64,000 bases of DNA from Spirochaetaceae bacterium (GCA_051531975.1 JAOPTT010000001.1:32001-96000); one strand, 5' to 3'; shown: positions 1-64,000, numbered from the stretch's first letter. The notes: generated by a model not told the origin, from the sequence alone. Numbers and translations: made by a program.

Positions 1-647
1 GATTCACCAACTGTCATAATGATATCAGTATCTGAGAATTTCTCTGTTAAATGGTTTAAAACCTCTGTAAAACTACTTTTTATTCCCGCTAAACCCTCGG
101 CTTCCAACTCATTAACAATTAGAATATCAACCATATCTAATGGCCAAGAATTTATGGATTCATCAAAAGGTGCTGGATTAAGACAAATTTTCATCCCTAT
201 ATTTCTAGCTTCTTCTATAATTTTAGGAACAAGATTTATCTCATTTTGAAGAACCAGATAATCACCAGATTCAAAATGGGATATTGTATCCAGAATTTCT
301 ACTTCTTTCATATTCTGGTTTCCCCCACCAAATAAAATAATAGAGTTTTCAGCTTTTGGAGTCACTTGAATAATAGCCTGCCCTGTAGAACCTTCATATT
401 TTCTGATAAGGTCGGTTTTAACACCAAAAGAATTTAATTTCCCCATTAGCCACTCACCATCTTCTCCTATTTTACCACAATGCCAGACCTCTGAGCCGGC
501 TTTCGCAAGAGCTACAGACTGATTGGCACCTTTACCACCGGCAAACTGCTGCATACTGCTACTAGAAATAGTTTCTCCTGGTCTTACTATGTTAGAAACG
601 GTAAACACTATATCGATATTCATCGAACCATAATTCAGAATTTTCAT
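1..647 (-). CDS. rbsK: Ribokinase (PfkB family), 3' end runs off the window
   Basis: Missing from the ORF track. Manual translation from ATG at 647 gives MKILNYGSMNIDIVF...RPGETI...FAGGKGANQSVALAKAG...INPAP...IVNELEA, the PfkB signature 1 and ribokinase motifs. RBS GGAG upstream. Confidence 0.9.
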   Translation of the reverse strand, partial: MKILNYGSMNIDIVFTVSNIVRPGETISSSSMQQFAGGKGANQSVALAKAGSEVWHCGKIGEDGEWLMGKLNSFGVKTDLIRKYEGSTGQAIIQVTPKAENSIILFGGGNQNMKEVEILDTISHFESGDYLVLQNEINLVPKIIEEARNIGMKICLNPAPFDESINSWPLDMVDILIVNELEAEGLAGIKSSFTEVLNHLTEKFSDTDIIMTVGE

Positions 648-904
648 AAGTTATTTCTCCTAAGTATTATCTACCTATAACACTCCTCTCATATAATATA
701 TAGATTAGAATTACTAATTCAGTTATTTACTACAGCTTAACAGTAACATCTTAGAAGATGAAGTACACTCTTTAAAATGAAATGAACAGAAGACAATTAT
801 TATCTAATTCAAATATGAACAAATCGTTAATATAGTATTAATAATCTGTCTACTAAATAATTTCTTTTTAAATTCTAAACTCCTAATCAAGGAGATATTA
901 CGAT

Positions 905-2203
905 ATGAAAAGAAATACTTTATTTACAATTTTATTACTTATATCAGTTAATATATTTAGTGAACCACTAATAATAAATCAAAATAAAGCTATTGAATTA
1001 ACATTACAAAATAGTTTGTCATTAAAAAAACAGAAATTAACACAGCTTAATGCAGAGCTAGATAAAAAGACTTCTTACAACGCCTTTTATCCAAAATTAA
1101 CTGGGACCACAGGGTTTAGCCATAATAATACGACCCAAACTACAGATATAGGAACTATGACCTTTGATATCCCTCCAACAAACTTTATTTTAGGATTTGA
1201 AACATCTCTAATGTTCTCTCCTGCAATAATTGATGGGATAAAACTGTTGAACTCAAATGTAGAATTGGAAGAAATTAATACATCTAAAAAAGAGATCGAG
1301 TTAGTTCGGGATATAAAAAAATCATTTTATACACTTATATTATTAGAAGAGCAGATTAAAGTACTTCAGTATAACCACGATGAACTAGAAAAGAGATATA
1401 AACAGTTACAAGAGAACTACAAAATGGGTTATGTAGATGAGTTACAACTGCTAGAAGTTCAGGTAGGTTTAGAAAATTTCAAACCTCAATTAAATAACCT
1501 TAAACAACTATACGATATCTCCATAAAAAGTTTTAAAAACAGTCTTGGTGTAAAATCAGATATTATTTTAGATGGAACAATAGAGATAACAGAGAATAGT
1601 ATTTCTGGAGATACAGATTTAGAAAATAGCATTGATGTAGCTTTATTAGATAAAAGTTTAGAATTCATTGATATTCAGATTGATCTTAAAAAGCACTCAT
1701 TTTACCCAGCTTTAGTCCTTTCATACTCAATGTCTACTGCCTTAAACGATCCATTTGAAACAGATAATTGGGATAGCGATAACTTCTTAGATGATATGGG
1801 AACTTTTTCTGCCATGTTAGCAATGAGTTTTGATTCTCTATTACCAAACTCTAAGACTAGAACTGAGATTAAAAAACTTGAAAATAGTAAAAAAATTGCT
1901 GCTATTGGTAGAGAAGAATTATTAGATGGCTTAGATCTAATGTTGACCCAGAAAATCCAGGTATTAGATAACTCTTTAGAACTACAAGATAGTTTACAAT
2001 CCACCATTAATTTAGCTAAGAGGCGAGTTGATTTAACAATACTTGCATATAACCAGGGAAGTAAAGAACTTCTTGAAGTTGAAAGTGCTGAAAATGAACT
2101 TAGAAAGGCACAACTAGAGCTATTAAGTGAAAAATATAATTACTTAGCAGCAACATTTGATATTGAATATATGATCGGACAAGGACAAGGAAAAGGAGAA
2201 TAA
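905..2203 (+). CDS. TolC-family outer membrane efflux protein
   Basis: Signal peptide, two helical OEP-like halves (YKMGYVDELQLLE; YNQGSKELLEV), first gene of an RND operon. Confidence 0.85.
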   Translation: MKRNTLFTILLLISVNIFSEPLIINQNKAIELTLQNSLSLKKQKLTQLNAELDKKTSYNAFYPKLTGTTGFSHNNTTQTTDIGTMTFDIPPTNFILGFETSLMFSPAIIDGIKLLNSNVELEEINTSKKEIELVRDIKKSFYTLILLEEQIKVLQYNHDELEKRYKQLQENYKMGYVDELQLLEVQVGLENFKPQLNNLKQLYDISIKSFKNSLGVKSDIILDGTIEITENSISGDTDLENSIDVALLDKSLEFIDIQIDLKKHSFYPALVLSYSMSTALNDPFETDNWDSDNFLDDMGTFSAMLAMSFDSLLPNSKTRTEIKKLENSKKIAAIGREELLDGLDLMLTQKIQVLDNSLELQDSLQSTINLAKRRVDLTILAYNQGSKELLEVESAENELRKAQLELLSEKYNYLAATFDIEYMIGQGQGKGE

Positions 2204-2204
2204 G

Positions 2205-3092
2205 ATGAAAAAGATATTATTTATAGGTTTATGTTTAGCCCTATTAACATCATGTAATAAAAAAGAGCAGAAGGAATTACTTGTTGAAGAAGTAAAACTA
2301 CCTATAGTAAAGATTCAAACCATAAAACCTGAAGCTATCAGAGAAACTATAAAATTAGCAGGAGATGTTGTTGCATCTAATAGTGTAGATATCTACCCAG
2401 ACGTTTCAGGTAAAGTTAGTTCTTTATTAGTATCAGAGGGAGACTATGTTAAAAAAGGAACTATTGTTGGATATATAGATAGAAATAAACCAGGTATGAA
2501 CTTTGCGTTAAGTCCTGTAGAGTCACCAATTACTGGAACTATAACCCAGGTAATAGGAAAAGTAGGTTCAATGTCAGCACCTAGTGCTCCACTATTTAAA
2601 ATAGGGACATTAGATGAGTTAGAAATAATAACAAATATATCAGAAAGAGATTTAAACAGAGTAAAAAAAGGTCTTAATGCTGTAATTACAACAGAGACTT
2701 ATGTAGATGAACTGTTTTTAGCTTCCATTTCAGAATTAAATCCAGTTGTTAACCCTATAACAAGGTCTCTTAAAATTAAGCTAAAACTACATGATACTAA
2801 AAAGGTCTTAAAACCTGGAATGTTTGTAAATATTACCCTAATAACAAAAAATATAAACAAAACAACAGTGGTTGATAGGGATAATATCGTAACAAGAAAT
2901 AACCAGAGTTATATTTGGAAATTTGTTGACGATAAAGTATTTTTTACCCCAGTGGAATTTGGATTACAAAATGAGAGTTCTGTAGAGATAACTAAAGGTT
3001 TAGAAGTTGGGGAATCCATTGTAACAGAAGGTTTCACATACCTTGAAGATGGTTCGGAAGTTAGAACAATAACTAGCAAGGAGAGTGAATAA
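2205..3092 (+). CDS. RND efflux periplasmic adaptor (MFP), lipoprotein
   Basis: Lipobox LTSC; lipoyl motif SGKVSSLLVSEGDYVKKG; LKPGMFV; GLEVGESIVTEG. Confidence 0.9.
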   Translation: MKKILFIGLCLALLTSCNKKEQKELLVEEVKLPIVKIQTIKPEAIRETIKLAGDVVASNSVDIYPDVSGKVSSLLVSEGDYVKKGTIVGYIDRNKPGMNFALSPVESPITGTITQVIGKVGSMSAPSAPLFKIGTLDELEIITNISERDLNRVKKGLNAVITTETYVDELFLASISELNPVVNPITRSLKIKLKLHDTKKVLKPGMFVNITLITKNINKTTVVDRDNIVTRNNQSYIWKFVDDKVFFTPVEFGLQNESSVEITKGLEVGESIVTEGFTYLEDGSEVRTITSKESE

Positions 3093-6000
3093 TGTTAAAA
3101 TCCTTACTTAAAAAACCCCTAACAGTTGTTGTTAGTTTTGTGGTTATTTCAGTTTTGGGATTAGCCCTACTAAAAGATGTGCCAGTAGACTTTTTCCCAT
3201 CCTTTGAAGTACCAATTATTGCAATTTCCACAGTATACCCTATGGCCACCCCAGGTGAAGTAGAAGAGAGTGTTACAAGAGTAATTGAAGAGAATATTGT
3301 AAATATCTCTGGACTTAAAAAGATCTCATCAACCTCTAGTGAGAGTTATTCCTTAGTTGTTATGGAGTTTAATTGGGGTGAAACCGTAGATGTAAAAGCC
3401 ACCGATGTTAGAGATCAGTTAGAGAGAGTTATTAGTAAGCTACCAGAGGAGTGTGATAAACCCCTTGTTCTAAAGTTTGATCCAGGTGCAATGCCCGTTA
3501 TGGAGTTAACCTTAAAAGGTAGCAGAGATATAGCAGAGTTATACGATATTGCAAAAGATAGTATAGCTTTAGAACTTGAAAAAATTGATGGTGTTGCCTC
3601 TGTAGATATTGCAGGTGGAACCACAGAGATTGTTAAGGTCGACTTTTTACAAAACAGAATGGAAGCATTAAACATTAGTATTAGCCAGGTAGCAGGAATA
3701 TTAAAAAGTCAGAATATTCAGTTAGGTTCTGGTGCTATAACAGAGGGAGATATTAACTATTTAATTAAAACTAAGGGTCAGTTTACATCTTTAGAAGAGA
3801 TTAAAAATACCTCTGTTAGAACAGTTGGAGCCACACGGACGATCTCAGGCCAAGAGATTTTACTTAAAGATATTGCTGACGTATATATGGGGTTTTCAGA
3901 TGAAAGTTCAAGGATATATGTAAATGGAGAACCAGGGATTACTCTTTCTGTGGTTAAAAGAACTGAAGCAAATACTGTAGATACAGCAAAAGATGTTTCA
4001 AATATAGTAGGACAACTTAATAAGCAACTACCTGGTGATATAGAGATTATGATATTAAGTGATAGCTCTGAAGCGATAACAAACGCACTATCTGAGGTTT
4101 TAACAAGTGCAGAGTTAGGTCTGATTTTTGCTGTAATAATACTATTTCTATTTTTAAGACAGTTAAGGTCTACAATAATTGTAGCAATATCACTTCCTGT
4201 TTCTCTATTAATTACAGTTGCAGGTATAGCTTTAACTGGGAATACAATTAATATGTTAACTCTAACTGGACTTTTAGTTGGTATAGGTATGATTGTAGAT
4301 GGCTCAATTGTTATGTTAGAGAATATATTTGTCTACCGTAATAAAGGTGTACTTTTAGAACCGTCTGCCCATTTAGGGGCAACTGAGATGGCGGCACCAA
4401 TAACAGGTTCAACTTTAACATCAATATTTGTATTTTTACCACTGTTAATTTTTGGAAAACAACTAGATATTTTTGGCATCCTTTTTAACTCAATGTCTAT
4501 AACAGTTATTATTGCCCTACTTTCATCTCTTGTAGTTGCAATATTTTTAATACCTGTTTTATCAGGAAAAGTGATAAAGATATATACAACAAAACAGAGA
4601 CCTATTAAAAATAGATTTTTTAAGTTTTTAGACGATGCCATGGAGAGAGCTTTAACATCTGTAGATAATTTTTATAAGAAAACACTAACCGTTGTTATCA
4701 AACACAGAGTTAAAACAATTCTATTTTTTGTAGTCTTACTAATCGCATCATTCATACAGATTAAAAATGTAGGATTTGTAATGATGGTTCAAACAGAGGC
4801 AGATAGTATATTACTAAATGTAGAGTTGCCTGTAGGTTCATCATTAGAAAAAACAGATAAAATCCTAATGGACTTTGAGAATCTAATAGATACTGAGTTC
4901 ACAGATATTAAAAATAGTGTAATTACAGTAGGTGTAGGACGGTTAGCAGGAAGCAGTAGTTACAAGGGTAAAATATTAATAACTCTAGCGGATAAAAATA
5001 TAAGAACTACATCGGAAACTATTGCTAAAGATAGGTTAAGATCATTATTTGATAAATACCCAGATTGTGATTTTGAGTTTCAGGCAACAGATCAGACATC
5101 TAGAATTACTGGAGGAAGTGGGCTAAATATCGATATTACCGGTGCAAACTTAGAAAAAGTTCAAGAAACAGCAATAGAGTTACAGGAACTTATAAAAAAT
5201 AGAGCAGAAACAGTTTCTGATGTTAACAGTGATTTTGATGGAGGATTACCACAGATAGAGATCCAGTTTGATAGGGCTAAAATATACGATTTAGGACTAA
5301 ACACCCAAACTTTGGCTGGGGAAATTAGAGCCATGTTAGCAGGAACAAATGCAAGTACATACTACGATGGAGAAGAGGAGTACGATATAGTTCTAAGATT
5401 AAAAGAACAGGATAGGAATGAGAGAATAAACCTAGATTCACTATTTATTTTAAATAGATCTGGAAATAGGATTCCACTTTCTAATATTGCAACTTTTACT
5501 GAACAGGACTCCCCTGCTGCTATTAAAAGAGAGAATCAGTCTAGAATTATTAAGGTAAACCTTACTCCAAAACAGGGGATACTTTCTGCTACAGTAAAAT
5601 CTGAAATTGAAGAGTTAATAGATAATGAACTACTAATACCTGATGGAGTAGATATTAAACTATCTGGAGATACTGAGCAGTTAATGGAGTATACGGAAGC
5701 TCTATTAATGATTATGGGCTTTGCAATACTTTTAGTATTTGCAGTTATGGTAAGCCAGTTTGAGTCTCTAAAAGCACCATTTATTATCTTTTTATCCATG
5801 CCAATGTTAGTTATAGGTATTGTATTAGCTTTTACAATAATGGGTATGCCATTAAGTATGTTTACTCTAATAGGGGTTCTGATGTTATTAGGAATTGTAG
5901 TAAATAACGGTATTGTATTAGTAGATCGAATAAACCTATTTGTAAAAAGAGGAATGCATATAAAAGAGGCTTCAATAGAAGCGTCAAAGACCAGGCTTAG

Positions 6001-6199
6001 ACCAATTTTAATGACAACATTAACTACTATTTGTGCAATGATACCAATGGCCTACTTTCCAACACCAGGAAGTGAAATGATGCAACCATTAGGAATTACA
6101 GTTACTGCAGGTTTAGCTGCGAATACAATTATTACACTATACCTAGTACCAACTTTATATACGTTATTAATTAAGAAAAAGGAGCTATCCGATGATTAG
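3092..6199 (+). CDS. RND efflux transporter permease (AcrB/AcrD/AcrF family)
   Basis: 1035 aa, 12-TM pattern, GMIVDGSIVMLEN, GIVVNNGIVLVD, RLRPILMTTLTT. Confidence 0.95.
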   Translation: MLKSLLKKPLTVVVSFVVISVLGLALLKDVPVDFFPSFEVPIIAISTVYPMATPGEVEESVTRVIEENIVNISGLKKISSTSSESYSLVVMEFNWGETVDVKATDVRDQLERVISKLPEECDKPLVLKFDPGAMPVMELTLKGSRDIAELYDIAKDSIALELEKIDGVASVDIAGGTTEIVKVDFLQNRMEALNISISQVAGILKSQNIQLGSGAITEGDINYLIKTKGQFTSLEEIKNTSVRTVGATRTISGQEILLKDIADVYMGFSDESSRIYVNGEPGITLSVVKRTEANTVDTAKDVSNIVGQLNKQLPGDIEIMILSDSSEAITNALSEVLTSAELGLIFAVIILFLFLRQLRSTIIVAISLPVSLLITVAGIALTGNTINMLTLTGLLVGIGMIVDGSIVMLENIFVYRNKGVLLEPSAHLGATEMAAPITGSTLTSIFVFLPLLIFGKQLDIFGILFNSMSITVIIALLSSLVVAIFLIPVLSGKVIKIYTTKQRPIKNRFFKFLDDAMERALTSVDNFYKKTLTVVIKHRVKTILFFVVLLIASFIQIKNVGFVMMVQTEADSILLNVELPVGSSLEKTDKILMDFENLIDTEFTDIKNSVITVGVGRLAGSSSYKGKILITLADKNIRTTSETIAKDRLRSLFDKYPDCDFEFQATDQTSRITGGSGLNIDITGANLEKVQETAIELQELIKNRAETVSDVNSDFDGGLPQIEIQFDRAKIYDLGLNTQTLAGEIRAMLAGTNASTYYDGEEEYDIVLRLKEQDRNERINLDSLFILNRSGNRIPLSNIATFTEQDSPAAIKRENQSRIIKVNLTPKQGILSATVKSEIEELIDNELLIPDGVDIKLSGDTEQLMEYTEALLMIMGFAILLVFAVMVSQFESLKAPFIIFLSMPMLVIGIVLAFTIMGMPLSMFTLIGVLMLLGIVVNNGIVLVDRINLFVKRGMHIKEASIEASKTRLRPILMTTLTTICAMIPMAYFPTPGSEMMQPLGITVTAGLAANTIITLYLVPTLYTLLIKKKELSDD

Positions 6200-6482
6200 G
6201 CTAGATATTTTTGCAAATCAGGCATTAAGTGATATAATTGAAAGAGATTTAAACAAATTAAACAGTATAAACTATACATTGTTAAGAGATTCCGCAGGTA
6301 AAGGGCATAAAGGTTTTTGCCTAGGAAACGATGTATGGCCAGAGCACAATGTAGTGTTTATTATATACTGTAATAAAGAACAGCTGCCAATAATAGAACA
6401 AGAGTTAAGGAGACTTAAAGAGAAGTTTCCAATTATTGGATTAAGCTGTTTTTGTACAGATAATGTTAAAGAACTAATTTAG
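6192..6482 (+). CDS. P-II-like transporter-associated protein (PG0541-like)
   Basis: 96 aa overlapping the RND gene; GKG..G...G.DVWPE.N motif. Confidence 0.7.
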   Translation: MIRLDIFANQALSDIIERDLNKLNSINYTLLRDSAGKGHKGFCLGNDVWPEHNVVFIIYCNKEQLPIIEQELRRLKEKFPIIGLSCFCTDNVKELI

Positions 6483-6498
6483 AGTTAAGGGGAAAACA

Positions 6499-7194
6499 GT
6501 GCGTGGAAATATACTGATTATAGAAGATGAAGCAGAAATTGCCGAATTAATAACTCTGTACCTTGAAAATGATGGTATAACAACTTTCCATGCACCCTCT
6601 GGTGAAGAGGGGCTGAAACTTCTTTCTGAAAAAGAGATAGATCTAATCATTTTAGATATAAACTTACCAGGAATTGATGGTTTTGAAGTTCTACAAAAAC
6701 TAAGAGTAGACCACATAACTCCTGTTATAATTGTATCTGCTAGAACCGACGATTCAGATCTGATTATGGGTTTTGGTATAGGTGCAGATGATTTTGTATC
6801 TAAACCCTTCTCTCCAAAAGTATTAACGGCTAGGGTCAGAGCTCATTTAAGACGTATAAAACTAAATAGTGCTGTAAGTAAAAATATAATTAAATTTGGA
6901 AACTGCGTCTTAGACCTAGAATTTTATAGTCTTAAAAAAGACGACAAAGTAATAAATCTTAGTCCTAAAGAGATTGAGATTGTTATCTATTTGGTGAATA
7001 GCCGAGGTAAAAAAAGATCCCAGGAAGATATTTACGAAGCTGTCTGGGGCTCTACTTATGGAGATATATCTACAGTAACTGTACATATGCGTAGAATTAG
7101 GCAAAAAATAGAAGATGATCCACAAAAACCAAAGTTCTTTAAAACTTCCCACGGTTTTGGTTATTTTTTCGAGGCCCAAAACAATGACATTTAG
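6499..7194 (+). CDS. OmpR/PhoB-family response regulator
   Basis: IEDE, LDINLPGIDG, GADDFVSKPF, winged-helix VTVHMRRIRQKIE...GFGY. Confidence 0.95.
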   Translation: MRGNILIIEDEAEIAELITLYLENDGITTFHAPSGEEGLKLLSEKEIDLIILDINLPGIDGFEVLQKLRVDHITPVIIVSARTDDSDLIMGFGIGADDFVSKPFSPKVLTARVRAHLRRIKLNSAVSKNIIKFGNCVLDLEFYSLKKDDKVINLSPKEIEIVIYLVNSRGKKRSQEDIYEAVWGSTYGDISTVTVHMRRIRQKIEDDPQKPKFFKTSHGFGYFFEAQNNDI

Positions 7195-8518
7195 GAAAAG
7201 ATATATAATTATTTTATCTATAAATACCCTTCTCTCTCTACTTTTTATATGCGCAATACCTTTTGGTGCATATAACTTTTTTTCACCTTCAGAATATAAA
7301 AATACAGGTTTAGTATCCCAAAAAAAATTCCACAAAGAATTATATGCTAGGTTAACAAATAATACAGCACAAATAGATAAACTTAATAGACGACATATAA
7401 TAATGATATTTGAACAAAATAGTGGAATTACTTACTCTGCAGTTAAAACAGATGTAAACGACTTAAATATTAATACTACTATTACAAACCTAAAAATGTT
7501 TGAAAACAGTTCCTTTAGTTACAGAACTGAGCCATTTAAATTCAAAGATTCTTATGGTATTTTTGTATTTAGAATTGATAAATCTACAATTTTTGGATAT
7601 ATAAGACTCTACCTAATCCCTATACTATTAGTTTCAACTCTCATATTTTTTATAATACCAGCTCTTATCAATTTTAAACTTTTATACTCCCTTAAAATGT
7701 CATTTTTTAGTTTGGAAGAGGCTGCAGAGAAAGTATCTAAAGGAGAGTTTGATCTTAACCTTGTAAGGGATAATAAAGATGAACTCCACAGCTTTTATGA
7801 GTCTTTTAATAAGATGGGTTTAGTTTTAAAGGAAAACAGAGACCAGAAGGCTAGGATTTTAATGTCAATTTCCCACGATCTTAAAACACCTCTAACCAGT
7901 ATGAAGGGTTATATTGAAGCTTTTAATGACAAATTAGTACCTAAAGATAAAACAGAGAAATACTACAAAATAATAAAGGATAAATCTAATATATTAGAAG
8001 AGAGAATAAATACATTAGTAGACTATTCTAAAATGGAAACTACAGAATGGAAAAGAACGTTTACCACTATAAATATTAAGGAGTTTTTAACGGAACTAAC
8101 CATGGCATTTAAAGATGATTGTCTGATTTACAATAGAGTTTTTGACTATCAAATTGATATAAATGACAAAGAAACATTATCGTGCGATTCCATACTTTTA
8201 AATAGAGCAATAGAAAACATACTAGAGAATGCTAAAAGATATACAGCTGCTGAGGGGAATATTTCTTTAACAGCAACTATAAAACAAGGAAATCTTAAAA
8301 TTATTATTGATGACAATGGAAAAGGAATATCAGATAGTGATATAAAATACATTTTTGAGCCATTTTATAAGGTTGATAAAGGTCGGAACTCTAAAGGTAT
8401 GGGTATGGGTCTTTATACTGTAAAGTCAATTATCGAAAGCCATAGGGGATTTATAACCTGTAAATCTAGCGGTTCTGGTACAACTTTTACAATTGAATTA
8501 TTACTTTTAAATATATAA
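7184..8518 (+). CDS. HAMP-domain sensor histidine kinase
   Basis: ISHDLKTPLT H-box, NILENA, DNGKGI, GMGMGL; start moved to ATG 7184, which overlaps the regulator's end. Confidence 0.9.
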   Translation: MTFRKRYIIILSINTLLSLLFICAIPFGAYNFFSPSEYKNTGLVSQKKFHKELYARLTNNTAQIDKLNRRHIIMIFEQNSGITYSAVKTDVNDLNINTTITNLKMFENSSFSYRTEPFKFKDSYGIFVFRIDKSTIFGYIRLYLIPILLVSTLIFFIIPALINFKLLYSLKMSFFSLEEAAEKVSKGEFDLNLVRDNKDELHSFYESFNKMGLVLKENRDQKARILMSISHDLKTPLTSMKGYIEAFNDKLVPKDKTEKYYKIIKDKSNILEERINTLVDYSKMETTEWKRTFTTINIKEFLTELTMAFKDDCLIYNRVFDYQIDINDKETLSCDSILLNRAIENILENAKRYTAAEGNISLTATIKQGNLKIIIDDNGKGISDSDIKYIFEPFYKVDKGRNSKGMGMGLYTVKSIIESHRGFITCKSSGSGTTFTIELLLLNI

Positions 8519-8547
8519 AATGATGACAATTCTACATAAAATAATAT

Positions 8548-9912
8548 TCAGATTTCTCTAGTTATTCTTTTAACCTGACTGATCATATATAAGGGAAGAC
8601 TTATCAGTTTAAAATCTACAATTTTATTAACACCCCCCACTTGGATTTTATGGTTAGTATTTGTTACAGATGGTGAACTTAAATTGAACCTTACTGCAAA
8701 AGGGGAAGCCTTTCTAGAAGCCATAAAAACATGTAAGGATTTCAAGCTACCTGTAGTCCCTGCTTTTACTTCAATAGGAATAACTCTATTATTTACTGTT
8801 ATTAAATAATCAACTTCTGCATTAGCGTTTTTATTTTGTCTAATCCAGTAATACATTTCCCTATCTTCAAAAGGTAAAAAACACCCTATTAGCTCCTGAG
8901 CAGTGAACTGTTCTGCCAATAATCCCTCTCTGATTGTTAACATATCCATAGTATTAGTCAGTTCTAATCCGCAGATGCGATTACTTAAACCTATATCCAC
9001 AAAAGCAGTTTTAAAATGCTCTGGCTTTACCTCAGCCCCTAATGGAATGCCATCTCCACCAGAATGACAAATTTTATGAGAGATCCTTGCCATCACCAAA
9101 CTATTTATTGCATTTTTAACAACATTTGAACGAACATTTTTATTTATATTGCTGTATTTTATTTTTTTCCCTGTATTTCTTCCTAAATATAAAAAAGCTT
9201 CCGCTAGATAATGAAGTTCATCTCTATTTGCATATTTCAAAAAATCATGTTGTATAGAAGTAGTTAATGCAGTTTGAACACGCTGTACAGAGAGCAAATC
9301 CATAGAGCTAAAATATTCCTGTACTACTTCTGGCATACCTCCAATAAAATAGTAACTTCTGAGTGCTTCTAGTAATTGATTGTGTGTAACAGGGGGTATT
9401 TCTTCACTCAAATTATACCTCTCAATATAATTTCGAAGATTTTGTTTGCCCACCCCAGATAAAAATTCACAAAAAGTTAATGGATACATATACATGAACT
9501 CCACTCTGCCTACAGGCATGGGGTATTGTAACTCGTTTAGTGTAAAATCCAGTAGAGACCCCGCTGCTATGACATGCAGTCCCGATCTCTTCTCAAAAAA
9601 ATATCTTAAAGATTTTAAGAGTTCAGAGCAAAGTTGACATTCATCAAAAAAAAGTAAAGTTTTATTGTCGATAATTGGAATACCAGTTGCTAAAGTTATT
9701 TCATCTATAATTCTATTTATATTATTATCACGAAAATATGAAATAGCATCCCTATTTTCTTCAAAATCAATCTTAATATAATGAGTGAACGTTTTAGCAA
9801 AAACATCGACACTCCATGTTTTCCCAACTTGTCGTGCTCCACGAATTATAAGAGGTTTATGGGATTCCCTTTCTTTCCACTCTAATAAATAATTATCTAT
9901 ATTCCTGTCCAT
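8548..9912 (-). CDS. AAA+ ATPase with C-terminal DUF4143 (AAA_14 plus restriction-endonuclease-like domain)
   Basis: GARQVGKT Walker A, FFDECQ Walker B, AAGSL, GGMPEVV, EVDYL...PIEVKAG. Confidence 0.9.
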   Translation of the reverse strand: MDRNIDNYLLEWKERESHKPLIIRGARQVGKTWSVDVFAKTFTHYIKIDFEENRDAISYFRDNNINRIIDEITLATGIPIIDNKTLLFFDECQLCSELLKSLRYFFEKRSGLHVIAAGSLLDFTLNELQYPMPVGRVEFMYMYPLTFCEFLSGVGKQNLRNYIERYNLSEEIPPVTHNQLLEALRSYYFIGGMPEVVQEYFSSMDLLSVQRVQTALTTSIQHDFLKYANRDELHYLAEAFLYLGRNTGKKIKYSNINKNVRSNVVKNAINSLVMARISHKICHSGGDGIPLGAEVKPEHFKTAFVDIGLSNRICGLELTNTMDMLTIREGLLAEQFTAQELIGCFLPFEDREMYYWIRQNKNANAEVDYLITVNNRVIPIEVKAGTTGSLKSLHVFMASRKASPFAVRFNLSSPSVTNTNHKIQVGGVNKIVDFKLISLPLYMISQVKRITREI

Positions 9913-9943
9913 ATAAACATAATATCATAGAAACATTCTATTT

Positions 9944-10021
9944 ACCATTGGATTATGACAGCAGACTCAACAAAACACCATTGGATTATAGCTAACAATA
10001 GGATGAATCACCATTGGATTA
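9944..10021. repeat. Three identical 12-bp direct repeats (ACCATTGGATTA) at an exact 33-bp period with unrelated 21-bp spacers
   Basis: Copies at 9944, 9977 and 10010, just upstream of the DUF4143 ATPase start (9912). Confidence 0.9.
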
Positions 10022-10054
10022 CAACTAAAACTTTTGCAAAAATACACGTTATAT

Positions 10055-10116
10055 GGGGTAGTGGAAGCGAAGCTGTCACCAGGGGCCACGGGATTAGTGT
10101 CAACTAACTTTTATAG
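10055..10116 (+). repeat. Tn3-family terminal inverted repeat (tnpA 3' side)
   Basis: GGGG-starting IR; the tnpA stop codon lies inside it. Confidence 0.9.
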
Positions 10117-12839
10117 GAATCCTTTTGTCCATGTTTAGATTGAAATTACTATAGGGATTTACATGCTGGTAAATGAGAGGTGTTAATGCCCTGTAATCTT
10201 CAATCTGCATTTTATTCTGCCAATCATTTTTGGATAGGACTTCCTGGATCATCAGTGTATTTATATAAACTAAGCAGTTTTGTAATAGATGTAATGAAAG
10301 AACTGACAGTTCCTGATCTTCAAGATTGTTACTCTGAATTTCTCCGGACTTTCCATAAAATATAAAACTATTCGCAGAATTCCAATTTTCAACAACATTT
10401 AATCCTTCATGAATTTCTATCCTTAGTTCTTCTGACATGAGATATTCACAAAGGAATATTGTTTTGACAACTTTCCCTAACTCCTGGAGAGCTTTGTATG
10501 TTGGATGTTGAAGATTGTTTCTGGTAAACCTCTTCATTATTGCTTCTGTTTCAGCAGTGCCTAATCTAAGAGCAGTAGTATATTTAATCATTTGATCGTA
10601 TTGTTCTTTTATAATATTCCAGTCAATTTGTCGTGTAAGAACAGGTGTAATATTTGTAAGATCATTTCTAATAGAATTATTAGGAAGATACAGTTTTTGT
10701 CTGTTTATATTCTTGAATCTTGGCATTAATGAGAAATTCAGGAGATGCGAGAATGCAAAAGCAACTTCACTCTGTCCATGAGTATCTACATAATTTCTAT
10801 CAATATTCAATTTTGTACAGTGCCTCAAAACTCCTTCTATCATAGATGCGACTTCTGAAGATGAGCAGCTTTTTAATTGGGAATATATACATGTTGAGTT
10901 CTTTTCAACATGCCAGTAAATCATCAAAAGTCTCAGAACTATTACTTGCCTTGGCAATCCTTTTAAGTCCAGTATTTGTTCCGAGTCCATATAAAGTAAT
11001 TAACAATCTTCTTTGTATGTTTTCCCGATCAAGAGTTTCTCTTACCGCCGTTGATTTAAAATTATCTGTAAAACTAGTGTAATAATCCGTTTCTTTGAGA
11101 ATATCTAAAAGATTGATCATCGGCCACTTTCTCATTAATTCTGACTTCAATATTGATAAGTTCAATGGCTCATTCTGTGGATCTGACGGAGTAACAGAAA
11201 TCCGACCTCCTTTAAATGTTGTAATTTTAACCTTGGGATTTTTTGGAATATTATTATTTAATCTCTGTAATGCATCATCCATTTCATTTTTAAGTTTTTC
11301 AATAAAAATCATTGCATCATTTGGTTGTTTCAATGCCTCATAATATTCATCTCTTTTTATGTCAAAATCATCTGGTAAATCATCCTCTGGATTTCTATAC
11401 TTATCAGCTCCTGTTATCCAGACTTCTTTGCATCTCAGTTTTGCTCTAAGAGCTTGAAGAACACATATCTCATAATTAAATCGTTCAATTACATCTTTTC
11501 CATGTTCATTTTTCTGAATTATAGCACTTTTCCATTTTGACTTAATAATTCCAGAAATTGGGAAAGTATCATCAATTTGTAGATATCTTGCTGATGAGTC
11601 GATATTTTCTTTCACAATTTTTAATGCTTCAAGGACCGGTTTATGGATATCGTTATTTGATTTGAATTCAATAATATTTAGAAGTTTAGGAAGCATTCTT
11701 CGATAATGTCTTGAATAAGAATTTTTCATTACAGTACGCACTTTCCCTGTGAATGCGCTGTTATTCATTTTTAAATCTTGAATGAGATCTTGCAAGAGCT
11801 TTTTATTAAATGATGGATAAATTACATCTTTAATAATTCCTTCCGGATTTTCTATAGATAATTCAGCTATACCTTTTAAGATATTATATTTACCATGAAC
11901 TTTTTTAATTTCCTTAATTATTTCTCGTTCTACTTTTTTAACAGCCTTAGAATCGATCTTATGTATAATAGATATTAATAAATCAGCCAGGTTATCAGTA
12001 ATCTCCCTACCTCTTTCCCAGAAAAAGATAGCAAGAAGAGAATATCTGATTTCATCAGGATGTCGTTTTATTTCTCCTAATAATTCTGATGAAATTCTTT
12101 GTTTATATTCCTTCAATATTTTTTGCGGAATATCATCAAAAATATTTTCTGGTATTTTAAGATTTCTGATAACTTGAAGTTTTTTAACTTCGTCAAGAAT
12201 ACTTTCTAGGCCAATTCGTCCAGGATCACTTCTCAGTTTATTAAAAGTTATAATATCATCTGTATTATCATAATTTTCATATTGTGCAAATTCATGAATA
12301 AGGTGATCAATTAAATAAAGTGTTTCATCTGCCAATCGTTCTTTTATTGAAAGGAAAAGTCTTCTCTCATATTTTATCGTAGCGGAAGATGAAATTCTAT
12401 CCATTCTATCAGATGTTGGAGGCTCAAGTTTAAGTTCCCTGAGACGCTTTAAAGCTATTGTTGTAACAATTTCCTTTTTGTAGCAATTATTATTTTTATA
12501 AAGCCATTCGATAAGGTTTTCTGTATCTTGTAGAGTCATTTCTTTGAAATCAAAAAATTCTCTGATTTCAGCACGATGTCTTTTTATAGTTCTACTATTC
12601 CAGTCATATTGTTTAAAAATATCTATGGTAATATTGAGTTGTTTTGCAATAAAAAGAATGACCTGATGGGGAATTTCAAGCTGGTTTATTGGAAATCTTG
12701 CTTCTAATTTAAAAAACTTATACAAACAAGCAAAGCCCAATCTATTTGTGTCATTACTTTTTTTATATATGAATTCTAAATCAGATTTAATCAATGTAAA
12801 TAAATCTATCAGTTCATCAGTCTCCCAAACTCTTTTCAT
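10100..12839 (-). pseudogene. tnpA: Tn3-family transposase, split into two frames (10905-12839 and 10100-~10924)
   Basis: N-terminal DUF4158-like MKRVWETDELIDLFTL; C-terminal DDE_Tnp_Tn3 motifs [20 protein letters not shown]; frame break at ~10916-10924. Confidence 0.9.
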
Positions 12840-12888
12840 TACCGCCTCTTTATATGAATTATTTCCTTTAATAAGGAATAGCACATGA

Positions 12889-12951
12889 TTAATATTTTTC
12901 TTTGGTCAAAGAGGTTCGAACTTCTTCAGCAGAGATATGCGTATAAATCTG
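12889..12951 (-). pseudogene. C-terminal stub of a tyrosine recombinase (TnpI-like resolvase)
   Basis: Translates QIYTHISAEEVRTSLTKEKY*, matching the (T)QIYTH catalytic-tyrosine box; lies between the IR and tnpA. Confidence 0.6.
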
Positions 12952-12993
12952 TCAGAGCGGTATGTCTTCGTAGGTGATTGTAAATATCCTTTT

Positions 12994-13055
12994 CTATTAA
13001 AGTTAGTTTATACTAATTCCGTGGCCCCTGGTGACAGCTTCGCTTCCACTACCCC
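12994..13055 (-). repeat. Tn3-family terminal inverted repeat (tnpA 5' side)
   Basis: Reverse complement of 10055-10116. Confidence 0.9.
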
Positions 13056-13230
13056 TATTAACAATTATAGGAATAAAAAAAATTATTACATATATTTACA
13101 CATTATTTATTAAAAAATAAATAAACTTTGGGAAAAATTTAAATACATAAAAAATGGTCTAGTTCTAACTTCTTATTGTAGGTATTCTGTCTAGTGCTTA
13201 ACGTTTGTGTAGGTAAAAATGATATTTATT

Positions 13231-14571
13231 TTATGAATACTTTTTATTTTCAATCACTTCTAGAAAATCATTAATTGTTTCAAACCTATTTATATTCTGT
13301 ACTAGAATGGTATAAAAAACCCATACAACATGTAAAAACTCATCTAAAACCTCCATTTGGTCAATTGGTTGCTTTCCATGGTGTACATATCTTGAACGTA
13401 ATCCATATATCTTTTTTATAAGTTTAACAATTTTTACTCTTTCATCAGCTGTATTACCAACAATAAATGCTATTCGTTCAGATATATTTTGAGTTAATGG
13501 TTCTGTTTCATTTTTTATAATTAGACTTTCAAGACTAACAAGAACATATAGTAATTTATCATATATTTCTTTTTGTATTGTGTGTTTAGAGTAAATCTGT
13601 AGTGAATCGTATAACTTAGATTGATAATTATTTTTGTTTTCTATTCTTATTAAATCACTAAAGGATGATAAAGATGAATTTGTAAGATAATGTATAGTTT
13701 CATTTGCAATTGGGTCAACATTTACATTATTAACAATAGAAGTTTTATTGGAAACTAATTCTTGTGTATTTTTATCAATAATCAAAGTATGATTTACTTC
13801 TGATAATTTCCAAGAATTCAAATCTATATATGACTTTACAGTAATTTTTAAATTACTCATTGAAAATATTCTTAGAACCATAAATGCATCATTAATTTTA
13901 TCATATGCCATTTCCATAGCCTTATTTTTTTCTGCTTTGACTGAATATGCTGCAGCAATATAACCTTGATGATCTTTTTTAAATTTTTCAATATGATTTA
14001 AAATATTTTCATCTGATTTATCACTTTCTGAAAACCATTTGTCGATAATTGTTGGTGACATATTATATATTTGAATATTCCCTAATTTAAAGTTCGATTC
14101 AGTAAACATATTATGAATAGGTACAATAATCGTATACTCTTTTATTTCTTTTTCAAATAAATTATTCAGATATTCTAAATATGTTTCATTTGAGTTTGTT
14201 CTAATAGATATTTCTATCCAATCTTTATATATTTCAGTTAAATATTTAATGCTTAACAATTTATATTCAATCTCATTATTTAATTTTAATAAAATATTAA
14301 TTAAATCATTAAATGAATCTCTTAGTAATTGATATTTACAATTATCAAAAATAAAATAAAATCCAATTTCATTACCTAAATAATCTGAATATGAGATTTT
14401 TAATGATTGAATATCTTTAGCTGTTATTACCCCAGATACATAACAATCATTAGTTTTGGGTTTGGGTTTGGGTTTGGGATTGTTATCAATTGGTTCCATT
14501 TTAATTACTTCTATTTTTTGAGATATGTGTATTAATTTAGTATTATAATTATCAAGTGCTTTTGGGTGCAT
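13231..14571 (-). CDS. HEPN-domain protein (ApeA-like), candidate RNase effector
   Basis: C-terminal SLESL...ISERIAFI...IYGLRSRYVHHG (RxxxxH motif); RBS GGAG. Confidence 0.7.
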   Translation of the reverse strand: MHPKALDNYNTKLIHISQKIEVIKMEPIDNNPKPKPKPKTNDCYVSGVITAKDIQSLKISYSDYLGNEIGFYFIFDNCKYQLLRDSFNDLINILLKLNNEIEYKLLSIKYLTEIYKDWIEISIRTNSNETYLEYLNNLFEKEIKEYTIIVPIHNMFTESNFKLGNIQIYNMSPTIIDKWFSESDKSDENILNHIEKFKKDHQGYIAAAYSVKAEKNKAMEMAYDKINDAFMVLRIFSMSNLKITVKSYIDLNSWKLSEVNHTLIIDKNTQELVSNKTSIVNNVNVDPIANETIHYLTNSSLSSFSDLIRIENKNNYQSKLYDSLQIYSKHTIQKEIYDKLLYVLVSLESLIIKNETEPLTQNISERIAFIVGNTADERVKIVKLIKKIYGLRSRYVHHGKQPIDQMEVLDEFLHVVWVFYTILVQNINRFETINDFLEVIENKKYS

Positions 14572-14658
14572 GGTTTCTCCAATATATGTTTATTTAAATT
14601 GCTACGAGAAGGAATTTAAATTATTTGTTTTTATATAATCTAAAAAACCTTTAAACAA

Positions 14659-16341
14659 CTATGTTTTAGTATATTCATGGTATAACTTTTTTTGAATTTC
14701 TTTATCTCCATAAAAAAATCTTTCTGCTGCTAGTTCATGTTTTTTCTCTTCAGAATAATTTAAAATATTTTGCTCTAATAATTTTCTAGCACTCCATGAT
14801 CCTAAATTCGCGATAGTGTTAATTTCATTATTAAATTTCTTTAAAGCATACTCTTCCCATTCTGGAAATTTTTTAATAATAACTAATGCATAATGACCTA
14901 AATAATCATGACTAACACTACAGTGTTCTGTAGGAAACATTTCACCAAGATTTAGCTCTTTTCTCAAGGAATTATAGTTTTTTAGTTCTGTAAGAATCTT
15001 TAGTTCAAATGACCATAATGATTTTAATTTTTCAATTGCTAAATGTACTTTAAAAGATTTATCATCTTGATAGTTACGTGTAAACTTTGTTACTGCTTCT
15101 AAAGTTAATAGGTCAATTTTTCTTAGAATATTTCTATTAGAAGAAGATAATATTTGTTCCCATGAAAACTCATCATACATGTATCTAGTTGATAAATGTT
15201 CAATTTTCCCTAAATTTAGTTTTTGTGAATTAGCAATACATAAGACTTTATTTATTCTTCTATATGTATCAGAAGCTAAAAGGATAACTTTCTTATTAGG
15301 ATCATTATCAGAAAAATTTAATGTTAATTCAATTAAATACTTAATAAATACTTTTAGATCATTTTTGTCTGTCTTTGGTAAATATTGGAATTTAATATTA
15401 TTTTGATCTGCTTTCATATAATATAATAGTGAATGACAAATATAATTAGCATTATAATCTCTTTCTAATCTTGGAAACATTTTATATGGTATGAAAAATA
15501 ATTCTTTATTTATTGATAGTTCAATTAATCTATTATTCATGCTATCTAGAGAAGGGTTTGTTGGAGTTATGAAATATAGAATATCTATAATATCATCAAG
15601 AGTTTCATTGCTTTTATCATTCCAATTATCTTGTTTTATTAAACCTTTTTGTTGGAAATTTTTTAATACAAGTGACCTTTTTGATAATAATTTATCTTTA
15701 ATCAAATCAGAAAATTCATTAACTCTTTGCTGGTTGAATTCCTTATCAAATGCTTTATCAAGAACTTTCAAAACTCTTCTTTTGTAGTAAAACCATGATT
15801 GTAATGGAGATAATAAGATTTGTAACATTTCAAATGATTCTAATAGATCAGAGATTTGTATATGTAGAACAGGTTCAGTAAGGCTTTCTTCCCTATCAAA
15901 GATTTCTAGTTTTTGACCATCGCAAAGCACAATTAAAACAGAATTAATATTAGGGTGTACAGAATATTCTACTGCTTGACTAAGATCTGCATACCTAAAG
16001 TTTTTAGGTTTAATTGGTTTTTTAGCCTCAATCAACCAAAAATTTTCCTCCCATAAGAGTATTGAATAATCAATATACTTGTTCTTTTTTCCTAAAAACT
16101 GGATATTCTTTTCTCTTTTTACTGATGAGTATGTACCATGTTTATACCCTAAATGTTTTATTATTGGATCAATTATTTCTGCTCTTACATCAGCTTCTGA
16201 AAACCCTTCGACATTAATAGTTTGAATAAATTTAATTTCTTCTATTTGTGATTCACTCAATGGCTCAGGTTTTTTATATGTAAGACTAAATTGTATTAAT
16301 TCCTTTAAGGTTCTTATCTCTTTCATTTCATAATTTTCCAT
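14659..16341 (-). CDS. Protein with N-terminal HsdR_N-like PD-(D/E)xK nuclease domain
   Basis: SEADVRAEIIDPIIKHLGY...KREK...YIDY...LIEAKK...QAVEYS...VLCDG; no helicase motifs. Confidence 0.7.
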   Translation of the reverse strand: MENYEMKEIRTLKELIQFSLTYKKPEPLSESQIEEIKFIQTINVEGFSEADVRAEIIDPIIKHLGYKHGTYSSVKREKNIQFLGKKNKYIDYSILLWEENFWLIEAKKPIKPKNFRYADLSQAVEYSVHPNINSVLIVLCDGQKLEIFDREESLTEPVLHIQISDLLESFEMLQILLSPLQSWFYYKRRVLKVLDKAFDKEFNQQRVNEFSDLIKDKLLSKRSLVLKNFQQKGLIKQDNWNDKSNETLDDIIDILYFITPTNPSLDSMNNRLIELSINKELFFIPYKMFPRLERDYNANYICHSLLYYMKADQNNIKFQYLPKTDKNDLKVFIKYLIELTLNFSDNDPNKKVILLASDTYRRINKVLCIANSQKLNLGKIEHLSTRYMYDEFSWEQILSSSNRNILRKIDLLTLEAVTKFTRNYQDDKSFKVHLAIEKLKSLWSFELKILTELKNYNSLRKELNLGEMFPTEHCSVSHDYLGHYALVIIKKFPEWEEYALKKFNNEINTIANLGSWSARKLLEQNILNYSEEKKHELAAERFFYGDKEIQKKLYHEYTKT

Positions 16342-16353
16342 CCCAATGTTTAG

Positions 16354-18087
16354 TTATATTTTAATTTTTTTATGTTTTATATTAAAATATTGGAGTATTT
16401 CATCTCCAAACTGATTATATTCATCTTTGTTCATATAAGAAGGATAGTTATAATTTTCATCTATAAAATCGACAAATTTAATTGTGCTATCATTTATAAT
16501 AGAATCGCAATATTTTTGTAAACAATCACTTAGACTTATATTACCTGTATAAATCTTGGAAAAGTCACTTATATTACATATTATTGGAGCATGATATTTT
16601 ATATCTTTAACAGATATTTCATTAACATATTCTTTATTATATTTATGTATTAACAAATTTAAAAAATTAATAGAAAGAGATGATTCTTGGGTTATCACTA
16701 AATTGTATATATTTTTAATTCCACTTAAAGTACTTGAATGATCTTCCCATAAGTCTTCTGAGATACCTTTAGAGATTTTTCCATTTAGATGTAATAATTG
16801 TAATGTTCCTTTTCTTTCATTTGGAGGTAATTTGTAATAGTCTTCTTCTCCAGGATAATATAATCCATATTTAGACAAAATTTTCATTAAAATTTCTTCA
16901 TTAAAATAAGATGATAATAATCTTATTGGTAAATACCCTGCCTTTATTTCAATAAAAATAAGGCTATCATCTATTTTTATAATTAAATCAGTTATTTCTT
17001 GGCCATCAGTATATTTATTATTTAACAAATTTAGTTTCAATTTATTCTTGAAAAAATCTTCTACTGATTTCTCGAAGCAATGCCCTAAAGCATTTGATCT
17101 TAGGTCTACATTTCTTTTTTGTTCTTTTAATTCTTTATTATTTAGAAATTTATCCTCTAAATCTAGAAAAGTATTTCTAAAACATCGTTCAATAAGAATT
17201 CCTACATCTAAAATTCTATATTTGTCTTTTGATAATTTTTCTATAGGATGACACCATACAGAATAGTTATTATTTAATTGTAATTTATCTATATTTGAGA
17301 CAGTTAAATTTAAATCAAACGATTCAAAAAATGTCCTTAAATGAGTAATAAGTGTAGTACTATCATCTTTGAATTCATTAAAATCAGAGTTTAAATCGAT
17401 AATATTACTATAATCATTGGCTTTATATCTAATAATTAAACATAAATTTAAGATATAACAAGTTTTTATTTTATCTAGAATATGTATTCCAGTTTCTGAA
17501 AATAAGAGCTCATTTGCTTGCTTTCCTTCTGCTGTTTCCAAAATATCAACCATCAAATAATAATTTCTTTTAATTTCTGACAAAATTATTTTTGACTTTT
17601 CTAAATGAAAATTCGATCTAAAAAGATCCGTGAGAAGTTTTAATATATTTTCAATTGATAAATCACCATTATATTCACCATCTGTTGAAACATCCTCAAA
17701 ACAATTAATCTTAGATAACTCCTTATGTAATTGACTTATATCTATAAGTTTTTTATCAGTTTTAGATTCTACAAAACTGTTTTTCAGAATAAATAATAAG
17801 TTTTGTCTAGTTACTATAGTTGCTAATCCGTATTCTCTTTTATATTTAGAATATAGAGAACCAAATGATTTACGGCTAGTTTCATCTAGTAAATTATAAT
17901 AAAGTTGAGGATCACTTAACTGAGAGTAATAATTTAATTTAGCTAAGTATTCAATGATTGTATCACGTAATAAAGAGGGATTATAATTCTCTACAATTTC
18001 TAATAATGGTTGTTCGATATTGGATGGTGGTGATATTCCTTCATATAAATCTGTATATGCTAGCCTAGTTATTAACATTGTACTCAT
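16354..18087 (-). CDS. Hypothetical protein with C-terminal NERD-like PD-(D/E)xK nuclease domain
   Basis: GHCFEKSV...ITDLIIKIDDSLIFIEIKAG...GTLQL; start moved to ATG 18087 (RBS AAGGAG). Confidence 0.6.
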   Translation of the reverse strand: MSTMLITRLAYTDLYEGISPPSNIEQPLLEIVENYNPSLLRDTIIEYLAKLNYYSQLSDPQLYYNLLDETSRKSFGSLYSKYKREYGLATIVTRQNLLFILKNSFVESKTDKKLIDISQLHKELSKINCFEDVSTDGEYNGDLSIENILKLLTDLFRSNFHLEKSKIILSEIKRNYYLMVDILETAEGKQANELLFSETGIHILDKIKTCYILNLCLIIRYKANDYSNIIDLNSDFNEFKDDSTTLITHLRTFFESFDLNLTVSNIDKLQLNNNYSVWCHPIEKLSKDKYRILDVGILIERCFRNTFLDLEDKFLNNKELKEQKRNVDLRSNALGHCFEKSVEDFFKNKLKLNLLNNKYTDGQEITDLIIKIDDSLIFIEIKAGYLPIRLLSSYFNEEILMKILSKYGLYYPGEEDYYKLPPNERKGTLQLLHLNGKISKGISEDLWEDHSSTLSGIKNIYNLVITQESSLSINFLNLLIHKYNKEYVNEISVKDIKYHAPIICNISDFSKIYTGNISLSDCLQKYCDSIINDSTIKFVDFIDENYNYPSYMNKDEYNQFGDEILQYFNIKHKKIKI

Positions 18088-18184
18088 ACAGTATCTCCTT
18101 TTAAAGATGTAACTATTAAATATAAACCTTAGCATATAAATAATATTTAATTTGTATAGATTAGACTTCTATTTCGTTTTGCTA

Positions 18185-20674
18185 CTAGTAAATCTTTTTA
18201 GTTACTAATTGTAAATTAAATTCTTTTTTCTTTTTAGTTTGATATAATTCAATCGGAGGTAAAAATACAGACCTAGTTTTATTTTTACTTTGAATTATTG
18301 GAAGTAATATTTTGATGTATTCATCTGGAAACTTGTAACCAAGCGTAATTTTTGTAATATAAGCCCCAATTAATTTATTTTTTTCATTTGGTTTCAGTGG
18401 ATAATTATAATTGATTTTAGGATTACTAGGCTTGTATGCAAAGAGCCTATATTCATTTTCATATTTCCATGAATTATGTTTAACAAAAATTCCAGCATCA
18501 AATAGACCATATTCTTCAATTATTTTATTCTTATCAATATGGGGTGACACATATTTTACATTATTCCAACCAATATTATTTGGTAAAGATGTAATTTTAT
18601 ATGATATGCAAATACCATTGTGACTGTCTCCATAATGAGACCACATAAGAGTATTATTTTGTTCTGTTGTTAATGCGACAATACGAATATCTTTAGATTT
18701 TAATTTCCATAAATCATAATCTCCTTCATCAACCATTGTAGGTAAAGGTATATCCATTGGATCATTTAATTGATTTATTTCAGAAAAATATAGAAAATCA
18801 TTAGATATTGAATCAAGGATATTATTGTCAAACGCTTTAAATTTATGTAGTTCCCTATTTAATGTTGTAAAGCCAGATCCAATTCTATAAAAATCTTTAT
18901 ATTGAGTTTTTGTTATTGATTCAGATAGTTCTTCATATGATTGACTAATAGAATTTTCTAATGCCTCTAGTTCAACTTTTTCAATACCACGAGCTTTTAG
19001 TTTTTCTTTTTCAATATTTAATTTATTTTGTTCTCTAGTTAATCGACCTGTATCTAAAAATCCAAGCTTTAAGCTTTTTTCAATATATTCTTCTTCTAAT
19101 TTGTGGTTTTCTAAAATTCCATAACACACTCCTATATTATTTAAAGTTATAGGATTATTTGAATCATTTACTAATAATTTATCATATGTTTTAACAGCCT
19201 CTTCATACATATCTAGATCCATGAATGAACTTGCTAATCTATTCAAAAAATTAGTATCTTCTATATTATGATTTTTTGATATTTCAATAACCTTCTTATT
19301 TAATTCTGTACTTAATTTGTTTTCAATTTTATTTAATCTTTTATGTATTTCATCGTAACATTCTGACCTATAATCATTACCATCTAATAATTCTTTTGCT
19401 AATTTCTTAGCTTTAGATGTAGTGCTAAAGTTAATAGCCTCTTCAGAATATATGTTGTTGATAAAGTCTTTGGATATAACTATATCCTCAAGGTTTATTT
19501 CATTTATTTTTTTAATCTTTGAATTTATTTTATAAATAGATGCTTCAAGGTTTGCATTTAAATAAAAATATAAGCTATCTTTTATAATAGTATGATTTTT
19601 TTGAATATCTTCTTCTTTAGCAATATAGTAAGCAAAGCGACTATTCTTAATTGCATTATGATAATCATTCTGTTTCATATTTATTTTAGATTTAATAATA
19701 TATGCATATATAACTGAAATATTATCATATACATAGAAGCCAATATTTGTACTTTCTAGGATTTCATTTACAATATCAAGTGCTTTTATATTTTGATTAA
19801 GATTTTCAAGACAATCTGCAATTTGGTATCTATATTGACTAATTATTTTCTTTTGATGAATTCCTGTTTCTATACAGTTTTTTGCTAATTCATAATTATT
19901 ATTTCTATAATAATATTCATATTGATCACTATGAGAGAGGGTCTTTAAATATATATGAGCTTTTTCAATGTTGTTAATTTTTTCATAATATTTTAAATAT
20001 AACCTATTATAATTATAGCTAACATTTTTAGTTTCAATATGTTCTATATCTAGTATTATTTTCTTAGATATATCTAGGTTTTCTAAATAAATAGATATTT
20101 CAAGCAACTGCAATTTATGTCTTACTGTTGCAACATTGTCATTTATTAATTTTTGGTATTCTAGAGATAAAAATTCTAAATCAGCATTAGAATAATGTCT
20201 ATCTTCGATTTTATACAAAAATGGATTATCCATAAGATATTTAATTTTTCTTTCTAATAAATTATTATCTAAGTTTATAGCATCATTAATATACGTAAGA
20301 CCTTGAATTATATTACTTTCGATTTTGATTGTATAAACCCCTAAATAGAAGAGAGTAACTGAAGTTTTAGGGTTTAATTCTAATGAAGTGATTAAAAATT
20401 CTTTAATATCATTATGTGTATAATATGAATTTATACTATTTTGCAGCTGTTCACATGTTAGGGCTAATTGATAATAAACTAAAGATTCATTATTGCTATT
20501 CTCAAGTAAATTATTCAGAGATTCTAGTTTTTTTGATGATTGACCTGTAACATCAAATAAGAAATACCAAATATATTCTTTGTCTTTTAATATTAGGTTT
20601 TTATCATTTAGATTGAGTTTTACTTTATCATAATTCTTATCACGAAAATATTTATAAATATCTTTTTTTGCCAA
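18185..20674 (-). CDS. TPR-repeat protein with C-terminal DUF2971 domain
   Basis: TPR-like helices (SLELNPK...YLG; TLNNIGVCY); LNDPMD, NTLMWSHYGDSHNGICISY, KHNSWKYENEYR, ITLG motifs; TTG start with RBS AGGAG. Confidence 0.75.
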   Translation of the reverse strand: MAKKDIYKYFRDKNYDKVKLNLNDKNLILKDKEYIWYFLFDVTGQSSKKLESLNNLLENSNNESLVYYQLALTCEQLQNSINSYYTHNDIKEFLITSLELNPKTSVTLFYLGVYTIKIESNIIQGLTYINDAINLDNNLLERKIKYLMDNPFLYKIEDRHYSNADLEFLSLEYQKLINDNVATVRHKLQLLEISIYLENLDISKKIILDIEHIETKNVSYNYNRLYLKYYEKINNIEKAHIYLKTLSHSDQYEYYYRNNNYELAKNCIETGIHQKKIISQYRYQIADCLENLNQNIKALDIVNEILESTNIGFYVYDNISVIYAYIIKSKINMKQNDYHNAIKNSRFAYYIAKEEDIQKNHTIIKDSLYFYLNANLEASIYKINSKIKKINEINLEDIVISKDFINNIYSEEAINFSTTSKAKKLAKELLDGNDYRSECYDEIHKRLNKIENKLSTELNKKVIEISKNHNIEDTNFLNRLASSFMDLDMYEEAVKTYDKLLVNDSNNPITLNNIGVCYGILENHKLEEEYIEKSLKLGFLDTGRLTREQNKLNIEKEKLKARGIEKVELEALENSISQSYEELSESITKTQYKDFYRIGSGFTTLNRELHKFKAFDNNILDSISNDFLYFSEINQLNDPMDIPLPTMVDEGDYDLWKLKSKDIRIVALTTEQNNTLMWSHYGDSHNGICISYKITSLPNNIGWNNVKYVSPHIDKNKIIEEYGLFDAGIFVKHNSWKYENEYRLFAYKPSNPKINYNYPLKPNEKNKLIGAYITKITLGYKFPDEYIKILLPIIQSKNKTRSVFLPPIELYQTKKKKEFNLQLVTKKIY

Positions 20675-20777
20675 AATAAGCTCCTAATGATATAATATTA
20701 GTAGATAATGTTTAATTAATAAATATTATGTTTAAAATACCTATAAAGCATTAAATAATCCTTAAATCCTAAGTTCA

Positions 20778-20818
20778 ATAGAGTTATATAGAATTACGAA
20801 TTTTCCATATAACTCTAT
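20778..20818. promoter_or_regulatory. 16-bp-arm palindrome between the recombinase and the defence-like gene cluster (operator or terminator)
   Basis: ATAGAGTTATATAGAA-N9-TTCCATATAACTCTAT (1 mismatch); further half-site ATAACTCTAT at 20871. Confidence 0.55.
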
Positions 20819-20968
20819 AAAGTACCCAAACCATAATCTAATTAAAAATTCTATGTTATCCAAAAACATTATAACTCTATACAAACCAGTCTCGCCCATA
20901 ACCCCCAATCTGTATACATAACTAAAGTTATATTTTTGGCTATAAACACCCTCTTTTTACGAGTATTA

Positions 20969-21559
20969 CTAAGATTTAAGGAATTTATACAAAGTAGTCC
21001 GACTAATACCAACAGCACTAGCAACAACACTCTTTTGTTCCCCTAATGATAACAAAGCATTTATTTGTAATGCCTTTTGCTTTGTTATCTTTGTGGATCC
21101 TTTTGGCCTGCCAAGAATGACACCTCTCTCTTTAGCTCGTTGAATACCTAGCTTTGTTCTTTCACCTAACAGTTTAACTTCTCTTTTAGCTAAAGAGAGC
21201 TGCAGATCGAATATAAACTCTTCTTCTGCAGACATACCTTTCTTGATTGTTAGATTAGACATAACTACATAGATCTCAAGATCTTCTCTTACATCTGTTA
21301 TATGTCTTAGCAGCTTTAAACCATCCCTGGTGTTTCTACCTATCCTGGATATCTCTGTTACAACTATCTTTTTAACTTCAGGATTTATTATATGATCCCA
21401 GAGTTTCCGGTTCTCTAACTTGGTTTTAGATGCTGATACTTGCTCTAGAATAATGTCATTGAATTTCATATTCATCATCTCTTCGTATCGCTTAAAAAAA
21501 GTGCTATATTTATCTTTGTCCTGGTCTACAGAACTTACTCTACTGTATGCAATTATCAT
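20969..21559 (-). CDS. Serine site-specific recombinase (resolvase/invertase family)
   Basis: YSRVSS catalytic motif, VVTEISRIGRN, ERTKLG..RAKERG..LGRP, C-terminal HTH GISRTTLYK. Confidence 0.92.
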   Translation of the reverse strand: MIIAYSRVSSVDQDKDKYSTFFKRYEEMMNMKFNDIILEQVSASKTKLENRKLWDHIINPEVKKIVVTEISRIGRNTRDGLKLLRHITDVREDLEIYVVMSNLTIKKGMSAEEEFIFDLQLSLAKREVKLLGERTKLGIQRAKERGVILGRPKGSTKITKQKALQINALLSLGEQKSVVASAVGISRTTLYKFLKS

Positions 21560-21705
21560 ATGTTTTTAATTGTATAGCTGTTTTATTTACATGTATATTA
21601 CTATTTTGTTTAATTTAATCTCATGTCAGCTTATTTTTCTTACATGTTTCGGTGGTTTGACTCTGTTTGTTGTGTGTTCAGAAAAACGAACGATTATTTG
21701 GACAC
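21525..21705 (-). repeat. Copy 1 of a recombinase-promoter/crossover-site repeat
   Basis: ~100 bp (recombinase 5' end plus upstream) and a 23-bp block GTGTTCAGAAAAACGAACGATTA recur inverted at 27136-27316. Confidence 0.9.
21674..21705. promoter_or_regulatory. Putative serine-recombinase crossover site (15-bp arms, AA core)
   Basis: GTGTTCAGAAAAACG-AA-CGATTATTTGGACAC imperfect dyad, 130 bp upstream of the recombinase ATG. Confidence 0.65.
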
Positions 21706-21762
21706 TATTTATAAATAAAAAAGGCTATGTTCAGATAGCCTATAAATTAACTGATATTTTTT

Positions 21763-21798
21763 CATAAGGATAAGGTCACCTGACCTACAAAGTAGGTC
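21763..21798 (-). repeat. Cassette trailer copy 1 with GACCTAC-AAA-GTAGGTC hairpin
   Basis: About 25/35 identity to 25431-25465, inverted. Confidence 0.55.
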
Positions 21799-21839
21799 CA
21801 CAGTTATATTATGGTTTCTCTAGTTTTTAATATTGATAT

Positions 21840-22229
21840 TTATTTAAAATATTTCTTTCTTCTTAAGTTGTTTAAAAACAGTAATATAATAAAAACAATG
21901 AAATACTGAATATAGTTAATAATATAACCTTGACTTAACTCTTGCATTTTAAATTGATTAACTAACTTTGGAATCAATGCTAATAAAAGGTAAACAATGA
22001 TTGGGAGAATTCCGAATAGCTTCTTTTTAGAAACAGCAATTGCAGCTATCAGCAATAAGAGACCTAAACTAAATGATCTTACTTTAAAGAATAATGGCAT
22101 TGATTCAAAATAACTTGTAATTGGTTCAATTCCTAAATGAAACATAATAATCGTTGCTAAATTAGCAACAATATAAATCGAACTCATTATAAATAATAAC
22201 ACTATTGCTAGGCATGCTTTATTCCTCAT
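21840..22229 (-). CDS. Small multi-pass membrane protein, probable orphan immunity protein
   Basis: 129 aa, 4 TM; preceded by a broken toxin-tail-like frame ending ...FKGFGLIGE*. Confidence 0.55.
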   Translation of the reverse strand: MRNKACLAIVLLFIMSSIYIVANLATIIMFHLGIEPITSYFESMPLFFKVRSFSLGLLLLIAAIAVSKKKLFGILPIIVYLLLALIPKLVNQFKMQELSQGYIINYIQYFIVFIILLFLNNLRRKKYFK

Positions 22230-22449
22230 ATTTAATTTATTCTCCTATAAGACCAAATCCTTTAAACTTAGATTGATTTTCATCTTCAATTTTTGATTAG
22301 TACTTCTCACTTATTGGTGTTAGTTTTTCAATAGCAACTTCTTGAGATTCTATATTTTCATCATAATATTTATTACTACAATCATTCCCAGTTGCCGAAT
22401 CCAATCCGACTATTATTATTAATTGAACTTCATATGAAGTTTTTGTTTT

Positions 22450-22632
22450 TTATTTTTCTTTGGATTTATTTTTTTTAATATCAATAATAGATGTAATTAA
22501 TAAGCCAACTCCCAAAACAGCAAAAAAAATAGGTAAAGTATAATCTTTTAATTTAAAAATACTTATAGAAATAGCCGTTAATAATGCAACCTCTAATAAT
22601 ATTAGTAATATAATTCTATAAGCTTTCTTCAT
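22450..22632 (-). CDS. 60-aa two-TM protein, probable orphan immunity protein
   Basis: RBS AGGAGG, two hydrophobic helices, lysine-rich tail; preceded by stub ...ILEGQIIPNTSSIIIEKEVQ*. Confidence 0.5.
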   Translation of the reverse strand: MKKAYRIILLILLEVALLTAISISIFKLKDYTLPIFFAVLGVGLLITSIIDIKKNKSKEK

Positions 22633-22746
22633 TATTTATTATTGAACCTCCTTTTCAATGATGATACTGCTTGTGTTAGGTATAATTTGTCCTTCAAGAA
22701 TCGTAATATTGGATCTACGGCACCAGCACCTGATAGATTCTTATTT

Positions 22747-23055
22747 TTAATCTGCAATTGCTGATAAACCCCGATTCATTTCTAAAGCTTTATTACATAA
22801 ATCAATTAAATTTGTAGTAATTAAATGCAAATTATTTTCTTTATAACTTTTTCCTAAAATCTGGATTTCATCTTTGAAAGTTTGTACTTCAGATGGTGTT
22901 ATATTCACATCTTCATAATATTCACTTAACTGAAGAAATATATTTAACTTAATTTCTTTTGCTTTTTGAATTAAATCATAGTGCTCATTGGAATTCATTC
23001 CAACTTGAACTTCTGGTTTTCCTTCGTTATCTAAAATAGCAATATCAAATGACAT
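22747..23055 (-). CDS. Hypothetical cytoplasmic protein, probable orphan immunity protein
   Basis: 102 aa acidic protein directly downstream of an RHS-core mini-ORF. Confidence 0.55.
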   Translation of the reverse strand: MSFDIAILDNEGKPEVQVGMNSNEHYDLIQKAKEIKLNIFLQLSEYYEDVNITPSEVQTFKDEIQILGKSYKENNLHLITTNLIDLCNKALEMNRGLSAIAD

Positions 23056-23094
23056 TTATTTTCTCACTTAGACTATATCTGCTGCCAATCATCA

Positions 23095-23184
23095 CTAAAT
23101 TTCCTCAATAAGTCCAGTAGGATCAATAAAATTAATAGGATTGTTTTCTATATATTTATCAAAGACGCAACCATACTTAATCAT
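23095..23184 (-). pseudogene. RHS-core-end mini-ORF MIKYGCVFDKYIENNPINFIDPTGLIEEI*
   Basis: YxxNNPxxxxDPxGL is the conserved end of RHS cores, preceding toxin tips. Confidence 0.75.
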
Positions 23185-23283
23185 TTAATATCTTAACCTT
23201 TTATTATTATCTGAGCTACCAATTTAAATTTATCAAGATTTAAATTCCGAGATGAGGTAGACAGAGTGATAATTATCGGAAGT
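23128..23283 (-). repeat. Cassette leader copy 1 (~155 bp) beginning with a dif-like 28-mer
   Basis: Inverted, high-identity copy at 24758-24913. Confidence 0.9.
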
Positions 23284-23425
23284 TAAGCTTCTCAATTGAA
23301 ATAAGACAATAGGATTGAGGGATATCCATTATTTAAATTAGAACATGTAGGGAAGAAAAGGATTCTATGGAATATTACCTTTGAAGGTAATGTGTTAGCT
23401 GATTCCAGAATATTAGGCATAGTTT

Positions 23426-24172
23426 TTATTCACTAATGTATTTTTCATTAATAATTACTCCTTGTCTAATTCCTATACTAATATTGTTTCCATTATCAAT
23501 TACATGACCAAAACTTTTTGTAGAGCCTATAAATTTACCTATGAATATGGATCTATTAGATTTAATAATTTCAGACCAAATTCCCGTAGTTACCATAAAG
23601 TCAGTATTATCTTCATTTAAATTAATAGATTCTAAAAAATCTTTTTTAAAGTTGATAAAATTTTTATTGTCAAAATTTGCAAATGGGTATATTTTATTGC
23701 CATTTAAATTGAGAAATAGCATTAGTAAATGTTTTAATGATTCTTCTCCTATTTTCTGAATAACTTTAGAAGAGTTATCATCTAATTGTAGTATCTCTAT
23801 ATCATTATTATTATACATAAATGATATAGAAATATTCTCTATAAGCGACAATGAAGATCTTGATTGTATTGGAATGTTAAGTAAATCATTATGAATATTG
23901 TTTAATTCATGAGGGATGTCATTTTCTTTTATATTTCTAGAAATATTTTCCATTGTTAAAGTATATTCTTTTTCATCATTTTCAATGATATTAACATTCC
24001 AACTGACTTTATGTTGTTCAAATGGATGTGTAAAAGGGGATATATTTAAACTAATGTAATACGCATCTTTTATAGATAATATATATGAGTTTTCGTGTGA
24101 ATCTCTTGTATTAAGTGTAGTACAAGATGAAATTACTAATATAAATATGGTTATAATATAACTTTTTCTCAT
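23426..24172 (-). CDS. Hypothetical lipoprotein (possible immunity protein)
   Basis: Signal with lipobox ISSC; 248 aa. Confidence 0.6.
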   Translation of the reverse strand: MRKSYIITIFILVISSCTTLNTRDSHENSYILSIKDAYYISLNISPFTHPFEQHKVSWNVNIIENDEKEYTLTMENISRNIKENDIPHELNNIHNDLLNIPIQSRSSLSLIENISISFMYNNNDIEILQLDDNSSKVIQKIGEESLKHLLMLFLNLNGNKIYPFANFDNKNFINFKKDFLESINLNEDNTDFMVTTGIWSEIIKSNRSIFIGKFIGSTKSFGHVIDNGNNISIGIRQGVIINEKYISE

Positions 24173-24757
24173 TTACTTTTATTCCTTCATTAACCTACCC
24201 TGAGAAATAATTTAATATCAAAAATTCTGATGTGTTAGAACCTTAATAGGGTTGATCATGTTTATGTATTTTTTCTCACAAATCAATAAAAATTATTATA
24301 GCCCGTATAGTCTGCTCTGAATATACAAATAATTGCTTCTATTTTTTATTATATTCAAAATCGCATAATATAATGTAGCATCTATATATTGCGTTGAAGG
24401 CAATAAAGCTCCTTAAGATGAGTTTAAGTTTAACGTTGAAAGACTTGGACTTTAAGGAATTCAGTTTAAAGAAGTGTGTTCTAACGAATCTTAATCTTTA
24501 GGTTACTATAAAACAAAAAGTTTTAGCCTTACCCAGTAGAACAGAAGACTGGTTCTTTTGTGAAATTTTACCGAACTATTGACTTCGTTTATTGTCTTAA
24601 TTGCTAATCGTTTGGGTTATTTATACATAGGGCTGTTATACCTTCAACTAAACTAAGTTCACAACGAATAAACCGTATTCTGATCTTTCCCAAAGGGCAT
24701 TCCCTCGCTATGTGGGGTAATAGCTATACAACATACACATGCAGCAGTGAGACAGTT

Positions 24758-24913
24758 GCTTCCGATAATTATCATTCTGTCTACCTCTGATCGGAATTTA
24801 AACCTTGATAAATCTAATTAAGTAGCTCAGATAATAATTAAAGGTTAAGATATTAGAATGCTTAAATATGGTTGCATCTTGGATAAGTACATAGAAAATA
24901 ATCCGATTAACTA
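24758..24913 (+). repeat. Cassette leader copy 2 (~155 bp) beginning with a dif-like 28-mer
   Basis: GCTTCCGATAA-TTATCA-TTCTGTCTACC..., inverted relative to 23128-23283. Confidence 0.9.
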
Positions 24914-24917
24914 TTAG
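24858..24917 (+). pseudogene. RHS-core-end mini-ORF MLKYGCILDKYIENNPINY*
   Basis: Paralog of 23095-23184, truncated before DPxG. Confidence 0.7.
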
Positions 24918-24958
24918 ATTCATTTTAAGTTTTAGGCGCAGTACGCTAGGAGGTGAAA

Positions 24959-25387
24959 ATGATACAACGACTGAATGTGAGTAATTTACTAGCTTTATTG
25001 ATGTTACTTTACTGTCTATTTATACCAACATTTAAATTAAATGCTTTGAACTTTGAGAAGGAAGCAATAGATAAGATTCATGTTGTATTTAGTAATGATT
25101 ATGAGAATGGTGAATCATATGAGTTTGATATAGAAGGATATGCCAAAGATGGATTTCTTTATATTCTAACGAAATCTAAGGAAACAGATTATTTACCATT
25201 AATGGAGTTAGATGAAGGTAGTTATATAATTAGTCTAATTTCTGAAGGTGAAATTATAGAAGTTTTTAGTTTAAAATTAATTGATACTTTTCATAGGAAA
25301 AGTAATAATATCTTTTATGAGAATCTTAATCTTACAAGCGTTTTGAGAAAGCATGTAATCAAAGTTTTGACAAATAAAAAACAATAA
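24959..25387 (+). CDS. Hypothetical exported protein, probable orphan immunity protein
   Basis: RBS GGAGG before ATG 24959; signal peptide; overlaps stub FRRSTLGGENDTTTECE* (24931-24984). Confidence 0.55.
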   Translation: MIQRLNVSNLLALLMLLYCLFIPTFKLNALNFEKEAIDKIHVVFSNDYENGESYEFDIEGYAKDGFLYILTKSKETDYLPLMELDEGSYIISLISEGEIIEVFSLKLIDTFHRKSNNIFYENLNLTSVLRKHVIKVLTNKKQ

Positions 25388-25430
25388 TGATTTAATATAA
25401 CAATTTTACTATAAGAGTCCGGTGGAATAG

Positions 25431-25466
25431 AACCTACTCAATAGGTCAGTTAGCCTTGCCTTTATA
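25431..25466 (+). repeat. Cassette trailer copy 2
   Basis: ACCTACT-CAA-TAGGTCAG...CCTT, similar to 21763-21798 inverted. Confidence 0.55.
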
Positions 25467-25483
25467 GCTTTGAATTAAGTTTA

Positions 25484-25996
25484 CTATCTAAATTGCAGTC
25501 TATATGGTTTATTTAAATCCTTAATATAATATTTGATTGATGTAATCCTATGATTTTTTATTATAAAACTTTTTGTTGTTTTTCTTTCTTTAATTGAATA
25601 CGACATACCTTCATTATTAAGTTTGTTTAGGATAAAATTCCAACTAGAATCTGTTGAAATATTAAATTCATCAATAAGAAAATCGAATTCAAAATCATCA
25701 TTTGTGTTATAGAATTGAAACATAACTGAACCTATTTTTTTAGTACCTTCTGGAACATAAAAATTTAATCTATAATCATCAAAGTAATAACCAATAGATT
25801 TTGGAATAGATTCAATTTCGTATCCAATATCAATTGATTTACAAACCTCTTCGATGTCAGAACCTAATAATATAGTCTTCTCTTGATAAGTAAAGTTCTC
25901 ACCTTCAACTTTAAAGTCATACTTTTCATTACAACTTACTGTTGAGATAAATACTATAGTAATTAATAATCCACCTAAAACTCTTTTTAATTCCAC
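25484..25996 (-). CDS. Hypothetical lipoprotein, probable orphan immunity protein
   Basis: GTG start at 25996 with RBS AAGGAG, lipobox TVSC; preceded by stub ...RNLPKKFKEYDNSDCPK*. Confidence 0.55.
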   Translation of the reverse strand: MELKRVLGGLLITIVFISTVSCNEKYDFKVEGENFTYQEKTILLGSDIEEVCKSIDIGYEIESIPKSIGYYFDDYRLNFYVPEGTKKIGSVMFQFYNTNDDFEFDFLIDEFNISTDSSWNFILNKLNNEGMSYSIKERKTTKSFIIKNHRITSIKYYIKDLNKPYRLQFR

Positions 25997-26084
25997 ATAT
26001 AACTCCTTTATTTGGGACAATCACTATTGTCATATTCTTTTAAACTTCTTTGGAAGATTCCTGTAGTAAAAATCTTTTATATTA

Positions 26085-27116
26085 TTAGTCTAGTATTCCA
26101 AATTCCTCATTATCCTCAGTAAGACTAATAGTCTCAGTAGACTTAAAATCATTATAGTACTTTTTATCAAATTCAATTTCAGGATTATTGCCTTCTTTAA
26201 TCCAGGTAATTTCACTCTCAAAAATATTATTTATATATTTATTTGCTTTTACTAGTTCTTTATTTAACTCTTTATTTATTCTTTTTAGTTTATCATCATT
26301 ATTACCATTCACTTTTACACCTGTAACTTTTTGCATAGATAATGTTAGAGCTGCAATTTCTTTATAGTATTCTTTTATTTTACTTTTGTTACTATAATTA
26401 CTTGCCATTAAATAACTTCTAGCAGAAAGTAAGAAAGCTCCTTTTTCATATAACAAATCACCTAAAGCAGATAGTAAAATTGGAGAATTATAAAACCCAA
26501 ATTTTAACATTCCAGAGATTCCTATAATTGCCTTATTTCGCTCCTTTGAGTCATATTTAATACCATTTGAAACATAAATATCTTTTAAATATGAATTAAA
26601 ACTATGTTCTTTAAAATAATCATAAGTTATAACATTTGTATAATTAGTTTTTACTGAGAGAATATATTCGATAAGAAATATTTGGAATTGTTCTCTCCCA
26701 AAATGCGCATCAGGATTAATCTTTATTGATTCTTTTAGATACTTTAAACCTTCTTTTAATTGACCAGAATGTATATATATAGTCCCTAAGTTAGCTAAGG
26801 TTTCATATCTATTATTATAATCTATTAGTTGTTTATTTTGTAAATTTAGAGCTAATTGACTCTTCCCAACTTTATCATATGCAATGGCTAAATCATCTAT
26901 ATCATGCTGTGTATAAATCCCTGAACCAATTTTCTTTTTCCTATCATTAATTCTCCATTCATAAAATTCTGTAGAATGTCTTAAGAATTGTCCTGTTATA
27001 AGTTCTTGTAAACCTGGGAATGTTTGCTTTTCCATTTTAATTGTATCGTAATCCCAAGCACATGAGAAAATATTCATGGCTTTGAATAACAGTGTAATAA
27101 TCATAATTTTTTTCAT
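26085..27116 (-). CDS. Exported TPR-repeat protein
   Basis: Signal peptide; TLANLGTIYIHSG...ESIKINPDAHFGRE TPR motif. Confidence 0.65.
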   Translation of the reverse strand: MKKIMIITLLFKAMNIFSCAWDYDTIKMEKQTFPGLQELITGQFLRHSTEFYEWRINDRKKKIGSGIYTQHDIDDLAIAYDKVGKSQLALNLQNKQLIDYNNRYETLANLGTIYIHSGQLKEGLKYLKESIKINPDAHFGREQFQIFLIEYILSVKTNYTNVITYDYFKEHSFNSYLKDIYVSNGIKYDSKERNKAIIGISGMLKFGFYNSPILLSALGDLLYEKGAFLLSARSYLMASNYSNKSKIKEYYKEIAALTLSMQKVTGVKVNGNNDDKLKRINKELNKELVKANKYINNIFESEITWIKEGNNPEIEFDKKYYNDFKSTETISLTEDNEEFGILD

Positions 27117-27135
27117 ATTTTGATTATATATTGTA

Positions 27136-27316
27136 ATGTAAAATTAATCGTTCGTTTTTCTGAACACCGAACTCAATAAGTTCGGGAGACAATATATGTA
27201 ATAAAAAACAATTACTATAAGATTAAACTAAACAAAAATCTAATATACATGTAAATAAAACAGTTATACAATTAAAAACATATGATAATTGCATACAGTA
27301 GAGTAAGTTCTGTGGA
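27136..27316 (+). repeat. Copy 2 of the recombinase-promoter/crossover-site repeat (inverted)
   Basis: Crossover-like core TT at 27151-27152, 130 bp before ATG 27282, the same spacing as copy 1. Confidence 0.9.
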
Positions 27317-27317
27317 T
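27282..27317 (+). pseudogene. Truncated second serine recombinase (first 12 codons MIIAYSRVSSVD)
   Basis: Same N-terminus as 20969-21559, then unrelated sequence. Confidence 0.85.
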
Positions 27318-27516
27318 AAAATACTAAAGATATATTTACATGGTAAATTTTATTTTGATTTTTATATGTATATTACTTAAACGAGACGCCTTCTTAGATA
27401 TTACTTAAAAAACTATATTATTTATTTTGTATATAACTAAGTATATTATCCAAAAACAGTTCTAAATGTGTGTATAAATACCGTCCATATTAATAGAATA
27501 TTATTAAGAGGTTATT

Positions 27517-27773
27517 ATGGCTACTAAAACTACATGAATAGAATTCAGGACAGATGTTAATAATAAAAAAATAATAGAAAAGCTGCAATACTAACCGGCC
27601 AAACATTATCATCATATATTTTGAATAAAACACTTGATTCTGCTAAAAAAGATATTGAAGAAATTGAATCTCTTCATTTAGCTGATAAAGATAGAGATGT
27701 CTTTTATTCTTTAATAACTAATCCTCCTGCTCAAAATGAAAATCTTAAAAATTTATTTAATTTAGAACTGTAA
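27517..27773 (+). pseudogene. DUF1778 (TacA/AtaR-like) antitoxin pseudogene
   Basis: MATKTT*IEFRTD..KKIIEK/AAILTGQTLSSYIL...L.DKDRDVFYSLITNPPAQNENLK; in-frame stop plus frameshift. Confidence 0.8.
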
Positions 27774-27775
27774 TA

Positions 27776-27978
27776 ATGCCATTAAATATAGAAATTGTAC
27801 CTGTATCTAAAAAGCTTAGAGCTATTAGGATTTCTTCTGATGTTGCTATAAAATTTATTATTGTAGATGCTTGAATGAAAAATCTAAAGATTTTTATCTA
27901 AGATATGACTTTATAGCATTAGAAGATAATCCATTAATATTTGTTATTTCTATAGATACAATTAAAAATGCAATATAA
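27776..27978 (+). pseudogene. GNAT acetyltransferase toxin pseudogene (internal deletion, frameshift)
   Basis: MPLNIEIVPVSKK joined directly to LRAIRISSDVAIKFIIVDA/NEKSKDFYLRYDF. Confidence 0.75.
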
Positions 27979-28180
27979 TTACCCTCCTAATCAGTTACTA
28001 AATAGAAATCAATAACAGTAAGATCTACATTATTATCAAATTACATATTATACCTAAAGAATAATTATCTTAAATACAAATATTCACTGTCCAAATATAA
28101 CTAATATATAACTTTATTTAATTATAATATTAGTTTTTTTATATTAAAATATACTTATATTCTTATAAAAAGGGAGATAA

Positions 28181-28459
28181 ATGAGTTATATAATAATTAA
28201 TAATAAAAATGCTACCTCAGACAACACCCCACCGTCACAACATAAAAGTTGGCTAGAGTTTTGGGAAAGTAAAAAAGGTTGTAGTGCAGATAAATGTGAA
28301 GTTGAGAACTGTAGTGCAAATGCAGAATTAGGGGGACATGTTATAACGTATGGTAAAGGTGCCAAAGAATATATTTTACCCATGTGTTCTTCATGCCATA
28401 ATAAACCTAGTGGAGAGAAATTTAAAGCATGGGAAAGTTATTTAATATCTGTAAATTAA
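28181..28459 (+). CDS. Small Cys-rich protein, possibly HNH-like/zinc-binding
   Basis: CEVENC...GGHV...ILPMCSSCH; RBS GGGAG. Confidence 0.55.
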   Translation: MSYIIINNKNATSDNTPPSQHKSWLEFWESKKGCSADKCEVENCSANAELGGHVITYGKGAKEYILPMCSSCHNKPSGEKFKAWESYLISVN

Positions 28460-28626
28460 TATTAATGAAAATAATAATTAAAGCTAGAGATTATATTTAT
28501 TAACAGAATAACTATTACTTCTCTTCGTATATTTTTCTTTCATCAGAAAAATATAAATTGCTTGTTATCATAAATGATCTCCCTTAAATTTAATAAAGTA
28601 ACTACATATTTAAAAAGAGGATTATC

Positions 28627-29643
28627 ATGAAGAAAATAGTATTTATATCAATTTTTCTTATATCTGTGACACTATACTCAGCAGAGTTACCAAGAATTGT
28701 AATATTAGAAACAATGACTCTTGAATCTCTACAGGATAGAACAAACAGCCTGATAAGACATCTATCTGACAATGGATATATAGATGGAGAAACTGTTACA
28801 ATTGAAATATATAATGCAGAAAAAGATAGAAACAAAGCTAGGTCACTTTTAAAAGAGGCGTTAAAAATAGGAAAACCTGATCTTGTAATATCTGTGGCAA
28901 CTATTGCATCACAGGAAACTTATAAACTATTAAAAGATACGGAAATACCTCAGCTCTTCTTTTATGTTACTGATCCTGTCAAAGCCGGAATAATAGAAAA
29001 GATGGATGTTGTTACTAATAAAAATATTACTGGATTTGCCCATGTTTTAAAAAATGAAATGTTAATGGAAATTACTCTTAGAATTTTAGAAACTAATGGT
29101 GATAAAAAACCCTACAATATAGGTTTTTTTTATACATCTTATCCTTCGTCAAACTCTGACTTTTTAAATATTCAGAGGGTAGATAAAAACAATACCAAGA
29201 TTAACATTATCCCTTTGTTTATAGAACAACTACCAATGCCTGAAGGATTTGCAAAAATGTTTAAAAGCACCGAGAAAGTACTAAAGGCCAATAGAGAAAA
29301 ATATGATTATATTTGGCTTTCCACAGGACCCCACAGTCTAAATTCAATTTTTTTGGATAAATTAGTAAATTTAATAGAGGTCCCGATTATTTTTGGAGCT
29401 AATATGTTGGCTGTTAAAAAAGGTGCTCTGTTATCAGTAGTATCAACTGCAAATCAAGATGGCCGTTATGCAGGAGAAATTGCCATACAAATTCTTCAAG
29501 GAATACCTGCAGGAGACATTCCTGTTACAAGATCTAAACATTTTGAGGTTGGGGTTAATTTATTAACAGCAGATAAGTTGGGGTCAATTGTTCCATCGGA
29601 TATTTTAGATCTAGCAAGGAATAATATTATATATGAAGATTAG
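28627..29643 (+). CDS. ABC-type substrate-binding protein (ABC_sub_bind family), orphan
   Basis: VTDPVKAGII, QILQGIPAGDIPV, VNLLTADKLG motifs; overlaps the kinase gene. Confidence 0.85.
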   Translation: MKKIVFISIFLISVTLYSAELPRIVILETMTLESLQDRTNSLIRHLSDNGYIDGETVTIEIYNAEKDRNKARSLLKEALKIGKPDLVISVATIASQETYKLLKDTEIPQLFFYVTDPVKAGIIEKMDVVTNKNITGFAHVLKNEMLMEITLRILETNGDKKPYNIGFFYTSYPSSNSDFLNIQRVDKNNTKINIIPLFIEQLPMPEGFAKMFKSTEKVLKANREKYDYIWLSTGPHSLNSIFLDKLVNLIEVPIIFGANMLAVKKGALLSVVSTANQDGRYAGEIAIQILQGIPAGDIPVTRSKHFEVGVNLLTADKLGSIVPSDILDLARNNIIYED

Positions 29644-31876
29644 AAATAAAATTCTACTACTTTTATTGCCTCCAATATTTATAGGATTTTTGACTTTAAC
29701 ACTATGGGCCGGACAGTTGGCAAAAAAAAATGTATATACAAATAGTAAAGAGCTAATTTCTCTATACTTAGATAGTGCAATTAAAGATAATATAAATAGG
29801 CGTATAGAGCTATTATCTACCACTGGGTTAGATAAAGTTGAAAACTATGTAAATCATTATCAGATGGAAGTTCTAAATGAATTTAAGGATATCAGTGCAA
29901 ATACTAATCGTAATTATTTTGTTATTGATGGTAATAATAAAGTATTAGAACCTACAAAATGCCCAGAAGGAACAGATTGTTTAGATTGGGGAAATGTCAG
30001 TGCCGAGTATGGTTTAAAGAAATCAGATAATGACAATATTTATTATGGATACAGATACGTAGAAAACTGGAACTGGTTTGTATTTGTTACAATCCCTGAA
30101 AAGCATTTAATAATTAATATAGATGAAATTAGAGGTTGGGGTCTTCTAATTGGAATAATTATATTAATTCTTATTTTTTTAATGATATATTTTTTATCTT
30201 TTAAGATACTGTCTGAGCCTATTCAAAAACTAATAAGTGCATCAAAAACGGTCAAATCCCACCAACATCTTCTTAAGCTAAATATCAATAGTCATGATGA
30301 ATTTAACGTTCTGGCTAGATCAATAGAAGATATGGCTCAATCTATAGAAGTTAATTCGAAAGAATTAAAAGATAGAGAAAAAAAATATCGACAGGTAATA
30401 GCAACAACTTCAGACGGATTCTGTTTTGTTGATCAAACTGGAAACATTATTGATGTTAATGATTCATATATTAAACTCTCTAGATTTACCCGGGATGAAC
30501 TTTTAAATACAAAAATATGGGAACTTGAATCAATTTCTGATGGTAATAGTTTAAAAAATAGACTGTTTGAACTGCCACTTAATGGGAATGTGCTCTTTAT
30601 ATCAAAACAGAAAGATAAGGATGGAAATGAGTGGATTGCTGAGATTAATCTAAGTTCAAATTCTGATGGGGATAACTCTTATTATATTTTTTTCAGAGAT
30701 ATAAGTAAAAGGATTTTAGAAGGATTGGAAAAAGAAAAATTACTAAAACAGCTGGCTCAAAAAAATAAGATGGACGCTGTTGGTCTATTGGCAGGTGGAA
30801 TCGCCCACGATTTTAATAATATTCTAGGAGTTATCATTAATTCTGCAGAACTATTAAAAGATAAAAATAATAATGAAGACTGTAATGTAATAGATCTTAT
30901 TTTAAAATCATCTTTTAAGGCATCAGATTTAACCAAAAAATTAATGGCTTTTGGTAAAAAAAGTAAAATAAAATCATCAAGTATCGATATGCATATTATT
31001 TTAACAGATCTTATTGGAATATTAGATAGTACTATCGATAAAAAAATAAATTTAAAAGCAAATCCAGATGCAAAACAACACATAATTTATGGTGATTTAT
31101 CAGATATTCAAAATGCTATTATGAATATATCAATCAATTCCTCCCACGCTATGGAACAGGGAGGATGCATTGAATATACAACTGGTAATAAGATCTTTAA
31201 AAATATATATACATTAAACAATGATTTTGATTTAAATGCTGGAGAGTATTTTGTTTTAGAAATCAAAGATAATGGAAAAGGAATATCTAAAGAAAATATT
31301 GGAAAAATATTTGAACCATTTTTTACAACTAAAGAACAGGGGAAAGGAACTGGACTTGGTTTAGCAGCTGTATATGGAATAATGAAAGATCATGGTGGAG
31401 GTCTTAATGTTCAGAGTGAATTAGGAGTAGGAACAACTTTTACTCTGTATCTTCCATCTACTACTGGAGAAGTCATTATCGAAAAGAAAAACGGAGATAA
31501 GATTCTTGGTAAAGGAACAATACTTTTAGCTGAGGATGAAGAGTTATTAAGAGAAATAAGTAAGGCTGTTCTTGAAAACCTGGGATATAGAGTGATATTA
31601 GCAAAAAATGGAAAAGAAGCAACAGAAATATATAAAGAAAAAAAAGATGAAATTGATCTTGTTTTATTGGATATGACAATGCCTATTATGAATGGGAAAG
31701 AAGCTTTAATTATAATAAAAAAGATAAATCCTGGGTCTAAAATAATTATGGCGTCAGGATTCATGAGAGATGAAAGTCTAGATGAATTAAAAGAATTAGG
31801 TTTGGCAGCATTTATACCAAAACCATATAAGTTAACAGAACTAAGTTTGCTTCTAAGTGAACAAATGAAAAGTTAG
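29633..31876 (+). CDS. Hybrid histidine kinase (HAMP-PAS-HisKA-HATPase-REC)
   Basis: LAGGIAHDFNNIL, FEPFFTTK...GTGLGL, LLAEDE...LLDMTMP. Confidence 0.92.
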   Translation: MKIRNKILLLLLPPIFIGFLTLTLWAGQLAKKNVYTNSKELISLYLDSAIKDNINRRIELLSTTGLDKVENYVNHYQMEVLNEFKDISANTNRNYFVIDGNNKVLEPTKCPEGTDCLDWGNVSAEYGLKKSDNDNIYYGYRYVENWNWFVFVTIPEKHLIINIDEIRGWGLLIGIIILILIFLMIYFLSFKILSEPIQKLISASKTVKSHQHLLKLNINSHDEFNVLARSIEDMAQSIEVNSKELKDREKKYRQVIATTSDGFCFVDQTGNIIDVNDSYIKLSRFTRDELLNTKIWELESISDGNSLKNRLFELPLNGNVLFISKQKDKDGNEWIAEINLSSNSDGDNSYYIFFRDISKRILEGLEKEKLLKQLAQKNKMDAVGLLAGGIAHDFNNILGVIINSAELLKDKNNNEDCNVIDLILKSSFKASDLTKKLMAFGKKSKIKSSSIDMHIILTDLIGILDSTIDKKINLKANPDAKQHIIYGDLSDIQNAIMNISINSSHAMEQGGCIEYTTGNKIFKNIYTLNNDFDLNAGEYFVLEIKDNGKGISKENIGKIFEPFFTTKEQGKGTGLGLAAVYGIMKDHGGGLNVQSELGVGTTFTLYLPSTTGEVIIEKKNGDKILGKGTILLAEDEELLREISKAVLENLGYRVILAKNGKEATEIYKEKKDEIDLVLLDMTMPIMNGKEALIIIKKINPGSKIIMASGFMRDESLDELKELGLAAFIPKPYKLTELSLLLSEQMKS

Positions 31877-31926
31877 ATTCGATATGAAAAAAATAATAGT
31901 ATTAACTTTCAATTATAAAACAGAAA

Positions 31927-31950
31927 AACCCCTGCTTTAAACCAGGGGTT
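31927..31950. terminator. Intrinsic terminator between convergent genes
   Basis: AACCCCTG-N8-CAGGGGTT hairpin flanked by an A-tract. Confidence 0.7.
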
Positions 31951-31968
31951 AACTAATATATTAACTAG

Positions 31969-32406
31969 TTAGAAATCATAACTTGCTGTAAACAAGTTTC
32001 TACCAACGATCATATAAGTATACTCTATCTCACCTTTAACTAATTCCGATTTTAATAGGTCAGTAATTAAAGATTCAACATCCACATCATCATCTTCATC
32101 TGCATCTTCGTCTGTATCATCATAGTCATAGTCATCTAAAACACTATCCATATCATCAAGAACATCTGAAGATACATTTCTAAGATCTATACCTGCAGCT
32201 AAATATTCTGCAGAGACTGGGTAATCAGCATGACCTGTAAATACTGATATAATACTATCGCTTGGGTAAACTTGTTTCTCTCCAACAGTTTCATAACTTA
32301 TTCGACTCTCTGTAGTTCTAATAGATCTTGTTAAATCCTCTGATGTACTATTTGCAAAAAGTCCTACTGACATAACTGCTAACATTGTTAAAATAATTCG
32401 TTTCAT
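31969..32406 (-). CDS. Secreted acidic hypothetical protein
   Basis: Signal peptide, Asp-rich tract DDYDYDDTDEDADEDDD; RBS AGGAG. Confidence 0.7.
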   Translation of the reverse strand: MKRIILTMLAVMSVGLFANSTSEDLTRSIRTTESRISYETVGEKQVYPSDSIISVFTGHADYPVSAEYLAAGIDLRNVSSDVLDDMDSVLDDYDYDDTDEDADEDDDVDVESLITDLLKSELVKGEIEYTYMIVGRNLFTASYDF

Positions 32407-32593
32407 ATAACGCTCCTAATAATTCTGTGGTTATTTCCTAACCATCGAATATAAGTTACTCCGAAATATAATTTCATGGGTTAAGTCTTGTTTAAATGAA
32501 ATATAAAGGTAAGTTAAATGTTTTTGGATAAATTTAACCTCGATTTAAACTTGTTTATATTGAAAATAGTTTAATAATAAACACAATTAAATA

Positions 32594-34204
32594 ATGAGAC
32601 TAAATCTACAACGATATATTATATATGTTGCACTATTAACAGTAACTATTTTATTCATAGCGCTATATATATATGTAAACAGAGACATAGAAGAGAACAA
32701 AATAAAATCTGGGAGGCTTTTAATAAATACAGTCTTATACGAGATAAAAGATATACAAGGGGAAATAATGAACTCTTTTGAAGAGTTTTTAGATTCTAGT
32801 AGAGATTATACTGAAACAAACAGTGACATTGAGTTCGAAACATTATATAAACAGTATAATTCTATGATAAATAACAGCGTTTTAAAACAAATAGTTAATT
32901 CTATTAGTTATGTAGAAATTGGTGAAGAGATAAAATATCGTAGTATTTTCCAAGGTGACTTAAAGTTTAACTTTCCACAAGATATGGAATTGTCGTTAAG
33001 AAACCTAAGAAGACATAGAGAACAATTATTTATAGAAAACTATATTGGAACATTCATTTTCCCCTTAACTCCTACTGAAAACAATGAATATAAAGCAATT
33101 TTAATTACGATGTCATATGAGCAACTGATTAAAGATAACCTATTAACACAAGTAAATAAAAATATATTACCTGATTTTATTGTGGAGCTAAAAAGAGGTC
33201 GTAATATTAAGTCTGATGATTTAATAAAATATGATCAAGTTTTTAATCTTAATAAAATTTTTAACTTAGAAAAGAGAGATGACTATTATAGAAGGGTTCA
33301 AGGTATTTTTAAAGAAGATTCACTAACAATAACAGAGCAAGATCTCTACCTTCTATGCAGCCACAGATCAGGGAGTATTGAAAAATATTATAATAACAAA
33401 AAAGTTTTATATATTATTGGTATAGGTATTTTATATGTAACGATTATATTTTCATTATTATATATTTATCTTTATGGGATTAATTTAAAACGTAATATAG
33501 ATAGAGAGAAAGAATTTACAGCACTTATTTCCCACGAATTAAAGACCCCTCTAAGTGTTATAAAGTTAGGTTCAGACAATATAAAAAGTGGAGTAATTAA
33601 TGATCCTGATGGTATTAAATATTATGGAAAACTTATTAGTGATGAGTCTGTAAAGTTAAGTAAAATGATTGATAACATTTTAAATATTTCCACAAATAAT
33701 TGGAATAATAAAGATGTAATTATGACTTATATAAATATAGAAGACGTTCTAAACAAAACAATTGTTAATCTTAGGCCAGTTATAGAAAGCAGTAAAACGA
33801 ATATAATTATAAACAATTATTTAAAGGATGATTCACTATATTGCCATTCAGAATCAATAATGTCATGCCTGCAAAATATAATTGATAATGGTATAAAATA
33901 TGGAGTAAAGAGATCTGAAAACAAAGACCTTTTTATTACAGTAAAAGATACAAAAAAAGGGAAACAAAAGGGTATTTCGTTTATTATTCAGGATTTTGGA
34001 CCTGGAATTAAGTCAAATGAATGGGGTGATATATTTAAGAATTATCGTCGCGGGAAAAGTGTAATTAAGGAACAAATCCCTGGTTCTGGACTTGGATTAG
34101 CTATAACCAAAAGGGTAATAGAAAAGTTTAATGGATCGATACATTTTCATAAAACATTAAAAAAAGGTGCAACCTTTGAATTATGGATACCAGAGAGAAA
34201 GTGA
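32594..34204 (+). CDS. Sensor histidine kinase
   Basis: ISHELKTPL, NIIDNGIKY, DFGPGI, GSGLGL. Confidence 0.9.
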   Translation: MRLNLQRYIIYVALLTVTILFIALYIYVNRDIEENKIKSGRLLINTVLYEIKDIQGEIMNSFEEFLDSSRDYTETNSDIEFETLYKQYNSMINNSVLKQIVNSISYVEIGEEIKYRSIFQGDLKFNFPQDMELSLRNLRRHREQLFIENYIGTFIFPLTPTENNEYKAILITMSYEQLIKDNLLTQVNKNILPDFIVELKRGRNIKSDDLIKYDQVFNLNKIFNLEKRDDYYRRVQGIFKEDSLTITEQDLYLLCSHRSGSIEKYYNNKKVLYIIGIGILYVTIIFSLLYIYLYGINLKRNIDREKEFTALISHELKTPLSVIKLGSDNIKSGVINDPDGIKYYGKLISDESVKLSKMIDNILNISTNNWNNKDVIMTYINIEDVLNKTIVNLRPVIESSKTNIIINNYLKDDSLYCHSESIMSCLQNIIDNGIKYGVKRSENKDLFITVKDTKKGKQKGISFIIQDFGPGIKSNEWGDIFKNYRRGKSVIKEQIPGSGLGLAITKRVIEKFNGSIHFHKTLKKGATFELWIPERK

Positions 34205-34896
34205 TGAAAAAAGTTTTAATGATAGAAGATGATAAAGGTATTAGTAGAGTTGTTGGTGACAGATTAAAAGCTGAAGGATATGATTTTTATCCTGTTTATA
34301 CAGGGAATGCTGGAATGGAGAAAGTTCTAACAGAAGAGTTCGATATTCTGCTGGTTGATCTTATGTTACCTGGTGTTAGTGGGTTTGATGTAATAAGAGA
34401 GATAAGGTCCAGAGGTAATCATACACCAATAATTATAACTAGTGCTAAGTTTCAAATGAGTGATAAAGTCTCGGGTCTTAGGTTAGGTGCAGATGATTAC
34501 ATTGTAAAACCTTTTGAATTTGATGAACTACTAGCTAGAATTGAAGCCCAAATTAGACGTAAAAGCTACAATGAATTACAAACTGATATTGTAGAAGAAA
34601 AAAATATATCTTTTGATGATTTTGTCATAGATTTTAAAAATTGTAATCTACAAAAAAATGGTACCCAGATACCACTTTCAAAAATAGAATATAAGTTATT
34701 ATCATACCTGACTTTAAATCCAGATAGGGTTATATCAATGGATGAGCTCATTGAAAAGGTTTGGGGATATGAGACTGTAGTATCAACAAGAACAGTTTAT
34801 GTACACATAGCTTGGCTTAGAAAAAAATTGAAAAGTGATAGAGTAATAAATAGGATCAGGACTGTTAGAGGAATAGGTTATCAGTTTATCTTGTAA
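34204..34896 (+). CDS. OmpR-family response regulator
   Basis: IEDD, VDLMLPG, GADDYIVKPF, VHIAWLRKKL, TVRGIGY. Confidence 0.93.
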   Translation: MKKVLMIEDDKGISRVVGDRLKAEGYDFYPVYTGNAGMEKVLTEEFDILLVDLMLPGVSGFDVIREIRSRGNHTPIIITSAKFQMSDKVSGLRLGADDYIVKPFEFDELLARIEAQIRRKSYNELQTDIVEEKNISFDDFVIDFKNCNLQKNGTQIPLSKIEYKLLSYLTLNPDRVISMDELIEKVWGYETVVSTRTVYVHIAWLRKKLKSDRVINRIRTVRGIGYQFIL

Positions 34897-34911
34897 TTAC
34901 TAGTTATATAA

Positions 34912-37900
34912 TTATTCTAATTCAGATATCAATAATTCAATTATTTTTGATGCATCCTTCATTTTATATCGACCTAATAACTTTTGAACTTCTATTATTT
35001 TTGTTCCTGTAATTTCTGGTAGTTCAAATAATAAAATTGAGTCTAAAAGATCTATAGCTGGTTTAGGTTTTCTTTCATTTAGATGCTGAACAGCCTCTCT
35101 AAGTTTTAAGATTAAGAATCCAGTGTTTATTGGTTCCTTCAAAATTATATCTGATGAATCGTTATCAATTTCTAGATTCTTATTAATTGCACTAATAAGA
35201 CTATTTATTTCATCTTTAGCCAACAGTAGATTACTTGAAAGGTCATCACCATTATTAATATCTATCTCAATATTGGCCATTAGTTTTTGTAATTTATTAG
35301 CCCCAAGATTTGCTGATATGCCTTTAACGGTATGGGCTTCCCTAATAGCTTCCTCAATTTTGTTGTTTCCACATAGAGTAGTAATTTTTTCCGTTACATC
35401 TGAATATTCATCGGCAAACTGTCTTAGTAGTTTTTTATATAATTTCTGATTATTCCCAAGCCTAAGCAAACCAGAACTGGTGTCTATTCCTTCTATTTGA
35501 GGAAATTCTATATTTTCAGAGGATTTTTCTCTGGTTTTAAATCCTGAAGGTAATTCTCTATCTCCAGGTTTGATCCAGGAACTAAGTGCTTGCCAAAGTT
35601 GATCTAGGTTTATTGGTTTTGTTACATAGTCGTTCATGCCTGCTTTTTTTACTTTATCTTCGACACCAGTCATTGCATCAGCTGTCATTGCTATAATAGG
35701 TATGTCATTTTTATTTAGTTCTGTTCTTATTCTTTCTGTAGCTTCAAAACCATTCATATTTGGCATCTGTAAGTCCATAAAAATAAGGTCATAATCTTTC
35801 TTTTGAACCATATCGCAAGCTATTTTACCATCATCGGCAATATCAATAACAAAACCTTCTGATTCAAGTAATTCGACTGCTACCTGCTGATTTATTTTAT
35901 TATCTTCTGCAAGAAGAATAGTAGCACCTCTAATTGAGTTTAAAAGTTCAGATGGTATAACATTGATTTTTTTCTTATCAATATTTGATTCATCAACAAC
36001 TGCACATTTTAAAGTGAAATAAAATGTACTACCAACTCCAAGTTCACCTTTTACTCCAACAACTCCACCCATTAATTCAGCTAGTCGTTTAGAAATTGAA
36101 AGCCCTAAACCAGTACCTCCATATTTTCTTGATGTGGAAGTATCAGCTTGAGTAAATGCTTTAAAAAGTTTTTTCTGTTGATCATCAGATAGACCTAAAC
36201 CTGTATCAGAAACACTAAACTTTAATTCAGCAACGTTGTCTTCCATACTAATAAGATTACAAGAGATTGAGATGTCTCCTTCGTCAGTAAACTTTAGTGC
36301 ATTACTAACAAAATTAATAAGAATCTGACCAATTCTTAATGGATCTCCATTTACATAGAGTGGAATATTTTTATCTTTTTCAATTCTTAAATTTAATCCT
36401 TTTGCGCGAACTTTATCACTTACTAAATTGAGTAAATTATCAAATATACTCTCTATTTCAAAGTCTATTTTCTCTATATCCATTTTTCCAGCTTCTATTT
36501 TAGAAAAATCAAGAATATCATTTATAATTCCTAGTAAGCCAGTTGCAGAATGACTAACTTTATCTACATAGTCGGTCTGCTTTTTATTTAATTCAGTTTT
36601 TGTAAGAAGATGATTCAAACCAATTATAGCATTCATTGGTGTCCTAATCTCATGGCTCATATTTGCAAGAAAATCACCCTTTGCTTTTGTTGCAGACTCT
36701 GCTTCTTCTTTTGCAATATGTAACTCTTCGAAGAGTCTAACATTTTTAATTGCAACACCTGCTTGAGTAGCAAATGCTCCACCCATTCTTGCATTATCTT
36801 CGTCATAAAACCCTATCTCCTGTTTATCCAGAGTCAATTTACCTATAACTTCATTGTTATATATTAATGGAATACCAAGCCATGATCGAGTTTTACTGTT
36901 TTTTGATAAATTATCAAATTCCGGAAGTTCATGTATATCATGAACAAAAAGTGGCTTCTTTTCTGCATATATTCTCTGGGTTTGAGTCCCTTCATAAAGT
37001 GGAAATCTTAATCCAAGTATGTTATCAGTAGGACTAAAACCTTCTGCATATATTATTTCAAAACCATCATCTTTTAACTCTTGAATAGAAGCACTGTCAT
37101 ATGGAATAACCTGCTTTAGTTTTTTAAGAATAGTACTAAGTAACTCTTCGAGGTCAAATGTATTCCCTAAAGTTAAGGATGTTTCATAAAGTATATTTAC
37201 TTGATTTAGAGCTTTTGTTAATTTTTGTTCAGCAGTTTTACTCTCTGTGATATCCCATGTGACACCTATAAAGCCTATAGGATTTCCTTTTATATCTTTT
37301 TGAACATTTGCCATAGATTGACAATACCTTATATCATTGTTTGGCGATTGTATTCGGAACTCTACATTATATTCCTTTATCCCACTTAATGCCTCTTTTC
37401 CGACTCTATCAATAGTTATTAAGTCGTCTGGGTGTATACGTTGGTTCCACAACTCTTTATTATCGAGACCATTAGGATTATCGCCAAACATTTCTAATGT
37501 TCTTTCATCCCAAATTCTTTCATGAGTCTCTGGATAATACTCCCATACAGCGATTCCTCCAGCATGGGTAGCGAGAGAAAATCGTTCCGACTTTCTTCGA
37601 AGCTCCAGCTCAATTTTTTTGAGTTCTTCCTCACTCTCTTTCTTTTTTGTTATATCCTCTTGAATAGAAATGAAGTGTGTTAGTTCATTATGTTCATTTT
37701 TAATTGATGAAATTAATATAGAGTTCCAAAAAAGATCACTATTCTTTTTTTTATTTAAAACTTCGCCATGCCAATCTTTTCCGTTTAGTATAGAGTCCCA
37801 CATTGATTTAAAAAATGATTTATCATGATAACCTGAATTAAGTATACTTGGATTTTGTCCAATAGCTTCTTCTTTTGAAAACCCAGTTAAGTCTAAAAAC

Positions 37901-40900
37901 TTCTGATTAACATATTCAATATTCCCCAATTTATCAGTAATAATAACAATAGCAGGTCCCTGCTCTATGGCAACATTCAATTTCCTTAAAGTAATTTCTG
38001 TTTTTTCTTTTTGGGTAATCTCTCTTGATAACTCTTTTGTACGTTTAGCAACTACATCTTCTAGGTCATCTTTAGCGCTAAGTAGAACTCTATTTGTACG
38101 ATCGCCTAAAATAAATAGCAATAAAATTGCACCTATTAACAAAAAGATAGTAACTGCCAGAATTATGAATACAGTTGATCGTATAGAATAAAATGAACTC
38201 AGGGCTTCACTTTCATCAATTTCTGAAATTATTCCTAATCCTATATCAGGAGACCAAAGACCAGCTCCATATACAAAAACCCCTCTATAATCCCTATACT
38301 TGGAGGTCAAGGCTACAATATTTGTATGTTTATGTTCTTCATTATAATATTCAGGTTTATCCTTTATATCTAATAACTGTGAAGTAATATTTGTATATGA
38401 AGTATCTAATGTATCTGGTAAAAGTCCTTTTTTATTTTGAAGATTAACACCAGGATCTAAAACAATGATATTTAATGCTGAAGTCTGGGAATCTTTAAGA
38501 AGACCTATTTCAAATAGATCTTTTTCAAAACGACTTTTTGACATTAATATTCCATTCTCATTTATGGCATAGATATCACTTGATTCACGAATTGCAGAAA
38601 ACTGTAATATATCAGAAAATTCATCCGATGGGTCAATTCGTATTGTGTATACTGATATAACTTTACCATCTTCCTGGGTTACAGGACCCATAAAAAACAT
38701 AGTATCAGGATTTTGTTCGTTTTCTGTACCTATAACTTCAAGTAATGATACATCAGATTCAATTGGTGGAACAAAAAGAACCTCTCCCTCAAAAGCTCTT
38801 TTTAACAGATCAGGATTTACTTTCCCAATAATGTTACTTGTTCCTATATTGTTATTTCGTTTTGATCCAATACTAATATTATCAGGATTTATTATAAAAA
38901 ACCCTATATTGGGAAAATCTATCTCTCTATTTTCAAAAAAAGAACGTATATTTTTGAGTGCTAAAGATGAAAGAAGACTTTCGCTTGATGATTCTTCTTT
39001 TAATAACTGTCTTACTAATTCGATAAGTTCTTGATCTCTGCCTAAGTTTTCCAAGTCATCTTTCTTTTGAGAAATCCAAACGTTTAGACGGTTTTCTGCA
39101 TTCTCTAATGAGATTTTAAGATTAGATTGAGTTTCAAGTATAATTTCATTTTTATTTCGTGTTAAAAGTATACTTCCAAATATTAATACTATTGATATAA
39201 TTAAACTGAGGCTTATTAAAATTATTAGTCGTAGTCTATTAGAACTGAAATTTAGTATAATATTCCTATTTTTTGTTTTCTTCAGTATTAACCAAAAACT
39301 TAAAGTTAACAGTATAAATGTTATTATTATCCCGACTATTATATTTGAATAAGAGTTTTCTTCTATTATTAAGTTTTCATTAGAATTAGATTTATTTGCT
39401 TCAGACTGAAGTAACCACTTCTGTTGTATCTTTTGTATCTGCTGGGGAGTAACTACGTCCATTGCTTTTTTTAATGCTGAATGTAATAGAGGATAATCAT
39501 TTCTGATACCAATATTTAAGTTTTGTAATTCAATATCACCAATACCTGAATCCCCAGAAAACCTTAAATTCGTTAACATATTACGATTGATAATGCTGTA
39601 GACCACTGCTGATTCTCCAAAGGCAGCATCTGCTTTTCCAACAGAAACAGCTTTAAGACACTCAAGAATATTTTGAAGCCGTAGTTGTTTAATCTGGGGA
39701 TATTCTTTAGTTAAGATTTCTTGGTAAAAAAAACCTTCTGGTATTGCAACAGTTTTATCATAGAGTTCTTCAATAGAATCAAAGGGATCTTCTTTAGTAC
39801 TAACAATAACATTAGGGTTTTTTGCATATGGTTCTGTAAACAAAATATATTTTTGTCTATCTTCTGTCTTTACAATATTTAACATTACATCAAGTTCTTT
39901 ATTTTTAATCATATTTAGGAATGTATTCCAACTTGGTCCCGATTTATATTCGACCTTAATACCTAGAATTTCAGATAGTAGATTCATATAATCAATAGAG
40001 AAACCTTTAGGTTCTCCATTTTCATAAAAGTTATATGGTGGCCAATCCTGCTCATTATGTACACCAATAGTAGAATGTTCTCTTAAAAACTGCTTCTCTT
40101 CAATACTTAGGGAAACACTATTATTGTTTTTATATCCAAGCCATTTAGTTCTAATTTTACTTAATTCAAATTCAGAGATAGATTTCATACCCTTATCTAA
40201 TATTCTTCTAAAAATGTCCCAATCTTTTCTTACACCGATATGAGTTGCTATAGGATCATCTTCTCCTACTCCTAATGTTCCTTTTGCATGTAAATTTGTA
40301 ATTAGCAGTTGATCTAAAAAGTAGTTAACAACAGGCATTAAATCCAACATTGCATCTGCGGTTCCATTTGAAACAGCAAGAAGAGCCTCTTTTGTATCTA
40401 ATACTCTAATTAGTTCTACTTGTGGGTGATCCTTAAAATATTCTTCAAAGAAAAATCCTTTTGGTACTGCAAACTTTTTCCCATATAACTCTTCTACACT
40501 ATTTATAATTGGATAATCTTTACGAGTATATAAACCAGGAGCAAATTCAAAATAAGGTTCCGTAAAATTTACAAACTTTGATCTCTCTTCCGAATATGCA
40601 ATATTTAAAATCAGATCAAGCTCTCTGTTTTGAATCTGATTTATGAAATCATTCCATGAAAAACCATTTATAAATTCTATTTCAAATCCTATTTTATCTG
40701 CAAGTAGAAGAATGTAGTCGATTGAAAATCCCTGGGGTATATCATTTTTATTAAAATTAAATGGTGTCCAATCCATCTCGTTTGAAACTTTTATTTTAGT
40801 GTGCTCTTTTAACCAATTTTCTTCTTCAAGAGTTAAATTAATAGGTTCACAAACTAGGTTTGTTAATAGATATAAAAACAAAACTATAAAAAACAATACT

Positions 40901-40908
40901 TTTTTCAA
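34912..40908 (-). CDS. Large hybrid sensor kinase (2x PBPb, Cache-like, 2x PAS, GAF, HisKA, HATPase, REC, HPt)
   Basis: LANMSHEIRTPMN, GGTGLGL, LLAEDNKINQ, MDLQMP, AHTVKG; two PBP family-3 repeats at the N-terminus. Confidence 0.92.
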   Translation of the reverse strand: MKKVLFFIVLFLYLLTNLVCEPINLTLEEENWLKEHTKIKVSNEMDWTPFNFNKNDIPQGFSIDYILLLADKIGFEIEFINGFSWNDFINQIQNRELDLILNIAYSEERSKFVNFTEPYFEFAPGLYTRKDYPIINSVEELYGKKFAVPKGFFFEEYFKDHPQVELIRVLDTKEALLAVSNGTADAMLDLMPVVNYFLDQLLITNLHAKGTLGVGEDDPIATHIGVRKDWDIFRRILDKGMKSISEFELSKIRTKWLGYKNNNSVSLSIEEKQFLREHSTIGVHNEQDWPPYNFYENGEPKGFSIDYMNLLSEILGIKVEYKSGPSWNTFLNMIKNKELDVMLNIVKTEDRQKYILFTEPYAKNPNVIVSTKEDPFDSIEELYDKTVAIPEGFFYQEILTKEYPQIKQLRLQNILECLKAVSVGKADAAFGESAVVYSIINRNMLTNLRFSGDSGIGDIELQNLNIGIRNDYPLLHSALKKAMDVVTPQQIQKIQQKWLLQSEANKSNSNENLIIEENSYSNIIVGIIITFILLTLSFWLILKKTKNRNIILNFSSNRLRLIILISLSLIISIVLIFGSILLTRNKNEIILETQSNLKISLENAENRLNVWISQKKDDLENLGRDQELIELVRQLLKEESSSESLLSSLALKNIRSFFENREIDFPNIGFFIINPDNISIGSKRNNNIGTSNIIGKVNPDLLKRAFEGEVLFVPPIESDVSLLEVIGTENEQNPDTMFFMGPVTQEDGKVISVYTIRIDPSDEFSDILQFSAIRESSDIYAINENGILMSKSRFEKDLFEIGLLKDSQTSALNIIVLDPGVNLQNKKGLLPDTLDTSYTNITSQLLDIKDKPEYYNEEHKHTNIVALTSKYRDYRGVFVYGAGLWSPDIGLGIISEIDESEALSSFYSIRSTVFIILAVTIFLLIGAILLLFILGDRTNRVLLSAKDDLEDVVAKRTKELSREITQKEKTEITLRKLNVAIEQGPAIVIITDKLGNIEYVNQKFLDLTGFSKEEAIGQNPSILNSGYHDKSFFKSMWDSILNGKDWHGEVLNKKKNSDLFWNSILISSIKNEHNELTHFISIQEDITKKKESEEELKKIELELRRKSERFSLATHAGGIAVWEYYPETHERIWDERTLEMFGDNPNGLDNKELWNQRIHPDDLITIDRVGKEALSGIKEYNVEFRIQSPNNDIRYCQSMANVQKDIKGNPIGFIGVTWDITESKTAEQKLTKALNQVNILYETSLTLGNTFDLEELLSTILKKLKQVIPYDSASIQELKDDGFEIIYAEGFSPTDNILGLRFPLYEGTQTQRIYAEKKPLFVHDIHELPEFDNLSKNSKTRSWLGIPLIYNNEVIGKLTLDKQEIGFYDEDNARMGGAFATQAGVAIKNVRLFEELHIAKEEAESATKAKGDFLANMSHEIRTPMNAIIGLNHLLTKTELNKKQTDYVDKVSHSATGLLGIINDILDFSKIEAGKMDIEKIDFEIESIFDNLLNLVSDKVRAKGLNLRIEKDKNIPLYVNGDPLRIGQILINFVSNALKFTDEGDISISCNLISMEDNVAELKFSVSDTGLGLSDDQQKKLFKAFTQADTSTSRKYGGTGLGLSISKRLAELMGGVVGVKGELGVGSTFYFTLKCAVVDESNIDKKKINVIPSELLNSIRGATILLAEDNKINQQVAVELLESEGFVIDIADDGKIACDMVQKKDYDLIFMDLQMPNMNGFEATERIRTELNKNDIPIIAMTADAMTGVEDKVKKAGMNDYVTKPINLDQLWQALSSWIKPGDRELPSGFKTREKSSENIEFPQIEGIDTSSGLLRLGNNQKLYKKLLRQFADEYSDVTEKITTLCGNNKIEEAIREAHTVKGISANLGANKLQKLMANIEIDINNGDDLSSNLLLAKDEINSLISAINKNLEIDNDSSDIILKEPINTGFLILKLREAVQHLNERKPKPAIDLLDSILLFELPEITGTKIIEVQKLLGRYKMKDASKIIELLISELE

Positions 40909-41066
40909 TCATATACTCCAAACTATTACCTTAAAAACTTTAATGTTTCATTATAAATGATAGTTAGTGTTAATATTGCTGTCAATTAAATTTAGTTTTT
41001 ATAAGAACTCTTACTAATATATAATGCTGATATTAGACCTCATTTAACTTATTATTTTATATGTTG

Positions 41067-42539
41067 TCATTTTACAAACATTGTTGAGGCATCAATCTGG
41101 CCAGATGGGCTCTCCCATTTACCAAAAAACTTACTCAAACAGTCCTGCTCAGGATCATTATATTTTATAGAGTTGGCTAATATTCTCTCTCTTAATTCTC
41201 TAACCTTATCTTCATGAACTTTATCGTTTATCAGGTTTTTCATTTCCCAAGGATCATCATTTAAATTATATACTTCATCATAATCACCTGGTGTAAAAAT
41301 ATACTTCCAGTTATCATCTGTTACTATAAATCTTTGGGTACATAGATATCTTAGACCATGGAACTCCATAAACATCTCTTTTCTAGAATTCTCTGGTTTT
41401 TCACCCTTTAAATATGGGAGCATACTTATTCCATCTAGGGATTTTATATCCTCACCTAAGTAATCTAATATTGTTGGCATTATATCCATATTCGATACAA
41501 GTTCAGTACATTCTATACCAGATTTAAATACTCCAGGCCATGAAACTATCTGAGGTATATGGTGTACTTCTTCATAAGGCAGACCTTTATCAAGTAGTCC
41601 TCCATGGCCACCAGTCATATCTCCATGATCAGTTGAAAATATTATAATTGTATCCTCTGAAAGCCCTGACTCTTCTAAATAATCAAGTAAACGTCCTATT
41701 TCAAAGTCTAACATCTCTGTAAAATCATAATATGAAGCTACAATTTCACTGTTTTCTTCCCAGGTAACAGGGTGTTTTCTATAGAAGTCATCCCGTTCCC
41801 TTTTAACACGGTTTGGTTTTTCAGATAAATTATCATTAAAGTTCCCCCACTCTTCCATATCCTCTTTTTTATGTCTTCCTGCAAATTCAGTACAGGGTAG
41901 ATGGGGACCATGTGGAGCCCAATATTGGCAGTTCATCATAAAAGGTTGATCCCTTTCTGCAAACTCTTTAATTTGATCAATTGTAAAATTTGTAAGATAG
42001 TGGGTTGGTGTAGATTCTATAGGGCCATTCCAAACTCCTGTTGCTAACCCTTTGTTTTCATGGTTAAAGTGATAACCTTCAGTGATTGTATATGAAAGAC
42101 TGTTTACAGAAAGGTAATCTTTGAATCCTTTAAAATCTTTTGGATTCCCATATCCAGGAATATTCATACCTTCAAAACCAAAGTCAGCAGGACCTGTTTT
42201 AGTTCCAACATGCCACTTCCCAGAAAATCCACAACTATAACCTTTGTCTAATAGATTGTAATGAAGTAGTGTCTCAGGATTATCTAACTCTTTTGAAAGA
42301 GCATGATACATATCACAATTTGTACCCATCCCATGGTTAAAAGCGTACATTCCGGTGAACATAGTCGCTCTAGCTGGGCTACAAAGGGAACATGTGGTAT
42401 AAGCTCTTTTAAAATTAACACCTGATTTAGCTATTCTATCTATATTTGGGGTATTACAAACTTTGTTTCCATTTGTCGAAAGGGTATCATATCTAAACTG
42501 ATCTGTGCCTATCCATAATATATTGGGTTTTTTATTCAT
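41067..42539 (-). CDS. Cys-type sulfatase
   Basis: KPNILWI.TDQ, CSPARATMFTG, GKWHV, STDHGD, YNLNDDPWEM. Confidence 0.92.
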   Translation of the reverse strand: MNKKPNILWIGTDQFRYDTLSTNGNKVCNTPNIDRIAKSGVNFKRAYTTCSLCSPARATMFTGMYAFNHGMGTNCDMYHALSKELDNPETLLHYNLLDKGYSCGFSGKWHVGTKTGPADFGFEGMNIPGYGNPKDFKGFKDYLSVNSLSYTITEGYHFNHENKGLATGVWNGPIESTPTHYLTNFTIDQIKEFAERDQPFMMNCQYWAPHGPHLPCTEFAGRHKKEDMEEWGNFNDNLSEKPNRVKRERDDFYRKHPVTWEENSEIVASYYDFTEMLDFEIGRLLDYLEESGLSEDTIIIFSTDHGDMTGGHGGLLDKGLPYEEVHHIPQIVSWPGVFKSGIECTELVSNMDIMPTILDYLGEDIKSLDGISMLPYLKGEKPENSRKEMFMEFHGLRYLCTQRFIVTDDNWKYIFTPGDYDEVYNLNDDPWEMKNLINDKVHEDKVRELRERILANSIKYNDPEQDCLSKFFGKWESPSGQIDASTMFVK

Positions 42540-42629
42540 TATAAAAGTCCTCTAAATTGTTTCATATAGGAAATATAACATAGAAAACACTATTCGTAAA
42601 CAAAGATATTCAAATGTATACAATCAATA

Positions 42630-43535
42630 TCATGTTTGAAGTTTTTTTCTTAAAGTTATAATACAACCTAGTATTACAATAGCTGCACTTAGAGCTTGAT
42701 AAATGGTTATTCTTTCATTTAGAGTCAAATATCCTACTATTGCTGTTGATAGAGGTATTACCAATTGAATAATGTTAAAGACAGCCACACCTTGTTTTTG
42801 AACTATATAAAATGCCATTAACATTCCTACTAACATTCCATAAATACCTGAAAGACTTAATCCCACTAATAGACCTATGGTAACATCTTGAAGCTGAATA
42901 ATTTTATGGCTGTAAATAGCAAGAGCCATGTATATAATACCGGACAATGTTGCTGTTGAAGCACTAATAACTATAACATGTATTTTTTTTGATAAACTTT
43001 TTACAACTAGATTCTGAATAGATTGAATAAAAATTGCTACTGATAAAAAAACGATTCCTTTTATATAGTTACTATTTTGTTCTAATGGTATTCTACATAA
43101 TATAAAAATTAATGATCCTATAATTGCTAAAATGGCACCAATATAAAATCCTACTTCTTTTACTCTGACTCTTTCATCTTTAAAAAAAATAGCAGCCATA
43201 ATTATAGCTAGAGGCATAGCTATAATACCAAATATACTTCCAGACAGTGCTGTAGTATATTTTAATCCATTAATAAAAAAATACATGTTCCCTGTCATAA
43301 ATATAGCCAAAAGCAATAATTTAAATATAATTTGGGGGTAGATTATTAGTTTATTTAGTTCTTTTCGATATTTAATAAAACAGATAATACTCATTACGAC
43401 TCCACCAGATAAAAACCGAACAGCATTATTATTTATTGTATCAAATTGTAAACTCATAAAACGCATTATTGGCAATGCAAATCCCATTAGGGATATATAG
43501 ATTACAGCAACAAATTTATTTTTATTGAATCTCAC
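42630..43535 (-). CDS. DMT/EamA family transporter
   Basis: 10 TM in two EamA repeats. Confidence 0.85.
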   Translation of the reverse strand: MRFNKNKFVAVIYISLMGFALPIMRFMSLQFDTINNNAVRFLSGGVVMSIICFIKYRKELNKLIIYPQIIFKLLLLAIFMTGNMYFFINGLKYTTALSGSIFGIIAMPLAIIMAAIFFKDERVRVKEVGFYIGAILAIIGSLIFILCRIPLEQNSNYIKGIVFLSVAIFIQSIQNLVVKSLSKKIHVIVISASTATLSGIIYMALAIYSHKIIQLQDVTIGLLVGLSLSGIYGMLVGMLMAFYIVQKQGVAVFNIIQLVIPLSTAIVGYLTLNERITIYQALSAAIVILGCIITLRKKLQT

Positions 43536-43590
43536 TGTTTTCCTTCTGTTATATTATTAGAGATAATTTATTAATACTGAATTTGTTAAA

Positions 43591-43610
43591 AAACCCCACG
43601 AATGTGGGGT
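43591..43610 (-). terminator. Intrinsic terminator after the PIG-L gene
   Basis: ACCCCAC-GAAT-GTGGGGT hairpin with T-tract on the minus strand. Confidence 0.7.
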
Positions 43611-43653
43611 AATAGGATATTAGTGATGCCTCAGTATACATAATTATACAATT

Positions 43654-44466
43654 TTAAAATAGATCCTTATATGTATCAGGGTTATATAGGTTAAATTCTA
43701 TATCTCTGTAATATTCAACACTTCCGGAAACTCTTGTACTTTCAACTAATACAGCTATTTGAGTTTGGGATTCAAAAGCCAAAATTGAATTAAGTTTCTT
43801 TTCCAACGCAATATCATCACCTGTAATTTTTATGTTAGGTTCTTTGTCAAAATCACAATACACAGCCATTTCATATACATCTGGTAACCACTGTAATGGT
43901 TGTCCAAGGTTAGGCCATATGGTACCTGTTGCATGGAAAATTGACATAAGAAGTTCATCATAAACTACTTTATGATCCATATTAAGATCAGAGCCTGCAG
44001 GAACAAAAATTCTAGTAGGTTTTAGTTTTCTGATATTATATGTATACGCATTTTCAATTCCAGTACAACCATCTATAATACATGGGTCACCAGTCACCGC
44101 AACTCTTCTACCAACAAAATTACTAGTATTGCAATCTGGGAAATTTAACCACTCTGGATTTTTTATACCTAATATTTCCAAACCATTTAACGTTTCATTT
44201 CTTCTTATTTCAATAATATCTTTACGCTGTTCTTCAGTACAATAACCCATTGAACCATCAGTAGTTATTAGAACAGAGACTTTAACCCCCTCTTCCAATG
44301 CTTTTTGAATAATTAAAGCTCCGCCAATTATTACATCGTCGTCATGGGGAACAACAAACAATATATGCTCGTTATCATTACCTTTCCAATTACTAAATAC
44401 TTTATTAAGTGTTTTAGAAACTTCAGTTCTGTTATCAGTTCGTTTATAAAGTGTAAAATTGCTCAT
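43654..44466 (-). CDS. PIG-L/LmbE family deacetylase
   Basis: VPHDDD, TTDGSMG, RRNE, FPD, DH motifs; start moved to ATG 44466 (RBS GGGAG). Confidence 0.85.
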   Translation of the reverse strand: MSNFTLYKRTDNRTEVSKTLNKVFSNWKGNDNEHILFVVPHDDDVIIGGALIIQKALEEGVKVSVLITTDGSMGYCTEEQRKDIIEIRRNETLNGLEILGIKNPEWLNFPDCNTSNFVGRRVAVTGDPCIIDGCTGIENAYTYNIRKLKPTRIFVPAGSDLNMDHKVVYDELLMSIFHATGTIWPNLGQPLQWLPDVYEMAVYCDFDKEPNIKITGDDIALEKKLNSILAFESQTQIAVLVESTRVSGSVEYYRDIEFNLYNPDTYKDLF

Positions 44467-44554
44467 ATAATCTCCCATATTTCTTAAGATTCTTACAGTA
44501 TACAAAAATATACAATTATAAATGTGAACTTTCAAGAGTTTATATAAAGTGGAA

Positions 44555-46828
44555 TTATTTATTTTGACTTAAAGATATATGCCGGTACTCACCAGGGGTG
44601 ATACCATAATACTTTTTAAATACTTTGATAAAATAGTTTGAACTCCAATAACCAATTTTTTTACTTATATCCTGGACTTGCATTGAATGGTCCTCTAATA
44701 ACTCTTTGGCCAATACCATACGTTTATTTTTAAGATAACTTGAAAAAGAGTCATTACATACATTTTTAAAAAGACGGCTAAGGTAGAAGGATGAAATCCC
44801 CATCTCTTCAGCAACACTGGATAGAGAAATATCTTGGCCTAATCTATTATCTATTATTTTTTTTGCTATCTGAACATAATCCTGAGTCTTATCAACATCA
44901 TGATTTGATATGATGCTATCACCTACTTCTTTTATAAAATTAAAAATAAGTTCATGAATACTTTCCCGAGTTTTTACTCTATATAGGGTTACAAAAAACT
45001 CATCGATTTCTTTACTATTTGATCCCATAGTATACCCCTGCTCTTTCAATCTTGATATCAGAGATCTAATCCAATACACATAAAAGCTCAAGACATCATC
45101 TGGACTACTGTTTAAACAACTGTTATCCAAAGAGGTAAACTGTTTATTAAAAAGATTTTTAATATTCTTATTATTATTTTCCTTAAGTGAAATTATGATA
45201 TCGTCTAGTAGACCATCAATTAGTCTTAACTTTTTTGAACTCTCTTTTGGAACTCGGCTTAATTCTGCCATCGATGTACCATAGGGATATTTTATATAAT
45301 TTTTGTTATCAGACTCTATTTGTAATACACCTTTGTGAATAGACTCTATAGGCCAAAAATCTTTACTCACAGCACCATAAACTTTTATAGATTCAGTTTC
45401 ATAGATAAATTTTATAAATGTATCTACAGCTGAACACAGCTCCAGATAATCCAAGTCCATACAATCTACTACTGTATAAATAGCAATATGTTCTTTAACA
45501 CATATTGCGCCATGTGCATATGATTCAGTCCAACTACAAAATGATCTATGTATAATATCCATAGAATCAATAAACTCAGGAAAACATGATATAACTCTTA
45601 GATTCTTAGGATAAAAGGGAAAGTTTAGTAACTTGAACTCACTTTCAACTGTTTCAATATCATCTTTTTCTTCATATTGATCCAACATTTTCCTCATAAA
45701 ATTAATCTGATACGCTGGAATTGCTTTTTCTAACAGTCGCATTTTACTCTCTCTATCAGTTATAGAGTTACCTATCCATGTATCAAGGTTTGCAACATTA
45801 TCTACGTTATTATCTGAAACATGTGTTATAAGTCTGTTTATTGGTGAATATAGTAGTTTTCTTAAAATAAATATTAAAACTAAAGTTAGTAGCATAATAG
45901 GAGCTATAAACAGAAGCAGATATATTCTATTTTGTTTAAACAGTTGTGTAATAGATTTCTGGTCATTTATTGAGTGGAATGAGAGCCCAAAATACAGATT
46001 ATATAAAGAACTAATATAGTGGGTCTCTTCATCTAAAGTTATTTTTGATAAGTCCTCTTTTTTATCTTTATTTATAAGAGCCCATGCAACAGTGTTTATT
46101 AGCCTTAGGTTTTTTTTGACATATACAAAAGGTATACTTTCACTGTTTAAAATAAAAAACTCCTTAGTATTTCTTGGTTGAATTTTTTCCCATAGATATC
46201 TATAAAAGGCATCCATATTAATATTTACAACAAAAACTGATTTACTATTAAGTTGAGATGGAAAAACCATATATATAACCTGGGTATTGTTTCTGTCTGT
46301 ATGGGGACCTGAAAATGATGGGCTGTCCATATTTGGTAAATCTCGAAACCACTCTTTATCTTTAAATTGCTGAATATCTGATGGGATAAATTCTACAGAA
46401 AAGACTTCTTTCACATCTGGGTCATAATAATATACTGATTGAATATATTCTGATGTAGTGGCAAATTGTTCTAGATTATGATTAATTTCAGCTCGTAACT
46501 TTAGAAACCTAGAGTATTCACTTATTCTATCCTCATTGTACTGTTTATGAAAATTTTTAAAATAAAGTTTATCTGAGAAATATTCGTATTCAATAAAATC
46601 ATTATTCATTCTAAGTAGATTAACAGTATCTTTTATATTGTTAAAAATTATACCAGTAGTTTCAGATAGTAGTTCTAGATTGTGATTCCTTGAATCAACG
46701 TCAGCAGAGTTTAGTAAAGAGGTCGTTTTATTATCTATAAAAATCACCAAAAGAATTGATGGTATTATAGATGCGAGGAATAGGAATAGAAGTATTCTAA
46801 AATAGTAATGTTTCTTTAAATCAAATAT
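44555..46828 (-). CDS. Membrane-anchored AraC-family regulator (probable ATA start at 46828)
   Basis: C-terminal AraC HTH (YLSRLFK; YFIKVFKKYYGITPGEY); the frame extends upstream of the annotated TTG through a TM helix. Confidence 0.8.
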   Translation of the reverse strand: MFDLKKHYYFRILLFLFLASIIPSILLVIFIDNKTTSLLNSADVDSRNHNLELLSETTGIIFNNIKDTVNLLRMNNDFIEYEYFSDKLYFKNFHKQYNEDRISEYSRFLKLRAEINHNLEQFATTSEYIQSVYYYDPDVKEVFSVEFIPSDIQQFKDKEWFRDLPNMDSPSFSGPHTDRNNTQVIYMVFPSQLNSKSVFVVNINMDAFYRYLWEKIQPRNTKEFFILNSESIPFVYVKKNLRLINTVAWALINKDKKEDLSKITLDEETHYISSLYNLYFGLSFHSINDQKSITQLFKQNRIYLLLFIAPIMLLTLVLIFILRKLLYSPINRLITHVSDNNVDNVANLDTWIGNSITDRESKMRLLEKAIPAYQINFMRKMLDQYEEKDDIETVESEFKLLNFPFYPKNLRVISCFPEFIDSMDIIHRSFCSWTESYAHGAICVKEHIAIYTVVDCMDLDYLELCSAVDTFIKFIYETESIKVYGAVSKDFWPIESIHKGVLQIESDNKNYIKYPYGTSMAELSRVPKESSKKLRLIDGLLDDIIISLKENNNKNIKNLFNKQFTSLDNSCLNSSPDDVLSFYVYWIRSLISRLKEQGYTMGSNSKEIDEFFVTLYRVKTRESIHELIFNFIKEVGDSIISNHDVDKTQDYVQIAKKIIDNRLGQDISLSSVAEEMGISSFYLSRLFKNVCNDSFSSYLKNKRMVLAKELLEDHSMQVQDISKKIGYWSSNYFIKVFKKYYGITPGEYRHISLSQNK

Positions 46829-46902
46829 CGTTTTTTCCTTTGTATAATGCTGTTTTAAATGATTATGATTAAGTCAAATAAAACAACATTATATCATAGT
46901 TT

Positions 46903-47781
46903 TTATCCTTTTACAGATCCAATCATCATTCCTTTAACAAAATATTGTTGTATAAATGGATAGGCACATAATATAGGTACAGTAGAGATAACAATAACAG
47001 CACCTTTAATAGCTTCTCCAGGAGGAGGTGATACCCCAGGGGTTAATACTTCCGCCATAGTAGATGATAATAGTATGGTCCGTAATAGATTTTGTACTGG
47101 TAGTTTACTCTGAGTAATTAAGAAGATTGCAGAATCAAACCAATCGTTCCACTGCCACACAGCGTAAAAAAGACCAATAGTAACTAAAGATGCAATACTA
47201 AGTGGTAATACAATCCTAAAAAATGTAGTAAAGACTGAACATCCATCTAATTTTGCCGACTCTTCTAAACTTGCTGGTATCTGCCTAAAAAAGGCCATCA
47301 TAATGAAAATATATTGAGTATTAATAAGTCTTGGCCATATTAAAGACCATACTGAATCAATAAGTCCTAAATTTTTATTTAATAAAAATAGTGGAACAAT
47401 TTGCACTGGAAATATTATACATAATAGAAGTGCAGAAATTACAAATTTTCTTCCTGGTAAAGTCGCTTTACTTAAACCATAAGCAAATAGCGCCGTTGAC
47501 ATTACCTGAAACAAAGTACCAACTATTGTTCTGAAGATAGTTATTTTATATGCATTAAATACTGCCATGCCCTGAAATAGTAACATCTTGTAGGCTCCAA
47601 AATCTATTTTTCTTGGAAATAGAATAAATGGACCACGTTGTATGTACTCCTGCTCAGAAACAAAACTTGTTGTAAAAACTGTTAAAAAGGGTAATAAAAA
47701 AAGTAGAGAAATAATAATAAGAAATGTAGAATTAAAAACTCCGAATATTTTTTCACCTTTTGTAGGGAATCTAACACTCAT
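46903..47781 (-). CDS. Carbohydrate ABC permease (LplC-like)
   Basis: IPASLEESAKLDG EAA motif, YPFIQQYFVKGMMIGSVKG. Confidence 0.92.
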   Translation of the reverse strand: MSVRFPTKGEKIFGVFNSTFLIIISLLFLLPFLTVFTTSFVSEQEYIQRGPFILFPRKIDFGAYKMLLFQGMAVFNAYKITIFRTIVGTLFQVMSTALFAYGLSKATLPGRKFVISALLLCIIFPVQIVPLFLLNKNLGLIDSVWSLIWPRLINTQYIFIMMAFFRQIPASLEESAKLDGCSVFTTFFRIVLPLSIASLVTIGLFYAVWQWNDWFDSAIFLITQSKLPVQNLLRTILLSSTMAEVLTPGVSPPPGEAIKGAVIVISTVPILCAYPFIQQYFVKGMMIGSVKG

Positions 47782-47836
47782 ATATTCCTCCTATAGTGGA
47801 ACTAAGGAGCACATTTAATTTTGTCATAATATACTC

Positions 47837-48769
47837 CTATGCATAAAGGCTGTCTTGGCCTAATCTTTTTGTTACAAAGTTTGATGTTAAAACCAAACCT
47901 AGAGCTAATAGTGATTTAAAAAGTCCAACTGCTGTAGCAAATGAGAAACTCAACTGCTCTAGTCCAACTCTAAAAACGTATGTATCGATAATATCAGCAG
48001 TTTTATATACGGCTGGGCTATAAAGAAGTAGTGTCTCTTCGTACCCTTGGTTTAAAACAACAGAAATACGTAATAAGAACATAATAACAACAGCATAACT
48101 AATACTTGGAAGTGTTATTCTTAAAGTCTGCTGCCACCTGCTAGCACCATCAATTTCTGCAGCTTCATATAACTGAGTATCAATACCAGTTAAAGCGGCA
48201 AGGTAAATAATAGTACCCCAACCAAGATTTTTCCAAACTATAGCTGTTACTAAAACGGGTCTAAATGTTTCAGACATTCCTATATAATATTCTGGCTGAC
48301 CACCAAAAAATTTAATTACTTCAGGTATTAGTCCTCCATGTAAAGATAAAAGGTTAAATACCATACCTGCTAAAACAACATTTGAAATAAAGTAAGGTAG
48401 GTAGGAAATGGTCTGAACTAACTTTTTAAATCTTAATAACCGCACTTCATTTATCATTAATGCAAGTACAATTGGTAGACCAAATTCAAATAACATTCTT
48501 AGCCCAGCAAGGGAGAAAGTATTCCCCATAATATTCCAAAAATAAACAGATGATAAAAATTTCTTGAAATGTTTAAGTCCAACCCATTTAGCTGTAAACA
48601 TTGCTTCTAAACCTTCAAATGGTGCTACATCTTTAAATGCAACTAAAGTTCCAAATAGAGGTATATACCGAAATATAAAGAAATATAATAGACCGGGAAG
48701 CATTAGCCAATAAAGGGCTAGGTAATCACTATTTTTTTTCTTCTTAATTAAACTCACAGTTCTCTCCAA
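47837..48769 (-). CDS. Carbohydrate ABC permease (LplB-like)
   Basis: WVGLKHF, YLAALTGIDTQLYEAAEIDGA. Confidence 0.92.
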   Translation of the reverse strand: MERTVSLIKKKKNSDYLALYWLMLPGLLYFFIFRYIPLFGTLVAFKDVAPFEGLEAMFTAKWVGLKHFKKFLSSVYFWNIMGNTFSLAGLRMLFEFGLPIVLALMINEVRLLRFKKLVQTISYLPYFISNVVLAGMVFNLLSLHGGLIPEVIKFFGGQPEYYIGMSETFRPVLVTAIVWKNLGWGTIIYLAALTGIDTQLYEAAEIDGASRWQQTLRITLPSISYAVVIMFLLRISVVLNQGYEETLLLYSPAVYKTADIIDTYVFRVGLEQLSFSFATAVGLFKSLLALGLVLTSNFVTKRLGQDSLYA

Positions 48770-48770
48770 T

Positions 48771-48800
48771 ATAATCTACCGGAATTAACCGGTAGATTAT
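48771..48800. terminator. Stem-loop between substrate-binding and permease genes
   Basis: ATAATCTACCGG-AATTAA-CCGGTAGATTAT perfect 12-bp stem. Confidence 0.7.
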
Positions 48801-48809
48801 TTTTATTTA

Positions 48810-50342
48810 CTACTTAGCTGCGTTATAGATTTCAGTATGAACGTCAATCCATTCACCTAATCCAGCACTATATAACTCTTTTACAAAGTCATCCCACTCA
48901 GATAAGTCTCTTTCACCGATGATAAACATAATCTGCTCTTCTTCTACCATTCTCTGAATATCATTATATCCAGCGATTTTATCAGAAAGAACATTTGGAT
49001 CATAAGCAACACCTACATCAAATGGCATTTTCCCTCTTGTAAAATCAAGACCTGTAGGAGGAGTATTTCCTTGACCAACAAGACCCCATACTTCGTTCTC
49101 TTTTTGAGATCTAGGATTTTTAGCTCCAGCTGTTGCTGCTGCAGGAAGACCTACTGCAAAGTCAAAGTCTCTAATATAGTTCAAGTTTTCTTCTGTTTCA
49201 TAAACACCAGCAGCTTCATCAACCCATCTCCAGTTTTTACCCATTGGGCCTTTCTGAGAACTAGCAAATGCTTCAGGTGATGAATATAAAAGGTTCATAA
49301 CTTTAATAACAGCTTCAGGATTTTTACTTCTTGAAGAAATTAACATACCGTTACTGTTAGCAGGTTTAACTGTTTCAGCTTTACCCATTGGTCCGTCGAT
49401 ACCTTTTTGAATCATAATAAACTCAGCATTTGGATCAATTTTATTCATGTCATAATGTACGTTAGCAACATTTGAATACCATGTAGCTGTTGATGCAACA
49501 TTACCTGTTTTAACAAGCTCTCTAACTTTTTGTCTATTTAAAGATGCAAACTCAGGATACATATAACCTTTTTCATACCATCTGTTCATAGTTTCTAAAT
49601 AGTCAATATATCCATCCTGTAAATAGTAAGGCTTAAGTTTCCCGTCTTTATCCATCCAGTTTGAAAAACCATTTTTTGTAAAACCACCAACAAATGTTTG
49701 GTATATACCTTGAGAATTATGTTTACCGTTAATTTCAGCTAATAAGATAATAGTATCATCTCCAGCTAATTTATCTTTATTTGCAGATGCAACTTCCATA
49801 AAAGTTTCAAGTTCTGCAATAGTTTCAGGAAATTTAACACCTAAAGTTTTTGCCCAATCCGCTCTTACCCATGGGCTTGCAGCAATTGTTGGAGTTCCTC
49901 TAGGAATACCCCAAAGTGTTCCAGAAGCATCACTCATAGCAGTAACAGATTCTTTTGGCCAGTGTGGTAAAATATCTGCACCATATTTTTTCATTAAATC
50001 ACCGATTGGCATAATTACATCTTTACCTGTAAAATCATCCCATTTACCCCAAAATGCATCAATTTGAATACCACTAGCAAGTAGTAGATTTAATTTCTGA
50101 TTCTCTTGACCAACAACTGGTGGTATAACAATAACGTTAACACCTGTTTTCTCTTTAATATAAGCTCTTAAAAGCTCAACATTTTCAGGATCACTAGATG
50201 CTCCACCTTGGGCTGCACTCATTGCACCACTATTATTGTAAACAACAATTTCAACAGTATCGTCTACTGCTTCAGCTTCTTTATTCCCATTGGCAAATAA
50301 CAACGCCGGTAATAATAAGAACAATAAAAACACTTTTTTCAT
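48810..50342 (-). CDS. Carbohydrate ABC substrate-binding protein
   Basis: LFANGNKE signal, KLNLLLASG, WVRADW, WYEKGY, FIIGER. Confidence 0.92.
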   Translation of the reverse strand: MKKVFLLFLLLPALLFANGNKEAEAVDDTVEIVVYNNSGAMSAAQGGASSDPENVELLRAYIKEKTGVNVIVIPPVVGQENQKLNLLLASGIQIDAFWGKWDDFTGKDVIMPIGDLMKKYGADILPHWPKESVTAMSDASGTLWGIPRGTPTIAASPWVRADWAKTLGVKFPETIAELETFMEVASANKDKLAGDDTIILLAEINGKHNSQGIYQTFVGGFTKNGFSNWMDKDGKLKPYYLQDGYIDYLETMNRWYEKGYMYPEFASLNRQKVRELVKTGNVASTATWYSNVANVHYDMNKIDPNAEFIMIQKGIDGPMGKAETVKPANSNGMLISSRSKNPEAVIKVMNLLYSSPEAFASSQKGPMGKNWRWVDEAAGVYETEENLNYIRDFDFAVGLPAAATAGAKNPRSQKENEVWGLVGQGNTPPTGLDFTRGKMPFDVGVAYDPNVLSDKIAGYNDIQRMVEEEQIMFIIGERDLSEWDDFVKELYSAGLGEWIDVHTEIYNAAK

Positions 50343-50672
50343 TTTGTAACTCCTCAGTTTGATTTACTTAATTATTATCCCTGTACTTTACTATTGGATA
50401 CAGTTAAGTTTTGTCATTGATGACTTTATTTAGATGACAATAAATTACTACTATCACATAATTACACTATAAGAATAGTTTATAAGTTCCTAAAAAGTAT
50501 GTTTTTTTATTGACGGAGGATTTTATATAATTTTACTTTTCAGTGTAAAATATCAATAGATATATTAAGAAATAAAGATGTGACAATAGACTATTTATAA
50601 ATAAAAACACCTACACCAAAACATAATTAAAGTTTGGTATAGGTGAAGCAAAATATCTGAATGTTACTTTTA

Positions 50673-51554
50673 TTAGCCTTTTACTGATCCAACCATGAAA
50701 CCTTTAACAAAGTGTTTTTGTACAAAAGGATAAACAGTTAAAATAGGAACTGATGTAATTACTATAACCGCCCCTTTTATACTCTCTGATGGAGGCGGAT
50801 TTGTATTATTTTCTGTTAATACAGAGTCCATAGTAGACGAAACTAAAATAGTTCGTAATAAGTTTTGCACTGGGAACTTCTTTGTATTATTAATAAACAT
50901 TGCTGCGTCAAACCATGAGTTCCACTGCCATACAGCATAAAAAAGTCCTATTGTTGCCATGGATGCTATACTTAATGGTAAAATTATTCTAAAAAATGTT
51001 TGAACATGGGAACATCCATCAATTATGGCAGCTTCTTCTAAAGATTCAGGAATCTGCTGAAAAAATGCCATCATTATAAAAACATACTGGGTATTAATTA
51101 ACCAGGGAAAAACTAATGCCCAAAGTGAATCGATTAAACCAAAGCTTTTTACAACCAGATATTGTGGTATAATTTGAACTGGGAAAACTAAACATATAAC
51201 CAGAGTACTGATTAAAAATTTCCTTCCAATTAAATTTGTCTTTGATAAACCATAGGCTAAAGCTGCAGTTGTCATTATCTGAAAAAAACCACCTATAAAA
51301 GTTCTAAAAAATGTAATTCCAAAGGCAGTGTAAATAGCACTTCCTTTTGCTAATAACATTTTGTAAGCGGAAAAATCTAAATCTCTTGGGATTATTATAA
51401 GTCCACCTCTAGATAAATATTCACTTTCTGATATAAAAGAACTTGCTAACGTTATTAAAAAGGGCAATAAAAATATTGTGGTAATTATTAGAAGGAAAAT
51501 AGAATTAACATGACGAAAAGTCTTTTCTCCTGTTGTTTCAAAGTTATTTTTCAT
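50673..51554 (-). CDS. Carbohydrate ABC permease (LplC-like), paralog 2
   Basis: IPESLEEAAIIDG, YPFVQKHFVKG; start moved to ATG 51554. Confidence 0.92.
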   Translation of the reverse strand: MKNNFETTGEKTFRHVNSIFLLIITTIFLLPFLITLASSFISESEYLSRGGLIIIPRDLDFSAYKMLLAKGSAIYTAFGITFFRTFIGGFFQIMTTAALAYGLSKTNLIGRKFLISTLVICLVFPVQIIPQYLVVKSFGLIDSLWALVFPWLINTQYVFIMMAFFQQIPESLEEAAIIDGCSHVQTFFRIILPLSIASMATIGLFYAVWQWNSWFDAAMFINNTKKFPVQNLLRTILVSSTMDSVLTENNTNPPPSESIKGAVIVITSVPILTVYPFVQKHFVKGFMVGSVKG

Positions 51555-51564
51555 AGATCTATCC

Positions 51565-52503
51565 TTATTTATACATACTTTGTTGGCCATTTTTCTTAGC
51601 CACATAATTGGATGTTAAAACTAAAACTAATGCTAATAATGATTTAAAAACACCAACTGCAGTCGCAAAAGAATATCTCATCTGTTCTAAACCTACACGC
51701 CAAACATATGTATCTATAATATCTGCAACACTATAAACTCCTGGATTGTAAAGTAATAAAGTCTCTTCCCAACCCTGATTCAAAATTACACTTATTCTAA
51801 GAATAAACATAATTACTACTGCAAATGATATACTAGGTAAAGTAATATGAACTGTCTGGGCAAATCTACTTGCACCATCAATTCTTGCAGCTTCATATAG
51901 TTGTGGGTCAACACCAGATAGTGCTGCTAAATAGACAATTGTCCCCCACCCTATATTTCTCCAAACAATTGCAGAAACTAAAACTGTTCTAAAGTATCTT
52001 GCATCCCCAAGATAATAGATTGAATCACCGCCAAAATATTCAACTAAACTTGGTATTATTCCATTATTCATTGTTAATAACTGAAAAACCAAACCGGCTA
52101 AAACTATATTTGATAAAAAATACGGCATATAAGAAATGGTTTGTATAACCTTCTTATAATGTTTATTTCTAACTTCATTAATTAAAAGGGCCAGTAATAT
52201 AGGACAAAAGAATTCAAATAACATTCTAAGGCCAGCTAGGGTAAATGTATTTCTCATTATATTCCAGAAATAATGGGATGATATAAATGCAGAAAAATGT
52301 TTTAGCCCAACCCATTCCGAGGTAAGAATTGTTAATACATCATCAAAAGGAGCTACATCTTTAAAAGCTACGAGGGTACCAAGTAGTGGTAAATATCTAA
52401 AAAGAAGAAAATATAACAGACCTGGTAACATTAATACATATAAGAATTTATCACTTACAATTTTTTTGATTATATATTGTCTACGATTTAATTTATTGGG
52501 CAT
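51565..52503 (-). CDS. Carbohydrate ABC permease (LplB-like), paralog 2
   Basis: YLAALSGVDPQLYEAARIDGA. Confidence 0.92.
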   Translation of the reverse strand: MPNKLNRRQYIIKKIVSDKFLYVLMLPGLLYFLLFRYLPLLGTLVAFKDVAPFDDVLTILTSEWVGLKHFSAFISSHYFWNIMRNTFTLAGLRMLFEFFCPILLALLINEVRNKHYKKVIQTISYMPYFLSNIVLAGLVFQLLTMNNGIIPSLVEYFGGDSIYYLGDARYFRTVLVSAIVWRNIGWGTIVYLAALSGVDPQLYEAARIDGASRFAQTVHITLPSISFAVVIMFILRISVILNQGWEETLLLYNPGVYSVADIIDTYVWRVGLEQMRYSFATAVGVFKSLLALVLVLTSNYVAKKNGQQSMYK

Positions 52504-52520
52504 GAACTGCTCCTTAGAAA

Positions 52521-52547
52521 TTCCCCTCTCTAAGAAATAGAGAGGGA
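52521..52547. terminator. Stem-loop between substrate-binding and permease genes
   Basis: CCCTCTCTA-AGAAA-TAGAGAGGG. Confidence 0.65.
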
Positions 52548-52553
52548 TTATTT

Positions 52554-54086
52554 TTATGATCTTTGTGATTTATACATTTTGGTATAGCTATTTATCCAGC
52601 TATCAAGTCCAATATCATAAAGTTCTGCTATAAAGTTATCCCATTCATCCATAGGTCTTGCACCCATAATAAACATGATAACCTGCTCTTCTTTCATTCT
52701 TTGTAGATCAGAATAGGTAGGTATTTCACTTTCAATAATTTCAGGATCGTATAATACTCCAGCATCCACCGGCATTTTCCCTCTAGAATAATCTAAACCA
52801 TCAGGTGTAATTCCAGAAGAAACAGTACCTACACCTAAATATCCAAAGTGTTTTGCCATGTTTGGACTATCTGTTGAAACTGCTCTTTCCATTGGAAGAC
52901 CCATAGCAAAAGCATAATCTCCTAAATATCCAGTTCTATCTTTGATAATCTCGAATTGTAATGCACTTTCATTAGACCATTTCCATAACTCATTTTCAGG
53001 ACCCATATATGCAACTTGGTGGTTTCCTGGATTTGAGTAGAAAAACTCCATTACTTTAATTACAGCTTCAGGATTTTTACATTTAGAAGAGATTAACATA
53101 CCTTCAGCTGATGCAGGTTTTATAGTTTCGGCTTTCCCATATTTACCTGATAGACCACCTTTTGGGAATACCATATTAATTCCAGGATTATTAGATTCTG
53201 TAATTGCATATGGAACAGTTACATTTGAGTACCATGATGCATTTGAAGCGACTTTTCCAGTCTTAATTAGATCTCTAATAATATTTCTATTAAGAGATGC
53301 AAACTCAGCATAAATATAACCTTTTTTATACCATTCGTTCATTTTCATAATAAAATCTTTATATTCTGGTTGTAACTCCTGTGGTTTAATTTTTCCATCA
53401 GAATCTAACCAATTACTCGCACCATATTTTGTAAATGCTCCAGCGAAAGTATTAAAAAGACCACTTGAACCATGTTTACCTTTAAGCTCTGCTAATAGAG
53501 GAATAATATCTGGTTCATTTGCTTTAATAACTTCAAAATAAGTCTCTAATTCATCAATTGTTGATGGTAGTTTTAAGCCATGTTTAGTTGCAAGATCTTC
53601 TCTAATAAACAGTGGATTTCCCATGAAAGGTGTATGTCTTGGAATACCCCATAAATTACCTTTTGTATCTGACATTGCTTCAAATGATTCTTTAGGCCAA
53701 GCTGTTTCGATTGAAGAACCATACTCATCCATTACATCATTAAGTGGCATTATCATCTTTCTTCCAGAGAAATCAGACCAACTGCCCCAAAATGCATCAA
53801 TTTGTGAACCTGAAGCAAGTAGTAAGTTTAGTTTTTGTGATTCCTGTCCAACAACAGGTGCTATAACTTCTACATCTACTCCAGTTTCTGCTAAAATCCA
53901 GGCTCTCATTGCAGCTATAGCTTGTGGAGAACTTGATGTCTCACCTCCAGCAGCACTAATTACTCCATTATTGTTATAAATAACAATTTTAGGTGCTTCA
54001 CTCTTTTTAGAGTCCTCTTTTGCTCCATTAGAAAACAGAGTTACACTAATACATAATGTAACTAACAACATAATCATTTTTTTCAT
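52554..54086 (-). CDS. Carbohydrate ABC substrate-binding protein, paralog 2
   Basis: Same length (510 aa) and motifs as 48810-50342. Confidence 0.92.
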   Translation of the reverse strand: MKKMIMLLVTLCISVTLFSNGAKEDSKKSEAPKIVIYNNNGVISAAGGETSSSPQAIAAMRAWILAETGVDVEVIAPVVGQESQKLNLLLASGSQIDAFWGSWSDFSGRKMIMPLNDVMDEYGSSIETAWPKESFEAMSDTKGNLWGIPRHTPFMGNPLFIREDLATKHGLKLPSTIDELETYFEVIKANEPDIIPLLAELKGKHGSSGLFNTFAGAFTKYGASNWLDSDGKIKPQELQPEYKDFIMKMNEWYKKGYIYAEFASLNRNIIRDLIKTGKVASNASWYSNVTVPYAITESNNPGINMVFPKGGLSGKYGKAETIKPASAEGMLISSKCKNPEAVIKVMEFFYSNPGNHQVAYMGPENELWKWSNESALQFEIIKDRTGYLGDYAFAMGLPMERAVSTDSPNMAKHFGYLGVGTVSSGITPDGLDYSRGKMPVDAGVLYDPEIIESEIPTYSDLQRMKEEQVIMFIMGARPMDEWDNFIAELYDIGLDSWINSYTKMYKSQRS

Positions 54087-54220
54087 TCCAATCTCCTGTG
54101 TAAAATATTTGATTAAGTTAAGTTACACCTGCAAATAGTTGGCGTATATAATGATTTAATGACAATTATAGGCTATTAATTGATAGTATAAATAGTGCTA
54201 TTATTAGATTTTAGTGCTAT

Positions 54221-56545
54221 CTATTGCACTAGTTTCCTATGTTCTCCAGGGGTATGCCCAGTTTTCTTTTTAAAAAGTCTGATAAAATAATTACTATTAA
54301 AATATCCAACTTCTTCTGCAATTTGTGATATTCGTAGTTCTGAATCATGTAATAAAATAATAGCTTTTTTGATTCTAATATCAGTTAAATAATCAATAAA
54401 TGATATATTCATATTTTCTTTAAACAGTCTACTTACATAAGATGGGTTTAAATTTATTTTATCAGCAACAATATTTAGGTTAATATCCTGTCCATATTCA
54501 CTATTAAGAAAAGAAATTATATTATCAATATTTTCATTTTTCTTTATTTCAGATGATACAGATATATTTCTACTTATTTTAATAATGTAGTTACATAACT
54601 GAATATTAACTTCCTTTAAAGTTCTACTTTTAAATATGAGGTCCACTGGATCTTCATCATCTAATAACTTTGTATCATTTGATTTAACAACGCTTAATAT
54701 ATCTAATACAAAAGATAAATATATATGTTTAGCACTAATAAAACTAATTTCTTGCCTTTTATCTGTTAACTCTTTATATACCTCATTTATTAAACTTGTA
54801 GCTTCTTCCAAATTGCCAGTTTTAATAAACTCTTTTAACAGATCAGAACGAATCCCAGGATCAAAGCTATTTTTTTTATCTTTTAATCTATCCATATCAC
54901 CAAAATATATTAGTTGCCCGGTACCAGATAGTGTTCGGAATTTTACAGAGTCAGTAGCTTGAGTAAAAGATAGTGGCAGATCAAAGATTGTTCTTGCAGG
55001 TGTTCCTAATCCAATTGTTACATCAAATCCAGTTACTTCTTTTATTTTACTCATTAATCCATATATTCTTGGATATGTACTATCTATATTTATATCGTTC
55101 AGATTATATATAACACATATTTCAGTTGATGAAAGTGAAAAATATTCACCTTTATACCTTGTAAAAAAATACTCAATTATTAACTGTTGTATTTTAATTA
55201 AAACTAGGATCTTTTCCTCTAACGAGATTGAATTAATTGTATAAAAATCTGCTAAAATTATAAATGTTCCTAGGTTTTCCATTTGTAAATCAGATTTTAT
55301 AAACTGTAACCTTTCAGTAATATCATCAATTTTATAATCATTATTATTTGTTATTTTTGCAAAAAAGTCCTTTTTATACGATGGAAGACTCTCCTCAAAC
55401 TGTTTCTTTAATTCTAATCTTTGAGACCTGTATCTATTTAAAGATTTTTGTATCAATGTTAAATCTCCATAAGTGGGTACATTCTCATCATCTATAGATC
55501 CTGCATACTTAGAAAGTTTATTTATTGGAGAGTATAGTCGCTTACTTAGAAAATATACTAAAAAAAGAGATATTATAAAGAATATTAGAGAAATTAGAAA
55601 TATACGAAGTTTAAAAGGTTTAATTATATTAGTAAGATTTTCTGATCCAGATACTGAGTAAATAGTCCAACCTAATCCTGTAACATTCAGACTATTTATC
55701 ATATATTTTTTGTCATAAATAGTTTGAAAGTCATCAAAACTAGTAACGTTTGATGATAATATTGATATATGATTTATAATATCTTCATTTTCTGATGAAT
55801 AGAGTAGTGGATCTCCAGTTTTAGATAATATAAAGAAAAAATCATTGTTATTCCAATTAACACTATCTAGTATCTTTTTATACAAAATTTCTGTATCAAT
55901 ATTAATTACAAAAGGAATTTCATCTGTAATATTCTCAAATATGATCGATATAACATTCTTTTTAGATTTAACATTTTCACCTACAAATCTGCTAGGCATA
56001 ATGTAAGGTAAAAGGTTTCCATCTTTTATAACATTTAACCACTCTTTATCTTCAAAGATATTAAGATCAACTGGTAATTTCCCATTTTTAAATATTTTTT
56101 TTCTAGAAGTATCATAAAAGTATATAGAATCAATAAAAGGATTAGACAGCGTTATAGTATCCAATTTACTATATATTTCACCACGAAGTTTTAAGTATTC
56201 GTAAAACCTTTTAAAATCCTTGGTTGTATAATCTTTTGATTTATATGAAAAGTCTTCAAAGTACTCTTTATCCAAAATCCTAACATAGTCACTAAAACTA
56301 TCATCAATGGATAATAACTTTGAAAAATCTAAAATATTATCTATAGCAATTTCCAGGGAGTTACTCATCTGTTCCAGGTATATGGTGTTTGCCTCTTTTG
56401 CTTTAATTGTTATTAACTGGATATAATTTTGTGAAAAAATGAATGTAACTATAAGTGAAGGGAATACTGAAATAATTAGAATGTTTAAAATTATTTTATA
56501 ATAATAGTTCCCTCTATTTTTAATTATATGGTCTAGTTTTTTCAT
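54221..56545 (-). CDS. Membrane-anchored AraC-family regulator
   Basis: Two TM, periplasmic domain, C-terminal AraC HTH YVSRLFK...YFIRLFKKKTGHTPGE. Confidence 0.88.
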   Translation of the reverse strand: MKKLDHIIKNRGNYYYKIILNILIISVFPSLIVTFIFSQNYIQLITIKAKEANTIYLEQMSNSLEIAIDNILDFSKLLSIDDSFSDYVRILDKEYFEDFSYKSKDYTTKDFKRFYEYLKLRGEIYSKLDTITLSNPFIDSIYFYDTSRKKIFKNGKLPVDLNIFEDKEWLNVIKDGNLLPYIMPSRFVGENVKSKKNVISIIFENITDEIPFVINIDTEILYKKILDSVNWNNNDFFFILSKTGDPLLYSSENEDIINHISILSSNVTSFDDFQTIYDKKYMINSLNVTGLGWTIYSVSGSENLTNIIKPFKLRIFLISLIFFIISLFLVYFLSKRLYSPINKLSKYAGSIDDENVPTYGDLTLIQKSLNRYRSQRLELKKQFEESLPSYKKDFFAKITNNNDYKIDDITERLQFIKSDLQMENLGTFIILADFYTINSISLEEKILVLIKIQQLIIEYFFTRYKGEYFSLSSTEICVIYNLNDINIDSTYPRIYGLMSKIKEVTGFDVTIGLGTPARTIFDLPLSFTQATDSVKFRTLSGTGQLIYFGDMDRLKDKKNSFDPGIRSDLLKEFIKTGNLEEATSLINEVYKELTDKRQEISFISAKHIYLSFVLDILSVVKSNDTKLLDDEDPVDLIFKSRTLKEVNIQLCNYIIKISRNISVSSEIKKNENIDNIISFLNSEYGQDINLNIVADKINLNPSYVSRLFKENMNISFIDYLTDIRIKKAIILLHDSELRISQIAEEVGYFNSNYFIRLFKKKTGHTPGEHRKLVQ

Positions 56546-56652
56546 AAATTCCCTTAAAAAAAAGTATTTTTGATTAATCTATTATATACCATTTTATTGG
56601 CTTTATATAATAAAATAAAGTATAATATACAAAAATATAGAGGTGTATACAT

Positions 56653-57309
56653 ATGGAAAGTTTCATTATTAATAATTATATAAATTTAATCTGGGACTAT
56701 CATCAGCTTTATAACAAACCTGAAAAAGCTGACTGTATTTTTACCCTAGGAAGTAATGATCAACGTATTGCAGAGTATGCTTCAAATCTTTATCTAGATG
56801 GTTTTGCTCCATATCTAATATTCTCTGGAGGAATTGCTCATAGTGGAGATCTGTTATCAACAGGTTGGGATAAAAGTGAAGCTGAAATATTTGCTGACGT
56901 AGCTATTAATATGGGAGTTCCAAAAGATAAAATAATCATAGAAAAGCAAGCAAAAAATACAGGAGAAAATGTTCTGTTTACAGAAAAGATTTTAAAAGAA
57001 AAAAACATTAAATTTGATAAAATTATCGCAGTTCAAAAACCGTATATGGAAAGAAGAACATACGCGACTATTAAAGTTCATTGGCCACATAAAAATGTAA
57101 TAGTAACTTCTCCTAATATAAGTCTCGAAGAGTACCCAACTTCCAATATTAAAAAAGGAGACGTAATTAATATTATGGTTGGGGATCTTCAAAGGATAAT
57201 GGATTATCCGGCTTTGGGTTATCAAATAAAGCAGGAAGTTCCGGATAACGTAAAACATGCTTATAAAAAACTAGTTGAATTTGGTTTTGATAAGCACCTA
57301 ATACATTAA
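56653..57309 (+). CDS. YdcF/DUF218 family protein
   Basis: [31 protein letters not shown]. Confidence 0.88.
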
Positions 57310-59144
57310 ACTGTTTGAAACTCATTAACCTCGTCATTAATTTCTCTACTTACAACTTCAACTCGATCTGTTATCTCTTTTAATCCAGACATAGCATCTG
57401 TTATCTCTCTAAATCCAATATTTACTTCTGAAATTGAACATGTAACAGAGTTAGATATATCTGAAACATTTGATATTAAGGAATTTATCGACATTGCACT
57501 ACTGTTCATAGATTCTGATTTATCCTGAACTGTTGATGATATATTTTCCAATCTTTCCATGGTTTTTAATATTTGATCACCATCGATATTAAGTTTCGAA
57601 GTACTATGTGAAACTTTATTAAGTTCTTCAGAAATTACTTTTATTCTCTCATTTATTTTTAAAAATGCCTCTCTTGTATTTTGACCAGCTGATGAGGCAT
57701 TTTCAAATTTAGTAATTATATATTTCAAATTCGAACTAATATCCTTACTATTCTGCGTTGATGCAACAGCAAGTTTTCTTATTTCATCTGCAACTACTGC
57801 AAATCCCTTTCCCGCATCACCTGCGTGAGCGGCTTCAATTGCAGCATTCATAGATAATAAATTAGTCTGATCTGAAATATTCTGAATTATCTCAGTCATA
57901 CTGTTTATCTCATTTACTGATGAGTTTATATCATCAATTATATCGTTTGTCTCTGAAAGTTTTTCATCACCTTCTAAGACAGTACGTTCAAGTAATTTTA
58001 GAATATCCTTATTATGATTAGTCATTAAGGATATCTCAGAAATGGAGCTAATCATATTTGATATGGAGTCCCCGGACTCTTTAACCATTGTTATCTGTTT
58101 AAAAATGTACTCATTTAATTCACTTGAGAACTCAGAAATCTCTACTGAATCCTGTTTCGATTGATTTATATGGTTATCTAACATAGAAATTTTACTATCT
58201 ATGGAATTTATATTTGCTGATATTTCTACTGCCGCTGCTGAAGTTTCTGTTGTTGTAGCTACTAACTCTTCTTTAACTTCTTCGTTAATTCTAGAAGAAT
58301 TTTTTATTTTATTTAACGAGCTGCTTAACCATGATTGGAATGTACTCATTTTATCACTAAGTAATCCAATCTCATCACTGGATTTAACATGAATATTATG
58401 GATAAGATTACCTGTAGCCATCACTGATAGGCTACTCTCCAGTTTTTTTATAGATTTTGTAATTTTAGAAGCACTTGTTATAGAAACAATTACTGAAATA
58501 AGTAGTGTCGATAACATTATTCCCATAGTAATAAATAGTCCTATTCTTTTAAAATAGGCAGCATAATTATCAATAATAATATATTGATCATGAATAGCTC
58601 TTTCCGAGGATTCAAGAGTTAGGATTACAACTCCCAGTTGTTTTTTTATTGTATTATTTAACCCTGATAGCTCATTAAAATATGGTAATAATTTTGTTTT
58701 TGACCTGTTTATATCCTGGATTGCAAATGATGAATCTAAACTATCAATTGTATTAAATAAAGCGTTTATTGATGTATATAATTTATCTTCCGCTTTACTC
58801 TGAAGTAACTCTAGATCAACTATTGTATCTAAAGCAACTTTTACATCTAAACTAAGGTTAGGAAGTGATTTGAAATCTTTAACTCTAAAGATAGAAGTTT
58901 TTTTAAGGTTAACAATATCTTTTAGTTCCTTGGATTGTTTTAAAATAGGAGTTCTATCTGTTAGGAATTTAGTTAATTCGATTATTTCCATTTTCATTAA
59001 AGAGCTTATTGTTTCAAGTTCTTTTTTTTCGTTTTCAATTTTAGTTATTCTGAGTTGAAAACCAATATATGAACCCATTGATATGATCATAGCGGTTAAA
59101 ATTGAAAAAATTAGGGTCAGTAATTTTGCCTTAATTTTCATCAT
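57306..59144 (-). CDS. Methyl-accepting chemotaxis protein
   Basis: [38 protein letters not shown], 2 TM. Confidence 0.95.
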
Positions 59145-59595
59145 TTACTCTTATTTTAAACACCAATTTTTTAACCATAGATTTTTGATTATATAATAGT
59201 GCTGGAGTATGCAACTCTCCTGGCATTACTAATACAAAGTAACCATTTTTCAGATGGAAATTATATCCTTCAGATAATTTAAAAAACTCAATATCATTAT
59301 CTTTGTTATATTCCTCTTTGATCTCCTGGTTATTAAAAGGTAAAACTCTAAATAGTTCATCACCTTCAACTAAGAGTTGTATATCAATATAGTTTTTATG
59401 GGATTCATATACGCAGTCGATACTATCTTTGGTTTCATACTCAAATAACATGACAAATACTTTATCACCATCAATCTCATATTTCCCAGGTTTTAATTTG
59501 TTAAAATCCATGTCTTTCATATAATTAAGTGCAATATCAAGGTTATTAGAAAGCCCTAAGTATTGATCAGTATTTTCTATCTTGTCATATATCAT
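59131..59595 (-). CDS. YhcH/YjgK/YiaL family protein (NanQ-like)
   Basis: [31 protein letters not shown]. Confidence 0.88.
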
Positions 59596-59611
59596 AATAT
59601 CTCCTAAATAA

Positions 59612-59648
59612 AACCTCTGCCCATCTGTGGAGGATTCTAGGCAGAGGT
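59612..59648 (-). terminator. Stem-loop after the nanA-like gene
   Basis: ACCTCTGCC...GGCAGAGGT. Confidence 0.55.
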
Positions 59649-59655
59649 AAAAAAT

Positions 59656-60582
59656 TTAAATAACGTCTAAAAAGTCTATTCCTGTTATGTTATATTCTTT
59701 TTTAAGAGCTCTAAACTCTTCTTTCATTACTTCTTCTTCCTGAAGTGTATAGTTCTTAAAAGGTCTTCTACAGTATCCAGCATCTACACCCATCCAAGCT
59801 AATGCACGTTTCATAGTTCCTACATAGTTTTTTTGAACAGCATGCATAATTATTGCATTGGCAAATTTTTGTTTCTCTTTTGCAGTTGGTAGATCGTTAT
59901 TATTCATAGCGTTATATATATCAATAAATACTTCTGGCATTAAGTTGTAAAATGAACCAATTAGACCATCTGCTCCAAATGCCATTCCTGACATTGACAT
60001 CTCATCACTACCTGAATAGATTAAAAAATCATCTCCAAGGTCCTTTTTTAATCTCATGATATCAAAGTGAGTTGAAGCCGTAAATTTCAGACCTTTAACA
60101 CCTTCAATCTCTGCAAATCTCTTAACCTGCTCATAACTTTGTAAACCAGCAAGCATTATGTTATATACGATCATTGGTAAAGATGTAGACTCTGTAATAT
60201 CTTTATAATAGTTAAATACATCATCTGCATTAAATCTCCAATAAAACGGAGGCACAGAGGAAATTGCATCTGCACCTTTCTCTTCAGCATGTTTAGCAAG
60301 ATCAATAGAAATTTTTGTTCCAATAGCACCTACGTGTACAATTATTGGAATTCTTCCTGCAGCCTGATCAATAACAACTTCAACAACAGTTTTTCTCTCT
60401 TCCGGAGTCATTAAAAAACCTTCACCAGTACTACCTGTTAGGTATAAACCATCAACTTTTTTACTAATTAAATGCTCAACAACAGCTCGCATTCTCTTTT
60501 CATCAAAGTTCTCGTTTTCATCAAACGTTGTAATTAACGCTGGGATAACACCTTTAATATCCTTAATCTCAAAATTAGCCAT
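59656..60582 (-). CDS. nanA: N-acetylneuraminate lyase-like (DHDPS/NAL family)
   Basis: GSTGEG, VYNI, GLKFT (Schiff-base Lys), SGSDEM, IGSFYN; start ATG 60582; adjacent to a NanQ-like gene. Confidence 0.7.
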   Translation of the reverse strand: MANFEIKDIKGVIPALITTFDENENFDEKRMRAVVEHLISKKVDGLYLTGSTGEGFLMTPEERKTVVEVVIDQAAGRIPIIVHVGAIGTKISIDLAKHAEEKGADAISSVPPFYWRFNADDVFNYYKDITESTSLPMIVYNIMLAGLQSYEQVKRFAEIEGVKGLKFTASTHFDIMRLKKDLGDDFLIYSGSDEMSMSGMAFGADGLIGSFYNLMPEVFIDIYNAMNNNDLPTAKEKQKFANAIIMHAVQKNYVGTMKRALAWMGVDAGYCRRPFKNYTLQEEEVMKEEFRALKKEYNITGIDFLDVI

Positions 60583-60596
60583 ATATTCCTCTCTTC

Positions 60597-61598
60597 TTAT
60601 TTTATAAAATGACAAGATGCAAAATGTTCTATTCCATCTGTGCCATAATTTTTTAGTTTTGGTACTACTGTTTTGCAAATATCTTTGCATTCAGGACATC
60701 TAGGATGAAATGGGCAACCTGATGGTGGATTAACTGGACTTGGGACATCCCCTTCCAGAATTATTCTTTTAGTTTTTTTATTCAGGTCTGCTACTGGGAT
60801 TGCCGATAAAAGTGCTCTTGTATATGGGTGCAAAGTATTTTTATATAGCTCTTCACTCTCGGTTAATTCAACAATTTTACCAAGATACATAACTGCAACT
60901 CTGTCACTTATATACTCAACAACACTTAGGTCATGGGTAATAAACAGATAGGTTAAATTACGTTCATCCTTTAACTTTTTGAGTAGCTTAAGAACTTGAG
61001 CCTGAATTGATACATCTAAAGCACTTACTGCTTCATCGCAAATTATAACTTCAGGATTAATACTAAGTGCTCTAGCAATTCCAATTCTTTGTCTCTGACC
61101 ACCGGAAAATTCATGGGGATAACGGTCCATATATTCAGGTCTTAAGTTAACAGCTTCTAAAAGATCACCTATAATTTTTCTTCTCTCTTCTCTGGTTTTA
61201 ACACCATACTTTTTTAATGGATCAGATAGAGATCCAAAGACAGTAAACGCAGGATTCAGTGATGAATGAGGATCCTGAAATACTATTTGTAACTTCTTTC
61301 TATATGGATCCATCTCTTTATGGTTTAGAGTACGAAGGTTAACCTCTGTATCACTGTTTTTATAGATAATATCGCCACCAGTGGACTCAATTAATTGAAG
61401 AATAGATTTACCAAGTGTTGTTTTTCCACAACCACTCTCACCTACAATTCCTAATGTTTCACCTTTATATATATCAATATCAATACCATCTACAGCTTTG
61501 ACATGACCTGTAATTTTTTTGAATACACCTGTTCGGATCGGAAAATGGGTTTTCATACCTCGAAGTTTTAAAATAACCTCTCTCTTCTCTTTAGTCAT
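60597..61598 (-). CDS. oppF: Oligopeptide/dipeptide-type ABC ATPase (OppF-like)
   Basis: GESGCGKT, YPHEFSGGQRQR, CDEAVSALD, PPSGCPFHPRC. Confidence 0.88.
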   Translation of the reverse strand: MTKEKREVILKLRGMKTHFPIRTGVFKKITGHVKAVDGIDIDIYKGETLGIVGESGCGKTTLGKSILQLIESTGGDIIYKNSDTEVNLRTLNHKEMDPYRKKLQIVFQDPHSSLNPAFTVFGSLSDPLKKYGVKTREERRKIIGDLLEAVNLRPEYMDRYPHEFSGGQRQRIGIARALSINPEVIICDEAVSALDVSIQAQVLKLLKKLKDERNLTYLFITHDLSVVEYISDRVAVMYLGKIVELTESEELYKNTLHPYTRALLSAIPVADLNKKTKRIILEGDVPSPVNPPSGCPFHPRCPECKDICKTVVPKLKNYGTDGIEHFASCHFIK

Positions 61599-62595
61599 TT
61601 TTAGTTGCCTCCATATAATTCCAGCACATAACCTTGTGACTTTCTGAAATATCAACATTTTTAGGAATGTTAAAGCATGTTTCAGTCGCAAAATCGCATC
61701 TTGGACTAAACTGACAACCTTTTGGTCTATTTAACGGGTCAGGTGTAGAGCCTTTAATGGCTTCAAGTTCCTGATTTTTCCCTAGTCCTAATACAGGAAT
61801 TGATGTTAAAAGAGCTTTAGTATATGGGTGTGTAGGTCTATTAAGAATATCTTCTACAGTTCCACTCTCTACAATATTACCCATATACATAACTGCTACG
61901 TCGTCTGCTAACTCTGTAACAACACCCATGTCGTGGGTTATCAACATAATTGCGGTGTTATAGTCCTTCTTTAACTTCTCCATAAGCTCAAAAATTTGTG
62001 CCTGAATAGTGACATCCAAAGCAGTTGTAGGTTCATCGGCTATTAAAACCTGGGGATTACAAGACATTGCCATTGCGATCATAGCTCTCTGTCTCATTCC
62101 TCCTGAAAATTGGTGAGGATACTCTTTTGCCCTTAGTTCAGGAGAAGGTATTCCCATTGACTTAAGTAGTTCAACAGCTTTAAATCCTGCTTCTTTTTTT
62201 GATAATTCAGAATGATAGATAATATTTTCAGCTATCTGGTCTCCAACTTTAAATACTGGATTAAGTGCAGTCATAGGGTCTTGGAAAATCATTGCAATTT
62301 CCCCTCCGCGAATTGATCGCATCTTTGAACCATTTTGTTCCAATTCGTCAATTCTTAGAGCACCACCATCTCTATGGTATATGATCTCTCCCTCTTCAAT
62401 TCTAGAGAGTTTAGGTAGCAGCCCCATAATTGATGCAGCAGTAACACTTTTACCACATCCACTCTCACCAACTATGCAGAGAGTTTTTCCCTTTCTTACT
62501 TTAAAAGAGACTCCATTTAGAGCTTTATTACATCTTTTGTTAGTATAGAAGAATGTTTTTAAGTTATTAACTTCTATTATTGTATCGTTATTCAT
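61591..62595 (-). CDS. oppD: Oligopeptide/dipeptide-type ABC ATPase (OppD-like)
   Basis: GESGCGKS, FSGGMRQR, ADEPTTALDVT. Confidence 0.88.
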   Translation of the reverse strand: MNNDTIIEVNNLKTFFYTNKRCNKALNGVSFKVRKGKTLCIVGESGCGKSVTAASIMGLLPKLSRIEEGEIIYHRDGGALRIDELEQNGSKMRSIRGGEIAMIFQDPMTALNPVFKVGDQIAENIIYHSELSKKEAGFKAVELLKSMGIPSPELRAKEYPHQFSGGMRQRAMIAMAMSCNPQVLIADEPTTALDVTIQAQIFELMEKLKKDYNTAIMLITHDMGVVTELADDVAVMYMGNIVESGTVEDILNRPTHPYTKALLTSIPVLGLGKNQELEAIKGSTPDPLNRPKGCQFSPRCDFATETCFNIPKNVDISESHKVMCWNYMEATKND

Positions 62596-62605
62596 TAATA
62601 TCCCC

Positions 62606-63535
62606 CTATCCCTGTTGTGATGGATCTGTAGAATCTCTTAGTCCATCTCCAATAAAGTTAACACTTAGTACAAAAAGGGATATAACTATTCCTACTGGTA
62701 GCCATAACCACCAACTATTCTGAAGTATTCTTAATTCCTGTGCAGAGTTTAGGATATTACCCCAAGTTGCAATATTCATTGGAACACCTAGACCTAAAAA
62801 GCTTAGAGCAGCTTCCTGAAGAATAAACATAGCAGTACTAAGTGTTATATTTACCATAATTGGTCCTAAAGCATTAGGTAGTATATGTTTATAACATATT
62901 GTAAAAGTATTTAGACCAAATGCATTTAAAGCCTGTACATACTCCTCTTCTCTTAATGACAACATCTTAGCTCTAGACATCCTGTACATAGGAGCCCAAC
63001 CAGTAAGAACAAATATTACAATCAGATTCATTAAACTCTGACCTAATATTGAAACTAATAGAAGAACAAGTATTATTTGTGGAAATGACATAAATATTTC
63101 TGATAGTCTCAAAAATAGACCATCAATTAGCCCACCCTTATATCCTGCATAACAACCAATAGTTACACCTATTAATGCTGCTCCTAATGCTGATCCCAAA
63201 CCAACTAATATAGAAACACGACCACCATAAATTATTCTTGAATAAATATCTCGACCAACCCTATCGGTACCTAAAAAATGGTCAGCTGATGGAGGCCTAA
63301 GTGCACTTTTTAAATTAATCGCCAATGGATCATGTGTTGATATTAGCGGAGCAAATATTGTACATAACATTATTATTAAAAAGATTATTATTCCCGATAC
63401 TGCGAGTTTATTATTTAACATCTTTCTTAATTGTCGATTCATACTACTTTTTTTTAGTAGACCTGCTTCTTCCTGAGCTCTCAACTTATCGAAACTCTTA
63501 TGTAATTTTCTGTTTTTTTGCTTAAATATACTCAT
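62606..63535 (-). CDS. oppC: Peptide/nickel-type ABC permease (OppC-like)
   Basis: HFLGTDRVGRD, HILPN, NFIGDGLRD. Confidence 0.88.
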   Translation of the reverse strand: MSIFKQKNRKLHKSFDKLRAQEEAGLLKKSSMNRQLRKMLNNKLAVSGIIIFLIIMLCTIFAPLISTHDPLAINLKSALRPPSADHFLGTDRVGRDIYSRIIYGGRVSILVGLGSALGAALIGVTIGCYAGYKGGLIDGLFLRLSEIFMSFPQIILVLLLVSILGQSLMNLIVIFVLTGWAPMYRMSRAKMLSLREEEYVQALNAFGLNTFTICYKHILPNALGPIMVNITLSTAMFILQEAALSFLGLGVPMNIATWGNILNSAQELRILQNSWWLWLPVGIVISLFVLSVNFIGDGLRDSTDPSQQG

Positions 63536-63543
63536 AAGGCCCC

Positions 63544-64000
63544 CTACTTTAATTTAACTCTTGGATCTAAAAGAGCTGTAAATAGATCTACTAAAAAACT
63601 TGCGAGAAGAACTGCAAATACAGAAAATAATGCAATCATCATTACTAATGGATAATTTTGACCTCTTACAGCAACAATAAATTCGTTACCTATTCCAGGC
63701 CACTGAAATATCTGTTCGATTACAACTGCTCCACCAATTAGTGTTGGTAGTCTAAATCCAACTAAAACTATTACAGGAGTCAATGCAACTCTAAAACCAT
63801 GAACAAGGTTTACTCTCCACGCTGGAAGACCTTTACTTCTGGCAGTTTTGATATATTCTTTATTTAATGAATCCAGCATACTGGATCTTGAATAACGCAT
63901 TACACCTGCTGTCAAAGTAGACGCTAGTACTAATGCTGGCATAACTAGATGTGGTAATCGGTCTAAAAAGGTATTGTAATGAGGCAATATTCGACCTCCT
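63544..64000 (-). CDS. oppB: Peptide/nickel-type ABC permease (OppB-like), 5' end outside the window
   Basis: HLVMPAL, YIKTARSKGL, EQIFQWPGIG, LDPRV. Confidence 0.88.
   Translation of the reverse strand, partial: GGRILPHYNTFLDRLPHLVMPALVLASTLTAGVMRYSRSSMLDSLNKEYIKTARSKGLPAWRVNLVHGFRVALTPVIVLVGFRLPTLIGGAVVIEQIFQWPGIGNEFIVAVRGQNYPLVMMIALFSVFAVLLASFLVDLFTALLDPRVKLK

Follow-up and report, generated by a model that had tools for sequence, protein, structure and literature searches.

Background

Functional RHS genes carry their toxin domain directly behind the core-end motif. Orphan rhs-CT/rhsI modules, as presented by Poole et al. (2011, PMC3150448), start with a short piece from the 3' end of the rhs core, which closes with a PxxxxDPxGL-type motif and is followed by a variable part and one small gene; they lie in tandem array downstream of a full rhs gene and mostly lack initiation signals, and that account proposes that they are kept as a stock of immunity genes. 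Heterogeneous polyimmunity loci, in the description of Zhang et al. (2012, PMC3482391), are runs of co-directional, unrelated small immunity-type genes, and their extended forms are listed there for proteobacteria, bacteroidetes, firmicutes and actinobacteria. The rAID-1 arrays of Bacteroidales, as outlined by Ross et al. (2019, 10.1101/471110), comprise up to 31 orphan immunity-type genes without cognate toxin, with intergenic repeats and a XerD-like tyrosine recombinase.

Here we describe two cassettes in a window of 64,000 nt from the genome of a marine spirochaete (Spirochaetaceae bacterium, GCA_051531975.1), which are a variant of these orphan RHS and polyimmunity loci (Table 1). With a probability of a little under 60%, we regard them as orphan RHS C-terminal modules in a degenerate state, which today work as small operons of immunity genes. 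The loss of the toxin and the retention of small, probably protective genes would make them an unusual form of a well-known type of bacterial self-defence locus.

Measured against the orphan modules as PMC3150448 portrays them, the cassettes likewise join variable sequence and a small gene to a short 3' core fragment, copies abruptly cease to be similar at the motif, and one paralogue (on contig 10) retains a toxin tip akin to that of a full RHS protein. Unlike those modules, they have no full rhs gene upstream or, as far as found, anywhere in the assembly; the toxin domain is gone from three of four copies, one leader can precede several small genes instead of one, a common trailer lies at the 3' end, and the copies in the window diverge instead of forming a tandem array. 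Whereas initiation signals are mostly missing from the modules of that account, here some 22 core codons are joined to ~100-130 nt of conserved non-RHS sequence, in which an ATG and promoter-like hexamers are found.

With the polyimmunity loci of PMC3482391, so far as they are characterised there, the cassettes share short runs of immunity-type genes that are co-directional, unrelated to one another and probably read as a single message, a content that varies among copies and an adjacent recombinase gene. They differ in holding 1-4 genes, with a single curated-family gene in four cassettes, in the RHS core remnant that heads each run, in a small serine recombinase instead of XerC/D, and in their spirochaete host. 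Similarly, the rAID-1 arrays sketched in 10.1101/471110 resemble the cassettes in their orphan immunity-type genes without cognate toxin, a GC content under genome level, an association with recombinases and the appearance of acquired DNA. By contrast, a comparison by domains finds only Resolvase and HTH_7 here and no XerD-like tyrosine recombinase, no intergenic repeats occur inside the cassettes (20500-27500 searched; the only repeats are those of leader, trailer and site), and each short cassette is enclosed by a conserved leader and trailer.

Architecture of the cassettes

Two divergent cassettes with a common leader and a related hairpin trailer had been proposed in a preliminary description of this DNA, and both elements prove to be real. 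The leaders (~155-180 nt each) are 85-90% identical in pairwise alignment. Their arms form two inverted repeats, one of 97 nt (23186-23282 / 24759-24855, 90% complementary) and one of 54 nt (23132-23185 / 24857-24910, 85% complementary), and the similarity extends ~25-30 nt beyond the arms toward the centre, to ~23311 and ~24736. In leader 1, the inner extension (~30 nt) is followed by a 'site' of ~27 nt (CTTCCGATAATTATCACTCTGTCTACC, which includes the palindrome GATAATTATC) and by ~95 nt of non-RHS sequence, after which the mini-ORF begins.

The leader is not a local duplication limited to two copies: the assembly contains four full copies on three contigs (C1 twice, in the window; C3:109338->109187; C10:287238->287087), which are 81-90% identical, have sharp borders and show 81-88% identity to the query copy. 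Its first ~27 nt alone recur at C10:278431, C10:280447, C10:286164 and C6:356281. The expectation of further copies thus held for this genome; a search outside it found none. The trailer measures ~55 nt, and its core, ACCTAC(2-5 nt)TAGGTCAG, occurs exactly three times in the 5.46-Mb assembly, in each case on the same strand as a leader and 0.55-1.9 kb downstream of it; the same search found no trailer behind the fourth leader, on contig 10.

Table 1. Features of the two cassettes and their surroundings (window coordinates unless a contig is named).
Feature	Position	Strand	Remarks
Small serine recombinase, 196 aa	20969..21559	-	Resolvase and HTH_7 domains
Left crossover-like site	21669..21707	+	imperfect palindrome GTGTTCAGAAAAACG-AA-CGATTATTTGGACAC; 56 nt from trailer 1
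Intrinsic-terminator-like hairpin and T-run	21722..21741	-	immediately past trailer 1
Trailer 1	21763..21815	-	short hairpin ACCTAC-TTT-GTAGGT
129-aa gene	21840..22229	-	four hydrophobic helices; constant 3' end of cassette
60-aa gene	22450..22632	-	two hydrophobic helices; AAGGAGG upstream
102-aa gene	22747..23055	-	opens cassette 1; product acidic (pI 4.6) and cytoplasmic
Mini-ORF 1, 29 aa	23184->23095	-	MIKYGCVFDKYIENNPINFIDPTGLIEEI, then stop; vestigial RHS core end
Leader 1	23132..23311	-	inverted-repeat search and alignment
Central segment	23312..24735		between the diverging leaders
248-aa gene	23426-24172	-	in central segment; co-directional with cassette 1
Leader 2	24736..24913	+	same components as leader 1
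Mini-ORF 2, 19 aa	24858-24917	+	MLKYGCILDKYIENNPINY, then stop; ends ahead of DPxGL motif
142-aa gene	24959..25387	+	N-terminal hydrophobic signal-like helix; AGGAGGTG upstream; sole gene of cassette 2
Trailer 2	25405..25466	+	related to trailer 1 and contig-3 trailer
Two further genes in site-bounded segment	25484..27116	-	178-aa putative lipoprotein; 343-aa TPR protein
Right crossover-like site	27134..27172	-	inverted copy of left site
Contig-3 trailer	C3 ~107377-107440	that of C3 leader	core-motif search

A pair of -35/-10-like hexamers at the 5' border of the leader (TTGAGA-18-TATCAC in the 'site' of leader 1, GTGAGA-17-TATCAT at 24747-24775 in leader 2) suggests, at the level of consensus, that the leader could drive expression. 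Promoter-like hexamers are not enriched across the AT-rich region (32 found vs 45.9 expected), and the ATG of the mini-ORF has no well-spaced Shine-Dalgarno sequence. The 248-aa product is a putative lipoprotein, since a lipobox-like ISSC was recognised by eye in its N-terminus; no terminator was called between its gene and cassette 1, and the ~560 nt that follow the gene in the central segment hold no ORF of at least 40 aa. Transcription of the small genes would originate in the leader or in this upstream co-directional gene, and would stop at trailer and terminator.

Origin of the leader

The proposal that the coding end of the leader represents an RHS junction is supported both by a paralogue and by DNA alignment. 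The leader ORF on contig 10 has 194 aa, of which 178 align at 43% identity with the C-terminal end of an RHS protein bearing PF05593 and PF03527 (the alignment begins at the core end YVSNNPLKFVDPTGL); it is the only paralogue with a toxin-type tip (170 aa). Leader DNA aligns with RHS core ends of the same genus in its last ~50-80 nt only, and in 4 of 20 leader/core pairs none of 100 shuffles scored higher. The core-end motif is present as NNPINFIDPTGL in copy 1, while copy 2 is truncated by a stop after NNPINY. The last ~22 codons (~65 nt) of the leader mini-ORF thus derive from an RHS core end (...Y-x-x-NNPxxxxDPxGL), and the first ~100-130 nt, including the inner extension, are non-RHS sequence. 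Each cassette would then be opened by a lineage-specific leader of ~130 nt of non-RHS sequence and a ~65-nt core end. A second decayed core fragment (PGRYYCNTRCYNPHYVRFITEDPIKDDIN, then stop) was found at C10:286182-286259, beside another copy of the 'site'.

Mini-ORF 1 stops four codons past DPTGL, so that no toxin domain is present there. Indeed, the toxin domain is missing from three of the four leader copies (both in the window and that on contig 3), where the frame ends ahead of the motif or no more than five codons behind it, and where in all three the next gene, within ~50 nt, is small and has a strong ribosome-binding site. The short stubs listed in the preliminary description between leader and small genes exist as written, but their reading as toxin remnants finds no support: three cross the Shine-Dalgarno sequence of the next gene (AGGAGGTG for the ATG at 24959, AAGGAGG for the 60-aa and TAGGAGAA for the 129-aa gene), another terminates immediately ahead of AAGGAG, and the stub behind leader 2 is in a different frame from the mini-ORF. 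Because they run through or end at the ribosome-binding site of the next gene, they provide no evidence of a former toxin.

No full RHS gene was detected in the assembly (98.5% complete), in which PF05593 had no match, TIGR03696 matched one fragment of 22.5 bits, and tblastn with an 834-aa RHS piece from the same genus returned nothing; at this completeness an unassembled rhs locus may still exist. Without such a gene there is nothing to re-arm the modules. Of 37 other genomes in the family, 30 have RHS core ends, many of them in orphan arrays, and toxin-less ones are also found in two genomes of the same genus.

In another reading, which we consider unlikely, leaders, mini-ORFs and trailers are nothing but scars of an RHS locus broken by mobile elements and rearrangements, with no role in defence, the likeness of the copies being due to common descent or gene conversion. 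It is favoured by the lack of an RHS shell gene in the assembly, by solitary copies of the 27-nt 'site' that face no gene, by the abundance of mobile-element debris in the area, and by isolated toxin-less core ends that stand in unrelated contexts, behind VapBC pairs, in relatives. The peptides of the mini-ORFs, moreover, differ by many amino acids among copies, a drift that agrees with neutral decay.

The cargo genes

Several findings speak against pure relics. The small genes of the cassettes are intact and each has a strong ribosome-binding site. The 129-aa gene is retained in two cassettes, its product being 74% identical at the amino-acid level to that of the final gene of the contig-3 cassette. 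Likewise, the 102-aa protein is a full-length member of a conserved, widespread family of ~102 aa without Pfam model (at least 150 relatives at E <= 0.001, nearly all of those listed ~100 aa long) and has a confidently predicted fold (pLDDT 91.6). The first gene of the contig-3 cassette, also intact, belongs to Imm-NTF2-2 (E 3e-16, 59.8 bits vs a cut-off of 26), and trailer and leader are paired in three of three occurrences.

The claim that immunity genes were kept after the toxin was lost is partly supported: the toxin domain is gone from three of four copies with a small gene next in line, and the Imm-NTF2-2 gene of the contig-3 cassette is the only one of a curated polymorphic-toxin immunity family across the four cassettes. 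A profile scan of the three co-directional, unrelated small genes of cassette 1 gave no match to such a family. The 102-aa protein is a candidate immunity protein by its predicted structure: the top fold matches of the model are DMP12 (Z 9.8), YfbM (Z 8.4) and, from B. pseudomallei E479, a CdiI (Z 7.2), with the following match at Z 5.5, although unrelated models score in the same range of Z 7-10. DMP12 is described as a DNA mimic and not as an immunity protein. None of 50 members of the 102-aa family matched a toxin-immunity family, and a search of 37 family genomes and of plasmids did not find it. The fold search thus yielded a resemblance to CdiI for this protein; the model of the 142-aa protein was unusable, and a search for its homologues found none. 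Neither homologue nor family was found for the 60-aa protein, which could possibly be a membrane immunity protein, two-helix immunity families (Imm-CdiI, Imm17) being included in the table of PMC3482391.

As degenerate immunity-gene operons, the cassettes would encode proteins that neutralise toxins delivered by neighbouring bacteria, namely a cytoplasmic protein of CdiI/DMP12-like fold (102 aa), membrane proteins with two and four helices and a secreted 142-aa protein. The cargo of the four leaders is mutually unrelated and single-copy. Cassette 1 and the contig-3 cassette have leader, last gene and trailer in common and differ in their middles. Conservation of leader and trailer provides homology on both flanks, through which cargo could be exchanged by ordinary homologous recombination, presumably with no dedicated capture enzyme.

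Recombination and the serine recombinase

Active capture of modules by the leader, as had been suggested, finds no support: no direct or inverted repeat is common to the start of the leader and the trailer, and the scores of their alignments were reached by 20 to 300 of 300 shuffles (24 pairings). The same result weighs against leader and trailer being recombination sites for a dedicated recombinase, as in an integron-like or rAID-like platform, which we judge very improbable. Defined 5' and 3' ends around unrelated cargo would suit such a platform, as would the recombinase gene, 200-204 nt from the trailer of cassette 1; recombinases often lie beside polyimmunity loci (PMC3482391) and rAID-1 (10.1101/471110), in the instances those sources give. 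However, the palindrome associated with this recombinase occurs only at the ends of ~5-kb segments and never between cassettes, neither a tyrosine recombinase nor an attC-like repeat was seen in the locus, and four cassettes exist in one genome with none found elsewhere. Compared with integrons (IntI, attI, attC), no integrase domain was present in the scanned ORFs, and the trailer, which has a hairpin of 5-6 bp, shows no similarity to the leader start.

The palindromic site is a likely crossover site of the recombinase; it forms inverted pairs at two loci (window, contig 3) and adjoins a recombinase gene at two (window, contig 10, where the second recombinase copy is 94% identical in amino acids). 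In the window it bounds a low-GC segment of ~5.5 kb (cassettes 26-28% GC vs ~31% for the genome), which the adjacent recombinase may move or invert as a whole via the inverted sites. As in invertible segments of the Hin/Gin/Cin type, a ~190-aa serine recombinase gene adjoins a segment with inverted, AA-centred palindromes; unlike there, the site splits no gene, no inversion was observed in the assembled contigs, and a relative of the recombinase on a plasmid-like contig suggests a resolvase.

One could imagine a DNA-inversion switch, in which either the recombinase flips the ~5.5-kb segment or recombination between the inverted ~180-nt leaders flips the central 1.4 kb. In the latter case cassette 1 and cassette 2 would take turns in being read from the lipoprotein gene with its promoter, and the two sets of cargo would be expressed in alternation. 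Consistent with this are the Resolvase and HTH_7 domains with the Mpi invertase family as best NCBIfam match, the inverted pairs of sites, outward-facing inverted sites around a central segment of 1.5-2 kb in the window and on contig 10, and the 248-aa gene read toward cassette 1. Yet the match to the Mpi family scores 74.8 bits, far under the cut-off of 272, and in a genome of the same genus a homologue of the recombinase, likewise with this site upstream, has ParA/ParB-like neighbours (named by eye from their translations) on a plasmid-like contig of 32.8 kb, a placement that fits a resolvase. Furthermore, the DNA that flanks the 5.5-kb segment on one side is an inverted copy of that on the other (27196-27316, beyond the right site, repeats in inverted form the upstream region and first 12 codons of the recombinase gene), so that inversion would barely alter the local promoter context. 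We consider such a switch improbable. A comparably slim chance attaches to a wider scheme of acquired interbacterial defence in this spirochaete, in which ~5-kb low-GC segments linked to a serine recombinase would carry immunity cassettes, each framed by a fixed leader with a promoter (made from an RHS core end) and a fixed trailer, cargo would be exchanged via these frames, and inversion of the segment or of its central part would select the transcribed cassette; if true, orphan immunity genes would here be gathered and phase-varied by a new architecture, in an assembly without an RHS toxin of its own.

The two further genes of the site-bounded segment may, by their position, be part of the immunity-gene system; the likely start of the 178-aa putative lipoprotein is GTG 25998. 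Mobile-element debris is abundant nearby and includes an IS-like Tn3 element, a TacA fragment and the duplicated recombinase start.

Four copies of the leader in a single genome

The preliminary description had proposed that the two diverging cassettes of the window open with one and the same leader, and this pairing is real: the leaders form inverted arms of 97 nt (90% complementary) and 54 nt (85%), past which a weaker similarity reaches ~25 - 30 nt further towards the middle (see table). A search for the leader in this genome and in its relatives had been suggested, and it recurs in the genome. Four full copies, with 81 - 88% identity to the query copy, were found on contig 1 (two in the window), contig 3 and contig 10 of the assembly, and in a four-way alignment the similarity sets in abruptly at CTTCCGATAATTATCAYTCTGTCTAC and stops as abruptly at the codons for ...NNPINFIDP. 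The leader was not found in the 37 other genomes of the family, except for one weak 43-nt match of the site at its start, nor among 400 further genomes sampled from the phylum (five weak matches, 40 - 42 bits). A 21-nt leader pattern gave nothing in the genome collection and two matches in metagenomes, with no similarity outside the pattern.

The ~27-nt leader start, which bears a palindrome and a -35/-10-like pair, also occurs alone at three places on contig 10. A variant of it (CTTCCGATAATATATATTCTGTCTACTT) stands alone on contig 6, where the genes on either side are convergent and of housekeeping type, and it is also present in one genome from another genus, which makes the 27-nt motif older and wider than the leader. 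At the 5' border of leader 2 the pair reads GTGAGA-17-TATCAT, with TTGAGA-18-TATCAC, TTAACA-16-TATCAT and TTTACA-17-TATCAT as equivalents in other copies; a 10-bp palindrome, GATAATTATC, overlaps the -10. Such promoter-like sites are not enriched here (32 found vs 45.9 expected), so that the evidence for a leader promoter stays at consensus level. A reading of the leader as a structured RNA was rejected, since the one Rfam match, to a snoRNA, fell below the threshold and the folds, with z-scores of +0.27 and +0.34, carry no RNA structure signal.

Positions of the features; those marked "window" count from its first base
Feature	Location	Position	Strand	Details
Leader arms, long	window	23186-23282 / 24759-24855
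Leader arms, short	window	23132-23185 / 24857-24910
Leader, contig 3	C3	109338 to 109187
Leader, contig 10	C10	287238 to 287087
-35/-10-like pair, leader 2	window	24747-24775
Solitary 27-nt site	C10	278431	minus
Solitary 27-nt site	C10	280447	plus
Solitary 27-nt site	C10	286164	minus
Variant 27-nt site	C6	356281
Variant 27-nt site, other genus	G018, C103	24-66
Cassette 1	window		minus	mini-ORF, 102-aa, 60-aa (2 hydrophobic helices), 129-aa (4 helices), trailer, terminator
Cassette 2	window		plus	mini-ORF, 142-aa gene (signal-like helix), trailer
Contig 3 cassette	C3			mini-ORF (IDPTKLATS, stop), Imm-NTF2-2, two small membrane proteins, 129-aa paralogue, trailer, terminator
DUF2711 and putative lipoprotein genes	C3	110499-111191	minus
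Decayed RHS core fragment	C10	286182-286259	plus	29 codons
RHS core-end array, other family genome	G036, C2	136972-201268		with short open frames
Recombinase gene	window	20969-21559
Palindromic site	window	21669-21707
Palindromic site, inverted copy	window	27134-27172
Inverted copy of recombinase start	window	27196-27316
Palindromic sites, inverted pair	C3	106671-106709 / 111474-111516
Palindromic site at second recombinase	C10	277310-277340
Tn3-family element	window	10048-13062
Tn3-family transposase	window	10100-12884		overlapping ORFs 10905-12884 and 10100-10990
Run of large genes	window	13231-20674
TacA-type ORF	window	27621-27773	plus	50 aa

An RHS-derived coding end and the loss of toxin tips

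The leader ends in a mini-ORF whose C-terminus carries an RHS-type motif, which a search of the whole assembly finds only in leader 1 and in the contig 10 leader. The latter reads on as a 194-aa ORF, with two small ORFs (25 and 64 aa) downstream of it. Among longer proteins the 194-aa ORF has a single relative, an RHS fragment of 452 aa (PF05593 + PF03527; 43% identity over 178 residues). Their alignment begins at HIEKNPINFIDPNRL / YVSNNPLKFVDPTGL and extends through a GHG...C domain; CHAT and caspase Pfam matches of the ORF are weak and below their cut-offs. RHS ends of the same genus read ...FITEDPIKDG(Q/N)NWYIYA(A/S)NNPxxxIDPTGL, and in our reading of the sequences the mini-ORF, M-IK-YG-CVFDKYIENNPINFIDPTGL, would be homologous to these from about its second codon, with its ATG apparently at the position of the Pro in PIKDG. 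The proposed RHS origin of the coding end is thus supported both by the homology of the 194-aa ORF and by DNA alignment, in which RHS core DNA matches only the last ~50 - 80 nt of the leader. The first ~100 nt match RHS in no frame, by DNA alignment or translation, and neither supports taking them for decayed RHS coding sequence.

RHS core ends (TIGR03696) are above cut-off in 30 of the 37 other family genomes. Many of them, with short open frames, are grouped in arrays (one genome has 20 in ~65 kb, another 27 matches), and the very large size of these arrays makes orphan-tip arrays a hallmark of this bacterial family. Orphans of the same genus begin at ...SPGLYYYNARWYDP, 36 - 63 codons before the motif, and two are toxin-less. 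In the genome studied here the RHS repeat has no match and tblastn with a same-genus RHS piece returned nothing; beyond the four leaders, the only RHS trace is a decayed core fragment, on contig 10 (PGRYYCNTRCYNPHYVRFITEDPIKDDIN, then a stop codon). This fragment converges on the end of the contig 10 cassette and stops at the PIKD(G) position, where the RHS homology of the leader starts; another copy of the 27-nt site lies ~16 nt upstream of it. An inversion junction between fragment and leader was considered and dropped, the alignment not rising above shuffles.

Short frames abutting the small genes had been taken for remnants of deleted toxins, a reading for which they give no evidence. The stubs FRRSTLGGENDTTTECE, ...IIIEKEVQ and ...FKGFGLIGE (each followed by a stop codon) are frames passing through the Shine-Dalgarno sequence of the next gene, the first of them out of frame with the mini-ORF, and DNSDCPK, likewise closed by a stop codon, ends directly before such a sequence. 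Toxin loss itself is supported on other grounds: as one of the four leaders retains a tip and three do not, we infer it by comparison.

Cassette ends and cargo genes

The trailer, a ~55-nt element closing the cassettes, has a core (ACCTAC..TAGGTCAG) with three copies in the entire assembly, all of them 3' of a leader and on the same strand, and none in the contig 10 cassette; terminator-like hairpins follow trailer 1 and the contig 3 trailer. Between leader start and trailer no terminal inverted or direct repeats were found (20 - 300 of 300 shuffles reach the scores), and transposon/MITE and attC-like readings were dropped for lack of such shared repeats. The ATG of the mini-ORF has only AAGG, 13 - 14 nt upstream; normally spaced Shine-Dalgarno sequences (AGGAGGTG, AAGGAGG and TAGGAGAA) precede the downstream genes.

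All cargo genes other than the 129-aa gene are single-copy in the genome; the latter has its paralogue in the contig 3 cassette (74% amino-acid identity), which also holds a member of the Imm-NTF2-2 family (E 3e-16, 59.8 bits vs a cut-off of 26). For the 102-aa protein a word-indexed search gave no close relative and an exhaustive one gave 150 proteins at E <= 0.001, nearly all of 99 - 104 aa. Fifty aligned family members conserve the pattern M-S-L-D...H...R..DYYED...AIAD, and none of them has a Pfam immunity family. Ten clusters examined are metagenomic singletons on short contigs. The 102-aa family has one weak match in the phylum sample, none in the 37 family genomes and none in plasmids (three queries), and of the 601 stretches matched in a single-protein scan none was confirmed.

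The model of the 102-aa protein is confident (pLDDT 91.6) and has DMP12 as top Foldseek match (E 0.02). An exhaustive structural search placed DMP12 (Z 9.8) and YfbM (Z 8.4) before CdiI, the immunity protein of the E479 CdiA-CT complex (Z 7.2), with a gap to Z 5.5 thereafter, although a best Z of 7 - 8 is common even for models without true relatives. A fold check of the small genes against immunity families, as originally suggested, thus yields a likeness of the predicted fold to CdiI, behind DMP12 and YfbM, but this is a resemblance and no family membership. The 102-aa gene may plausibly serve in immunity and so, by analogy, may the membrane proteins of the cassettes. The 142-aa protein has no relatives found (best atlas score 0.87; single-sequence model, pLDDT 45.5).

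Two genes stand upstream of the contig 3 leader and read in its direction, one for a DUF2711 protein (E 2e-18), the other for a putative lipoprotein (lipobox-like LMTC, by eye). Leader 1 is likewise preceded by a gene for a putative lipoprotein, of 248 aa.

Recombinase, palindromic sites and possible cargo exchange

Beside the cassettes lies a gene for a 196-aa serine recombinase (Resolvase E 1e-16, HTH_7), with the Mpi invertase family as best NCBIfam match (74.8 bits vs a cut-off of 272). The imperfect palindrome GTGTTCAGAAAAACG-AA-CGATTATTTGGACAC is located ~110 nt upstream of it, and an inverted copy is followed by an inverted copy (88%) of the upstream region and first 12 codons of the recombinase gene. 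Both cassettes lie between these two sites, in a segment of 5.5 kb with 26% G+C. Similarly, the contig 3 cassette lies inside a 4.8-kb segment bounded by the same inverted pair, with no recombinase gene in the 9 kb examined. The recurring palindrome, of ~34 bp, thus stands in inverted pairs around ~5-kb low-GC segments at two loci. Contig 10 carries the recombinase again (94% amino-acid identity), together with its site, adjoining two solitary 27-nt sites. In a same-genus genome the homologous recombinase and site are neighbours of ParA/ParB-like genes (so named by eye from translations) on a plasmid-like contig of 32.8 kb, which favours a resolvase. Inversion joints were absent from the contigs of the one run containing the stretch, which says nothing either way on inversion; contig breaks and one traced loose end of 15 match paralogous repeats on contig 3.

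A Tn3-family transposase as partner of the recombinase was rejected, as it has its own 72-nt inverted repeats (89%) in an IS-like element; split into two overlapping ORFs, it is probably frameshifted.

The preliminary description had also seen in the leader an active agent that captures modules. This is unsupported, and exchange of cargo via flanking homology is the simpler reading.

Relation to known loci

Orphan toxin-tip/immunity modules and polyimmunity loci, studied mostly in proteobacteria and Bacteroidales, are thought to help cells survive the contact-dependent toxins of neighbours. Orphan rhs-CT/rhsI modules, in the account consulted (PMC3150448), lie downstream of a main rhs gene and are made up of a core fragment bearing the DPxGL motif, then a variable tip and an immunity gene; they are described there as mostly devoid of signals for initiation, and it is proposed that they are kept as a repertoire of immunity. 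Heterogeneous polyimmunity loci, as outlined in PMC3482391, contain co-directional unrelated immunity genes, often beside XerC/D recombinases, and rAID-1 is described (10.1101/471110) as requiring a XerD-like recombinase and having repeated intergenic motifs. In the way they work, the present cassettes resemble the first two kinds. However, the window and contig 3 cassettes have no toxin tip and the assembly no main rhs gene, in contrast to the orphan modules, and compared with polyimmunity loci the four cassettes contain a single curated immunity family and the recombinase nearby is of the serine type. We regard them as a variant of known loci and do not claim that they are unreported.

A marine spirochaete genome with no detectable RHS toxin in its assembly keeps four leader-framed cassettes, three of which have shed the toxin with the small genes intact. 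Should these genes confer immunity, the cassettes would be a clear example of defence being selected for in the absence of offence, and a function would be found for the 102-aa family, which is widespread and has neither a Pfam model nor a name in the sources. In practical terms the yield is modest: a single genome has the leader, and ordinary recombination is the simplest mechanism.

Genome setting

The window takes up bases 32001-96000 of contig 1. The assembly comprises 5.46 Mb in 29 contigs (~31% G+C, 98.5% completeness, 2.9% contamination), and the sole sequencing run containing the stretch is labelled marine metagenome. Within the window, four large co-directional genes (446, 560, 593 and 829 aa; 24% G+C) have almost no family matches, apart from DUF2971 + TPR in the 829-aa protein and a weak HSDR_N match in the 560-aa protein; the run looks like an acquired island, possibly with a role in defence. 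Next to the second, truncated recombinase start lies a gene fragment, a short ORF whose match to the TacA antitoxin family (PF08681, E 1.5e-6) is limited to the C-terminal half.
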